Source: an uncultured Thermoplasmatales archaeon (GTDB lineage Archaea; Thermoplasmatota; E2; DHVEG-1). Taken from it: DNA of 50,897 bases. Numbering within the stretch: the first letter of the stretch is position 1; the number at the start of each line of letters is the position of its first letter. Shown here in pieces: positions 1-50,897 of this stretch. The translations under genes and the position numbers were made by a program. Where the stretch lies: contig CAZVNH010000001.1 in the NCBI GenBank assembly GCA_964628575.1, forward strand, positions 5,791 to 56,687, read 5' to 3'. Under the pieces are notes generated by a model that worked only from the letters and a program-made list of their open reading frames with translations, ran no database searches and had not been told where the DNA came from.

Positions 1-849
1 ATAACTATGCAATATGTCACCCGGTCTTGGATCAGAATAGTTAATTTTGAGATTTTCTTTATTTGTTAGCTTCAACATTAATTTAGCAAGTTCAGTTAGT
101 GTAATTGGAGATCCGCAAGCTATATTCAAAATTTCACCACCAATATTATGTTCTGCCGCCAATAAATTTGCCTGAACAACATCTTTAATATAAGTAAAGT
201 CTCTTATATTTTCTCCATCTCCAAATATGGTTAAATCTTCATTCCTAATAATTTTACCCATCCATATTGCAATTACTCCACTATAAGGGGAATCTCTTTG
301 CCTTGGACCATATATATTAAAATATCTTAAACAGCATGCATTTAATCCATAAACATGATGATATGATTGGATATAAGCTTCACAAGCTAGCTTTGTAACC
401 CCATAAGGTGATAAGGGGATTCTTCGCATATCTTCTCGTTTAGGTAAAGTAGGAGTATCACCATACACAGAAGCACTTGAAGCAAATATTATCTTTTCAA
501 TATCTTTTTTTCTAGCCGCGTTTAATATGTTTAAAATACCGTTCACATTAAAGTCATTACATGAAGATGGCATTTTAACGGATTGTGGGACACTAACAAA
601 GGAAGCTTCATGATATATTGTATCAATATCTTTGAATGTATCTAAAAGAAAGTTTAGATCTCTTACATCTCCTTTTTGAAAATCAAAATTTTTGTTCTTA
701 AAAGCAGCCTCTAAATTATCCAACCTCCCACTAAAAAGATTATCAATCCCTATTACTTCAGCTCCTAATTCAAGAAGTTTATCTGTTAAGTTACTGCCAA
801 TAAAACCAGCAGCACCAGTAACAACAATTCTTTTACCTTTAACGGACAT
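1..849 (-). CDS. NAD-dependent sugar epimerase/dehydratase (extended SDR, GalE/WbpP-like); C-terminus cut by window edge
   Basis: Absent from the ORF track because there is no stop inside the window. Minus-strand ATG at 849-847. I checked all in-frame triplets down to base 1 and found no stop (283 codons). The N-terminus MSVKGKRIVVTGAAGFIGSNL carries the Rossmann GxxGxxG. ASSASVYG and PYGVTKLACE supply the S...YxxxK triad. Confidence 0.8.
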   Translation of the reverse strand, partial: MSVKGKRIVVTGAAGFIGSNLTDKLLELGAEVIGIDNLFSGRLDNLEAAFKNKNFDFQKGDVRDLNFLLDTFKDIDTIYHEASFVSVPQSVKMPSSCNDFNVNGILNILNAARKKDIEKIIFASSASVYGDTPTLPKREDMRRIPLSPYGVTKLACEAYIQSYHHVYGLNACCLRYFNIYGPRQRDSPYSGVIAIWMGKIIRNEDLTIFGDGENIRDFTYIKDVVQANLLAAEHNIGGEILNIACGSPITLTELAKLMLKLTNKENLKINYSDPRPGDILHSY

Positions 850-880
850 ATTTATACTATTATTCTTTTGATTTTAAATT

Positions 881-2089
881 TTACTCCGTTCTTTCTTTAC
901 TTTGGAGTGAGTTCATAAGATCCTTATTAAAATAATCCATTAACATTTCCCATCGAAACTTGTTATAGATTTTTTTATAACCATTTTCTCCTAAACTCCT
1001 TCTTAACTTCTTGTCTTCAATTAATTTTATAATCTTATTGCTTAATTCATTTGTTGTATAGTTATTACTCAATAATAATCCAACATCATTATCCTTGATT
1101 AGATCTGTTGAACAAGCTGTTGTTATATATGTTTTTTTACACGCCATATATTCCAAGCATTTTACTGGAATTACATATCTAAGGTAATTTTTATAGATTA
1201 GTAACCCAATCCCGATATCACAATTATTCATGTAATATGGTATTTCACCGTGAGGTTTAATACCTAAAAGATGGACCTGTTCTTTTAAATTATGATTATT
1301 AACAAAATTCAATATTTTCTTTTTTGATGGGCCGTCTCCGATGATTAAAACTTTAGTATCTTTATGTGATTCTAAAATCTGAGGTAAAGCTTTAATTAAA
1401 TTATGCAATGCATAATTCTCTGATAATAAACCCACATATAAAAGTATATTTTCACACCCATACTTGTCTTTTAAATCTTCTTGATTTTTGAAAGGGAAGA
1501 AATCTTTTGTATCTATACCGTTTGGATGTATCTTAAAATTTACATTTCTTAATTTCTTCAATTTTGAAAGGTATTCTTTCATTTCTGATGTGTTAACATA
1601 AAAAATATTTGAACTCTGAATTGATTTAAAAACACGTGTAAAGCTTAATTTATATATAAGGTTAATAGGAAAAGAATACATTTCTGAATTAAGAAAAATA
1701 TCTTGAGATCTTATGATATGAGGAATCTTTAGAATTTTAGAAAGATATCCCCCAACCACGCTTGCAAAATGATAGGCATGATACTGAGATAGAATTATAT
1801 CTGGTGAAAATGACTTTCTCATCTTTAATAGATATTTAGCTAAGTTTTCAAAATGTGAAATTATTATATTAAAAGGATTTTTAACTGCTGGATTAGAATA
1901 ATGTACTTTGACATTAGGGATAAAATATTTTTGTATGTCCCCCATGTATACATTTTTTCCATGATCTCCTTGGCAAATGACTCTTACTTCATGACCATAT
2001 TTAGAGAGATATTCAACTATTTTATGAGTATTAAATGATCCCGCTCCGACATGTGGTGGATAGTAATGTACAAAATATACTATTTTCAT
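881..2089 (-). CDS. Glycosyltransferase family 4 (GT-B fold)
   Basis: The ORF track gives 881..2128. I prefer the internal ATG at 2089 because MKIVYFVHYYPP then aligns with MKILYIVNYFPP of the paralog at 18904..20094. The two share blocks such as SHFEN, PDII.SQ.H..H.ASV.GGYLS.I.KIPHIIRS and KC.EYMACKK. Confidence 0.8.
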   Translation of the reverse strand: MKIVYFVHYYPPHVGAGSFNTHKIVEYLSKYGHEVRVICQGDHGKNVYMGDIQKYFIPNVKVHYSNPAVKNPFNIIISHFENLAKYLLKMRKSFSPDIILSQYHAYHFASVVGGYLSKILKIPHIIRSQDIFLNSEMYSFPINLIYKLSFTRVFKSIQSSNIFYVNTSEMKEYLSKLKKLRNVNFKIHPNGIDTKDFFPFKNQEDLKDKYGCENILLYVGLLSENYALHNLIKALPQILESHKDTKVLIIGDGPSKKKILNFVNNHNLKEQVHLLGIKPHGEIPYYMNNCDIGIGLLIYKNYLRYVIPVKCLEYMACKKTYITTACSTDLIKDNDVGLLLSNNYTTNELSNKIIKLIEDKKLRRSLGENGYKKIYNKFRWEMLMDYFNKDLMNSLQSKERTE

Positions 2090-2252
2090 AGGCTTATTGA
2101 TTAATTTTTGAGTGATTAATTTAATCACCTTAGATTTAATTCTTAAATTTTTAATACAATTTAGCTTTTACTTCACGAACATATGGATTTTTAATTCATT
2201 TTAAAAATTAAAATAGTTAATGTTATCAGTTTTCAAGTATTTTAGTTAAACT

Positions 2253-3365
2253 GTGATGAAAAGGAGATTAAAATCTGTTTTATACATGGGAGCTTATGAG
2301 GAGTATTATGCTCGAAATAATATCTTTATAAAAGGGTTACAGTCAAATCATATTAAAGTATTTCAATACAATATCAATACTAATAATCTAAAAAAAAATG
2401 TGTTTTCATTTCTAAAAAATTTCAAAACTCTTTATTCAAAAGATGTAGATTTAATTCTACTTCACACACAAGTACCAATCCAGTTTTTATTAGCAAAGAT
2501 TTTGGCATATCTAAAAAGAGTACCATTAATACATGATAAATTTATTTCTAAACTTCAAACTGTTTATTATGATCGCAATTTGCATGGACGTACTAAGTTA
2601 CTACCAAAAATTTTATGGTATTTCATTCTTTATTCTATAGATTTAATAGAATGTAAGTTATCAGACTATATTTTATTGGATACTAATACTCACATTAAAT
2701 ATTTTTATGAAAAATTTAAATCACCATTAAAAAAGTATAGACGATTTCTAATTGGAGCACAAGATGATATTTTTTATCCATTAAACAATGAAATTAAGAA
2801 GAACAAACAATTTATAATAGGATTTTGGGGAACTTTTATTCCATTACAAGGAATTCAATATATTTTGGAAGCAGCAAAGATTCTTGAAAAAGAAACAGAC
2901 ATAAAATTTGTTTTTATAGGAGATGGACAAGAATTTCCCGAGAGTTTAGCCTTAGCAAAAAGACTAAATCTCAAAAATATAGAATTTAAAGGAAAAATAC
3001 CCTTGAATCAGCTCCCAGAATATATCTGCCAATTCGATATTGGTCTAGGGATTTTTGGGGATACAGATAAAACAATCCAAGTTATTCCAAATAAAGTATT
3101 TGAAGGACTCGCTATGGATTTACCTATGATTTCATGTGATAGTCCCGCTGTTCGAGAATTATTTACTCCTGATGAAAATATTATCTTGTGTGAAAGAGCC
3201 AATTCAAATTCCTTAGCTGATAGTATTTTAAAGTTGAAAAAAGATAAAGAATTGAGAATAAAGGTGAAAAATAATGCAAATAGACTTTTTCATGAGTATT
3301 GTTCGACTGAAGCAATAAGTAGGACTTTAGTGAATTATTTGAATAATATTATAAAAAGGAAGTAA
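2253..3365 (+). CDS. Glycosyltransferase, GT-B fold (GT4/GT1-like)
   Basis: 370 aa. GTG at 2253 is followed directly by ATG at 2256. The C-terminal half looks like a GT-B donor-binding domain (FIGDGQE, VIPNKVFEGLAMDLPMIS). The N-terminal half is divergent. Confidence 0.7.
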   Translation: MMKRRLKSVLYMGAYEEYYARNNIFIKGLQSNHIKVFQYNINTNNLKKNVFSFLKNFKTLYSKDVDLILLHTQVPIQFLLAKILAYLKRVPLIHDKFISKLQTVYYDRNLHGRTKLLPKILWYFILYSIDLIECKLSDYILLDTNTHIKYFYEKFKSPLKKYRRFLIGAQDDIFYPLNNEIKKNKQFIIGFWGTFIPLQGIQYILEAAKILEKETDIKFVFIGDGQEFPESLALAKRLNLKNIEFKGKIPLNQLPEYICQFDIGLGIFGDTDKTIQVIPNKVFEGLAMDLPMISCDSPAVRELFTPDENIILCERANSNSLADSILKLKKDKELRIKVKNNANRLFHEYCSTEAISRTLVNYLNNIIKRK

Positions 3366-3368
3366 AAT

Positions 3369-4499
3369 CTATTTTAATAATCCTTTTTCTTTTAATTGCT
3401 TTATAGCAGTAGCTGACTTATCCAAAGCTATATCTTTTTGTGTTTTTACCCACTCAACCAACTCTTTCATACCAACTTCGAATGTATACTGAGGTTTGAA
3501 TCCAAGATTTGAGGAAATTTTGGAAATATCAGAAAAACAATGTCGTATATCACCAGGTCGAAATTGATTAGTAAATATTGGTGTAATATTAGGATTTATA
3601 AGTTTAGCAAGAATCTCAGCTATCTCCTTTATGGATATTGGATTAGCTGTCCCCACATTAAAGACTTCATTTCTTGCTTGTTCTTTTTCCATCGATAATA
3701 GAAACGCCTGACATATATCTTTAACATGAATAAAATCTCTTGATTGGTTACCATCTTCATAAATGGTTGGAGCATTATTAGATAATAGACTACTAGAAAA
3801 AATAGCACAAACACCAGTATAAGGATTTGATAATGCTTGACGACTCCCATAAACATTAAATAGTCTTAGGGCTGTAGTGTCAATCCCATAAGTTTCACCA
3901 ATTAATAAAGACATCTTTTCTTGTTCTTTTTTAGTTAATGCATAAATTGAAGTACAATCTTGGGGTTTTTCTTCGTTCGTTGGTATTGGTACAGCTTTTT
4001 TGCCGCAAATAGGACAATTTAATTCCCAAACTCCTTTTTCTAATTGTGCAGTATTTCTTAATTTTGGAGAAATTTCACCACAACTCGAACATTTATAAGC
4101 TCCCTCTCCGTACGTTGACATCGAAGAAGCGACTATTAATTTTTTTATATCGTGGGCGTTATTAACCAAAATATCCAAAAATCGAGCAGTTCCTAATACA
4201 TTAACATCAACATACTTATCAATTTGGTACATTGATTGGGCAACACCTACCATGGCAGCTAAATGAAAAACAACCTCAACATCATTTAAAATCTCTACAA
4301 GAGCTTCTTTATTTCTAATATCATTTTTAATGAATTTAATATCCTCTGATAAATAATTTGGTTGTTTTGTAATATTGCCATGGACTTGAGGTTCTAATGA
4401 GTCATATACAATAACTTCATGTCCTAAAGCAACAAGATCATCAACTAAATGGCTTCCAATGAATCCTGCTCCTCCAATTACTAAAATCTTTCTTGTCAT
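3369..4499 (-). CDS. NAD-dependent sugar epimerase/dehydratase (extended SDR) with an inserted 4-Cys zinc-ribbon-like segment
   Basis: 376 aa. Motifs are ILVIGGAGFIGSHL (GxxGxxG), ASSMSTYG and YALTK (YxxxK). Between the Ser and Tyr motifs lies CSSC...(21 aa)...CPIC. Confidence 0.8.
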   Translation of the reverse strand: MTRKILVIGGAGFIGSHLVDDLVALGHEVIVYDSLEPQVHGNITKQPNYLSEDIKFIKNDIRNKEALVEILNDVEVVFHLAAMVGVAQSMYQIDKYVDVNVLGTARFLDILVNNAHDIKKLIVASSMSTYGEGAYKCSSCGEISPKLRNTAQLEKGVWELNCPICGKKAVPIPTNEEKPQDCTSIYALTKKEQEKMSLLIGETYGIDTTALRLFNVYGSRQALSNPYTGVCAIFSSSLLSNNAPTIYEDGNQSRDFIHVKDICQAFLLSMEKEQARNEVFNVGTANPISIKEIAEILAKLINPNITPIFTNQFRPGDIRHCFSDISKISSNLGFKPQYTFEVGMKELVEWVKTQKDIALDKSATAIKQLKEKGLLK

Positions 4500-4696
4500 T
4501 ATACTTCGGGCAAATTTTTAATTTAATCTATACCGCTTTTAGATAAATTATATTTATTTATTAATTATACTTCTTATATCTCTTTTAATGAATTTAATTA
4601 GCAATCAATTAAAAATTATTTGAAACAATCCAGATTACTATTTTATTTAATTCATAAGATGTAATATTCGACTTGTAGTTGAAGAGCTATTGATTA

Positions 4697-6250
4697 TTAA
4701 GCATTAATTGAAGTTGAAGGCTTTTTTTTGGCAAAAAAACCTTTAAACATATCAAAAAGAATTTTTAATATTGATTTTACTGTTTTTATTGAAGTAACGT
4801 TTAGACTAATTAGAAATATAAAATATAATAATATAGAAATTATCGCACCAATCCAGTCGATATTAATAAAGAAATAGACTATTTCATAACATAAAATGGA
4901 TGTAATTGAGGCAAATATTATTTTAAAAAGAACTTTTTCTTTTTTGGAAAGAATTTTCTTTCTATTACAAAAAGTGAAATATATTATGAAAATAATTAAG
5001 GTTGATATCAAAAATCCATATCCCGCAAATAGTAAATTTGAAGTTTGAATGGATAAAATTAAAAAGACTGTATTGGACACTCCAGCAATAATTTCTGCGA
5101 GTAAATTTATCTTTGTTTTATTATTAGCCATTGGGAATTTAGATAAAAATTGATTTAGGCAATAAAAGATTCCCGCAATTATGACTATTTTAAATAAGAC
5201 AATAAAAATTAAGTTAGAGTAATTACGATAAAGTAAATTAATCAAAAAGGGGGAAAATATATAAATTAAAATTAAAGATGTAATTTCTAAAATGGAAATT
5301 AATTGTAGAATAAAATTAGAGATTTTTTTGATTTGATCCATATTATTATCTACAAAAAGCTCTGAAATATATGAATAGGCCATATTGCTTATGGGAATTC
5401 CAATTAAACCTACAAAAATAATAATCAAATTTGTTGACAAATGATAATAAACAGCGTAAATTTGATTAACAGAACTTAAAAGCACTGTTCCTGCCCTAAA
5501 ATTCAAGAAATAAAACACATTCATCAATAAAAGAGGATAACTAAAAATCATGATTTTTTTTCCTATTCCTTTATCCGAATGCTCTATATTCTGTGGAAAT
5601 TGAATTTGAGACTTAAATTTAAAATAAAAGTAGAATCCAAAACTCAAACCACCTAAATACATAAAGATATATAAGATAATTGCCGTAAATGAATTTAGAA
5701 TATTAAGGAATCTCAAAATTAGTAAAATTATTATGAATATGAGACTAATCGATAAGTTCATCATACCTATAACTTTTGATTTCTTCAATCCATAAAAAGC
5801 ACTCTCAAGGATTTTAAAGGAAACGACAGCAATTACACCAATGATTATCATTAAATAAAATGAAATATTGGAGAATTGTGAAACTGTAAAATTGAATCCC
5901 AATAGTACTACTATTGAAAATATAAAGAAGATTACAAAAAAATTACTTAACAAAATTATGAGTATTTTCTTATTAAATGAATGAATTTTATCATGACCAA
6001 TTTCTTGATAAAATTTTGGTAAAACTGCTGGAGTTATAAGCATAAATGCTAGAAATGCACTTATATAACCTATGTAAATAGTATAATTTGATGCACTTAT
6101 TACATCTAACCAATTATAAAGCAATATATCTTTAGCTAAGAACAGAATAAAAAATGAAAAATAATTAAATCCACTAGTTATTGAAATATTTATTACCATA
6201 TTGGTCGATAATTCATCAAAAGAGAGGTCTTCTTTCTCTAGTTCTTTCAA
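4697..6250 (-). CDS. Polytopic membrane protein, possible Wzx/MOP-type oligosaccharide flippase
   Basis: 517 aa with a TTG start in the track. Hydrophobic helices run along the whole length and there is no soluble domain. Size, topology and genomic context fit a flippase. I saw no diagnostic motif. Confidence 0.45.
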   Translation of the reverse strand: MKELEKEDLSFDELSTNMVINISITSGFNYFSFFILFLAKDILLYNWLDVISASNYTIYIGYISAFLAFMLITPAVLPKFYQEIGHDKIHSFNKKILIILLSNFFVIFFIFSIVVLLGFNFTVSQFSNISFYLMIIIGVIAVVSFKILESAFYGLKKSKVIGMMNLSISLIFIIILLILRFLNILNSFTAIILYIFMYLGGLSFGFYFYFKFKSQIQFPQNIEHSDKGIGKKIMIFSYPLLLMNVFYFLNFRAGTVLLSSVNQIYAVYYHLSTNLIIIFVGLIGIPISNMAYSYISELFVDNNMDQIKKISNFILQLISILEITSLILIYIFSPFLINLLYRNYSNLIFIVLFKIVIIAGIFYCLNQFLSKFPMANNKTKINLLAEIIAGVSNTVFLILSIQTSNLLFAGYGFLISTLIIFIIYFTFCNRKKILSKKEKVLFKIIFASITSILCYEIVYFFINIDWIGAIISILLYFIFLISLNVTSIKTVKSILKILFDMFKGFFAKKKPSTSINA

Positions 6251-6361
6251 TAATACTACCTTTGTGTAAAAATTAAGAAGAATTTAATAAGTATAACAAT
6301 AAGAAACTTAAAAGCTATTAATAGTTTTTACCTTTTTAATCTTGAATAAATCCTAACAACT

Positions 6362-7162
6362 TTATTGCTTGTCAGATCGCGATAAATAAAAGGCACTTTG
6401 ACCATTAGTTTCATTTCCATATTCAAAGTTATCAATTTTAAAATTGAAATTCTTTAATATTGATTCAAAGTATTTTTTATTATATCGAACACAATGAAGT
6501 GGTCCACTCCACGTCATCTTATAATTTTTTGGATTAATTGTTATATTGGGTACATTTTCTTCAACGAAAGCAGTAAGAAATATTTTTCCTGACGGTTCTA
6601 ATAATCGTCTAAATTCTTTTAAATAGAGTTTAATATCCTCTATTGTCATATGTGAAAACACAGAATAAAGATATATTATATCAAATTCTCTCTCATTGAA
6701 GGGTAGGGAAAATTTATTATCTATTGACACTCCTTTAGGATTATATCTCTGATTTTCTATGTCAATATGTTCAAATTGAAAAGTTGGATGCCAACGATTT
6801 ATGAAGTGTTGACACCATTCAATTGCTCTTACACTAACATCAATTCCATAATACTTATTTATATCCCCAATTTGATTTAATATTCCAATCGGTAAACGAC
6901 CCACACCACAACCAACATCTAAAATACGACTACTTTTATCTAAATCGAAATGATTTATTAAGCGTTTAGCTTCTAAACATGCGGATGAAAAGAAATAATC
7001 ATTATCATTAAAATTAGTTCCACAAAAACGTAGATGTTTTGCTGGAAGGATTGTATTATTATGTTTTACATAATTTATGGGAGATTGGGCTGTAATCTTA
7101 TGTATAATATTTCTAATGTATTTGGGAATGAATTTATAAACTTTAAAATTAAATTTGTTCAT
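6362..7162 (-). CDS. Class I SAM-dependent methyltransferase
   Basis: 266 aa. SAM motif I is ILDVGCGVGRL. The downstream block FDIIYLYSVFSHM is typical of Methyltransf_11/25-like enzymes. Confidence 0.75.
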   Translation of the reverse strand: MNKFNFKVYKFIPKYIRNIIHKITAQSPINYVKHNNTILPAKHLRFCGTNFNDNDYFFSSACLEAKRLINHFDLDKSSRILDVGCGVGRLPIGILNQIGDINKYYGIDVSVRAIEWCQHFINRWHPTFQFEHIDIENQRYNPKGVSIDNKFSLPFNEREFDIIYLYSVFSHMTIEDIKLYLKEFRRLLEPSGKIFLTAFVEENVPNITINPKNYKMTWSGPLHCVRYNKKYFESILKNFNFKIDNFEYGNETNGQSAFYLSRSDKQ

Positions 7163-7384
7163 AATACTATTCGCTATATACCTCTTTTTTTCTTAAAAAT
7201 TTACTTTACAATCCAACGCATGTTTTTTTTATTATATTTAATTAGGTATCCATTTTATAATATAATTTTCTAAATACTGCTGATAATCCAAAAAGAATGA
7301 TTTCAAAAATTAATTTTAGAAAGTGTTAATGTAAAAAATTAGATTAGCATAATTGTGGAAGAAATGCCAATAATTTAATTGCTT

Positions 7385-8224
7385 TTACTTTTTAAACAGA
7401 ATCCTTTTGATCTTCTTAAAAAAATATAAAATAATACATAAAAAAAGCATTAATATTAATTTTCTTAAGATAATATATGAAGATCCAAATTCCCGTGATG
7501 CTAAATTGATCGGAACCTCTTCAATTTTATAACGGCGTAAAACGGCTTGTAAAATTAATTCCGTTGTAAACGCATACCCTTTAAATCTAATATTCTCAAA
7601 GATATTTCTAGTTCTTTTATGAAGTGCCCTAAAACCACTTTGATTATTTTTAATTTTTTGACCAAAAAGAAGTATTATTATTACTTCCATTAATGCTTCT
7701 CCAAGTCGAGTTGCTACAGGCAATTTATAGTTGAAAGTACCTTTATATCTAGATCCTATTGCAATATCCGCATCTCCTTGAATTATAGGTTTAACCAAAT
7801 TGAATATATCTTCTGCTCTATGTTGTCCATCTGAGTCCATTGTGATGATAATTTCCCCTTGACTATGTCGAATTCCTGTAAGAAGAGCTTTTCCGTATCC
7901 CTGATTAATTTTATGTTCAATAATGTGAATATCTCCATCTCGTCTAACTTTTTTTATTTCATTAAGACTCATGTCTGTTGAATGGTCATCAACTACAATA
8001 ACTTCAATCGATTCATTTTTAGGGAGATTTTCCAATACAGTTTTAATTGTGTTTTCTTCATTATAAACAGGGAGTATAATAGAAATAAGCTTGTCGCTAT
8101 TGGTGCGCTTATTTTTGTTAAGATACTCATAAAGTAATTTAAAATTATTTAATTTTCTCGAATTCTTCTTACTTCGGCCTTCCAATAAAGTACTTGATTT
8201 AACGTTTAAGGATGGAGTTGTCAA
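7385..8224 (-). CDS. GT2 glycosyltransferase, polyprenyl/dolichyl-phosphate hexose synthase-like (DPM1/AglJ/ArnC type)
   Basis: 279 aa. Motifs are ISIILPVYNEENTI, VVDDHSTD and TMDSDGQH, with NQSGFRA further on. A C-terminal hydrophobic helix (LILMLFLCIILYFF) is present. Confidence 0.8.
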   Translation of the reverse strand: MTTPSLNVKSSTLLEGRSKKNSRKLNNFKLLYEYLNKNKRTNSDKLISIILPVYNEENTIKTVLENLPKNESIEVIVVDDHSTDMSLNEIKKVRRDGDIHIIEHKINQGYGKALLTGIRHSQGEIIITMDSDGQHRAEDIFNLVKPIIQGDADIAIGSRYKGTFNYKLPVATRLGEALMEVIIILLFGQKIKNNQSGFRALHKRTRNIFENIRFKGYAFTTELILQAVLRRYKIEEVPINLASREFGSSYIILRKLILMLFLCIILYFFKKIKRILFKK

Positions 8225-8478
8225 AATATTTGCTGTGTTTTAGAAGTTATTATTTTCAATATTTTGATATTAATATTAAATTGGTTGTATTTAATTTTAA
8301 TTTTTCTGAGAAATAGATACCTAATAAATGAAAAAAAATTAAGCTTTTCCTTTCAAAATCTCATATTTGATTAAACTACCACAGAAATAAATTCAAAAAC
8401 CCAAAGTATTAATTTTATTATTCTAAATCTGAAATTAGGTGTAGAAAATTTGGTGATATAATTATTAACATCGTATTT

Positions 8479-9606
8479 GTGGCTCCATTTTTTAATGAAA
8501 AACCAAATAGAAAATCAAGTTTAATTTTATTAGTTAATGAGTTATCAAAATATGCAAATATAATTATTATATCATCAAAAGTAGAAGGTACAAAGAGTAA
8601 AGAAACAATAAACCCTAATTTGCGAATTTATAGGTTTAAACCTACAATATATTTACCAAAATTACCATATACTCTGGATTTTATATTAATTAAAAGAATC
8701 CTTAAAATTTGTAAAAAAGAAAAATGTGATATAATAATCGGATATAGCCTTCAATTTTTATCATGTTTTTCAGCAGTTATTGCAGCTAAATTGAGCAGAA
8801 TCCCTTTTATTTGCCGAATAGTTGGAGCAAGTAATACTACCAATAAGAATGGAATTGAAATCCTCTCAAAAATATACGATAAATCATTTGCTAGAATTAC
8901 TCTAAAACTATCTGATAAAATTTTTGTACAGACAAAAAGCTTAATATCGAGACCTATAGAATTAGGAGCACCAATATCAAAGATATCTATTGTAGAGGAT
9001 GGAATAGACTTCTCCAGATTTTCTGGAATTGAAGATGAAGATTCACTTAGGAAAAAATTAAAGATAGACAAATCGAATATTATTATTACATTTATTAGCA
9101 GAATTTTTGAACTAAAAGGAATTGAGGATTTGATTGTTGTTGCAAAGCAGATACTAAAAGAACATCAAAATGTGAATTTTTTAATTGCTGGAAGAGGATC
9201 CCTAGAAAAAAAACTTGAACATGAAGCTAGGATAACAAAAAACCTTTTATACCTAGGATATCGAAAGGATGTTCCAAATCTGCTTGCTATTAGTGACATA
9301 TATGTATTACCTTCCTATAGTGAAGGTTTGTCTCCAGCAATACTTGAAGCCATGGCAAGTGGGTTACCAGTAGTTACTACGAATGTAGGGTCCAATCCGG
9401 ATATCAATATAAACGGAAACCATGGAAATTTAATTAATCCAGGAGATCAAATTAATCTTAAAAAAAACATTATTAATTTTATTCAAGATGAGACTTTAAG
9501 AAAGAAAATAGGTACCATTAATAAAAAAAACATCCAAATGAACTTTGATTTGAAGAAAACTGCTTTGAAATTTTTAGGAGAAATTAAAAAACTTTCTTTC
9601 GCTTAG
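8479..9606 (+). CDS. Glycosyltransferase family 4 (GT-B fold)
   Basis: 375 aa counted from GTG at 8479. The EX7E-type block is YVLPSYSEGLSPAILEAMASGLPVVTT. The reading frame is open back to 8413 and encodes a beta1-like IIINIVFV upstream of the GTG (see findings). Confidence 0.75.
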   Translation: MAPFFNEKPNRKSSLILLVNELSKYANIIIISSKVEGTKSKETINPNLRIYRFKPTIYLPKLPYTLDFILIKRILKICKKEKCDIIIGYSLQFLSCFSAVIAAKLSRIPFICRIVGASNTTNKNGIEILSKIYDKSFARITLKLSDKIFVQTKSLISRPIELGAPISKISIVEDGIDFSRFSGIEDEDSLRKKLKIDKSNIIITFISRIFELKGIEDLIVVAKQILKEHQNVNFLIAGRGSLEKKLEHEARITKNLLYLGYRKDVPNLLAISDIYVLPSYSEGLSPAILEAMASGLPVVTTNVGSNPDININGNHGNLINPGDQINLKKNIINFIQDETLRKKIGTINKKNIQMNFDLKKTALKFLGEIKKLSFA

Positions 9607-9642
9607 GAGAACTTATTATATAATTGCTTTAAATTATGAATT

Positions 9643-10896
9643 ATGAATGCCCGGAACATTATTTTAGGAATTGATGGAATACCTTTTGAGTTAATGGATT
9701 CTTTATCAGATAAAGGAGTTATGCCAAATTTTAAAGAACTTAAGAGTAATTTTTATTTTAAAGAGATGAAATCATCAATTCCACATATCTCTTCTGTCTC
9801 TTGGAGCTCAATTATAACTGGAAAAAATCCTGGAGAGCATGGAATTTTTGGATTTAGTGAATTAATAGAAGGAACTTACAGTCTTAGTTATCCAAATTTT
9901 AATGCTTTGAAATGTAAACCCTTTTGGCATCAACAGAATGAGAATAAACACGTGATTATAAACGTACCAGCAACCTATCCCGCAAAGATTCTTAACGGGG
10001 TTCATATAGCAGGATTTGTGGCCTTAGATTTAGAAAAAGCTGTATACCCTAAAACTTGTATTCCTAGTTTGAAACAGTTAAACTATGTAATTGATATAGA
10101 TTCAAGTTTAGCCCATAAACAATCTAAAGATATTTTATTTGATGAACTTATGAAAGTTTTAGATATTAGGAAAAATACCTATCAGTTTTTTTGGAATAAA
10201 TTAAATTGGCTTAATTTTATGGTCGTGATTACAAGTTCTGACAGATTTGGACATTTCTTATGGAACACATATGCAAATTCGGATAATAAATGGCATTCAA
10301 GAGCTGTACAATTCTTTCAAAAAATTGATGACTTCATTGGTGATATTAAGGATAAATTAAAAGAAAATGATAATTTTATTATATTATCTGATCATGGAAT
10401 GGAAGAAATAAAACAAAACATGAATTTAAATACATACCTAGAACATGAAGGTTTTCTTAAACTTTCAGATAAATACAAGAATTATAATCGTATCGCAAAA
10501 GGCACAAAAGCGTTTGTATTAGACCCCGGACGCATATATCTCAACAAAGAAGGTAAGTATCCCAATGGTTCTGTATTTAAATCCGAAGAAAAAGAAATAA
10601 TTGCAGATCTAAAAAATATCCTTTATGATTTAAAATATCAAAACCAAAAGGTAATTAGAAAAGTCCATGAAAAGAATGAAATATATAATGGGGTTAATAT
10701 TGATAAAGCACCTGATTTAGTTGTTTTAGAAAATTCTGGATTCCGTCCAAAAGGATCAATTGGAAAAGAATCTATCTTCGAAGAGGATAATTTATCAGGA
10801 ATGCACAATGATAGCGCTTTTCTTTTCATTAATAAAAAAATTAATATACAAAAACCGAACGTTCAAGATGTTATAGGTTTTTTAGGAGGAAATTAA
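9643..10896 (+). CDS. Alkaline-phosphatase superfamily enzyme, type I phosphodiesterase/nucleotide pyrophosphatase-like
   Basis: 417 aa. ILGIDGIPFE carries the metal-binding Asp. SSVSWSSIITGKNPGEHGIFGF is the nucleophile loop followed by TG..P..HG. ILSDHGME is also present. Confidence 0.7.
   Translation: MNARNIILGIDGIPFELMDSLSDKGVMPNFKELKSNFYFKEMKSSIPHISSVSWSSIITGKNPGEHGIFGFSELIEGTYSLSYPNFNALKCKPFWHQQNENKHVIINVPATYPAKILNGVHIAGFVALDLEKAVYPKTCIPSLKQLNYVIDIDSSLAHKQSKDILFDELMKVLDIRKNTYQFFWNKLNWLNFMVVITSSDRFGHFLWNTYANSDNKWHSRAVQFFQKIDDFIGDIKDKLKENDNFIILSDHGMEEIKQNMNLNTYLEHEGFLKLSDKYKNYNRIAKGTKAFVLDPGRIYLNKEGKYPNGSVFKSEEKEIIADLKNILYDLKYQNQKVIRKVHEKNEIYNGVNIDKAPDLVVLENSGFRPKGSIGKESIFEEDNLSGMHNDSAFLFINKKINIQKPNVQDVIGFLGGN
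10884..10889 (+). promoter_or_regulatory. Shine-Dalgarno-like AGGAGG 9 nt upstream of the ATG at 10899
   Basis: AGGAGG lies inside the 3' end of the preceding CDS. The gap between that stop and the next start is 2 nt, consistent with operonic translation. Confidence 0.5.
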
Positions 10897-10898
10897 GA

Positions 10899-12416
10899 AT
10901 GGATAAAATGCATAATTCTGATAAAACTTGTTGGAATTGCCCCGCAGCTAAATTAATGGGTAATGTTGACTTTAGAGCTTGTGGTCAAGCACGTGAGTTT
11001 AAAGCTGGCTTGGATGAAGAGGAAGAGATCGTTATTGAATGTCGAAGACGTCCTGAACTTGGGTATTTTGAACCTAATATCACATTTGAACAATGTCCAG
11101 AATGGATCGCTTCTGAATACGGGTATATACTAAAAAATATGAGAGTAATGATCTTAGGTATTGATGGATATTTAGGTTGGACATTAGCTTTAAAATTAGG
11201 GAAATTAGGGTTTCAAATTAGCGGACTTGATAACTACACTCGCCGTGATTGTGTAATGGAAAAAGGAGCTCATACAATTATTCCTATTGAGAGAATGACA
11301 CAAAGATTAAAAATTGCTCGTGACATTTTGGGAATAAATATTAATTTCCGCAAAATAGATCTTCTTGATGCATCAAAAGTCAGAGAGTTTTTAGAAGAAG
11401 TTAAACCTGAAGCTATAGTTCATTATGGTGAAATTCCGAGTGCTCCGTACAGTATGGCTGACTCTGAACATGCTGTTAGAGTACAAGAAAATAATGTAAT
11501 AGGAACTCTGAAACTATTATGGATAATAAAAGATGTCGTTCCTGAAACCTGTCTAATTAAATTGGGGACGATGGGAGAGTATGGATCTCCATTAACTGGG
11601 CGACCACTTTTCGAAGGCTTATTCCCTGCAGATGCTATAATCAAATGGGATGAACGCGAATGGAGTCTAGGAGGAGAAACAACGCCTAGAGATCCAGTTA
11701 GTTTTTATCATGCAAGTAAGGTTCAAGACACTTTCAATGTTTTAGAAGCTTGTAAATATTGGTGGTTACGTTCTTATGATATTATGCAAGGTGTAATTTA
11801 TGGTGTCTATACTGAAGAATTGGCTGTAGATAAGAAGTTAAGGACAAGATATGATATTGATGAATGGTTTGGTACGGTTATTAATAGATTTGTAGCGCAA
11901 GCAGTGACAGGAATACCATTAACAATATATGGACAAGGTGAACAAATCAGAGGTTTCATTGCGCTAAATGATGCAATGCAATGTATGATTAGATTAATAG
12001 TTTCTCCCCCAGAACCTGGACAATATGATGTAGTTAATCAAGTTTCCGGATTGTACAAAATTAGTGACTTAGCAGAAGCGATTGCTAAGATTGGTAATAA
12101 AAAATTTAATTTGAATGTAATGATAAAAAGAATTGAAAACCCAAGAGTAGAAGCCGATAATCATCCACTTGAAGTAGTTTCGAGAAAATTGCCAAGATTT
12201 TTTGGATTTACACCACAAATAGATTTAGAAGAAGAAATTGAGAGAATGATTGAGGTGTTACTAGAAGAAGAAATTAAAAAGCGTATTGATTTGAAAAAAC
12301 ATACAATCCTACCAGTCACTACATGGCAAGGAGAAAAACGAGAAATGAAAGAATTAGAAAAGTATGAACCTGGAACAAGAGAATCTAAAGGATATAAACC
12401 AATATTTGATACATAA
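10899..12416 (+). CDS. sqdB: UDP-sulfoquinovose synthase (SQD1/SqdB/Agl3 family) with an ~80-aa Cys-rich N-terminal extension
   Basis: 505 aa. From M81 onward (MRVMILGIDGYLGW) the sequence tracks my memory of plant SQD1 block by block: GDGYxGW, HxGExxSAPYSM, NNVIGTLxxL, KLGTMGEYG, SFYHxSKVxD, NQGVxYG, FGTxxNRFxxQA, PLTxYGxGxQxRG and NPRVEAxxH. The catalytic T (in GTMGEYG) and the Y-H-x-x-K are present. Confidence 0.85.
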   Translation: MDKMHNSDKTCWNCPAAKLMGNVDFRACGQAREFKAGLDEEEEIVIECRRRPELGYFEPNITFEQCPEWIASEYGYILKNMRVMILGIDGYLGWTLALKLGKLGFQISGLDNYTRRDCVMEKGAHTIIPIERMTQRLKIARDILGININFRKIDLLDASKVREFLEEVKPEAIVHYGEIPSAPYSMADSEHAVRVQENNVIGTLKLLWIIKDVVPETCLIKLGTMGEYGSPLTGRPLFEGLFPADAIIKWDEREWSLGGETTPRDPVSFYHASKVQDTFNVLEACKYWWLRSYDIMQGVIYGVYTEELAVDKKLRTRYDIDEWFGTVINRFVAQAVTGIPLTIYGQGEQIRGFIALNDAMQCMIRLIVSPPEPGQYDVVNQVSGLYKISDLAEAIAKIGNKKFNLNVMIKRIENPRVEADNHPLEVVSRKLPRFFGFTPQIDLEEEIERMIEVLLEEEIKKRIDLKKHTILPVTTWQGEKREMKELEKYEPGTRESKGYKPIFDT

Positions 12417-12733
12417 TGATGGAAGTTACAGATAAAAATTTTGAACAGGAAATCCTCAATTCAGAAGTTCCTGTATTAATCGAATTTTGGGCATCTTGGT
12501 GTGTTCCCTGTAAAGCTATGGAATATTTGTTAAAAGAATTGGATAAACAATATAATGGAAAAATAAAAATAGCTAAACTAAATATTGATAGACAGAGAAA
12601 AACTCCGAAAAAATATGATTTGACGGGGGTTCCAACTTTTGCTACTTTTTTAAAAGGAACCTTGAAGGAAATGGTTGTAGGGGCTCAAACAAAAAAGAAT
12701 TTAATCCTTATGATTGAAAATTTAATAAAATGA
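12416..12733 (+). CDS. trxA: Thioredoxin
   Basis: 105 aa. The active site is WCVPC, a WCGPC variant. The cis-Pro loop GVPT is present and the length is typical for the Trx fold. ATG 12416 overlaps the last base of the upstream stop TAA (12414-12416). Confidence 0.85.
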   Translation: MMEVTDKNFEQEILNSEVPVLIEFWASWCVPCKAMEYLLKELDKQYNGKIKIAKLNIDRQRKTPKKYDLTGVPTFATFLKGTLKEMVVGAQTKKNLILMIENLIK

Positions 12734-12930
12734 TGAGCAACCTTTTATCAATTTACTAAAATTCTACTTAGTATTATTTTAAGATGATATACAAAAATGA
12801 CAATTCTTAGTCTATGTAACCATCATATTTTTATATGTGAAAATAATCTTATAGGATAATCAAAAAAGGCAAAAAGATTTAAAGTATTGTAATAATAAGT
12901 AAGATTAGATCATCAAAATTAATTTGACTT

Positions 12931-14577
12931 ATGAGAGCGAACCAGGTGAATGCAGAAGAAAGTATAGAGAAAATGAACAATCTCGAACCAGATATAAGTT
13001 CCCTTAAGAGAGAAAAATTTAATAATCCCCTAATCTCAGTAGTAATACCTCTCTATAATGAAGAAAATACAATTAGAAATATAATTGAAAGGATACCTAA
13101 TCATCGACGGTATGAAATCCTTTTAGTTGACGATGGTTCAACTGATAATAGTTTAAATAATATCCAAGATATCAATAATCGAGATCTTAAGATTATTAAA
13201 CATAAAAATAATCAAGGATATGGGGCAGCAGTACTATCTGGTCTTAAGAATGCCACTGGTGATATCATTGTTACAATGGATTCAGATGGTCAGCATAATC
13301 CTGAAGAAATATCTACTATTATAAAACCAATCCTTAATCAAAAGGCAGATTTAACAGTAGGATCAAGATATTTAGGTAATGCTAATTATAGGGTTCCTCT
13401 CTATATACGTACGGGAGAATATTTTATAAGATTATGTTTAAAACTTTTATTTAAGCAAAGAGTTTATAATAACCAAAGTGGATTTCGAGCTTTTAGTTCT
13501 TCCAGCTTAAAAATATTTAATAATATTAAACAAACTAAGTTTGGATTTTGTACTGAAACTCTATTTGAAGCAGCTCACAGTAGATTAAAAATTTCTGAAA
13601 TTCCAGTTAATATGAATATGAGGAAATACGGAAGTACAAACATCAATTTATTGAAAGTCGCAATTTCAATTTCATCATGCATAATAAATTACTTTTTGAA
13701 AAGGATCAAACTAACTAAATTTAATACAAACAGAATTTCAACGAATAATCTATTATTGAAGCAAAGTAGTGTGAGTAAGCATCCATATGAAAAAGAATTG
13801 GCTCTAAAGGATAATTATATATATCCTAATTTAAAAATTGGACTTATAATTCCTGCATTTAATGAGGAATTAAATATTCGAAAAGTATTATTGAGTATAC
13901 CAAAGAATCTTTCAAATGAATTAAAAATATTAGTAATTGATGATGGTTCTACAGATAGAACTTATGAAATTGCTAAATCTTTAAATTGTATTGTTTTAAA
14001 ACATAAACAGAATAAAGGAAATGGAGCTGCAACTATAACAGGTTTAAATTATTGTAGAGAGAATGATTATGAAGTTGCAGTCATATTAGATGCTGATGGT
14101 CAACATAATCCAAAACATATTACTGATTTTATTAATCCAATAATTGAAAATAGAGTCGATTTCACAATTGGAAATCGATTTAAATATCCTTACAAGATGA
14201 ATACAAATAAGAAATTATGCTCAAAATTGATAACTGCCTTTTATTTTGTAATCTTACGGAAAAAAATATCAGACCCTACAAATGGTTATCGTGCATTATC
14301 AAGTAAAATATTTAAAAATGTAAATTTCGATTCGAATTATTCAATTACTCAAGAAATGCTATATAAAATAGTTCCTTTTTATAAGTTCAAGCAAATTCCT
14401 ATTTTAGTTAATGAAAGGAAAAATGGAGAGTCATTTATTAAATTAAATAAATACTTTTTCAAAATGGTTTTAATGCTACTTAAATATTACATATTTCCAA
14501 AATTTAGAAAAATAACAAGGAAGATTTTCAATAAAAAGATAAGAAGAATTATTACTTCTTCTGTTTTAAAAACATAA
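12931..14577 (+). CDS. Tandem GT2-GT2 fusion glycosyltransferase (two DPM1-like modules)
   Basis: 548 aa. Module 1 has ISVVIPLYNEENTI, LVDDGSTDNS, TMDSDGQH and NQSGFRAF. Module 2 has IGLIIPAFNEELNI, VIDDGSTDRT, LDADGQH and TNGYRAL. A short hydrophobic or amphipathic stretch follows each module. Confidence 0.8.
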   Translation: MRANQVNAEESIEKMNNLEPDISSLKREKFNNPLISVVIPLYNEENTIRNIIERIPNHRRYEILLVDDGSTDNSLNNIQDINNRDLKIIKHKNNQGYGAAVLSGLKNATGDIIVTMDSDGQHNPEEISTIIKPILNQKADLTVGSRYLGNANYRVPLYIRTGEYFIRLCLKLLFKQRVYNNQSGFRAFSSSSLKIFNNIKQTKFGFCTETLFEAAHSRLKISEIPVNMNMRKYGSTNINLLKVAISISSCIINYFLKRIKLTKFNTNRISTNNLLLKQSSVSKHPYEKELALKDNYIYPNLKIGLIIPAFNEELNIRKVLLSIPKNLSNELKILVIDDGSTDRTYEIAKSLNCIVLKHKQNKGNGAATITGLNYCRENDYEVAVILDADGQHNPKHITDFINPIIENRVDFTIGNRFKYPYKMNTNKKLCSKLITAFYFVILRKKISDPTNGYRALSSKIFKNVNFDSNYSITQEMLYKIVPFYKFKQIPILVNERKNGESFIKLNKYFFKMVLMLLKYYIFPKFRKITRKIFNKKIRRIITSSVLKT

Positions 14578-14835
14578 GAATAGCTTTTTCGACAAAATAT
14601 ACCAATCTAAATTTAAATTTATTAAGTATTATTTTTAAAATCTTAGCATTAGTAATGATGACGATTTTACCTATTCAACAATTTTACCTTTAATATTATA
14701 TTGAAAAAATAGAAAAAAAAAAGGAAAAACACATAATTATCTATTAATTTCGTGAATATATATAGTTAATAAAAATTTATTTAATAATCAAAAAGATAGT
14801 TTTTAATAAATAGATTATAAATTTTTTACTATACA

Positions 14836-15546
14836 ATGAGAATTATTAATTATCTAAATAAAAAAATTAATGATAATTTTCCGATTTTAATCCAGATATT
14901 TTATTCTCTTTTCAATGTTAAATATTTATTAAAACCAATGGAAGAAAAATTCTCATCTATAGTTGATAAAAATTTTTGGGGACCTGAAGAGTCATTTTCT
15001 GGAGCTGGATCAACAATTAGCAAAACAAAAACAATAAGGAAAGAATTACCAATTCTATTAGAAAAATTGGGTGCTAAATCACTGTTAGATGTTCCCTGTG
15101 GAGATTTTAATTGGATGAGAAAAGTCGATTTAAAAGTAGATAGATATATTGGAGGAGATATTGTACCTAAGTTAATTCAAGAAAATCGGAAAAAGTATCA
15201 AAATCTGCTTAGAAAATTTAAAGTTATAGACATAACTAAAGATAAACTCCCACAGGTTGATATAATATTTTGTAGGGATGGATTAGTTCATTTGTCAAAT
15301 AAAAAAATCTTCTTAGCATTAAGAAATTTTAAAGATAGTTTATCAAAATATCTTTTAACAACAACTTTCACATCACATCCTAAAAATAGAAACATAATTA
15401 CTGGAGGGTGGCGACCTTTGAATTTTCAATTAAAACCATTCTATTTTCCAAAACCAATTTCAATTATTAACGAAAAATGTGATCTCGAAGGTGGAAAATA
15501 TGTGGATAAATGTTTAGGATTATGGAAATTAGAAGATATTAACTAA
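14836..15546 (+). CDS. Probable class I SAM-dependent methyltransferase
   Basis: 236 aa. LLDVPCGDFNWM resembles SAM motif I. GGDIV and IIFCRDGLVHL follow at the spacing expected for motifs II and III. Confidence 0.6.
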   Translation: MRIINYLNKKINDNFPILIQIFYSLFNVKYLLKPMEEKFSSIVDKNFWGPEESFSGAGSTISKTKTIRKELPILLEKLGAKSLLDVPCGDFNWMRKVDLKVDRYIGGDIVPKLIQENRKKYQNLLRKFKVIDITKDKLPQVDIIFCRDGLVHLSNKKIFLALRNFKDSLSKYLLTTTFTSHPKNRNIITGGWRPLNFQLKPFYFPKPISIINEKCDLEGGKYVDKCLGLWKLEDIN

Positions 15547-15582
15547 ATTGTCATTTTTCCTAAGAACTTTATAGATTAATGA

Positions 15583-15590
15583 TTTTTTTT
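15583..15590 (+). terminator. Oligo-T run (T8) 37 nt after the stop of 14836..15546
   Basis: The T8 run is seen directly in the sequence. Oligo-T tracts act as intrinsic terminators in archaea, so this call depends on the host being archaeal. Confidence 0.35.
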
Positions 15591-15756
15591 GAAATAAATA
15601 TATCTTGTTAACCCAAAGAAAAATATTAATAAAAAAAGATTTCTTCGACAGTATGATATAACTGACAAAATATTGTAAATTCTTATTTGAAATCAATGGG
15701 GATTTACAGGGGGTATATTTTTGAGAAATCTCTTTCATCATTATAAGTTGACTGTC

Positions 15757-15772
15757 AAAAAAAAAAAAAAAA
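15757..15772 (-). terminator. Oligo-T run (T16 on the minus strand) about 30 nt after the stop of 15801..16988
   Basis: A16 on the plus strand is seen directly. It sits in a convergent intergenic region. Confidence 0.4.
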
Positions 15773-15800
15773 TTGTTAGATAAATCGTTATTTCTTTGTT

Positions 15801-16988
15801 TTAACAATTTAATACTTTTTGATATAATAATTTAAATTTTTTAATATTTTTTTCCCACATGAATTTCTCAGATAGGATTTCTAATCCATTCTTAGTTATT
15901 TTTTTGATTAAAACATCATTTTCCAATAATTTTTTGATTGATTTTACATAGCAAATATCATCTTCTTTTCTGCACAATAATCCATTATGCATATTATTAA
16001 TCAACTCTCTATTTCCAGGAATATCGCTAGCAATAATGGGTATTTCATATAAAAGAGCCTCCATTAAAACTCCTGCTAACCCTTCTCCATGACTAGGAAA
16101 AAGGAAAATGTCTGACTGATTATAAAAATTATAAACATCAAATCTTTTTCCAATAAAAAAAACTTTATTATCAATCAAAAAATCTTTAGCTAGAGAATGA
16201 AGTTTTGCTTCTTCAGAGCCAGTACCAACTATTATGAATTTAACATTATCTATTTTTAGTAATTTCGCAATTCTAAGAATAATATCTATACCCTTTCTTT
16301 TATTTAGAAGACCAATATAAAGTATAATTTTATCATTCTCGTCAAAATTTAATTCCTTTCTGATATTTATGTCTGAGGCACTCGTATTGAAATTAATACC
16401 TGTTGGGGTAATAACTATCTTTTTTAAAGGCAGCTTCGCTTTTTTCGCATATTTTAAAAAAGATTTCCCGTAAATGGTAATATTATTTGCAGAATAATTA
16501 ATCAAACGCCCCAAAGTTTTATAAAAAATTTTGAAGAGAGGATCAAGTTTATTTGATAACTTAAATGAATATCCTGGAAATGTATCCATCGTAATTATCA
16601 ATCTTTTTTTTTTAAAAAATAATAATTTAATCAAACATACAAGAATTGTATTTGGATAAAAAGGAGCCCATATATGTATTATATCATTTAATTTAAAGAC
16701 ATTCCATATTTTTTTAAAAAATTTTATATCAGTGGGTATTGGCCATAAGTATCCAGAATTATTGGTTAATACCGGATAAGAAATTAAATTAATATTTGAA
16801 TAGTTATCATAGTGTCTTGTTTTTTTTCTTTCATTATATCTTTTTTCATGAGGTGTAAAAATGGATATGGCATAATTTTCTAAGCATAATTTATTCGAGA
16901 TAAGGGCTATAGGTCTTCTAATGTTAATACCCGGATTAACATAACAAATTGATATCTTTTTTGGGAGATATTTGTTTTGGCTTTTCAT
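15801..16988 (-). CDS. Glycosyltransferase family 4 (GT-B fold)
   Basis: 395 aa. The EX7E-type block is FLFPSHGEGLAGVLMEALLYEIPIIASD. VGTGSEE lies upstream of it. Confidence 0.8.
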   Translation of the reverse strand: MKSQNKYLPKKISICYVNPGINIRRPIALISNKLCLENYAISIFTPHEKRYNERKKTRHYDNYSNINLISYPVLTNNSGYLWPIPTDIKFFKKIWNVFKLNDIIHIWAPFYPNTILVCLIKLLFFKKKRLIITMDTFPGYSFKLSNKLDPLFKIFYKTLGRLINYSANNITIYGKSFLKYAKKAKLPLKKIVITPTGINFNTSASDINIRKELNFDENDKIILYIGLLNKRKGIDIILRIAKLLKIDNVKFIIVGTGSEEAKLHSLAKDFLIDNKVFFIGKRFDVYNFYNQSDIFLFPSHGEGLAGVLMEALLYEIPIIASDIPGNRELINNMHNGLLCRKEDDICYVKSIKKLLENDVLIKKITKNGLEILSEKFMWEKNIKKFKLLYQKVLNC

Positions 16989-17066
16989 TTTATTAATGAT
17001 CTAATTTTAATTATTGATAATTAATAAGGATTTTTGATATCTATTTACAATTAAAATTAATAATTC

Positions 17067-18839
17067 TTAATTAAATACAAGGTTAAACCATTCTTCAAAT
17101 ATATATAAGCTCCACATTTTCTGCGATAAGTAAAAGTTCTTTTTATTCTGGGTCTTCAATCTATTAATTAATTTCTTAGCATATTTTTTATTATAAATTT
17201 GGTGTTTATTACTTTCTAATAAATCAGAAAATCTATCAATTAATAATTCTTTAAACCAATATTCAATTGGGACATTATAACCTCTTTTTCTTCTCTTAAT
17301 AATAGATTTGGGTAAAAAATTGCTGTAAGTTTTTTTTAAAATATATTTTTCATTCCATAAGTGAAGTTTTAATCTTATGGGAAGGTTTAAAGCAAAATTA
17401 ACCATTCTATAATCCATATAGGGGACCCTCTCTTCAAGACCGTATGCAGAACTCATTTTATCAGCTTTAAAGAAGAAATCTTCTGGCATTAATGTATTTA
17501 GGTCAAAAAACTGCATTTTTTGGAACAAATCTCCCTTATTATTCCAATAGTCATTTATACCTCTTGATTTGATTCTTAAATATTTAAGATCACTTTCCTC
17601 GAATACTCTTATTGTTTCAAGATAACCTTGATGTTCAGGCATAGATGAAAAATTTGATAACCTATTAATAATTTCGCTCTTCATATTAATTTTAGGAATA
17701 AGTTTTGATAAAAATTTTCCATAATAATAAAATTTATATTTATCATAACCTCCAAAAATTTCATCTGAACCTTCTCCTGCGAGCACAACTTTATTATATT
17801 TACTAGCTAACTCTGAGATAAGTAATGTAGGGAAAAATCCAGGATCACCAATCGGTTCATCCATATGATATATCATTTTTTCAATATTTTTTAAAACATC
17901 ATCAATAGTTATCAATAGCTCATGATGATTTGTATTAAAATAATCAGAGACTATTCTTGCATACTTTAATTCGTTTGAAACATCAAATCCTACTGAGAAT
18001 GTATTAATATCATTATTAAATTCTGAAGCAATTCCCGTTAAAATACTTGAATCAATTCCGCCAGACAAAAAACAAGCGACAGGTACATCAGCAATCATTC
18101 TTAATTTAACTGAATCAAATAACAAATGATATAATTCTTTCTTTGCTATTTTTAAATTAATTTTTCTAGTATTTAGATTCAGAGAATCATTGTATTTATG
18201 AATTTTCATTTCTTTCGTTTTTAAATTAAAAAGTAAATAATGATAAGGTTTTAATTTAGAGATCTCTCTGAAAAAGGTTTTCGGTGCTAATGAATACCGA
18301 AAAGTTAGATAATCTATAACCGCATCTAAATTTAATTTTAAATCCAAATCATATTGAAGAATTGACTTAATTTCAGATCCAAATATAAAATTTTGATCTT
18401 TAAAATAGAAATATAACGGTTTAATACCAAATCTGTCTCTGGATAGAAAAAGTATATTTTTATTAACATCATAAATACAAAAAGCAAATTGACCATTTAA
18501 ATAGGATAAACAATCAATCCCAAATTCTTCATATAAGTGAATAATCACTTCAGTATCTGTTTCTGTATAGAATTTATGCCCTTCTTTTTCTAAAAAATTT
18601 CTATGGTATTTATAATTATAAATTTCTCCATTGAAAATAATCCAAATTGAATTATCTTCATTATGCATTGGTTGTTTTCCTTGAGGAGATAAATCAATTA
18701 TAGAAAGTCTTGTATGTCCTAACGATAAATTGTCATCTATTAAACTTCCTTTATCATCAGGACCCCTGTGTTTCAAATTAGTTATCATTTTATTAATTAA
18801 ACTTCGGTCAGACCAATTAAAACCACAAATTCCACACAT
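17067..18839 (-). CDS. asnB: Asparagine synthetase (glutamine-hydrolysing) family amidotransferase
   Basis: 590 aa. The N-terminus MCGICGF carries the Ntn nucleophile Cys2. The PP-loop is FLSGGIDSS. Length is typical of AsnB. Confidence 0.9.
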   Translation of the reverse strand: MCGICGFNWSDRSLINKMITNLKHRGPDDKGSLIDDNLSLGHTRLSIIDLSPQGKQPMHNEDNSIWIIFNGEIYNYKYHRNFLEKEGHKFYTETDTEVIIHLYEEFGIDCLSYLNGQFAFCIYDVNKNILFLSRDRFGIKPLYFYFKDQNFIFGSEIKSILQYDLDLKLNLDAVIDYLTFRYSLAPKTFFREISKLKPYHYLLFNLKTKEMKIHKYNDSLNLNTRKINLKIAKKELYHLLFDSVKLRMIADVPVACFLSGGIDSSILTGIASEFNNDINTFSVGFDVSNELKYARIVSDYFNTNHHELLITIDDVLKNIEKMIYHMDEPIGDPGFFPTLLISELASKYNKVVLAGEGSDEIFGGYDKYKFYYYGKFLSKLIPKINMKSEIINRLSNFSSMPEHQGYLETIRVFEESDLKYLRIKSRGINDYWNNKGDLFQKMQFFDLNTLMPEDFFFKADKMSSAYGLEERVPYMDYRMVNFALNLPIRLKLHLWNEKYILKKTYSNFLPKSIIKRRKRGYNVPIEYWFKELLIDRFSDLLESNKHQIYNKKYAKKLINRLKTQNKKNFYLSQKMWSLYIFEEWFNLVFN

Positions 18840-18903
18840 TTTTATATCGTTTATTATAAGTATCTAATTCTATATTTTTAAAAAAATTAAATTAACACAC
18901 ATT

Positions 18904-20094
18904 TTATTCCTGTACAATTTCTTTGTTTAATTTTTGAATAATTATATCCCACTTGAATTTTTCTTGAATTTTTTTTAATCCTGCATTCCCTAATTTTGTT
19001 CTTAAATGATTATCCTCTATCAACATAGATAATTTTTGAATTAATTCTTTTTGTGTAAAATTACTCCTAATCACAAAACCTGTATCATTATTATTAACTA
19101 TATCCTTTGAAATTGGAGTAGTTAAAAAACTCTTCTTACAAGCCATATATTCGATACATTTTGTAGGCATGCAGTATTGAACATATTTTGAACGAGAAAA
19201 TCTACCTATCCCAATATCAGAATTATTAATAAAGAACGGAATGGCATGATTTGGTTTTACACCAATAAAGTGACATTGATTTTGTATATTTTGCATTTTT
19301 ATATAATTTAAATAGTAATTAATATCAGGACCATGTCCAATTAAGATAAAATGAGTATCTTTATATGATTTTAAAACTTCTGGTAATGTATGTAAAAAGT
19401 TATGTAATCCATATTTTTTAATTATAGTTCCAATAAATATTATGATATTTTCACATCCATATTTCTGCTTTAGAGTATCTTGATTTTTATATGGGTAGAA
19501 CAGATTAGTGTCAACTCCATTATAATTAACCTTAATTTTTTTTTCTCTCAATTTTTTAAATTTTAATAAATGATTTTTCATCTCATTTGTAGTTACAAAA
19601 AAACATTTTGATCTATAGATAGATTTGTGAATTGGAGGATAAATTAAATAATTATAAAGTTGGTAGAATAGAGAATCTTCTTCTTGATCAACTATAAAAA
19701 GATCATGTGATCTAATTATATGAGGAATTTTCATAATCCTTGATAGATAACCTCCAATAACACTTGCATAATGATGAGGATGAAATTGTGAGAAAATTAT
19801 ATCCGGAATAAATATATTCTTTAATTTGATCAGAAATTTGAACATGTTTTCGAAATGTGAAAAAATAAAACTAAAAGGATATTTAAAAAAGGAACTTGAG
19901 TAATGAATATTATAATTATCAAAATCTTGTTTAAATTTACCATTTTTTAACTCAGAAGATCGAGTTAACTCTTTTGGTGATAAAATTAGTAGTTCATGGC
20001 CAAAATTACTTAAATATTCTACTATTTTTGATTCAATAACTGAAGCTGCTGATAATGATGGTGGAAAGTAATTTACAATATATAATATTTTCAT
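18904..20094 (-). CDS. Glycosyltransferase family 4, paralog of 881..2089
   Basis: 396 aa. By eye, roughly half of the aligned positions are identical to the 881..2089 product over the full length. Confidence 0.8.
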   Translation of the reverse strand: MKILYIVNYFPPSLSAASVIESKIVEYLSNFGHELLILSPKELTRSSELKNGKFKQDFDNYNIHYSSSFFKYPFSFIFSHFENMFKFLIKLKNIFIPDIIFSQFHPHHYASVIGGYLSRIMKIPHIIRSHDLFIVDQEEDSLFYQLYNYLIYPPIHKSIYRSKCFFVTTNEMKNHLLKFKKLREKKIKVNYNGVDTNLFYPYKNQDTLKQKYGCENIIIFIGTIIKKYGLHNFLHTLPEVLKSYKDTHFILIGHGPDINYYLNYIKMQNIQNQCHFIGVKPNHAIPFFINNSDIGIGRFSRSKYVQYCMPTKCIEYMACKKSFLTTPISKDIVNNNDTGFVIRSNFTQKELIQKLSMLIEDNHLRTKLGNAGLKKIQEKFKWDIIIQKLNKEIVQE

Positions 20095-20256
20095 TTTTTT
20101 AGTTTATATCTTTTATTTCTTATTATTGCTTTTTTTTTTATTAAAGTTTATTAGAAATTATCTTCTTTTAATTTATAATTCCCAAATGATTTTACTTATT
20201 GAAAAAGACACTATTTTTTGGTTTAAGTAATTATAAGAAAAAGAGTATGAAAAATA

Positions 20257-21042
20257 TTGAAGAAAAGAAAAATTCTTCACTTGTCATATTTCTATAAAAA
20301 CGTAGAAAATAAGGAAAATAAATATATATATAGTAAAATTCTGTATGATTCTAATTCTTTTTTCTTAGATTTCTATATGTATAGACATTTATATTATGCC
20401 ATAAATCTAATTAATCCTAGAAAATGCAAATATATTATAGATTTAGGATGCGCTGATGGACCACTTTTACCAAATGTAAATCAATATGGAAAATTTAATA
20501 TTGGTATTGATCTAAACTTAGATTATTTAGAGTATGCAAGGAATTTGATTAACTATCATGAATTTCCTTTATTAAAAACAGCATTAATTAATGCTGAAGG
20601 TAAAAAATTACCGATAAAAAATGAAAGTATAGACACTGTCATATGTCTTGAAGTTTTTGAACACGTGCCTAAGGTTTTAAACTTAATTAATGAAATTAAG
20701 CGAATTTTGAAATATGATGGTGAATTAATATACTCCTTGCCGATCGAAATTGGATTTTCCTTATTATTTAGAGATTTGATAGGTAGAATTTTAAGTTTTC
20801 CAAGAGATTCATATAATCTGAGAGAATTAATAAGGAATGGTATTTTGAAGAAACCGAATACTCAAAGAATTTATTATCCCCAAACGCGAATTTATAGTCA
20901 CAAAAATTTTGATTATAGAATTCTTCAGAATTATATTAAAAATAATTTTAAAATTCTAAAAAAAAATTTTTCTCCACTCCCCTTTCTGAAAACTTTAAAC
21001 CCACATTTAATATGTAAAGTACAAAAAAAAAGACCAAATTAA
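20257..21042 (+). CDS. Class I SAM-dependent methyltransferase
   Basis: 261 aa counted from TTG at 20257. Motif I is IIDLGCADGPLL. VICLEVFEHV follows downstream. Confidence 0.7.
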   Translation: MKKRKILHLSYFYKNVENKENKYIYSKILYDSNSFFLDFYMYRHLYYAINLINPRKCKYIIDLGCADGPLLPNVNQYGKFNIGIDLNLDYLEYARNLINYHEFPLLKTALINAEGKKLPIKNESIDTVICLEVFEHVPKVLNLINEIKRILKYDGELIYSLPIEIGFSLLFRDLIGRILSFPRDSYNLRELIRNGILKKPNTQRIYYPQTRIYSHKNFDYRILQNYIKNNFKILKKNFSPLPFLKTLNPHLICKVQKKRPN

Positions 21043-21130
21043 ATTTATTATTTACTTTCTTAATTATAATAGAATAAATTAATAATCCTCTTTTTAAAAA
21101 ATTATTATTAAAATTAGAGATATTCTTAAA

Positions 21131-22243
21131 ATGATTGGAAAAAATTCTTTAGAACAAAAAATCTGCATTATAATGGGAACTCGCCCTGAAATTATAAAGT
21201 TTGCCCCTCTAATCAGGGAATTTGAATGCGAAGGATTTGATTTTGATGTCATTTTTACTGGTCAACATTATGATTATCGATTATCAAAAGTATTTTTTAA
21301 AGACTTAAATTTAGAGAATCCCAATTACCATTTAAAAATTGGGAAAGGAAGCCAAGGAATGCAAACAGGTAAAATACTCATTAAGTTAGAAAAAATCTTA
21401 AATAATATCAAACCTAATATAGTATTAGTTCAAGGAGATACTAATTCTGCTTTAGCTGGGGCGCTTAATGCAGTAAAATTACAAATAAAACTTGGACATA
21501 TCGAAGCAGGACTTCGTTCTTATGATTATCGTATGCCAGAAGAGCATAATAGACGAATAATAGATCATATTTCAGATTTATTGTTTGCTCCTACGGATAA
21601 TTCTGTGGAAATTCTAAAAAGCGAGAATGTACGAGGAAAAATATACAATACTGGAAATACCGTAATTGATGCGTGTATTCAGCATTTAAAATTAGTTGAG
21701 GAAAAATCGAATATAATGTCAAATATTCCCTTTAATAATTTTATATTGGTAACCTCACACAGAGCAGAAAATGTTGATAATCCTAATATTTTAAAGAATT
21801 TAACAGATTTGTTTCTAGATATACCTAAAAAAATTGTATTTCCATTACATCCTCGTACAAGGAAAAGACTAAAGCAGTATGGGCTATATGAAAAATTAAT
21901 AAATGCTAAGCATATTCTCATTTTACCCCCCCTAGGTTATTTTGATTTGTTGAAATTAATGCAGAAATGTGATTTTATTATCACTGACTCAGGCGGAATT
22001 CAGGAAGAAGCCACAGCTCCAGGGATAAATAAATTTACCTTTGTGATAAGAAAAACTACTGATAGACCTGAATCATGTGAAGTTGGATTTAGTAAATTAG
22101 TAGGTACAACTAAAAATGATATTTTAAATTCTATTAAAGTTTTTCTTAAAAATAGAACAGACGTACCAAATAAATCTCCTTATGGTGATGGCCATACTAG
22201 TAAAAAAATATCTTCAATAATTCTAAAAGAATTAAAAAATTAA
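21131..22243 (+). CDS. wecB: UDP-N-acetylglucosamine 2-epimerase (non-hydrolysing)
   Basis: 370 aa. Family blocks present are IMGTRPEIIKFAPL, VQGDTNSALAGALNA, HIEAGLRS, PEEHNRR and DSGGIQEEA. Confidence 0.9.
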   Translation: MIGKNSLEQKICIIMGTRPEIIKFAPLIREFECEGFDFDVIFTGQHYDYRLSKVFFKDLNLENPNYHLKIGKGSQGMQTGKILIKLEKILNNIKPNIVLVQGDTNSALAGALNAVKLQIKLGHIEAGLRSYDYRMPEEHNRRIIDHISDLLFAPTDNSVEILKSENVRGKIYNTGNTVIDACIQHLKLVEEKSNIMSNIPFNNFILVTSHRAENVDNPNILKNLTDLFLDIPKKIVFPLHPRTRKRLKQYGLYEKLINAKHILILPPLGYFDLLKLMQKCDFIITDSGGIQEEATAPGINKFTFVIRKTTDRPESCEVGFSKLVGTTKNDILNSIKVFLKNRTDVPNKSPYGDGHTSKKISSIILKELKN

Positions 22244-22279
22244 TGTAAAATGATTTTATTAAAATAAATATTGATTTAA

Positions 22280-23314
22280 ATGCGAATCCTGATGCTTGTA
22301 CCCTCATTTTTCCCTCATATTGGAGGTGTAGAAAAACATACATTAGAGATATCTAGAAACTTAATAATACAAGGTCATGATATTGTAATTTTTACCTTAA
22401 AATTTGATGAAAAATTAGCTAATTTTGAAAAATTTAATAAGATATCAATTATCAGGCTCCTCAAAAAGAACTATTTCAAAATTTGGAGTCAACTTTTAAA
22501 ATATAGAAGTTGGATTAAAAATTTTGATATAATTCATTGTCATGATTTTCCTACCTTTTATTGGTTTATCCCACTTTTAATATATAATTCTAATCTTTAT
22601 ATCACATTTCATGGATTTGAGAAATATCCGATCCCAAAAATCTATATTTTTCTTAGAAAAATAGCTGAAATTGTTGCAAAAGGAAATATCTGTGTTGGAA
22701 AGTTTATTACCAAATATTATAAAACAAAACCAACTTTTATTACTTATGGAGGCATGAATATACCTAAAAAGTATGAATTATTTTTACCAATTAATATAAC
22801 TCAAAAATCTGCTTTATTTATTGGACGTTTAGAAACCGATACGGGGATATTAGAATATATAAAGGCTATTAAAATTCTAAAATATGATTATAATGTTGAA
22901 ATCACTCTTGAAATCTGTGGTGATGGCAAATTAAGGAATATAATTGAAAAATTCTCCAAGAAATATGATCTAAAAATAAAAATCAATGGTTTTATAAATG
23001 AGATCAACGATTTTTATAATAAGAGCGAAATAATATTGTGCTCAGGTTATTTAAGCATATTAGAGGCTCTTAGTAAAAAAAAATTAGTAATTAGTATTTA
23101 CCAAAACCAATTAAAAAAAGATTATTTAATGTTATCCCCGTTTAAAAAATTTATTCTGATAGCAAAAACTCCAGATGAGATTGCATCGTATATTGTTAAA
23201 TTCCCTGAAATGAACGAGGATATAAATAATAAAATTAATAACGGATATAATTTTTCCTTAAATAATGATTGGGTTAATCTTGTACAACTTTATATGAAGT
23301 TATGGAAGAAATAA
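22280..23314 (+). CDS. Glycosyltransferase, GT4-like
   Basis: 344 aa. The N-terminus MRILMLVPSFFPHIGGVEKH is typical of GT4. The C-terminal donor-binding region is degenerate and has no clean EX7E. Confidence 0.6.
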   Translation: MRILMLVPSFFPHIGGVEKHTLEISRNLIIQGHDIVIFTLKFDEKLANFEKFNKISIIRLLKKNYFKIWSQLLKYRSWIKNFDIIHCHDFPTFYWFIPLLIYNSNLYITFHGFEKYPIPKIYIFLRKIAEIVAKGNICVGKFITKYYKTKPTFITYGGMNIPKKYELFLPINITQKSALFIGRLETDTGILEYIKAIKILKYDYNVEITLEICGDGKLRNIIEKFSKKYDLKIKINGFINEINDFYNKSEIILCSGYLSILEALSKKKLVISIYQNQLKKDYLMLSPFKKFILIAKTPDEIASYIVKFPEMNEDINNKINNGYNFSLNNDWVNLVQLYMKLWKK

Positions 23315-23328
23315 TTAAACTATAAAAT

Positions 23329-25404
23329 TCAAATTATTTTTTTTGCGAAAGTCCAATTCCCTTGATTTTTGTATATTATCTCAAATTCTGTTAACAATTC
23401 ATTATTAAAATCATTATTAAAACTATTTATATTAAAAAATAAATATTCAATATTAGTGTCTTTATAAAAACTCCTGAAACCTTTATAATCTGAGAATATA
23501 TAAAAGTTTATAATGATTTTATTTAGTTTTGGATAGTTTAATAAATCATAATTAGTGTACCATAAATAATATTTGTAATTTACTTTTTCTATAAGAATAA
23601 TTGTATCACTTAAAGGTGGGTTTTCATTAAAATGATTACAAGTAAACAGAATAGCATCAGTATGGCTATCTTGAAAATATTGAAAATATTGAACTCTTTT
23701 AAAGTTATTAAAATATAAAAATAGACTAGTACTAACTATTAAAGAAATTGAGATAATTCTTGTTATTTTCTTAGAGATCTTTTTTCTTATCTGAAAATTT
23801 ATCTTAATAATCTTTAATTTTTTAACTGTTTTTCTAAAAAATCTTAGTAGGAATATAAATGTAAGAGAAAAAATTAAAGCCCATAAACCCGCAAATAACT
23901 CAAAAAATCTTTTAAAAAATCTGGAGAAAAAGTTTATTCCAGTTGATAATATTGTTGAACAAAAAAATATATCAATAATATATAAAATTACATAACATAA
24001 AAAAGTTAGGAAGAATGTGAACTTTATAAAATTTGCTAGATTTATTTGTTTCTGCTTGAGATTATAATGTTTTTTGAAAGGTATATATAAACCTAAGACA
24101 ACTACTAAGATACTAATCCCCAAGGTTTCATCAGTAAATCTTGTAAAAATACTTAAAATACCCTTTTCAAAATTCGGAGAAGATATTTGGATAAAATTAC
24201 TATAAAACATCCTATTAATAAATAAATCATAAAAACCTTTAACAATGTCAACAGTCATAATTAAATTATCTAAAAGAAAATTTGGTATTTTTAATACAAT
24301 AAAAGCGCTATAATATTCAAAAATATTAAATTTCAGTCTAAAAGAAGTTATCAATATAAATGGATATACAAACAATATGATTATTAGAAATAAATAAAAC
24401 TCCTCAAGGTAAAATTTTTTCCAATTTGGAATTTTTTTGATTCTCATTTTATTTGCTTTAATTTCTATTTTAAATGATGATAAAAGTTCATATAAAAAGA
24501 AAAAAAATAAAATATACAACCCATAAAGCTGATGACATAATAAAAGCCCTCCTATTATAATACCCCTAATTTCTACTTTTTTTATTGATTTTTTTAACTC
24601 AAATGAACAAAGAAATAAATAAACTAATGTCGTTGCTAATGTTGATGGAACTAATAGGGTATATCTATAAGCTGAATAATTAAAACTTAAATAAATTACC
24701 AAAGTCATGAATATATTTATGTTTTTTTTGAAAAATGATTTTGAAATGCAATGAAGTGAAATTAAATTAATACTCATTAATATTAATGGAAAATATTTAC
24801 AAAAATAATAGAATAAATAATAATCATCGACGAATGATACAATTGTGCAGCAGAAATAAACATAACCGTTAGGAAAAGTATCGTAAGAATTATAATCAAG
24901 AAAACCATTTTCATGTAAATACCAGATTTCTTTTGACCAAATGTAAGGATCATTACTAGCTAATGACAAGGATCTTGAAATGAAATAATTCTGCAGTATA
25001 AACATCATTATAATTGAGATTATTAAAGGCCAATAATCTAGAAAAAACTTTTTTAAATTAGTTTTTAAATGATCTTTACTCATCGAAAGAGTGAAATTCT
25101 TTTTCTTTAAAATATAAATTACAAAAGTAAAATCTATTATTATAAACGGCAAATATATTGAAATGAAGTTAAATGGTAAAAAATAATTTAATATTATTGA
25201 AAAGAAAATGTGAACACTTATCCCAACTGCTAAATAAATCAATATATTAGACAATTTTGTTTGATTATAAGTTCTTTTCTTGTCTAGAAGAAAAAATATA
25301 ATGTAACCAAAAATTGTAAAAATAATAAGATAAAAAACCGAAAGTAAAATTATTATTAAGAGATACATATTAGGGTAATTACTTATTTTTAAAAAAAAAT
25401 TCAC
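23329..25404 (-). CDS. Large polytopic membrane protein, GT-C-like glycosyltransferase or polymerase candidate
   Basis: 691 aa. Layout is about 4 N-terminal TM helices, a basic linker, one TM helix, then the loop LASNDPYIW, many further TM helices and a C-terminal soluble domain of about 130 aa. The proteins at 31125 and 48662 have the same layout. Confidence 0.5.
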   Translation of the reverse strand: MNFFLKISNYPNMYLLIIILLSVFYLIIFTIFGYIIFFLLDKKRTYNQTKLSNILIYLAVGISVHIFFSIILNYFLPFNFISIYLPFIIIDFTFVIYILKKKNFTLSMSKDHLKTNLKKFFLDYWPLIISIIMMFILQNYFISRSLSLASNDPYIWSKEIWYLHENGFLDYNSYDTFPNGYVYFCCTIVSFVDDYYLFYYFCKYFPLILMSINLISLHCISKSFFKKNINIFMTLVIYLSFNYSAYRYTLLVPSTLATTLVYLFLCSFELKKSIKKVEIRGIIIGGLLLCHQLYGLYILFFFFLYELLSSFKIEIKANKMRIKKIPNWKKFYLEEFYLFLIIILFVYPFILITSFRLKFNIFEYYSAFIVLKIPNFLLDNLIMTVDIVKGFYDLFINRMFYSNFIQISSPNFEKGILSIFTRFTDETLGISILVVVLGLYIPFKKHYNLKQKQINLANFIKFTFFLTFLCYVILYIIDIFFCSTILSTGINFFSRFFKRFFELFAGLWALIFSLTFIFLLRFFRKTVKKLKIIKINFQIRKKISKKITRIISISLIVSTSLFLYFNNFKRVQYFQYFQDSHTDAILFTCNHFNENPPLSDTIILIEKVNYKYYLWYTNYDLLNYPKLNKIIINFYIFSDYKGFRSFYKDTNIEYLFFNINSFNNDFNNELLTEFEIIYKNQGNWTFAKKII

Positions 25405-25626
25405 TTTTTAAGATTATTGTTTATTACTATTTAGACATTACTATTGTAAGAAATACTAATCAAAAAAAGGCTTTTTTAAAAAATTTTAATTCAATTTTAA
25501 TAATAAGGAATTAATGTAAATTTCCTTTCAAAAGACAGAATATTTACATAGTTTGTCATTAAATGATTTTTTAAGTAATAATAAACTATAATTGTATATT
25601 TTTTCAAATTATTCTAATGTTCTCTA

Positions 25627-26637
25627 ATGGCAAAATTTTTTTATAATCTACATGGACTATTAAAAATAAGATCAGATATTAACCTTAATTTCAATTATTT
25701 TAGGCATGAAAAGCTAAATTATAATTTAGATATAAGATTAGTGAAAGATTTTAACGTTAATAAAAAAAATCTTAAAAAACTTGGATTATTTTATTATGGC
25801 CTTGAAAATAATGATAGCATTTATTTTGAGAGTAGATTCTCTGGATTTAGACCTAGAGTTTTTTTAAAGAACCTATCAGGGAAAACTACCTTATTAATTA
25901 ATAAAGCATTTTATCTTACTAGGCTTCCTATTAATTTTCATAACTTCATTAAAATTATCTTGCAAATGAAATTATCAATAATGGGCTATAGTTTATTACA
26001 TTCTGCTTGTTTGGAATATAATGGTGAAGGAATTTTGATTTCAGCTCTTGCTGATACCGGAAAATCGACAACAGTACTTAACTGTTTAAGAAAGAAGTCT
26101 TTTTCTTATTTATCAGATGATTTAATAATTATAGATAAAGAGAGAATAGCTTATTGTATGCCACGTCTGATAAATTTTAGAACACTAAAAAAAACAGGAT
26201 ATTTTGATAACAAAAGTATAAAAAAAAAGTTTTCTTTTGGTAAATTCAAAACTCTACTTTCAGAAATCCCATATCTCTCGGCATATTTTGGTCCAATTGA
26301 TACATTGGATATACATAAGGCATTAGATCTACCTATTAAGCAAGAAACGAAAATTTCAAAAATTTTCATTATTGAAAATGGTGAAGAAACGTGCAATAAA
26401 ATTGAAAAATCTTTAGCATTTCATAAAATCAAAACAATAAATAAGGAAGAACTCGGTACATTGCCTGTTTTATTATATATGTATACTTATTTAAATTCAC
26501 ATACTGATCTTAACAAGATCAAAAATCGAGATGATTATTTAATAGAGAAAATTGTTGAATCCTCTGATTGTTATGCAATAAGTTGTAAAAACCCTAACAA
26601 GTATTCCGAGTTTATTTTTAAAATTTTAGAGAAATAA
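25627..26637 (+). CDS. HPr-kinase-like P-loop protein (HprK C-terminal domain-like)
   Basis: 336 aa. LHSACLEYNGEGILISALADTGKSTTVLNCLRKKSFSYLSDDLIIID matches the HprK-like pattern H.s.v...g.gvLi.G.sG.GKS....L...G..l.sDD. Confidence 0.45.
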   Translation: MAKFFYNLHGLLKIRSDINLNFNYFRHEKLNYNLDIRLVKDFNVNKKNLKKLGLFYYGLENNDSIYFESRFSGFRPRVFLKNLSGKTTLLINKAFYLTRLPINFHNFIKIILQMKLSIMGYSLLHSACLEYNGEGILISALADTGKSTTVLNCLRKKSFSYLSDDLIIIDKERIAYCMPRLINFRTLKKTGYFDNKSIKKKFSFGKFKTLLSEIPYLSAYFGPIDTLDIHKALDLPIKQETKISKIFIIENGEETCNKIEKSLAFHKIKTINKEELGTLPVLLYMYTYLNSHTDLNKIKNRDDYLIEKIVESSDCYAISCKNPNKYSEFIFKILEK

Positions 26638-26721
26638 CAAAAAAAAAATTTAACATATAAAAATTCTTCTAAAAATTCAATATACCGTAAATTTTAAGCA
26701 ATATTTAGATTTTAAATTCTT

Positions 26722-28017
26722 ATGAAATTTATTAAATCTTTTAAATATAAAATTTCCAAAGATTTTGCATATACACTTCTGGGTAATATTTTTTATGCGG
26801 GTATAAATTTCATAAGTCTTGCATTAATTGCACGTTTTTTAGGACCATATCAATTTGGAGATTTTTCATTGCTATATGCTATATTATCGATGATTGTAAT
26901 TATTATTGATTTTGGGATGGGAGTTAGTGTAGTAAAATTCTCATCAGAATTTTATTCTCAAAAAAAATTTGAGGAGTTTAGAGGATTGTTCAGTATATCA
27001 TTTAAAATAAAATTATATATCTCTATACTTGTATTTATAATCGGAATAGTCTCTTCACAATTGATCTCCACTGTTATATTAAATAATGCTAATTTAACAA
27101 TTCCCTTAATATTAGTATTTATTGGAGGAATAGGCCTTTCCTTATTTGATTTCATGAAATTATATTTTCAATCAAAACAAGAATTTGGAAAATATTCACT
27201 TTATCTTATAATATCCGCATCATTGCAATTTATTTTAATTATATTAATAAGTAACTTTTTTTTCTTGAATTTACTCAATTCAATTTTTATTTTTTGCTTA
27301 ATTCCTTTTATACTATTTTTTGTGATGCTTGTATTAATTGATAAAAGTATTATTTTTTCAAATGTTAAAGCGCAGAATTACAAAAAGATTTTAAATTTCA
27401 ATATTTACATTATTATTTCAAGTCTTTGTGCAATGCTATATAATCGTATTGATTTATTCTTTTTAAATAGCCTCTTAAGTAATAATTCTGTTGGATTATA
27501 TTCAGCAGCTTATCAAACGGCGATTATGATAACATTATTAACTAATAGTATATCCTTTATTCTTTTACCTAAAATTTCCAGTTTACTTAAACCAAAAGAA
27601 ATTAGAGACGCTTATAAAAATATTCTCAAATATTTTTCACTGGTCTATTTAATTATAATTCCTATCGCTTTTATTACTCCTTTCTTAATGATTTTTCTGT
27701 ATGGTATAGAATATTCTCAATCTATTTCAATTTTTCAGATTTTAATATTCTCAATAGGGTTGTCTATTATAATTAATCCACTCTCTATTTTAATATACAA
27801 AGTAAATAAACCCTATATCATTACGATTACGCTTTTATGTGAAATAATCTTTATTATATTATTCGAACCTTTATTTATTCATCTTTTTTATGAATATGGA
27901 GTTGTATATATTAATATTATAACTCATGTCATAGCACTAACCGTCAATATTGCATATCTCTACTATAGACTATATATAAATGATTCGGACCTTGAAGAAT
28001 CATTAAAATTAATTTAA
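26722..28017 (+). CDS. Wzx/PST-family oligosaccharide flippase
   Basis: 431 aa with about 12 TM helices. The N-terminal segment KDFAYTLLGNIFYAGINFISLALIARFLGPYQFGDFSL resembles polysaccharide-biosynthesis (MOP/PST) proteins. Confidence 0.7.
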   Translation: MKFIKSFKYKISKDFAYTLLGNIFYAGINFISLALIARFLGPYQFGDFSLLYAILSMIVIIIDFGMGVSVVKFSSEFYSQKKFEEFRGLFSISFKIKLYISILVFIIGIVSSQLISTVILNNANLTIPLILVFIGGIGLSLFDFMKLYFQSKQEFGKYSLYLIISASLQFILIILISNFFFLNLLNSIFIFCLIPFILFFVMLVLIDKSIIFSNVKAQNYKKILNFNIYIIISSLCAMLYNRIDLFFLNSLLSNNSVGLYSAAYQTAIMITLLTNSISFILLPKISSLLKPKEIRDAYKNILKYFSLVYLIIIPIAFITPFLMIFLYGIEYSQSISIFQILIFSIGLSIIINPLSILIYKVNKPYIITITLLCEIIFIILFEPLFIHLFYEYGVVYINIITHVIALTVNIAYLYYRLYINDSDLEESLKLI

Positions 28018-28087
28018 AGTTTTTACATATTAAATAGAAATCAATTTTTATATGAAAATAATATTAGAAGATCTTATCTTTTTTGAT

Positions 28088-29497
28088 TTAGGGATTAAAA
28101 GTCCAATTACTCCATTCTCTACTTGGTAAAATATAGTTTCCTGTTGTTATATTATTTGGATATATATAATTAAAAGCATTTCCCGAAGGAACACATACTT
28201 TTGTACCATTTTGCCATTGGGTAAATAAAAAAGTTCCATAAGGCCAACCTTCTATAAGATCATGATATTTATTAAATGCAATCAAGGGAAAAGTTATACT
28301 CCTTCCCCACAATGGATTAGTTTTATTAATTTTTTCTAATTCTTTTATTATAATAGAATTATTTAAAGATTGGGTTTTATTTATAACGTAAGATAATAGA
28401 TTTACTGCATCATAAGCTCCAACCGCACTGTATATTGGTTCATGTTCAAATGTAGAAACGTATTTTACCCAAAAAATCTCAGAAATATTTGTTTTATTAT
28501 TTCTAATATTTGGAATCATTATCGTTTCAAATTCACATCCTTCATTAGTATCTACCCAAAAAGAATCAAGTTGTGATTCTATATCGATACCTACAAAAAC
28601 AAATCCTGGTTTCTCTAAAATATATCTTTTCATTAAATAACTACTTTCCTTAGATGTAATAATCGGAACTATTATTTGTGGCTCAATCGATTTTATTTGA
28701 TTCCAAGATCGGTAATAATCAATCCAAGTCGCATTAATTGGATTTATTATTTCTTGCACGATAGATAAATTATAAATGGCATTATTTTGAAGAGATTCAA
28801 ATAATTTACTACTAATATTTTCGGTCCATTCTGTATTTTCTCTTACTATCGAGACATTGTGAATATTCTGCTCAACCGTTTCGTTAAGATGTTTACTTAA
28901 GTATATTAGATATTGAGATAATTCTTTTCCTAGAGATGATGAATTTAATGGCATTATTCTAAAGAAATATTTATACTGATCATAAAAATTCAAAACATTT
29001 TCACAAAAGTAATCTGATGTAACTCCTGTATTCATAAAAATTTTATTTTGAGCCATAATATAATCAAGATAATGTTCTAAAACAGTAGACCTATATCCCC
29101 CTATAATATATTCTACACCTCCAATGTCAATAATTTTCTTTGCTGCTCGAAGTCCATCGTTTAAATCAAGCTGGAGATTCTCTTCATGAGTATCTTCTTT
29201 TAACAATCCAATGTAATACTTTTTGTCATCAATATCAATCCCACCAGCAGTGTTGATTTCATATGCTGCTAGCCAAGCACCTTCATAATTTCCAATACCG
29301 TTAATCCCATGAGTATCACCTAATAGTCCAATTCTAATAATATTTTCATAAAAATCATTATCTATACCTGGAATTTCCCAAATTGATTTATTTAAATTCA
29401 AATAATATAATAAGGAAAAATTCAAACTTATAAAGAGAGATATAATAAATCCAGAAATAATAATTCTTTTTTTTAATTTTTGTATTTTATGTACCAA
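28088..29497 (-). CDS. Membrane-anchored type-1 periplasmic-binding-protein-like (LivJ/ANF-receptor-like) extracellular protein
   Basis: 469 aa. An N-terminal basic stretch is followed by a TM helix (RIIISGFIISLFISLNFSLLYY). IRIGLLGDTHGINGIGNYEGAWLAAYEINTAGGI is typical of branched-chain-amino-acid-type SBPs. I count 15 N-x-S/T sequons after the anchor. Confidence 0.6.
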   Translation of the reverse strand: MVHKIQKLKKRIIISGFIISLFISLNFSLLYYLNLNKSIWEIPGIDNDFYENIIRIGLLGDTHGINGIGNYEGAWLAAYEINTAGGIDIDDKKYYIGLLKEDTHEENLQLDLNDGLRAAKKIIDIGGVEYIIGGYRSTVLEHYLDYIMAQNKIFMNTGVTSDYFCENVLNFYDQYKYFFRIMPLNSSSLGKELSQYLIYLSKHLNETVEQNIHNVSIVRENTEWTENISSKLFESLQNNAIYNLSIVQEIINPINATWIDYYRSWNQIKSIEPQIIVPIITSKESSYLMKRYILEKPGFVFVGIDIESQLDSFWVDTNEGCEFETIMIPNIRNNKTNISEIFWVKYVSTFEHEPIYSAVGAYDAVNLLSYVINKTQSLNNSIIIKELEKINKTNPLWGRSITFPLIAFNKYHDLIEGWPYGTFLFTQWQNGTKVCVPSGNAFNYIYPNNITTGNYILPSREWSNWTFNP

Positions 29498-29684
29498 GAT
29501 AATTAATCTATATATAACTTTTTTTAAAAAGCCTTTTTGTTATTTTCTTGCTTTTTAAAGATATGTACTTTATTTAATAAAATCCTCAAGAATGTTATTC
29601 TGCAGAGTTATATGCTTGAATAATAATAAACAAATCTTACTAATACAAGTTTCACAAATAGTAAAATAAAATCTCTAGATTTAA

Positions 29685-30638
29685 TTATAAAGCTTTTCTA
29701 AAAAATGTAAAAATTTTGATAACTATCCCATAGGAGAATCCTAATACTAAAGCTAATTCAAAAATGACTAAAATCTTTAATGAAATAATAAAATTTGATG
29801 GAGATATAAATTCTTTCTTTAATTTGACTAGCATTCTCATTAAAAACAATATAAAAGGAATTAAAAAAAATATTATTAATAGAAAGAAAAGATTCCAAAA
29901 TAGAGATGTAATTAAGAAAAATGCATCAGACAGCCAAAAAATCATCCTTAAATAGTATGACGCAAAATTATTCATTGCTATGGCATCATATTGAGAATAT
30001 TGAAAAAACTGTTTAAAGAGTTTCTTGGAACTCTTCCTTGATTCCCAGTAAACTATTGCCTTTTTGTTTAAATAGAATTTCTTTCCTAAAATTCTTAGTT
30101 TTTGGTTAAAGTATGTATCTTCTCCACTTATAAGCCATTCAGGATATCCTCCTACATCAATCCATGCTTTTTTTCTAAAAGCAATAGAACGACTTGAGGG
30201 TGAAAAAGAATTAGAGTCCACTTTGTTAAAATCATACATTATTAACTTCCCTGTTAATTTTTGAAAGAGAGATTCCCCCGTAACAATATATGTTCCAGAC
30301 ACAACATCAATTTTATTATTTTTAAGAGGATTTGTGATTTCATAAACCCAATTCTTATCTAGTACACAACCACCATCAGTTGCAGCGATATAATCATATT
30401 TAGCGCTTGAAATTGCAATATTTCGACCTTCTGGGACGTTTACTCCCTTTTTTACTATTAAATTAATTGGTAGCTGGTTTTTATATTGATTAATAATTTT
30501 TATTGTATTATCAGTTGAACCTCCATCAACAATGATTATCTCATCTGGTAATTTAGTTTGATATAAAATAGATTCTAACAGATTACTTATTGAGTTTTCT
30601 TCATTCTTAACCGTAAAAATTAAACTTGCTCTAGTCAT
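29685..30638 (-). CDS. GT2 glycosyltransferase with C-terminal TM helices
   Basis: 317 aa. Motifs are LIFTVKNEENSI and IIVDGGSTDNT, and an ATDGG acidic motif follows. The last ~90 aa are hydrophobic. Confidence 0.8.
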   Translation of the reverse strand: MTRASLIFTVKNEENSISNLLESILYQTKLPDEIIIVDGGSTDNTIKIINQYKNQLPINLIVKKGVNVPEGRNIAISSAKYDYIAATDGGCVLDKNWVYEITNPLKNNKIDVVSGTYIVTGESLFQKLTGKLIMYDFNKVDSNSFSPSSRSIAFRKKAWIDVGGYPEWLISGEDTYFNQKLRILGKKFYLNKKAIVYWESRKSSKKLFKQFFQYSQYDAIAMNNFASYYLRMIFWLSDAFFLITSLFWNLFFLLIIFFLIPFILFLMRMLVKLKKEFISPSNFIISLKILVIFELALVLGFSYGIVIKIFTFFRKAL

Positions 30639-31124
30639 TTTTTACTTTCTAAAAAAAGTTATGATTATATCTTGTCTTTTATTGATTAATTAAAAAATGT
30701 TTTTATTTCTTAAGATTTATAGAATAAATTCATTATTCTAAAATTTTTCAATTAGTTCGCTAATAATGAAAGTTAAACAACATTTTTCTAGCCGTTGTTT
30801 TAATATACATATTAAGTTATTATAAATATACTAAATTTTTTTTTAAATTCTTATTTAGTTTCATCAGTACTATTTTGATAATTTAATTTTCAATAAAATC
30901 AGAAGAAGGTTTTTATTATAAAAAAGAATAGAATAACTTTATTAGTTATAGTTCTATCCTTTTTTTTCATATTATACGCATCTTTTAATGAAATCTTTGT
31001 TATTTTATATGGTAGGCACGTCTCAATAATTCTACTTTTTGGATTTGTTATTGTAATAATTAGCTTTTTTGTATTTATAAATCTGAATCAAAAAAACAAT
31101 CTAAATTCACTTTTTCAATTTCGT

Positions 31125-33389
31125 ATGATATCAGAAAATTCAATAAAATTACTACTTCTAATTTTTATTATAATTACTATGTTCATTCCTTCAATTTTTA
31201 AAAACAATATGATAATATTATGGGAAAGAATATATTATTTAAATTATTTTAAGGCGGTACTCGCAATTATTTCATATGCTTTCTTACCAGGAGCAAACAT
31301 TTATAATATTATTTTTCCCCATGATGTTCTAAGTAATAAACTTAAAATTGAGCCCGTTATAGTAAAGCTAACACTTTATCCCCTTCTATCTCTTTGCACT
31401 CTAGGTATCTCTGTTTTACTTTTTGATCAGTTAGGATCTACTGGAGGACAAATGGAGATTTTAATCTTTCTTTTTATTTCGATATTATTTATTCTTGATT
31501 TTATTTTGCAGATAAAACGACATAAATCTTTAGATTTAAGTCTAATTGAAATCAAAATTTCAAAAAATAGTATTATTATCATTTTACTAGCAGTGGGGAT
31601 TTCAACTATTTCAATAGGATTCCAACTAGGATGGAGTTATCTTGTTTCAGGGGACCCTTGGGCCTCAATCAAATATGCAAACTTAATTGGAGATCCAAAA
31701 ATAAATCCAATTTTTATTGATGATTATCCAAATTTCTGGGGCTACATTTCTTATGGTCTAAGTATTGTTAGTGGTTTTCCGTTTATTAATATTAATTCCC
31801 TTTTAGCTCCTTTTAATTATTTATTTATATTTTCAGTTTTTATTTTTATGAAATCATTACTACTAAATTACCATATAAAGTATTCTGTTTTATCAACTAT
31901 ATTGATTTCATTATTTTCAGGGTTTTTTATAGAACCACTTATTAGTTCTATAGTCTTCGTTGGTGATTTTTACTTCATTTATAAAAGTTTTGCATATATA
32001 TTGTTCTTTATAAGTTTAGGATTGTTTTTTATTACCTCGACAAATAATTTTAATTATGCAAAAGAAATTAGACTATTAATTTTATCAGCCTTTTTTTTTA
32101 TAATAAGTTTTATGACTTATATCTTTCCATTAATTTTCGGAATTCTTATCTTGTTCATTTATTGTCTACTTACTAAAAAAATTGAAAAATCTACTTACCT
32201 GAAATTTTTCTTATATTTATTAATTCTAATTCTAATATTATATATTCTTTTTGATTTAATTTTAAATAACTATTTAAGTCAAGTTGTAATTTATCGTTTT
32301 CTATTATTTTTTGATTTAAATATAATTGAAATTGAGAATATTCTAATCTCACCTCCAATCCTAATCTATTTGTTCTTTATATTTTTTATATTGATTGTTA
32401 TTATCATTAGGAAATACTTGAAACGTACTGGAGAAATAACACTTAAAAAAAAATGGAATCCATTTTTGAATAAAATTTTTATAATTTTTTTAACATTATT
32501 CATTATTTTTTTGATTATAGAATTTCTTTCTCTTCTAATAGAATTCTTATTTTTACAAATTGATTTGAGTGAACACTTTTTCTTCTATATATTTTTAGAT
32601 AAAATTATATTAAATATTGGATTAATTGGGATAATGGGTATAGTTTTATCTTTTTATTCCTTCAAACAAAATAAAAAATTATCAATCTTTTTCTTTATAT
32701 GGATATTTATTACATTTATATTCGCATTTTTGTCATTTTTTGCAGAAATAATAATCAATAATCCTCTTTCACCTCAAGAAATATCTGAATGGCACAGAAT
32801 CCTTATAGGATATTGGTTTAATAGAATTTGGTTTTATTCAATTCCACCTCTATGTATTTTTGGATCTATTGGAATATTTGTATTGTTAGAGAGACTACAA
32901 AAAATTCATTTTATATATAAACTAAAATCAAGCCATCTAATTTTGAAAAATTTGATTGCAACTACGATAATTTGCTTCTCCTTTTCTGGTGTAATAATAA
33001 CAGGAGTTATTTATGGAAATTCAAACTTTAGATATACTGATAATCAAATTACAACTCTTGAATGGGTTTCAGAAAATGTTCCAATTCATTCAGGTGTGCT
33101 TGTTGGTGATAATTTTTTTATGGGTGTTGGGATAAAAACTATAACTTTTGTTAATCAATATTTTATGTATGATATATTTGAGGTTGATTTTAATGAGACT
33201 CAGTGTATCCAACAAATTGAATATTTAAAAAATGAAACAATACAATACGCTGTTCTATCTCAATTCTTCATTTCTTATTATCTTAATAAAACTGATTTTA
33301 CTAATAACATTTTAATCCCTCAGTTTTATAACGTCTCATTATATCATTATGGAGATTTATCAGTATATTATGCTCCCTTTTTTGACTAG
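31125..33389 (+). CDS. Large polytopic membrane protein, GT-C-like glycosyltransferase candidate
   Basis: 754 aa. Layout is 4 N-terminal TM helices, a basic linker (QIKRHKS...), one TM helix, then the loop LVSGDPWASIKYANL, many TM helices and a C-terminal soluble domain. The frame is also open for 76 codons upstream, back to 30897. Confidence 0.5.
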   Translation: MISENSIKLLLLIFIIITMFIPSIFKNNMIILWERIYYLNYFKAVLAIISYAFLPGANIYNIIFPHDVLSNKLKIEPVIVKLTLYPLLSLCTLGISVLLFDQLGSTGGQMEILIFLFISILFILDFILQIKRHKSLDLSLIEIKISKNSIIIILLAVGISTISIGFQLGWSYLVSGDPWASIKYANLIGDPKINPIFIDDYPNFWGYISYGLSIVSGFPFININSLLAPFNYLFIFSVFIFMKSLLLNYHIKYSVLSTILISLFSGFFIEPLISSIVFVGDFYFIYKSFAYILFFISLGLFFITSTNNFNYAKEIRLLILSAFFFIISFMTYIFPLIFGILILFIYCLLTKKIEKSTYLKFFLYLLILILILYILFDLILNNYLSQVVIYRFLLFFDLNIIEIENILISPPILIYLFFIFFILIVIIIRKYLKRTGEITLKKKWNPFLNKIFIIFLTLFIIFLIIEFLSLLIEFLFLQIDLSEHFFFYIFLDKIILNIGLIGIMGIVLSFYSFKQNKKLSIFFFIWIFITFIFAFLSFFAEIIINNPLSPQEISEWHRILIGYWFNRIWFYSIPPLCIFGSIGIFVLLERLQKIHFIYKLKSSHLILKNLIATTIICFSFSGVIITGVIYGNSNFRYTDNQITTLEWVSENVPIHSGVLVGDNFFMGVGIKTITFVNQYFMYDIFEVDFNETQCIQQIEYLKNETIQYAVLSQFFISYYLNKTDFTNNILIPQFYNVSLYHYGDLSVYYAPFFD

Positions 33390-33406
33390 CTTAATATATC
33401 GAACTA

Positions 33407-34036
33407 TTAGTTTAAAGTTTTTCCAGGTCCAAAGGGTCTTAATCTAGCAATCCTGCGCTCAAACCCTGCGATATCAGAGATCCTATGAAGTTTATAAACT
33501 AGAGAGTTTATTGAAATTACATAGCTTATAATTGTTAGTTTTTCAATATTTTGATTAAAAAATTCTATAGAATAGTAGTTAGCAGAATTAATTTGCAATT
33601 TTTTAGATAGATTGTTCATTATAGTCATCATTTTAACTTTTACTAAAATTTCACTATTAGAAGCGAAGAAGATTTTATAAGTTCCCTGCTTTAAATCACC
33701 TAGAACTTTAAAAGATGTATTTTTATTGCTTCCTTTGATAAACATTTTTGAAGTAAACAAAATCTTATTTTTTGTAATTTTAGCGATAAATTTATTTGAT
33801 CTATCTCTTAATATTTTTCTTTTATAGAACATACTATTTTTTTCTTGAATAAAGACAATATTGCTGTTATTTAAATCTTGAACCTGTAAGTTTTTATAAG
33901 GATTAAAGAAGGGGATTTTAACCTTACATAGAATATGACCGAATTCATTTAATATATTCTCACTTCCAAAATTATCAAACTTCTTCTTTATAATTGCAAA
34001 GTTGTAGGCACCACTAGATTTTTCTTTCAAAGCCAT
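33407..34036 (-). CDS. Hypothetical protein, possibly LURP-one-related / tubby-C-like beta-barrel
   Basis: 209 aa and soluble. It shows a repeated beta-hairpin-like pattern (ILCKVKIPFF, FIAKITKNKILF, FKVLGDLKQGTYKIFF, ILVKVKMM, YYSIEFFNQ) that resembles my memory of the DUF567/LOR family. This call is weak. Confidence 0.3.
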   Translation of the reverse strand: MALKEKSSGAYNFAIIKKKFDNFGSENILNEFGHILCKVKIPFFNPYKNLQVQDLNNSNIVFIQEKNSMFYKRKILRDRSNKFIAKITKNKILFTSKMFIKGSNKNTSFKVLGDLKQGTYKIFFASNSEILVKVKMMTIMNNLSKKLQINSANYYSIEFFNQNIEKLTIISYVISINSLVYKLHRISDIAGFERRIARLRPFGPGKTLN

Positions 34037-34176
34037 ATGTGAATTCCCGTGTAGAATTTCAGAATTATTACTAATTATATATTTTTAATTATGATAAATT
34101 CTTTTGAAAAATATTTAAAATAAAATAATTTTGCTTAAGATCTTAAAGCTAACATGAGTTAAGAATAATTCGAGAC

Positions 34177-35601
34177 ATGAAAGTATTAATAATCAATTTG
34201 CCAAGATTCCAAGGATCCTCAGTTACTCGTGAGGGGCGCTGTGAATTTGTCTGTAATTATCGTGTTGATACACCAGCAACATTATTGATAATTGCTTCAT
34301 TATTGAGAAATCGAGGTCACCAAATTGTTTTTATAGATGCAAATGCTCAAAATTTAGATTTCGTAAAGATAAGGAATATACTAATTACTAAAATTCCTGA
34401 TTGTGTAATATTTACTTTTAATTCATGGATTATTGAACACGATTTAAAAATAAGCGAGATTCTAAAAAGGATTAATCCCGCATGCATAACAATAGGCTTT
34501 TCATGGTTTGCAAAGAATTTTCCAAGAGAAATTTTATCCAGATTTCCTAATTTAGATATTCAAATAATTCAAGATCCTTTTTCTGTTATTGAAAGTATAA
34601 TAAACTGTTTAGCACAGAGAGAATCTCTTGAAAACATTAAGGGAATTGCATATAAAGAAAATAATATAATAAAAGTAAATAGTAAATTCACCTATGAAAA
34701 AAGTTTTAAAGAATTACCATTACCCTCATATGATTTAATAAAATCTTTTAAACCTTATTATTTATATACACCATTATTGAAACCATATGCCTTAGTGTAT
34801 GCGGGGAAAGGATGTCCATATAGTTGTGCTTATTGTCCTGATGCGAATACAAAATATAGTGGACGGTCAGCAAACAATATTCTCCATGAGTTAAAAATTT
34901 TAAAGAAACTTGCAAAAATAAAATATGTTTGGTTTTATGACCAAGTTTTTACAATCAATCGAAAACGAATAATTGAGTTATGTGAGAAATTGATTAATGA
35001 AAATCTTAAAATTTATTGGTTTTGTGATTCTAGAGCAGATTTGGTTGATTTACAACTGTTAAAAATAATGAAAGCTGCGGGATGTATAGGGATTGCTTAC
35101 GGTATTGAATCTGGTTCTCAAAAGATATTGAATAATATGAAAAAATCAATCACAATTTCTCAAGCTATTAATGCTTTAAATTGGACTAGAGAAGTGGGAA
35201 TTCCTACGCAGTTAAATCTAATATTGGGCTATATTGGAGAAAATCTAAATACACTTAAAGAAACAGAAAATTTTGTGAGACATACATTACCTCAAATTAT
35301 GCAAGCTTCATTTATTATAGCTATGAATGGAACTGAATTTACAAAAATTGCAATTGAAAACAATTGGATAAGTAATAATATAAGATGGCAAGAAAGAATT
35401 ACGGATCTAAAAATAGAAAAAGAGCTTTATGAGCCATTCCAACTCGATTTGATTAATGAGATAAAAATATTGTATAAATTCCTGTATCTAAATCCAAAAT
35501 GGTGGATAAATGGATTTAAATCTTTAATTAAAAATCCTCAATTAATCTTACCAATATTTGGAACTATATTAAATAGGAAAAGATCAATTAAATTTATATA
35601 A
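34177..35601 (+). CDS. B12-binding-domain radical SAM enzyme (class B rSAM)
   Basis: 474 aa. The N-terminal Rossmann-like module is MKVLIINLPRF...LLIIASLLRNRGHQIVFIDAN. The radical SAM cluster motif CPYSCAYC (CxxxCxxC) is present. GIESGSQ lies downstream. Confidence 0.8.
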   Translation: MKVLIINLPRFQGSSVTREGRCEFVCNYRVDTPATLLIIASLLRNRGHQIVFIDANAQNLDFVKIRNILITKIPDCVIFTFNSWIIEHDLKISEILKRINPACITIGFSWFAKNFPREILSRFPNLDIQIIQDPFSVIESIINCLAQRESLENIKGIAYKENNIIKVNSKFTYEKSFKELPLPSYDLIKSFKPYYLYTPLLKPYALVYAGKGCPYSCAYCPDANTKYSGRSANNILHELKILKKLAKIKYVWFYDQVFTINRKRIIELCEKLINENLKIYWFCDSRADLVDLQLLKIMKAAGCIGIAYGIESGSQKILNNMKKSITISQAINALNWTREVGIPTQLNLILGYIGENLNTLKETENFVRHTLPQIMQASFIIAMNGTEFTKIAIENNWISNNIRWQERITDLKIEKELYEPFQLDLINEIKILYKFLYLNPKWWINGFKSLIKNPQLILPIFGTILNRKRSIKFI

Positions 35602-36532
35602 TAGGACTATTTTTAAGTTCTTCTTCCTGTTCCTTCATTTTAAGAAGTGATTCCTCTACATTCAATGACTTTACTTTCAATGTTTGGCGTGTTTTAGAAA
35701 CATCTAAACAGCATCGCATAGGTCTTTTAGCAACCTGTTTGAATAAACTACTACTTACAGGAGTAACCAATTCTCTTTTAATGTTAAAAATTTCAGCAAT
35801 CTTTAGGGTAAAATCATATCTGTTTATGCATTCACTACCAACTGTATGAAAAATACCATCTTGATTTGAATTAGCAAGAGATAATAAAAATTCAGCTAAA
35901 TTATCAGCTAATGTGGGAGTACTATATTGATCGTCTACAATCCTTAAACTCTCACCTTCTCTTAATTTGTTAAGTGCCCAAATAACAAAATTCATAGTCT
36001 TTCCTGAACTTGATTTAAGACCTTTTAGTTCACTAGGATTCCACCCAAAAACAAGACTTGTCCGTGCTATAGCATAACTAATCCCTGCATTTGAGATTCT
36101 TTCTTCAGCTCGAAGTTTGGAGGTACCGTAATAGTTTAACGGGTTTGTTTTACTTTCTTCATTATAATTATTATCAGTTCCATCGAACACGTAATCAGTG
36201 GAGATATAAATAAATCTCGTATTAATATCTTTACAAAGGGTCACTATATGCATTGGGGCTTCAACATTTACCTTCCAAGCCTCTTCTTGGTGAGTTTCAC
36301 AGTAATCTACATTATGAAGAGCAGAACAATCTACAATTACATTTGGTTTAATCTCCATTATTTTATACTTGATTTTTTCTTTATCGGTTTTATCTAGTTG
36401 AAAAATCTCACAATTATTAATCACAACTGAGCGGGTATTGTAAGAACCATAAACTTTGAACTTTTGAGAAGAAATATTTGCTAATTTATTACCTGTAAGT
36501 CCACTTACGCCAATAATTAGTAACTTTTTCAT
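35594..36532 (-). CDS. rmlD: dTDP-4-dehydrorhamnose reductase
   Basis: 312 aa. Blocks IIGVSGLTG, ISTDYVFDG, YGTSKLRAE, VDDQYSTPT and AKRP track E. coli RfbD as I remember it. Confidence 0.85.
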   Translation of the reverse strand: MKKLLIIGVSGLTGNKLANISSQKFKVYGSYNTRSVVINNCEIFQLDKTDKEKIKYKIMEIKPNVIVDCSALHNVDYCETHQEEAWKVNVEAPMHIVTLCKDINTRFIYISTDYVFDGTDNNYNEESKTNPLNYYGTSKLRAEERISNAGISYAIARTSLVFGWNPSELKGLKSSSGKTMNFVIWALNKLREGESLRIVDDQYSTPTLADNLAEFLLSLANSNQDGIFHTVGSECINRYDFTLKIAEIFNIKRELVTPVSSSLFKQVAKRPMRCCLDVSKTRQTLKVKSLNVEESLLKMKEQEEELKNSPII

Positions 36533-36636
36533 AATAATATAGATTTTTTAAATATTATAAATATTAAAATTTACTATACAAAACTTTTTGAAATAATTAA
36601 AAAGCTGAATAAATTTTGAAAAAAAGGTTAACTTAG

Positions 36637-37155
36637 ATGATTGAAGGTATTGAATTTAAGGACATTAAGAAATTTGTAGATGAGCGAGGATTCTTTTCTG
36701 AAATTTTAAGAGAGGATTGGAAAGATTTATTATTTGATGATAAAATAGTTCAATTCAATCTCTCATATAGTTATCCTAACATCGTTCGGGCATGGCATAG
36801 ACATTTAAAAGGGCAAATTGATTATTTTATTTGTATTTCTGGAGCAATTAAAGTATGTGCTTATGATGATAGAGAAGATTCCAAAACATTTGGAGAAATT
36901 GATGAAATTACACTTAGTGGGGAAAGTTTAAAAATTGTAAGAGTTCCAGGAATACTTTGGCACGGATATAAAGCCATCGGTACAAAACCTATAAAAATGT
37001 TATACGGTGTGAATCGACTCTATAATTATAGTGATCCCGATGAGGAAAGAAGAGATTGGAATGATGTAACTATCGTATCTAAGTCTATTAATGGAAAGAC
37101 CAACGATCCAAGAGTCGGAAAACCTTGGGATTGGTATTATTCACCAAATAAGTAA
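36637..37155 (+). CDS. rmlC: dTDP-4-dehydrorhamnose 3,5-epimerase-like cupin
   Basis: 172 aa. FVDERGFFSEI, the VRAWHRH His motif and DYFICISGAIKV give an RmlC-like cupin pattern. This is a shorter variant than bacterial RmlC. Confidence 0.7.
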   Translation: MIEGIEFKDIKKFVDERGFFSEILREDWKDLLFDDKIVQFNLSYSYPNIVRAWHRHLKGQIDYFICISGAIKVCAYDDREDSKTFGEIDEITLSGESLKIVRVPGILWHGYKAIGTKPIKMLYGVNRLYNYSDPDEERRDWNDVTIVSKSINGKTNDPRVGKPWDWYYSPNK

Positions 37156-37187
37156 ATCTCAATTTTATAATACAAAGAACCTAAAAA

Positions 37188-37192
37188 AGGAG
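37188..37192 (+). promoter_or_regulatory. Shine-Dalgarno-like AGGAG 8 nt upstream of the ATG at 37201
   Basis: Seen directly in the sequence. Confidence 0.45.
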
Positions 37193-37200
37193 AATTTAAT

Positions 37201-38184
37201 ATGAAAATTTTAGTAACTGGTGGATGTGGATTTGTCGGATGCTCAATAATACCTCTATTTTTAGAAAATGGATATCAAGTTAAAATTTTAGACTTGCAAT
37301 TATTTGGAGAAGAACCTATAGATTCTTTTAAGGATGATGTGGAAATTATAAAAGAAGATATAAGAAATTTCAATCCATCAATTTTAGATGATATTGACAT
37401 TGTTATCCATTTAGCTGCACTTTCGCAACCAGATGAACTCAAACGAATACCACAAAATCTCTTTTATGAAATAAACCTTAATGGCTGTACCAGAGTAGCG
37501 GAGTATTGCAAGAAGACTGGTGTTGAAAGATTCATATTTGCATCTACATGTAGCGTATATGGTTATCAGAAAGAGGTAATATATGAAACTACAGAGCCGA
37601 AGCCATTAGAGGCTTACGGCGATTCTAAATTAAAAGCTGAGAAAGAACTTTTGAAACTAAGTGATAAAGATTTTTGTGTAACTATAATGAGACCCGCTAC
37701 TATGTATGGGCTTTCTCCAAAAATGCGTTTTGATTTAGTTGTAAACGGCATGACGTATGCATTATATAGCACAAAAGAAGTCAATGTTATGAAACCTGGA
37801 ACACAATGGAGACCAAATATTCATGTTAGAGATGTGGGTCAAGCAGTTACAAAGATAATGGAAGCTGATAAGGAACTTGTTGAAAATGAGATTTTCAATA
37901 TAGGTTCTAATGACCAGAATTATCAAATTCAAACTCTTGCAGAGGAGTTGGCGACTACCATATTAGGTGAGTACAATCCAAAATGGTATGGACAACCAGA
38001 TAAAAGATCTTATAAAGTTAATTTTGATAAATTGAGAGATACACTAGGTTTCAAACCAAATTACACAGTAACCGATGCAGCAACAGAAATTACTAGGTCG
38101 CTTGAGAGTGGGCAAATCGAAAAAACCGATAAAACAATCAATCTAAATTGGTATAAACATTTGGTAGAAACAAATCAAATCTAA
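37201..38184 (+). CDS. NAD-dependent sugar epimerase/reductase (extended SDR), not a 4,6-dehydratase
   Basis: 327 aa. Motifs are ILVTGGCGFVGCS, ASTCSVYG and YGDSKLKAE (YxxxK). It has TCS where RmlB-type dehydratases have TDE. Confidence 0.75.
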   Translation: MKILVTGGCGFVGCSIIPLFLENGYQVKILDLQLFGEEPIDSFKDDVEIIKEDIRNFNPSILDDIDIVIHLAALSQPDELKRIPQNLFYEINLNGCTRVAEYCKKTGVERFIFASTCSVYGYQKEVIYETTEPKPLEAYGDSKLKAEKELLKLSDKDFCVTIMRPATMYGLSPKMRFDLVVNGMTYALYSTKEVNVMKPGTQWRPNIHVRDVGQAVTKIMEADKELVENEIFNIGSNDQNYQIQTLAEELATTILGEYNPKWYGQPDKRSYKVNFDKLRDTLGFKPNYTVTDAATEITRSLESGQIEKTDKTINLNWYKHLVETNQI

Positions 38185-38216
38185 TTTTTCTTTTTTGGTC
38201 CTACTTTTAAAACCTT

Positions 38217-38957
38217 TTATTCTTGTTCGATATTCTTTTCCATAAAAGTGCCACATCGAAGTAAAGTTCTAAAAGTACCTGCATCAGACCAAAAACCTTC
38301 CACAATTTGAGCTTTAGTTATTCCCATTTTAATATAATAATTATTAACATCAGTGATCTCCAGCTCTCCTCGGTCTGAATATCCAATATTATTTATTACT
38401 TCTTCGATTATTTCAAATATTCTCTCATCATAGAAATAAAGCCCGGTTACACATAAATCAGTTTTAGGAACCTGGGGTTTTTCTTCAATATTAATAATTT
38501 CTCCCCTTTCATTTAGTTCTGCTACACCGAATCTCTCAGGATCAGGAACTTCTTTTAGAAATAAAAAACAACCATATTCTTTAGATTTTTCAAATTCTCT
38601 TACAGCATTAGAAAAAGAATTCTCAAATATATTATCACCTAATATAACAGCAATTTTATGACCTTTAACGATTTTTTTAGTTATATATAAAGCTTCGGCA
38701 ATACCACCAGCGCCTTGTTGATATACATAACTAAAATGAGCATTAAAATTCGAACCATCGCCTAGTAACCTAATAAAATCACCAACACTTTCACCACCTA
38801 AAACAATTGTTATTTCTGTTATTCCAGAATGGGTTATTGTTTTAATGACTTTATAAATCATTGGCTCATCATAAACTGGTAGAAGATGTTTATTTGTAAC
38901 TTTTGTAAGGGGAGCTAATCTTGTACCGAAGCCTCCTGCTAAAATAACACCTTTAAT
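38217..38957 (-). CDS. rmlA: Glucose-1-phosphate thymidylyltransferase
   Basis: The track ORF starts at 38861 (MIYKV...), but the frame is open up to 38963. That upstream stretch encodes IKGVILAGGFGTRLAPLTKVTNKHLLPVYDEPMIY, i.e. the GxGTRLxPLT and K.LLP.YDKPMIY signatures of RmlA. Downstream blocks include GDNIF, DPERFGV, EEKP, VTGLYFYD and RGELEITD. The start would be ATT at 38957-38955. Confidence 0.8.
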   Translation of the reverse strand: MKGVILAGGFGTRLAPLTKVTNKHLLPVYDEPMIYKVIKTITHSGITEITIVLGGESVGDFIRLLGDGSNFNAHFSYVYQQGAGGIAEALYITKKIVKGHKIAVILGDNIFENSFSNAVREFEKSKEYGCFLFLKEVPDPERFGVAELNERGEIINIEEKPQVPKTDLCVTGLYFYDERIFEIIEEVINNIGYSDRGELEITDVNNYYIKMGITKAQIVEGFWSDAGTFRTLLRCGTFMEKNIEQE

Positions 38958-39066
38958 AAAGAATCACTTTTCTATCTCAATTTCTTATTAAAACGCAGAA
39001 TTGTCTAACTTTTAATAATATTGTTTTTTATAATAAAATTTAAAGACTTTATAAATATCAGAAAAA

Positions 39067-39984
39067 TCAATCAATTAGTTTTAAAAATAAATCTTCAAGG
39101 GATAAAGTAGGTTCACTCATTCTTAATACTTTATAATTTGCTAAAATTGGAAATAAATCAGTATAATTTTCTCTTTGTTTTAATGTAATTACTAAACCGT
39201 CATTACTTACAATAACTTCTTTTATGAAATCTTTTTGATTCAAATTTTTGACCAATTCAGATTTTTTTTCCTTTAATTCGATGCTAATTTTAATATGCAT
39301 TTCCGTAAGTGTTTTTACTTCTCTTTTCGTCCCGATTTTTAATATTTTACCCAAATTAATAAAGGCAACACGATCACATAGCTTTTCAACTATGCTCATA
39401 TCATGACTCGTTAAAAATATCGTTTTCTCTAAATTTTTTATTTTTTCAATTATGAAGTTCTTTGATTTTACATCCAAACCTAATGTTGGTTCATCTAAAA
39501 ATAAAATATCACGTTCCAATAATAAGGTTCTGCATAATGCTAATTTCATTTTCATTCCACTAGAGAAATATTCAACATATTGATCAAGCCAGTTGGTTAA
39601 TCCGAATTCTTTAGCTATGTCTTGAATTTTTTCTTTGTAATTTGGAATTTTATAAATTTTACAAAAAAACTTTAAATTATCATAGCCAGTAATTCGATAA
39701 TATAGCATTTCACTAGCAAACATGAGTCCAATTAAGGGTTTTACTTTTTTTGGGTGTGATACAATATTATATCCATTAATAGTTGCATAACCACTTGTGG
39801 GTTGTTTTATTGCTGTAAGTATTTCTATTAATGTTGTTTTTCCAGCACCATTTGGCCCGAGTAATCCAAAAATTTCACCTTTATTCACAGAAAGATTTAC
39901 TTTATCTAAAGCTGTGATTGATTTTAAATGACCTTTTAATTTATAGATTTTTGATATATCAACTGTTTTTATTACTTTATTCAT
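39067..39984 (-). CDS. ABC transporter ATP-binding protein (ABC-2/DrrA-NatA-like)
   Basis: 305 aa. Walker A is GLLGPNGAGKTT, the signature is FSSGMKMKLAL and Walker B is ILFLDEPTLGLD. A C-terminal extension of about 85 aa follows the nucleotide-binding domain. Confidence 0.9.
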   Translation of the reverse strand: MNKVIKTVDISKIYKLKGHLKSITALDKVNLSVNKGEIFGLLGPNGAGKTTLIEILTAIKQPTSGYATINGYNIVSHPKKVKPLIGLMFASEMLYYRITGYDNLKFFCKIYKIPNYKEKIQDIAKEFGLTNWLDQYVEYFSSGMKMKLALCRTLLLERDILFLDEPTLGLDVKSKNFIIEKIKNLEKTIFLTSHDMSIVEKLCDRVAFINLGKILKIGTKREVKTLTEMHIKISIELKEKKSELVKNLNQKDFIKEVIVSNDGLVITLKQRENYTDLFPILANYKVLRMSEPTLSLEDLFLKLID

Positions 39985-39989
39985 AGTAA

Positions 39990-40826
39990 TTAATATCCCG
40001 TTATTCCGTATTTTTTGTAAACTTGATTAAAAAGAAAAACACCAATAGAAGGTAAAATTATTGATGTGCTTATTAAAATAATAAAATGGAAAGGATAGGT
40101 ACTAATTGTAAATAAAATATCATCCTGAATCCAAGTAATTCGCAAAAAATCAAAAATATAATAAAGAGGATTTAAGTTAATTATTTTTTGAATAAACCCC
40201 GGAAAGATTTCAAAAGGGTATGTAATGCAACTAAACCACATGACAAACATCAATAAAAATGATAAGACATTCCATATATTTTCATTTGAAATAGCAAAAA
40301 TACCAAGAATTAATCCAATTCCACTAAAAATTAAAGCTATTAAAAAAAATATAGCAATAATAAGAATTATAGTCCCTATTGAAATCGGTTGCCATATTAG
40401 ACCTAAAATAAAAAATATAATAAAAGGAAAGGAAATTATAGTTAAATGTGAAAGGAATATCCCTAATAAGAGGTTTGATCTGTTAAAAGGTCCAATTATT
40501 AAAGCAGGTAGAGTTTTCCAATATTTTTCATTACGAAATTGACTAGGGTAGGCATTAGTTATTCCAGATATTAACATTATATTATATGCTATAAATTGAT
40601 ATAAAATAAAGTTCTGAGAACTCCAGAGTCCAATATTACCCAATCCTATATTTACACGATATTCAAAAATATTCTGCATTATAATAAGAGGCATTATAAT
40701 TGAGATTAGGTATGTTATATATGATATAAATAAACCTAATTTATATCTCAATGATAATTTAATATTTTTCTCAGTTAAGGCTAAAATCTGAGAAAAGCTT
40801 TCTTTAAACTCTTTTAAATTTTTCAT
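39990..40826 (-). CDS. ABC-2 type transporter permease
   Basis: 278 aa with about 6 TM helices. Only 5 nt separate it from the ATPase gene downstream. Confidence 0.75.
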   Translation of the reverse strand: MKNLKEFKESFSQILALTEKNIKLSLRYKLGLFISYITYLISIIMPLIIMQNIFEYRVNIGLGNIGLWSSQNFILYQFIAYNIMLISGITNAYPSQFRNEKYWKTLPALIIGPFNRSNLLLGIFLSHLTIISFPFIIFFILGLIWQPISIGTIILIIAIFFLIALIFSGIGLILGIFAISNENIWNVLSFLLMFVMWFSCITYPFEIFPGFIQKIINLNPLYYIFDFLRITWIQDDILFTISTYPFHFIILISTSIILPSIGVFLFNQVYKKYGITGY

Positions 40827-40847
40827 CTGTTTAGTTCAATTTTTTTT

Positions 40848-41768
40848 TTATTTATTAGTTTTATTACTAATAGAAATGGATTGATCTGATGTTTTAATTG
40901 TTCTACCAACACATAATACACTAGCACATGCAATCCAAGGGGAAATGTTATCTAAAAGGCGTGAGAGCACCTTTCCTATAAAATTCATCTTAAAATTAAT
41001 ACTCTTTCTAGCTTTTAAAAAAGGAAAATCTACACCTAAACCAATAGCATGGTTTTTTGAACCATGAAAGTCATGTGGAAGTGTTTCTACAACTTCGAAC
41101 TTTGATTGTTTTAAAAATGATTGTAATTCATTTATTGTGAATCTGTATTCGACAAAATGAAAATATTTTATTGGTTTTATTTTTTTATTGGATTTTTTGC
41201 TTTTAAATTGAGATGTTTCTCTTTGATTTTCCAAAACATTCTTTATTCTATTAAAAAGATAATATAATCTATTAACAATGTTAAGAACAGGTTGAATTAT
41301 TATTTTTCTAATAATATTTACAGTTGGAGTCGATAAAAAAATTAAACCGTTAGGTTTTAAAACCCTGTGTGCCTCTTGTAAAGCTAATAACGGACCATCT
41401 TCAAAATGCTCAACTACTCCCATAGATATATAAGCATCAAAATAGTTATCTGGATATCTCAGATTTAAAACATCTCCTGTTTCAACTTGGAGAGATTGAT
41501 TGAAACTTTTCAATATTTCAATTGCTAAATCACTATTATCGACACCAATGATACTATAGCCCCGTGTGTTTAAAAAGATAACCCATTTTCCAAAACCGCA
41601 TCCAGCATCAATTATTTTATTACTCTTATCAAGATATTTAAGAAACATCAATCTGGGGGCAGTTTCCATTTCAATTGCTTCTAATTCTTGCTTTACAGTT
41701 CTAGTAGACCACATATTATCCCATAAAGTACATTTGGGATTGTTATCAATAAGATATAATGTTCTCAT
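40848..41768 (-). CDS. Class I SAM-dependent methyltransferase
   Basis: 306 aa. Motif I is IIDAGCGFGKWVIFL. FDAYISMGVVEHF and KPNGLIFLSTP follow. Confidence 0.75.
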   Translation of the reverse strand: MRTLYLIDNNPKCTLWDNMWSTRTVKQELEAIEMETAPRLMFLKYLDKSNKIIDAGCGFGKWVIFLNTRGYSIIGVDNSDLAIEILKSFNQSLQVETGDVLNLRYPDNYFDAYISMGVVEHFEDGPLLALQEAHRVLKPNGLIFLSTPTVNIIRKIIIQPVLNIVNRLYYLFNRIKNVLENQRETSQFKSKKSNKKIKPIKYFHFVEYRFTINELQSFLKQSKFEVVETLPHDFHGSKNHAIGLGVDFPFLKARKSINFKMNFIGKVLSRLLDNISPWIACASVLCVGRTIKTSDQSISISNKTNK

Positions 41769-41809
41769 TATAATTCAACGCCATTTTTTTAAAATACTCT
41801 GTTAGAATT

Positions 41810-43333
41810 TTATATTTTTAGATCATTAATTGCTTTTCTTATCACAGACTTTTCCTTTATCGTCATAATTTCAGTTAAATTTTTAAGATTTTTGATTTTT
41901 TTCAATTGCCCCGTTAAATAATGTTTCATATGATGATATTCTTCTAGATCATCTGAAATTATATTAACTTGCTCGTGAGGATCATTAATCAGATCATAAA
42001 ATTCTTCAATATTTTGTTCGAATTTAACGTATTTATAAGATTCAGATCGTAGAAAACATATATCACTAAAAATCTTTTGAATTAGATCAGCTTTTACAAA
42101 CCTTTTATACACTTCTATTAGAGTTTTTATTTCCTTTTCCAATTTTAAATTTTCTCCATATATATATTTTGGAGTTGTATTACTTTCAATTTGATTTATT
42201 AATGATTTTTGAAGGTTTAAATATTTGTTTTTATCATCAGGAATTCCTACTAAGTGAAGTATAGTATGAAATACATCCTTTAACTCAACTTGATCTTCTA
42301 TGATTCTTTTATAAAATTTAGGGTGATATATAATAAGTGGAACTTTGATTTGTGAATCTAATACGCTTTGATAAATCCCATGTCCATATAAATAATGATC
42401 AATTTGAGAACCTAGAAGTTCTCCATGATCTGATGTTATTATAACATATGAATTTTCTAATAATCCTAAATTCTGTAATACTGAAAATAATTTTTCTACA
42501 ATCATATCACTGTAATAAACACTTGAATCATATAATTTCTTAAGAGTTTTAATCTGTTTTTCAGTTAAACTTTTTGATCTTAAATTAATTTTATTGAAGT
42601 AAAAGCTAGGATTTAAGAGTAAATTTTTTAAAATCTTAAAATCTTTAGGTGTAATGTTAACATAATTTAATGCTTCTTTTTGAGGGATATATGGACAATG
42701 GGTGGCCATTATATTCAAAAAAAGGTAAAGTGGTCTCCCATTTAAATAACTTGGCAGGATCTGATTGAATTTTTCTATTAAGTTAATAGTATTTTTATAG
42801 TCGCGCAATAAAGTTTTCCAAAATATATTTTGCAACATTCTTTTATTTAGCTCTTCAATTACTTGTTTAAATTTTTTCCAATAATCTAGATATCTCTTCA
42901 CTCTTATTCTTTTTTTTATAAATCTATCAAGTAAATTCAAAATAAAATTAATAGATTCAAAAACTTCGGTATTGCCAATGTTATGAAAGGACAAGCCATT
43001 ATTTTTGAAAATTTTATGAAAACCTTTAGTTACCCGAAAATAACTACTAACCCATGGATTCTCAGTATAACAAAGGGTTATGTATCCTAAATCTTTAAGG
43101 ATTTCTGTTAATATCGGGACTTTATCACTTAATCTATCAAGATATTTCCCTGTTAATTTAATTTGAGTAGGATATAATCCTGTAAACATAGATAGATGAG
43201 ATGGCAATGTCCATGTGCAATTTGCGAAACAATTTTTGAAATATATTGAATTATTTAGCAATTTTTTGATAAAAGGAGTTAAAAGCTTTCCGTCATGAAT
43301 TGCGTTTATTCTGTCTGCTCTAAAAGCATCCAA
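41810..43333 (-). CDS. Alkaline-phosphatase superfamily hydrolase/transferase (sulfatase/NPP-like, Thr-nucleophile type)
   Basis: 507 aa counted from TTG at 43333. LDAFRADR holds the metal-binding Asp. CTWTLPSHLSMFTGLYP resembles the NPP loop T-F-P-N-H-Y-S-x-V-T-G-L-Y-P. ITSDHGELLG is present. There is no C-x-P-x-R formylglycine motif. The frame is open upstream to 43372 (see findings). Confidence 0.7.
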   Translation of the reverse strand: MDAFRADRINAIHDGKLLTPFIKKLLNNSIYFKNCFANCTWTLPSHLSMFTGLYPTQIKLTGKYLDRLSDKVPILTEILKDLGYITLCYTENPWVSSYFRVTKGFHKIFKNNGLSFHNIGNTEVFESINFILNLLDRFIKKRIRVKRYLDYWKKFKQVIEELNKRMLQNIFWKTLLRDYKNTINLIEKFNQILPSYLNGRPLYLFLNIMATHCPYIPQKEALNYVNITPKDFKILKNLLLNPSFYFNKINLRSKSLTEKQIKTLKKLYDSSVYYSDMIVEKLFSVLQNLGLLENSYVIITSDHGELLGSQIDHYLYGHGIYQSVLDSQIKVPLIIYHPKFYKRIIEDQVELKDVFHTILHLVGIPDDKNKYLNLQKSLINQIESNTTPKYIYGENLKLEKEIKTLIEVYKRFVKADLIQKIFSDICFLRSESYKYVKFEQNIEEFYDLINDPHEQVNIISDDLEEYHHMKHYLTGQLKKIKNLKNLTEIMTIKEKSVIRKAINDLKI

Positions 43334-43429
43334 TACAACAAAAATGATGTTTAGTGCGGTCAGTTCAAGAAATCAACTTCTTTTTTCTAAAATTTTCGCT
43401 TTAACTATATTATTATTAATTAAAAAATT

Positions 43430-44248
43430 CTAGGTATTTTTATATATTAAACCAATCCCTGCCCATTTTTTACCTTTTTCACTAATAAATTCTCTATATT
43501 CACAATTTTCTTTAATTTCATTCCAAAACCTATCAACTTCGCACTTTAATTCATTAGGATGTTCTACTATGTCATGAAATGCAATAAGCCCTCCTTTTCT
43601 AACAAAAGGACTAAAATTTTCATAATCTTTTTTTACTCCTTTATAAGTATGATCCCCATCAATAAATAAAACATCTATCTTTTTTCTTTTCAAGATCTTC
43701 TGAACTTTCGTTATAGCAGCAATAGTATGAGAATTTTCTCTAATAAAATGAATTTTTTGATTTTTCGATTTAAAAGCTTTATAAAAAGGAATTTTTGCTG
43801 GAGAATATCCCGCACCTTGGCGAATTATTGGTAAATCAATGGTAATTATAGTGGCATCAGGGTGAGCAAATTTAGATAAAAAAAATAATGTTCCGCCATC
43901 ATAAGTTCCAATTTCTAGTATTAATTTAGGTTTTATTTTAGTAAATATTTTTAGAAATTCAATAATTTCATCCTTTTTCTGATATAATTTAATCGCCACT
44001 AAATATTTTGACTTTTTATATAAAGAGTATGTGAAAGAATCTACTAAATTGTAATAATCATCGAAGTTTTTGCATTGAACAAGATATTTTTTAAATTCTA
44101 TTCCTGCTTTAAAGGATATTAATTTATAGAATAATTGCACTGAATCAACTAGATCGATCAAAACCCTACCAGAAAGTTTTTCTAATAAATTTATTACTCT
44201 TCCTCCTATCATGTCAGCTTGAATTGATGTATAAATCTTTATATTCAT
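43430..44248 (-). CDS. Class I SAM-dependent methyltransferase (Methyltransf_24/TylF-like)
   Basis: 272 aa. Motifs are LILEIGTYDGGTLFFL, DVLFIDGDHTYKGVKKDYE and GGLIAFHDI. It is a paralog of 46597..47472. Confidence 0.7.
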   Translation of the reverse strand: MNIKIYTSIQADMIGGRVINLLEKLSGRVLIDLVDSVQLFYKLISFKAGIEFKKYLVQCKNFDDYYNLVDSFTYSLYKKSKYLVAIKLYQKKDEIIEFLKIFTKIKPKLILEIGTYDGGTLFFLSKFAHPDATIITIDLPIIRQGAGYSPAKIPFYKAFKSKNQKIHFIRENSHTIAAITKVQKILKRKKIDVLFIDGDHTYKGVKKDYENFSPFVRKGGLIAFHDIVEHPNELKCEVDRFWNEIKENCEYREFISEKGKKWAGIGLIYKNT

Positions 44249-44350
44249 TAAAAATAATCATTAGTTTTTAATTTTGTTTTATATGAAGAATAACCAAAAG
44301 GAAGAAAAAAAAATAGATCTCTTATTTCATTTTTATTTGTTAGATTAGAA

Positions 44351-44393
44351 AAATTTAAGAAAATTGAAATCTTTTTAATTTCAAATATATTTT
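44351..44393 (+). promoter_or_regulatory. Conserved upstream element: AAATTTAAGAAA, inverted repeat TTGAAAT-N7-ATTTCAA, then a TATA-like AAATATATTTT
   Basis: Seen directly. The same 12-mer and a TGAAAT/ATTTCA palindrome recur at the equivalent distance upstream of the tandem paralog (45455..45492). The TATA-like box lies 24-34 nt before the ATG at 44417. Confidence 0.4.
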
Positions 44394-44416
44394 CGTCATA
44401 ATGTCATGGAATTTTC

Positions 44417-45403
44417 ATGGAAAAATTAGTATCTATAATCATCGTGAATTATAACAATTATAATTACACAATAGATTGTTTAAAATCATTAATCCAACAA
44501 AAATATAAAAACTATGAAGTTCTGCTCGTTGATAATGGTTCTATATATAAAAATTTTTTAATTCTTAAAAGAGAAATTAAGCAATTTAAAAATTTTCTAA
44601 GTATTAATTTAATTAGAAGCGAAAAGAATTTATATTTCGGAGCAGGGAATAATAAAGCTATTAAAATGGCAAATGGAGAATATATTTGCTTATTGAATAA
44701 TGATACTGAAGTATTACCAGATTTTATTGAAAAAATGGTAAATTTCTTAGAAAATAATCCTCAAGCAGGTATGATATCACCTAAAATCAAATTATTTCAA
44801 GATAAGAAATATATATGGACAACTGGTGGGCAAGTAAATTTCCGAACTTCTGCTGTTGTTATTAATAGAGGGTATCTAGAAAAGGATCAAGAAAATAAAA
44901 AATATAGCAAAATTGAACCAATTGATTTTGCCCCTGGAACAGCATTATTTGTAAGAAAAGAATATTTAGAAAAAATTGGCTTAATTGATGAAATTTATTT
45001 TATGTATTGGGAAGATCCAGATTGGAATTTTAGAGCAAAGAGATTAGGTTATGAAAGTTATTATGTTCCAACAACAATTGTATATCATAAAATTCCAATT
45101 AATAGGAGTAAAAATGACAAAAGGCAGATATTTAATGATTATTTCTTTAAACGGAATAAACAAGTATTTGTATGGAAGTTTGCGACAATAAAAGAGTTAA
45201 TTATCTTTTATATCAAGTTTTATAGTGAGATTTTCTTTGAATTTATTAGAAAATTAAAGAAAAAAGATTTTAAAGTTTTAGCAATTAATATAAATTCACT
45301 GTGGCAAGGTTTTAGGATTGGTTTAAGGAGAAGAACTCATCGTCCTTGTAAAAAAGATCTGATTAAGAATTTCTATTATATTAAAAAGCTTCATGGTTTC
45401 TAA
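44417..45403 (+). CDS. GT2 glycosyltransferase (tandem paralog 1)
   Basis: 328 aa. Motifs are VSIIIVNYNNYNYTIDCLKSL, VLLVDNGS, LLNNDTEV and YWEDPDWNFRA. Confidence 0.8.
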   Translation: MEKLVSIIIVNYNNYNYTIDCLKSLIQQKYKNYEVLLVDNGSIYKNFLILKREIKQFKNFLSINLIRSEKNLYFGAGNNKAIKMANGEYICLLNNDTEVLPDFIEKMVNFLENNPQAGMISPKIKLFQDKKYIWTTGGQVNFRTSAVVINRGYLEKDQENKKYSKIEPIDFAPGTALFVRKEYLEKIGLIDEIYFMYWEDPDWNFRAKRLGYESYYVPTTIVYHKIPINRSKNDKRQIFNDYFFKRNKQVFVWKFATIKELIIFYIKFYSEIFFEFIRKLKKKDFKVLAININSLWQGFRIGLRRRTHRPCKKDLIKNFYYIKKLHGF

Positions 45404-45454
45404 TTTATCGAATTCTATTTTTCCTTAAAAAAACAATAATTTTAATTATCATTA

Positions 45455-45492
45455 AAATTTAAGAAAGTGAAATATATTTCAAATATTATACT
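45455..45492 (+). promoter_or_regulatory. Conserved upstream element: AAATTTAAGAAA, palindrome TGAAAT-AT-ATTTCA, then a TATA-like AAATATTATAC
   Basis: Seen directly. This is the counterpart of 44351..44393. The 12-mer starts 65 nt before the GTG at 45520, against 66 nt in copy 1. Confidence 0.4.
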
Positions 45493-45519
45493 TCTATAGA
45501 TAGCCTAAGGTTATTATTA

Positions 45520-46500
45520 GTGGAAAAGTTAGTCTCTATAATAATTTTAAACTATAACAATTATAAGAACACAATAGAGTGCTTAAAATCATTAATACAT
45601 CAGAAATACAAGAACTTTGAAGTAATTTTGGTTGATAATGGTTCAAAACTTCGTTATTACTTAGATTTAGAAAAAGATATTGTACAATTTGAAGTTAATT
45701 TAAAATTAAAATTAATTCGAAATGAAAAAAATATATTTTTTGTTTCTGGGAGTAACAAGGCTATCAAGATTGCTAAGGGAGAATATCTTTGCTTACTTAA
45801 TTATGATGTCATTGTCAATCCAGATTTTATTGAAAAGATGGTCACCTTCTTAGAGGCTCATCCTGAAGCTGGAATGATTACGCCTAAAATTAGAGTATAT
45901 AAAGATAAGGATATACTTTGGAATTCTGGAGCATTTCTCAACTTTAGGTCAGCCATAGTTATTGGCAATCGAGGTTATTTGGAGTATGATCCACTAGATA
46001 AAAAGTATAATGATATTGAAACTATTGGATTTGCTCCTGGAACAGCGGTCTTTATCAATAAAAAGGTTATTGAAGATATTGGGTTAATGGATGAAATTTT
46101 TTTAATGTATCATGAAGATCCAGATTGGAATTTGAGAGCGCAAAAGAAAGGCTACAAATCCTACTATGTTCCAACAACAACAGTTTATCATAATATCCCT
46201 CGTCTTATATCCGAGGAAAGAATGATTTTCAATCACCATTTTTTTACAAGAAATTCTCAAATTCTCGTATGGAAGCATGCAAAATTTATTGATATATTGA
46301 TATTTTATTATATTTTTGGTATTTTGAATTTAGGAATTATATTTCTAAATTTTCTTACAAGAAAGTTTAAATCGATTATTATACGGATTAATTCTATCTG
46401 GCAAGGTTTTAGAATTGGACTCAAAAGAAGAACGCACCGATCTTGTAGAAAATATATGATTCATGATTACAATTATATCAAAAAAATTCAAGATTTTTGA
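45520..46500 (+). CDS. GT2 glycosyltransferase (tandem paralog 2)
   Basis: 326 aa. The GTG start is supported because MEKLVSIIILNYNNYKNTIECLKSL aligns from residue 1 with paralog 1. More than half of positions are identical by eye. Confidence 0.8.
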   Translation: MEKLVSIIILNYNNYKNTIECLKSLIHQKYKNFEVILVDNGSKLRYYLDLEKDIVQFEVNLKLKLIRNEKNIFFVSGSNKAIKIAKGEYLCLLNYDVIVNPDFIEKMVTFLEAHPEAGMITPKIRVYKDKDILWNSGAFLNFRSAIVIGNRGYLEYDPLDKKYNDIETIGFAPGTAVFINKKVIEDIGLMDEIFLMYHEDPDWNLRAQKKGYKSYYVPTTTVYHNIPRLISEERMIFNHHFFTRNSQILVWKHAKFIDILIFYYIFGILNLGIIFLNFLTRKFKSIIIRINSIWQGFRIGLKRRTHRSCRKYMIHDYNYIKKIQDF

Positions 46501-46596
46501 ATCTTATTTATTGTTAAGAAGTAAATATAATTTAGGATCAGCTAGATGGAATGAAGAAAATCATCCTATATTTTTAAAATTGTATCTAAATTTTCT

Positions 46597-47472
46597 CTAT
46601 GTAATAAATATGATTCCAATCCCGAATCCACCTTGAGACCAATCTTGAACTATCTCACGAGAATCATATTTTTCACGAATCCTATTCCAAAAATTAGGAA
46701 CATCACCAACATCGCTATATGAACCAGGAACAATATCATGGAGGCATATTAATCCGCCAGGTTTTACTAAGGATTTATACATTTCAAAATCTTTTTTAAC
46801 ACCTTCATATGTATGATCTCCATCAATAAATAACAGATCAATTTTTCTATTTTTCAAAATATTTTCAATTTTATGGAAAGTAGAGAAATCATGGGAATTG
46901 CCTTTTATCAATACAACTTTTTGGTTTTTTTGGACAAAACTTTTGTAAAAAGAAGGATTGGCTGGAAGTATTATATCACCAACTTTTACTATGGGTAAAT
47001 CAACGGATATTAACAATGAATTAGAACTAGAAAATCTTGATAATACGTAGAGAGTTCCTCCCATTGCAGTTCCTATTTCAAGAATTACCTTGGGTTTAAT
47101 TGTATCTATCAATTTTAAAAACTCAGATATTTCAAATCTATTCTGAAGAATATCTATTCTTACTTTATGAAATAAATATAATGGTATTTTAGGAAGAAAA
47201 AATTGAAAAGAAAAACTAAGATCAATAATCTCTTCTATGCTTTTTGCTTTATTACTTAATTTCCTAAGTTCTTTTGACGCAATGAGATTTGTACAATATT
47301 TTGCTAAAATGTTAAGGTTCTTTCCTATAAGAGATTTAATTCTAATCATTCCTAATCTACGTTTTAAAACAATATTGTAAAAAAGGAAACTACCTGCCTC
47401 TGTACTTATTATTTTTTTTAGAAAATTTTTTAATATTTTCTGTATCAAATCTTTAATTCTTAAATAAAACAT
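46597..47472 (-). CDS. Class I SAM-dependent methyltransferase (Methyltransf_24/TylF-like), paralog of 43430..44248
   Basis: 291 aa. Motifs are VILEIGTAMGGTLYVL, DLLFIDGDHTYEGVKKDFE and GGLICLHDI. Confidence 0.7.
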   Translation of the reverse strand: MFYLRIKDLIQKILKNFLKKIISTEAGSFLFYNIVLKRRLGMIRIKSLIGKNLNILAKYCTNLIASKELRKLSNKAKSIEEIIDLSFSFQFFLPKIPLYLFHKVRIDILQNRFEISEFLKLIDTIKPKVILEIGTAMGGTLYVLSRFSSSNSLLISVDLPIVKVGDIILPANPSFYKSFVQKNQKVVLIKGNSHDFSTFHKIENILKNRKIDLLFIDGDHTYEGVKKDFEMYKSLVKPGGLICLHDIVPGSYSDVGDVPNFWNRIREKYDSREIVQDWSQGGFGIGIIFIT

Positions 47473-47477
47473 TAGCT

Positions 47478-48503
47478 TTAGACAAATTTAAAAAATTTAT
47501 TTAACATGTTTAACAACTTTCTAAAGATTTTATACCTCTGGAAATCTCCGAGTAAAATAGGATCTAAGGTTTTTGATAATTTTTGATAAGGAAGAAGGTT
47601 TGCTTCCCTTTTTGATTTATTTCTCATATTTCTTAGATGCTTTACATTAGATATAAGCTCTAAATATATCTTAAGCCTTAACCTAAACTTTCTAACAAAA
47701 ACTGAGTGAAATAACAAAATTAGCTCTACCACAATAATAACTGGTAATAATTTTTGGATATTATTTATATTTCTAATAACAACTATAATTCTATTACGCT
47801 CAAGGAAGTAGTATTGAAACTCGTTTAGTGATTGAAATTTTTTTTGATGGATCAGAAAAGGATCATTGGTTGTATAAATTTTATATCCATTTCTTAATAT
47901 TTTCAAAGATAAGTCTGTATCCTCATAATACATAAAGAATTTTTTATAAAAACCTCCCATTTTTAAGAAGAAGTCTTTTTTTATAAATAATGTTCCACCA
48001 GAAAACCTCTGAGTTCTTTTTATAATTTTGTTTTTGGGTAATTCTTCACCAACTTCAGGTGTATATGAGAATCCTAGAAAATGATTTTTTGCTCCAAAAT
48101 AATGAATTTTCCCTGTTTCAAAAACCAATGCGGGGGATATAACAATTTCCTTTTTGTTTTTGAAATCCTTATAAATTTGATTTAGTTTATCAAAAAAATC
48201 AGAAGGGAACAAGACATCTTGATTTGTAATAAAAAGAAACTCACCATTAGAGTTTAGTGCACCTGAATTGCAAGCTCCCGCAAACCCTTCGTTATTAGAA
48301 TTTTCAATTAATTTAATATTAACTTCTTTTTCATAAGATTTTAAAGTATTTAATGTTGAATCTGTTGAATTATTATCAACAATAACAAGTTCAATTTCAT
48401 CTAAGTTATTCAAAGCTTTTATGGAATCTAAGTTTTTCTTTAGACATTTTGCTCCATTAAAAGCAGGAATTACGATTGAAATTGAAGGATTTATTTTTGC
48501 CAT
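47478..48503 (-). CDS. GT2 glycosyltransferase
   Basis: 341 aa. Motifs are ISIVIPAFNGAKCL, VIVDNNSTDST, NEGFAGACN, FITNQDVLF and YYEDTDLS. Confidence 0.8.
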   Translation of the reverse strand: MAKINPSISIVIPAFNGAKCLKKNLDSIKALNNLDEIELVIVDNNSTDSTLNTLKSYEKEVNIKLIENSNNEGFAGACNSGALNSNGEFLFITNQDVLFPSDFFDKLNQIYKDFKNKKEIVISPALVFETGKIHYFGAKNHFLGFSYTPEVGEELPKNKIIKRTQRFSGGTLFIKKDFFLKMGGFYKKFFMYYEDTDLSLKILRNGYKIYTTNDPFLIHQKKFQSLNEFQYYFLERNRIIVVIRNINNIQKLLPVIIVVELILLFHSVFVRKFRLRLKIYLELISNVKHLRNMRNKSKREANLLPYQKLSKTLDPILLGDFQRYKIFRKLLNMLNKFFKFV

Positions 48504-48661
48504 ATTTTTAGAGCTTCTGAAATTTTCGAAGTAGATACAATAAATATAAACAGAATTTTTTATTAATAATTATTTTGTTTATAAAATTTTAAGATATGAA
48601 TATATTGTAGTATTTTTCAAAGATAAGTATATTTAGTTAATTAACCAATCAAAATATAACA

Positions 48662-50897
48662 ATGGAAAATCTTTATTTAAAATCAAAGAAATTAGTCTAT
48701 TTTATAAGATCTCGAATTCAACTTGTAGCTTTACTAATTTCATTGGTTTCTATCTTATTCATTTATTTAAAACTAATTAATATAGAGATGAATAATTGGA
48801 TTTCCATGAATCCTATTTTTTTGTTTATAACTCAATTATTCATAATTTTAAGTACAATCTTTATAATTCTGTTTTTACCCTCATACCCCCTTCTTTTAAT
48901 TTTACTTAGGAATAAGGACTTTCCCTTTCGAGAAAAGCTAGGAATTATGGTTGTTTTAAACTTATCATATTACATAATTATTGGATTTTTTGGTTCTTGG
49001 ATTAATTTACCAATAACATTTGAATATTTTTTTTATTTTACGGTTTTAACTTACTCTTTGCTTATTATAATAGCGATTTTACACGGGCATCGTAGAGGAA
49101 CACCTTTTTTTTTTAAGAAAGTAAAGAAACTTGATAATCAACCATTAGATGATCATAATTTTTCTTTATCGAATTTTATCTCTAAGAACATTTCTTTAAA
49201 TTGGATTTTATTAGTCTCGTTTATCGTTTTAATTTGTATAGTAAATCTCATAAATACAAGTATTTTTGCAGGTACTGATCCATGGCTTCACATTTCTATC
49301 GTTAGATATATAACAGAAATACATTATATTCCAATGAACGAGTATTATGGAGCATTAGGATTACATGTATTTGGGGTTGTGATTCATTTCTTTTCTGGAA
49401 TAAATTTAATGATATTACCAAAAATATTTTTGTTCTATACAATCCCCATATTTTCATTAATTTTATACAATTTATTTATGAGAATTTTTAAGAATAAGAA
49501 TCTCGCAATATTTGGAGTTTTCTTTTTAATATCATCATTTGGATTTTCTTGGTTTATGATGGTTCAATTTTGGCCAACTGGTATTGCTATAATACAGGGA
49601 TTAGTGATATTTTTTATCCTTTACGTGAGATTACAAAATTTAGTTAAGGAACAAATCCCTAAAAAGGAAGATGTATTATCAAATATCTTATCCTCATATG
49701 TTTTGTCTATATTTATATTTATTAGCTCTTTATTGACACATTCCTTGTTGGTAATGTTAATGTTAATTTCTTTTTTATGGGTATATTTGATTTATTTTGC
49801 AAAAAACTATAGGAGAGGTTTTGATTTACTACTTTTAGTTATTTTTTTTGGTATATTTTTACTTTTTTACTCATTCAATATCAGTACAGGGCATTTTCAA
49901 GTTTTTGATCCATTTAGGATTATACCTTGGTATTATCTGCTTTTAGGGGGCTTCATTTTTGCGTTAATGGTAGCAATACTTCTTCTATTTTATCGGAGAT
50001 CTATGAATTTTTCCAAAGGTAGGTTTAAATCAATCATAACAGGAAAGGAGAAAAAATTTTATAGACTTACTGAAGATAAATTTATATTTCCATTAATTTT
50101 TGGATTGACTATTATTCTTTCTATAGCCTTTACTCTCATCAATTTTTTAGTATTTAATATCTCTTTTGTATTTGTGATATATTTTGTCGAGATGCTTCTT
50201 ATTAGCTCCTTCGCAATATGGGGAATCTTTCTTTTCCGATATAAACCACGTGGTAAACCTTTGTTCATTTGGGGATTGGCATTGGATGCGCTGTTCTTAT
50301 TAATGTTTTTATATGATGCGTTTATTGGATTTACTACTTTCTTTTTAAGAGTATACTTTATAACTACGATAATAATTTCAATAGGATTCGTCTCTTATCT
50401 GTATAAATTAATAAAATTAAACTCATTTCATAAGAGGAAATTTAAGTTATTCTTAATATTTCTCGTTACTTTTTCGGTATATACCCAAAATTTATTTGAT
50501 TCAACTGCAATCGAGATTTTTTGCCTACAAAAACGGGAGGTAAAGTCTATACAATGGTATTCAAATTATACTTCTAATAAAGAAGTTATTATTTCAAAAT
50601 TCGGCTGGTATGCAATTTTTATATATTATGATTATCCTTTTGAAGATAAAAATAAAGAGCTTCCTTTAGAATCAATTCACAACTTTTTATTAGTAGATGA
50701 CCGGTTAACTCATCCCGATTTACATATATCTAATGGTTCCAATGTATTAAAGAACTTAAAATTGCAATATAATACGGATGTTATTTTAGTATTTCCTGAA
50801 GAATTCTATTCACCCTTTAGCTGGACTTTTTTTGATCAACTCAGTGAAGAAGAAATAGAAGCTTATTATAATTTAGATTATTTGAATAGAATTTTTT
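48662..50897 (+). CDS. Large polytopic membrane protein, GT-C-like (third paralog); C-terminus cut by window edge
   Basis: Absent from the ORF track because there is no stop inside the window. Starting from ATG 48662 I translated every line to base 50897 and found no stop (745 codons). Layout is about 4 TM helices, a basic linker (HGHRRGTPFFFKKVKK), one TM helix, the loop IFAGTDPWLHISIVRY, many TM helices, then a soluble C-terminal region. Confidence 0.55.
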   Translation, partial: MENLYLKSKKLVYFIRSRIQLVALLISLVSILFIYLKLINIEMNNWISMNPIFLFITQLFIILSTIFIILFLPSYPLLLILLRNKDFPFREKLGIMVVLNLSYYIIIGFFGSWINLPITFEYFFYFTVLTYSLLIIIAILHGHRRGTPFFFKKVKKLDNQPLDDHNFSLSNFISKNISLNWILLVSFIVLICIVNLINTSIFAGTDPWLHISIVRYITEIHYIPMNEYYGALGLHVFGVVIHFFSGINLMILPKIFLFYTIPIFSLILYNLFMRIFKNKNLAIFGVFFLISSFGFSWFMMVQFWPTGIAIIQGLVIFFILYVRLQNLVKEQIPKKEDVLSNILSSYVLSIFIFISSLLTHSLLVMLMLISFLWVYLIYFAKNYRRGFDLLLLVIFFGIFLLFYSFNISTGHFQVFDPFRIIPWYYLLLGGFIFALMVAILLLFYRRSMNFSKGRFKSIITGKEKKFYRLTEDKFIFPLIFGLTIILSIAFTLINFLVFNISFVFVIYFVEMLLISSFAIWGIFLFRYKPRGKPLFIWGLALDALFLLMFLYDAFIGFTTFFLRVYFITTIIISIGFVSYLYKLIKLNSFHKRKFKLFLIFLVTFSVYTQNLFDSTAIEIFCLQKREVKSIQWYSNYTSNKEVIISKFGWYAIFIYYDYPFEDKNKELPLESIHNFLLVDDRLTHPDLHISNGSNVLKNLKLQYNTDVILVFPEEFYSPFSWTFFDQLSEEEIEAYYNLDYLNRIF

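Follow-up and report, generated by a model that had tools for sequence, protein, structure and literature searches.

A five-cysteine domain fused to a predicted UDP-sulfoquinovose synthase, its conserved phosphodiesterase-family and thioredoxin partners, and a possible route of sulfite supply in uncultured archaea and bacteria

The window, by which we mean the whole 50.9-kb stretch of archaeal DNA that was analysed, carries a three-gene cassette flanked by genes for glycosyltransferases. The features considered here are the following:

7385..8224, minus strand, second GT2 glycosyltransferase, 279 aa, of the same neighbour cluster as the GT2 at 12931..14577 and divergent from the cassette operon
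8479..9606, plus strand, GT4 glycosyltransferase (Pfam Glycos_transf_1), 36 nt 5' of the PDE gene
9643..10896, plus strand, PDE gene, the first of the cassette, 417 aa, alkaline-phosphatase superfamily, PF01663 (type I phosphodiesterase / nucleotide pyrophosphatase family)
10884..10889, plus strand, AGGAGG Shine-Dalgarno-like motif read from the sequence, within the 3' end of the PDE gene
10899..12416, plus strand, long-form UDP-sulfoquinovose synthase-like gene, 505 aa plus stop, from the open reading frame list and homologues
10899..11138, plus strand, Cys5 domain, residues 1-80, from its conserved cysteine pattern and third-codon-position bias
11139..12329, plus strand, SQD1/SqdB/Agl3-like extended-SDR catalytic domain, residues 81-477, from the PDB 1i24 match, Foldseek and NCBIfam NF041015
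12330..12413, plus strand, conserved C-terminal tail, residues 478-505, from near-invariant columns of a 75-sequence alignment
12416..12733, plus strand, thioredoxin (Trx), 105 aa, WCVPC, PF00085, with a 1-nt overlap with the synthase stop
12931..14577, plus strand, tandem GT2 glycosyltransferase, 548 aa, PF00535 matched twice

The three genes of the cassette are tightly packed. The TAA of the PDE gene ends at 10896, leaving 2 nt before the synthase ATG at 10899, and the AGGAGG motif does lie 9 nt before that ATG, as had been stated in the preliminary description. At the other end of the synthase gene the stop region reads TAATGATGG and the Trx ATG begins at 12416; the TAATG found there means that one base is common to the synthase TAA and the Trx ATG, and the overlap of 1 nt reported earlier can thus be read directly in the sequence. 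A scan of the operon for bacterial promoters and terminators returned fewer matches than shuffled sequence.

Arabidopsis SQD1 (PDB 1i24, E 9e-78) can be aligned with residues 81-477 over their whole extent, and in this alignment T224, Y270, H271 and K274, all invariant in 75 homologues, correspond to T145, Y182, H183 and K186 of SQD1, which bears out the earlier assignment of the region from residue 81 to the SQD1/SqdB/Agl3 type with the catalytic Thr and the Y-H-x-x-K retained. The GxxGxxG NAD-binding motif (G87-I-D-G90-Y-L-G93) is also invariant in the 75-sequence alignment. The best Foldseek matches were the SQD1 structures 1qrr and 1i24 (for 1qrr, E 1.7e-36 and a TM of 0.84 normalised to target), and the full-length AlphaFold model, with a pLDDT of 78 and low confidence at residues 22-42 and 224-286, confirmed the SQD1 fold. 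The NCBIfam model UDPsulfquin_syn (NF041015) is covered over positions 1-384 of 384 with 407.8 bits, below its equivalog cut-off of 575, and the identity between the long-form synthase and SQD1 is 36%, while archaeal and bacterial long-form synthases are 63-70% identical. The alignment with SQD1 stops at residue 477, and the tail formed by residues 478-505, with the pattern G478-x-K480 ... E487-x-Y489-x-P491-G492, is not found in SQD1. The reading frame at 10899-12416 is confirmed at the level of sequence as an SQD1/SqdB/Agl3-type UDP-sulfoquinovose synthase with an additional N-terminal domain, its activity being predicted.

The 80 additional N-terminal residues quoted in the preliminary description match the start of the 505-aa reading frame exactly, and they follow the pattern C11-x2-C14-P ... 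C28-G-Q ... E47-C48-R-R51-P-E-L-G-x-F-E-P ... C66-P-E-W. Across 255 unique sequences, conservation reaches at least 99% at each of C11, C14, C28, C48, C66 and R51, in agreement with the conservation of the segment and of its five cysteines on which the earlier proposal had been made to depend, and three variants lacking C28 have an additional Cys at position 9. The best 120 database homologues are all of about 505 aa and cover this N-terminal stretch, with 67-94% identity. In a comparison of the first 240 nt with six close relatives, 26-46 differences fall at third codon positions versus 1-16 at first and second positions, which argues that the Cys5 stretch is translated. The alternative, that these residues are an annotation artefact with translation from M81 and a non-coding leader of 240 nt, can point to the invariance of M81 across the 75 homologues, but it is extremely improbable given that the 80 codons are kept at the protein level in more than 20 phyla, that the third-position substitution bias of the 240 nt is strong, that the domain also occurs as an independent gene, and that only 2 nt separate the PDE stop from ATG 10899, itself preceded by a well-spaced Shine-Dalgarno-like motif. 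As a sole start the internal ATG is ruled out by conservation, codon-position bias and stand-alone domain genes, and, M81's invariance notwithstanding, it is not needed to explain the gene.

Profile searching showed the Cys5 domain to be rare, with matches to just 44 of 1.84 billion representative proteins, among which its fusion partner is the synthase and never the PDE. The profile searches and structure prediction that had been suggested for residues 1-80 were run: no NCBIfam match was found, phmmer against the PDB gave none at E up to 10, and a Pfam search with 10 diverse members at E up to 10 yielded nothing beyond two single chance-level matches. The domain-only AlphaFold model (pLDDT 71) is a small beta-rich fold, with 0 Foldseek matches in the PDB. 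Assignment to a known zinc-ribbon or Fe-S family was rejected, as all four of these searches came back empty; the cysteine spacing, for which a HiPIP-like or ferredoxin:thioredoxin-reductase-like arrangement was considered, is matched to neither by any tool result. In the full-text literature, searched for sulfoquinovose or SQD1 together with thioredoxin, phosphodiesterase, Asgard, DPANN or sulfate adenylyltransferase, no description of this architecture was found, and an Asgard glycoproteomics paper mentions sulfoquinovose for its Sulfolobus controls only; as far as these databases and texts reach, the earlier impression of an undescribed architecture is upheld. On the sequence evidence, the N-terminal 80 residues are a real, translated and previously undescribed five-cysteine domain.

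The order PDE, Cys5-synthase, Trx recurs at about 140 loci, spread over upwards of 20 phyla of archaea and bacteria, all of them uncultured and apparently anaerobic; the carriers were judged apparently strict anaerobes by record titles that name sediments, brines and vents. Carriers include Asgard archaea, Thermoplasmatota, DPANN, Bathyarchaeia, Hadarchaeota, Chloroflexota, Patescibacteria, Planctomycetota, Omnitrophota and others, and the cassette was found in 80 species-representative genomes and again in 62 metagenome loci, the latter by a scan that used a five-member alignment. The PDE gene lies immediately 5' of the Cys5 domain in 71 of 77 genome loci and in 52 of the 54 metagenome loci with room, that is, those whose contig extends far enough for the neighbouring gene; Trx lies just 3' of the synthase in 79/81 genome loci and 43/44 metagenome loci with room, so that the recurrent adjacency anticipated in the preliminary description is borne out. 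Since both the 80-residue segment with its cysteines and the adjacency of Trx turned out to be conserved, neither of the observations named beforehand as grounds for abandoning the finding was made, and the finding stands. The PF01663 protein is a third partner in the cassette, which the earlier account did not include. In 20 loci a free-standing Cys5 protein of 66-88 aa is encoded directly 3' of a PDE gene, mostly with a 4-nt overlap, and these PDEs are orthologous to those of the cassette and have the same catalytic residues. The most constant partner of the Cys5 domain is the PDE and not Trx, and this holds even where the domain is free-standing. These pairs have a thr operon and a CapA-like gene as neighbours, with no sulfur-related gene and no adjacent Trx; the idea that the ThrC-like gene found there might encode a cysteate synthase was dropped, the gene being grouped with thrB, ask and asd. 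In a single lineage (loci L089-91) a free Cys5 protein accompanies a short-form synthase, with neither PDE nor Trx nearby.

The PDE scores 128 bits against Pfam PF01663 (gathering cut-off 23), and a profile search of the PDB found only distant matches to NPP1, PhnA and Xanthomonas NPP, with E from 1e-7 to 1e-5. Across 67 cassette orthologues the conserved residues are D11, S50, T59, N62, H66, D200, R201, H204, D250, H251 and H388, with S50 at the nucleophile position and D11, S50, D200, H204, D250, H251 and H388 invariant; no conserved Cys was found among the same orthologues. Because the binuclear-metal site is complete and the Ser nucleophile is kept, the PDE is predicted to be an active enzyme rather than a scaffold. 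Database names of its relatives, among which no close homologue has been characterised, are generic ('alkaline phosphatase family protein' or 'predicted AlkP superfamily phosphohydrolase/phosphomutase'), and no database names were found for the proteins of the window themselves. Trx matches PF00085 with 95 bits and TIGR01068 with 96.1 bits (cut-off 96.8), and of its active-site cysteines C29 is conserved in 100% and C32 in 97% of 79 cassette thioredoxins; as the redox-active CxxC is kept, a disulfide or thiosulfonate substrate is expected. Neither a PAPS_reduct domain (PF01507) nor an ECG[LI]H motif was found in the PDE, Cys5, synthase or Trx, and consequently the cassette may work like CysH without being a member of its family.

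In about 20 loci, some 15%, CysD plus CysN, Sat, CysC, Sat-CysC or CysNC is encoded within 6-8 kb of the cassette; for the genome loci the count is 12/80, or 13/80 if two loci with only a CysD-like gene are taken as one doubtful case, and about 85% of loci have no sulfate-activation gene in their flanks. None was found inside the window, in which a sulfatase-family gene is located at 41810-43333. Four loci (L014, L018, L028 and L038) present the co-directional string PDE, synthase, Trx, RHH, CysD, CysN, and in L057 Sat-CysC lies directly 5' of the PDE gene; an SLC13-type transporter and a TauE/SafE protein are also among the cassette neighbours. By their predicted functions, the co-directional strings encode all steps from sulfate to UDP-sulfoquinovose except a reductase. 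In L013, L019, L049 and L160 a sulfotransferase is also present near the PAPS genes and could be their real client where both occur. A canonical Fe-S APS reductase (CysH, with CC..CxxC and ECGIH) was found at a single locus of about 170, L121, where it occupies the position of the PDE gene. This is also the only locus in which the PDE is shrunk to a 43-codon stub, and a gene other than Trx follows the synthase within the 149 nt left on the contig; the locus is one 3.6-kb metagenome contig, and its synthase still has the Cys5 domain.

As judged from gene content, the cassette of the window lies inside a surface-glycan island. The tandem GT2 at 12931..14577 matches a GT2 neighbour cluster (phmmer E 3e-238) which is present in 45/80 loci, mostly right after Trx, and shows NCBIfam similarity to AglJ and dolichyl-phosphate hexose transferase (DPM1/AglJ-like); this enzyme is the likely user of the sulfosugar. 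The GT4 gene at 8479..9606 is probably in the same transcript as the PDE gene, an arrangement upstream of PDE which is found only in close Asgard relatives (L001 and L002).

How UDP-sulfoquinovose synthases are supplied with sulfite in vivo has been an acknowledged open question ever since the characterisation of SQD1; in vitro the isolated enzymes work slowly, and the involvement of a partner protein is a suspicion of long standing (PMC4388408). We tentatively hypothesize that the fused synthase is fed with sulfite by a dedicated reductive system, made up of the PDE, the Cys5 domain and Trx and starting from APS or PAPS. In CysH enzymes, a Cys thiolate attacks activated sulfate to form S-sulfocysteine, which is resolved by thioredoxin to free sulfite. 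By analogy, Sat, CysDN or CysC, often encoded next door, would activate sulfate to APS or PAPS, the PDE would bind the adenylyl-sulfate and its sulfo group would be passed to a Cys5 thiolate as S-sulfocysteine ("bound sulfite"), while the other cysteines of the domain might form a metal or Fe-S site holding it together. Trx would then reduce the thiosulfonate and release sulfite beside the fused synthase, and the DPM1/AglJ-like GT2 could move the sulfosugar onto a lipid carrier for a cell-surface glycan. The three components would thus do the work of CysH plus thioredoxin in canonical sulfate assimilation, channelled to one enzyme, and the cassette would be a self-contained UDP-sulfoquinovose unit for anaerobes without free sulfite; the free-standing PDE and Cys5 pair may serve general sulfite supply. 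Each step is put forward conditionally, since the scheme is drawn from sequence and gene context. The wider proposal, that this is a previously unrecognised non-CysH (P)APS reductase, a 'bound-sulfite' relay that channels into a sulfonate-forming enzyme and has spread by horizontal transfer through Asgard archaea, DPANN, CPR and many other anaerobic lineages, is as a whole somewhat doubtful.

The recurrence of the three-gene module, the pairing of PDE with Cys5, the sulfate-activation neighbours, the displacement at L121, the intact CxxC of Trx, the metal site of the PDE and the slowness of isolated synthases were counted in favour of the proposed relay, and the fusion of Cys5 to the synthase and never to the PDE is the arrangement expected of a carrier shuttling between two active sites. 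Against it, PF01663 enzymes usually attack phosphorus, which on APS would give AMP and sulfate and no sulfo-thiol; the PDE has no conserved Cys, most loci lack a sulfate-activation gene, the free PDE and Cys5 pairs have neither sulfur neighbours nor Trx, L089-91 have neither PDE nor Trx, L121 is one contig on which Cys5 is kept, and a sulfotransferase may be the PAPS client in four loci. Alternatively, Cys5 could be a small zinc or Fe-S module that solely docks the PDE, in cis or in trans, with Trx just keeping its cysteines reduced for metal loading, and with the PDE acting on a nucleotide of the pathway, as a candidate for clearing the reactive side product UDP-glucose-5,6-ene, hydrolysing PAP or AMP, or converting UDP-sulfoquinovose to sulfoquinovose-1-phosphate. 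The constant, translationally coupled PDE and Cys5 pair fits such an adaptor, as do the CP motifs (C14-P15 and C66-P67) in the modelled beta-rich small fold, the extra Cys at position 9 in the three C28-less variants, which resembles a ligand swap, and the confinement of the long form to uncultured, apparently anaerobic lineages, compatible with an oxygen-sensitive cluster; it is also known that Agl3, if deprived of sulfite, releases UDP-glucose-5,6-ene (PMC4388408). Nevertheless, an adaptor gives no reason for a dedicated, co-encoded and redox-active Trx or for the joint loss of PDE and Trx at the sole CysH-adjacent locus, and the invariant cysteines are five and not four, suggesting one non-ligand; we regard the adaptor as rather unlikely.

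The redox gate suggested in the preliminary description, in which a regulatory disulfide or redox-sensitive metal site in Cys5 keeps the synthase off until Trx reduces it, the PDE having a separate job, would account for the near-universal adjacency of Trx with its stop/start overlap, for five invariant cysteines including a CxxC and for the intact Trx active site. It leaves unexplained, however, the tighter tie of Cys5 to the PDE, seen also where free Cys5 lies beside a PDE without synthase or Trx, as well as the sulfate-activation neighbours and the displacement at L121, and in apparently strict anaerobes an oxidative off-state would seldom be expected; we consider it unlikely. Very unlikely, in our view, is a different nucleophile and product, with Cys5 and Trx passing another sulfur species, for example persulfide or sulfide derived from thiosulfate or cysteine, on to the 5,6-ene intermediate to give a 6-thio or otherwise 6-modified UDP-sugar. 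The sub-cut-off NCBIfam score (408 versus 575), the 36% identity to SQD1 and the presumably sulfidic habitats of the carriers, with sulfide plentiful and sulfite scarce, leave room for it, but the synthase still has the catalytic T, Y, H and K and shows full-length collinearity with SQD1, the recurrent neighbours belong to sulfate activation and not to cysteine desulfurases, rhodaneses or sulfur-carrier proteins, and what replaces PDE and Trx at L121 is a canonical APS reductase, a producer of sulfite. Between the two functions first put forward for the domain, simple redox gating thus loses ground, and we lean towards the other, in which a module that handles metal or sulfur is tied to the supply of sulfite, because the PDE is the most constant partner of Cys5, sulfate-activation genes cluster with the cassette and CysH occurs only at L121, where the PDE is degraded and Trx does not follow.

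The cassette offers a compact and directly testable candidate for the route of sulfite to the synthase, defines a new conserved domain, Cys5, and provides a first functional context for a large group of proteins annotated merely as 'alkaline phosphatase family protein'. If the proposed relay is real, it would be an additional enzymatic solution for the reduction of sulfate to sulfite, and it would explain sulfonated cell-surface sugars in sulfide-dependent, tiny-genome anaerobes (DPANN, CPR and Asgard). A further prediction is that sulfoquinovose, which is among the major organosulfur compounds of the environment, has producers in anoxic sediments that have so far gone uncounted.

Compared with known systems, the long-form synthase shares with SQD1, SqdB and Agl3 the extended-SDR fold, the GxxGxxG motif, the catalytic Thr, the Y-H-x-x-K and full-length collinearity, and with Agl3 of Sulfolobus acidocaldarius also a context of glycan synthesis. 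In contrast, SQD1 (Arabidopsis), SqdB (cyanobacteria) and Agl3, of about 390 aa, have neither the Cys5 domain nor the conserved C-terminal tail, and there is no description of an obligatory PDE or Trx neighbour for any of the three; from SQD1 the long form also differs by its low identity and its score under the equivalog cut-off. The complex of SQD1 with ferredoxin-dependent glutamate synthase in spinach chloroplasts (cited in PMC4388408) is a precedent for a UDP-sulfoquinovose synthase that needs a partner for efficient use of sulfite in vivo, although the partner described there is a flavoprotein, not encoded in an operon, with no Cys domain, PDE or Trx. The PDE belongs to the same Pfam family as NPP1, Xanthomonas NPP and PhnA, all distant from it (E 1e-7 by profile), and has their two-metal site and the position of their Ser/Thr nucleophile, but its nucleophile is Ser where NPPs have Thr, W54 takes the place of the NPP Asn-His region, and neither NPPs nor PhnA are known to have a small Cys-rich partner protein. 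To our knowledge, an alkaline-phosphatase-superfamily enzyme has never been shown to act as the nucleotide-binding partner in a reduction of this kind. Bacterial APS reductases contain a Cys-ligated Fe-S cluster and plant APR has a fused thioredoxin-like domain, and both CysH and APR serve here as a working analogy, with no relationship to the cassette in sequence or fold. Likewise, ArsC, whose fold and substrate are unrelated to those of the cassette, is an analogy only, in which the reduction of an oxyanion proceeds by way of a covalent adduct on Cys and a relay of cysteines, with thioredoxin bringing about the final resolution.

The synthase gene is the middle member of a three-gene cassette, of which the preliminary description had overlooked the upstream partner: a gene of the alkaline-phosphatase superfamily (PF01663, hereafter PDE) ends 2 nt 5' of ATG 10899, its TAA stop ending at 10896, and a thioredoxin gene (Trx) follows the synthase. 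The cassette lies within a large surface-glycan biosynthesis island that takes up the whole window (1-50897; GC about 26%, range about 21-36%) and, judged by nearest relatives, is Asgard/Promethearchaeota. The island contains many GT4 (at least six) and several GT2 glycosyltransferases, an SDR epimerase, methyltransferases and a radical-SAM enzyme, and includes the following features:

4697-6250, 23329-25404 and 31125-33389: large ORFs without a Pfam match
7385-8224 and 12931-14577: members of a recurrent GT2 group
9643-10896: PDE
10899..12416, plus strand: synthase ORF, 505 aa
12416..12733: Trx
17067-18839: AsnB-like amidotransferase
21131-22243: UDP-GlcNAc 2-epimerase
26722-28017: Wzx-like flippase
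41810-43333, minus strand: sulfatase-family gene (PF00884)

Near the cassette, sulfatase-like genes turn up again at other fetched loci (L008, L044, L069, L077). No sulfate-activation genes were found in the 50.9-kb window.

Every detail of the initial observation on the synthase held. The ORF is 505 aa long and begins with the 80 residues originally quoted, the AGGAGG described 9 nt before ATG 10899 is read at 10884-10889, and the reported 1-nt overlap with Trx, a standard thioredoxin with WCVPC, corresponds to one base common to the synthase TAA and the Trx ATG (TAATGATGG). Likewise, the SQD1-type identity, with its Thr and Tyr-His-x-x-Lys, was borne out by an end-to-end alignment of residues 81-477 with Arabidopsis SQD1 (1i24, E 9e-78), in which T224, Y270, H271 and K274 correspond to T145, Y182, H183 and K186 of SQD1, and by the AlphaFold model of the full-length protein (pLDDT 78, pTM 0.83), whose best PDB match is SQD1 (E 1.7e-36). 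The NCBIfam equivalog model is matched over its full length, yet with 408 bits, short of the cut-off of 575, and the synthase is therefore placed in a distinct branch of the SQD1/SqdB/Agl3 family. Some homologous genes that carry the N-terminal extension (838-848 aa; P0065, P0095 and L104 7971-10487) harbor an intein exactly between G223 and T224 (KLG|C...GN|TMGE), which makes the catalytic Thr the +1 extein residue.

The 80-residue extension, here termed the Cys5 domain after C11, C14, C28, C48 and C66, is a translated, conserved and real domain. The best 120 matches in a collection of 5.8 billion proteins are all about 505 aa long, cover the whole query, extension included, at 67-94% identity, and have among their named sources Lokiarchaeota, Thor-, Hermod- and Hodarchaeota, Thermoplasmatota, Diapherotrites, Natronoplasma and Patescibacteria. 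In alignments of 21 and 75 sequences, residues 1-80 are conserved equally with the catalytic core, the five Cys and the block E47-C48-R-R51-P-E-L-G-x-F-E-P included, and each Cys, as well as R51, is conserved in at least 99% of 255 unique sequences; only the acidic stretch at about residues 31-44, also of low confidence in the model, is poorly conserved. Against six close relatives, the first 240 nt display 26-46 third-position differences, compared with 1-16 in the other two codon positions. An artefactual start codon, with translation beginning at the internal Met81 (11139-11141), is thus effectively refuted. M81 is invariant in 75 long-form proteins, and its codon lacks a preceding Shine-Dalgarno-like motif in the window sequence; this residue could be structural or permit a minor short isoform. 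The domain has no match among Pfam, NCBIfam or PDB sequences, and its separate model (pLDDT 71) matches no PDB fold. A profile search of 1.84 billion representative proteins returned only 44 matches; P0137, a repeat protein of 1083 aa hit in 11 places (TQCPPxITGHTGY repeats), was disregarded as an apparently spurious hit to low-complexity sequence.

The suspected recurrence of the synthase-thioredoxin adjacency was confirmed across a genome set of 80 species-representative long-form loci, all from MAGs and 63-95% identical over residues 1-505. By phmmer neighbor tabulation, 79 of 81 sources have a Trx homologue directly 3' in the same orientation, the two others having the synthase at or near a contig end, and the PDE lies directly 5' in 71 of the 77 sources with room for it. 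In an independent set of 62 metagenome loci, Trx was found in 43/44 and the PDE in 52/54, and at the sole Trx miss (L134) the synthase gene is split and Trx still follows. These counts define the unit as PDE > Cys5-synthase > Trx, and not as a synthase-Trx pair alone. Carriers in the genome set include, among archaea, Asgard, Theionarchaea, Thermococci, Altiarchaeales, Hydrothermarchaeales, Thermoplasmata, Aenigm-, Iain- and Woesearchaeota, Bathy- and Hadarchaeota, and, among bacteria, Armatimonadota, Fibrobacterota, Saccharibacteria, Lentisphaerae, Planctomycetota, Chloroflexota, Thermodesulfobacteriota, Omnitrophota, Auribacterota and Nitrospinae; the spread amounts to hundreds of species in over 20 anaerobic, mostly uncultured phyla. 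Synthase identity between archaea and bacteria is 63-70%, which indicates strong constraint together with horizontal transfer.

The Cys5 domain is primarily a companion of the PDE. Its 44 profile matches include genuine small proteins (68-87 aa) that stop after the domain with the five Cys retained, and a free-standing Cys5 gene was found directly 3' of an orthologous PDE at 20 loci, comprising their contigs and a metagenome scan seeded with them, mostly with a 4-nt overlap and on contigs without synthase or Trx; the neighbors of these pairs are uninformative. Free Cys5 genes without a recognizable PDE occur at L082 and L143, and in one lineage (L089-L091) the gene (P0149, about 5980-6252) belongs to a glycan and methyltransferase cluster starting with a 400-aa SQD1-like gene. 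There it sits amid methyltransferases, a B12-radical-SAM enzyme and glycosyltransferases, 5.7 kb downstream of that short-form first gene (1-289), with no PDE or Trx within 6 kb. The domain is accordingly known in three arrangements, namely as part of the synthase, with the PDE gene before it and Trx after it (the dominant form), as a free protein after the PDE, and as a free protein in a cluster that has a short-form synthase, a pattern that fits a small module mediating between PDE and synthase; no PDE-Cys5 fusion was seen in the profile search. The PDE itself has a full two-metal site with Ser at the nucleophile position (D11, S50, D200, H204, D250, H251, H388) and no Cys conserved among cassette PDEs. 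NPP1, Xanthomonas NPP and PhnA are only distant relatives, and public databases offer generic names but no specific one.

When all neighbors of the 80 genome loci were clustered and recurrent groups annotated, the commonest fourth gene was a small DPM1/AglJ-like GT2 (45/80 loci), usually straight after Trx, followed in frequency by sulfate-activation genes; most loci have no sulfate genes within their flanks. Both window GT2 genes listed above, 7385-8224 and 12931-14577, belong to this DPM1/AglJ-like group. CysD and CysN occur at L014, L018, L025, L028, L038 and L060 (the last also with a TauE/SafE protein), CysD and CysNC at L048, Sat with a DHH phosphoesterase, CysC and a sulfotransferase at L013, L019 and L049, and an SLC13-type transporter with a Sat-CysC fusion directly 5' of the PDE at L057; further cases are L104, L144, L160 and L167. 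Several loci form a single co-directional string, PDE > synthase > Trx > (GT2) > RHH protein > CysD > CysN, covering sulfate activation, a sulfite-consuming synthase and a disulfide reductant, without a sulfite-producing reductase. The protein, ribbon-helix-helix (RHH)-like in appearance (about 75 aa, TTVSIPxxLxxKxKxRxEGTGFxSxSxYxxYVLRQ, no NCBIfam match), stands between the cassette and CysD/Sat, sometimes at a divergent junction (L018 7826-8053; L014, L019, L025, L028, L038, L049, L144, L160). In L093 (1815-2012) and L094 it comes after the free-standing Cys5 gene, and it is a candidate for a shared regulator. Several loci have another PF01663 protein, shorter at about 255 aa, next to CysD and CysN (L014 10139-10927; L015 8274-9032, minus strand; L018 8054-8827). 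At L013, L019, L049 and L160, the cassette is adjoined by a block of Sat, the DHH phosphoesterase, CysC and a small protein of the sulfotransferase family. This block resembles a set for PAPS synthesis and PAP removal, and suggests O-sulfation plus C-sulfonation of the same glycans.

Sulfite is the required nucleophile of SQD1-type enzymes, and canonical (P)APS reductases (CysH) produce it from APS or PAPS via an enzyme S-sulfocysteine resolved by thioredoxin. Based on the conserved gene order, the intact catalytic residues of the three enzymes, the five Cys with R51 and the association with sulfate activation, we tentatively prefer a reading in which PDE, Cys5 and Trx supply sulfite to the fused synthase. 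The PDE would bind APS or PAPS and the sulfo group would pass to a single Cys of the domain, the others holding a metal or cluster; Trx would free sulfite at the synthase, and the GT2 would then use the UDP-sulfoquinovose. C48, within the E-C-R-R-R-P block beside the invariant Arg, is a candidate acceptor. Weak points of this sulfite relay are that PF01663 enzymes usually act on phosphorus, a reaction that would turn APS into sulfate, that most loci have no sulfate genes in their flanks, that neighboring sulfotransferases may be the true clients of some PAPS genes, and that the neighbors of the free-standing PDE and Cys5 pairs offer no clue. The in vivo route of sulfite to SQD1 or Agl3 is treated as an open question in the literature, and SQD1 co-purifies with a partner protein (PMC4388408).

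A structural Zn or Fe-S adaptor docking a nucleotide-processing PDE appears somewhat unlikely, and in its favor three variants lacking C28 bear an extra Cys at position 9, which, in so tiny a sample, hints at a ligand swap in a metal site. The Trx-operated redox gate on the synthase originally proposed is in our view unlikely, and a different sulfur nucleophile or product highly improbable.

With a bona fide APS reductase as query, about 170 loci yielded exactly one gene (L121; ECGIH, CC..CxxC), all remaining PAPS_reduct matches being CysD ending in GYM. At L121 (938-1943) this canonical Fe-S enzyme of 211 aa lies immediately 5' of a 43-codon PDE remnant, the sole case of such truncation, in which GIDG has become GING before the frame is lost and only 370 nt of about 1,260 nt expected are left; 3' of the synthase, the remaining 149 nt of contig hold a different gene, not Trx. 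This one short contig possibly represents a natural non-orthologous displacement of PDE (and Trx) by CysH.

In a comparison with known systems, fold and catalytic residues put the catalytic domain in the SQD1/SqdB/Agl3 family, although it scores under the equivalog cut-off, and Trx and PDE are ordinary members of their own superfamilies. The mode of action of the cassette may resemble that of CysH plus Trx. It does not belong to that family, having neither a PAPS_reduct domain nor an ECGLH motif, and only a demonstrated reductive relay would make it categorically new. New features are the Cys5 domain and its constant pairing with a PF01663 enzyme, together with the universal cassette of three genes and the breadth of its distribution.
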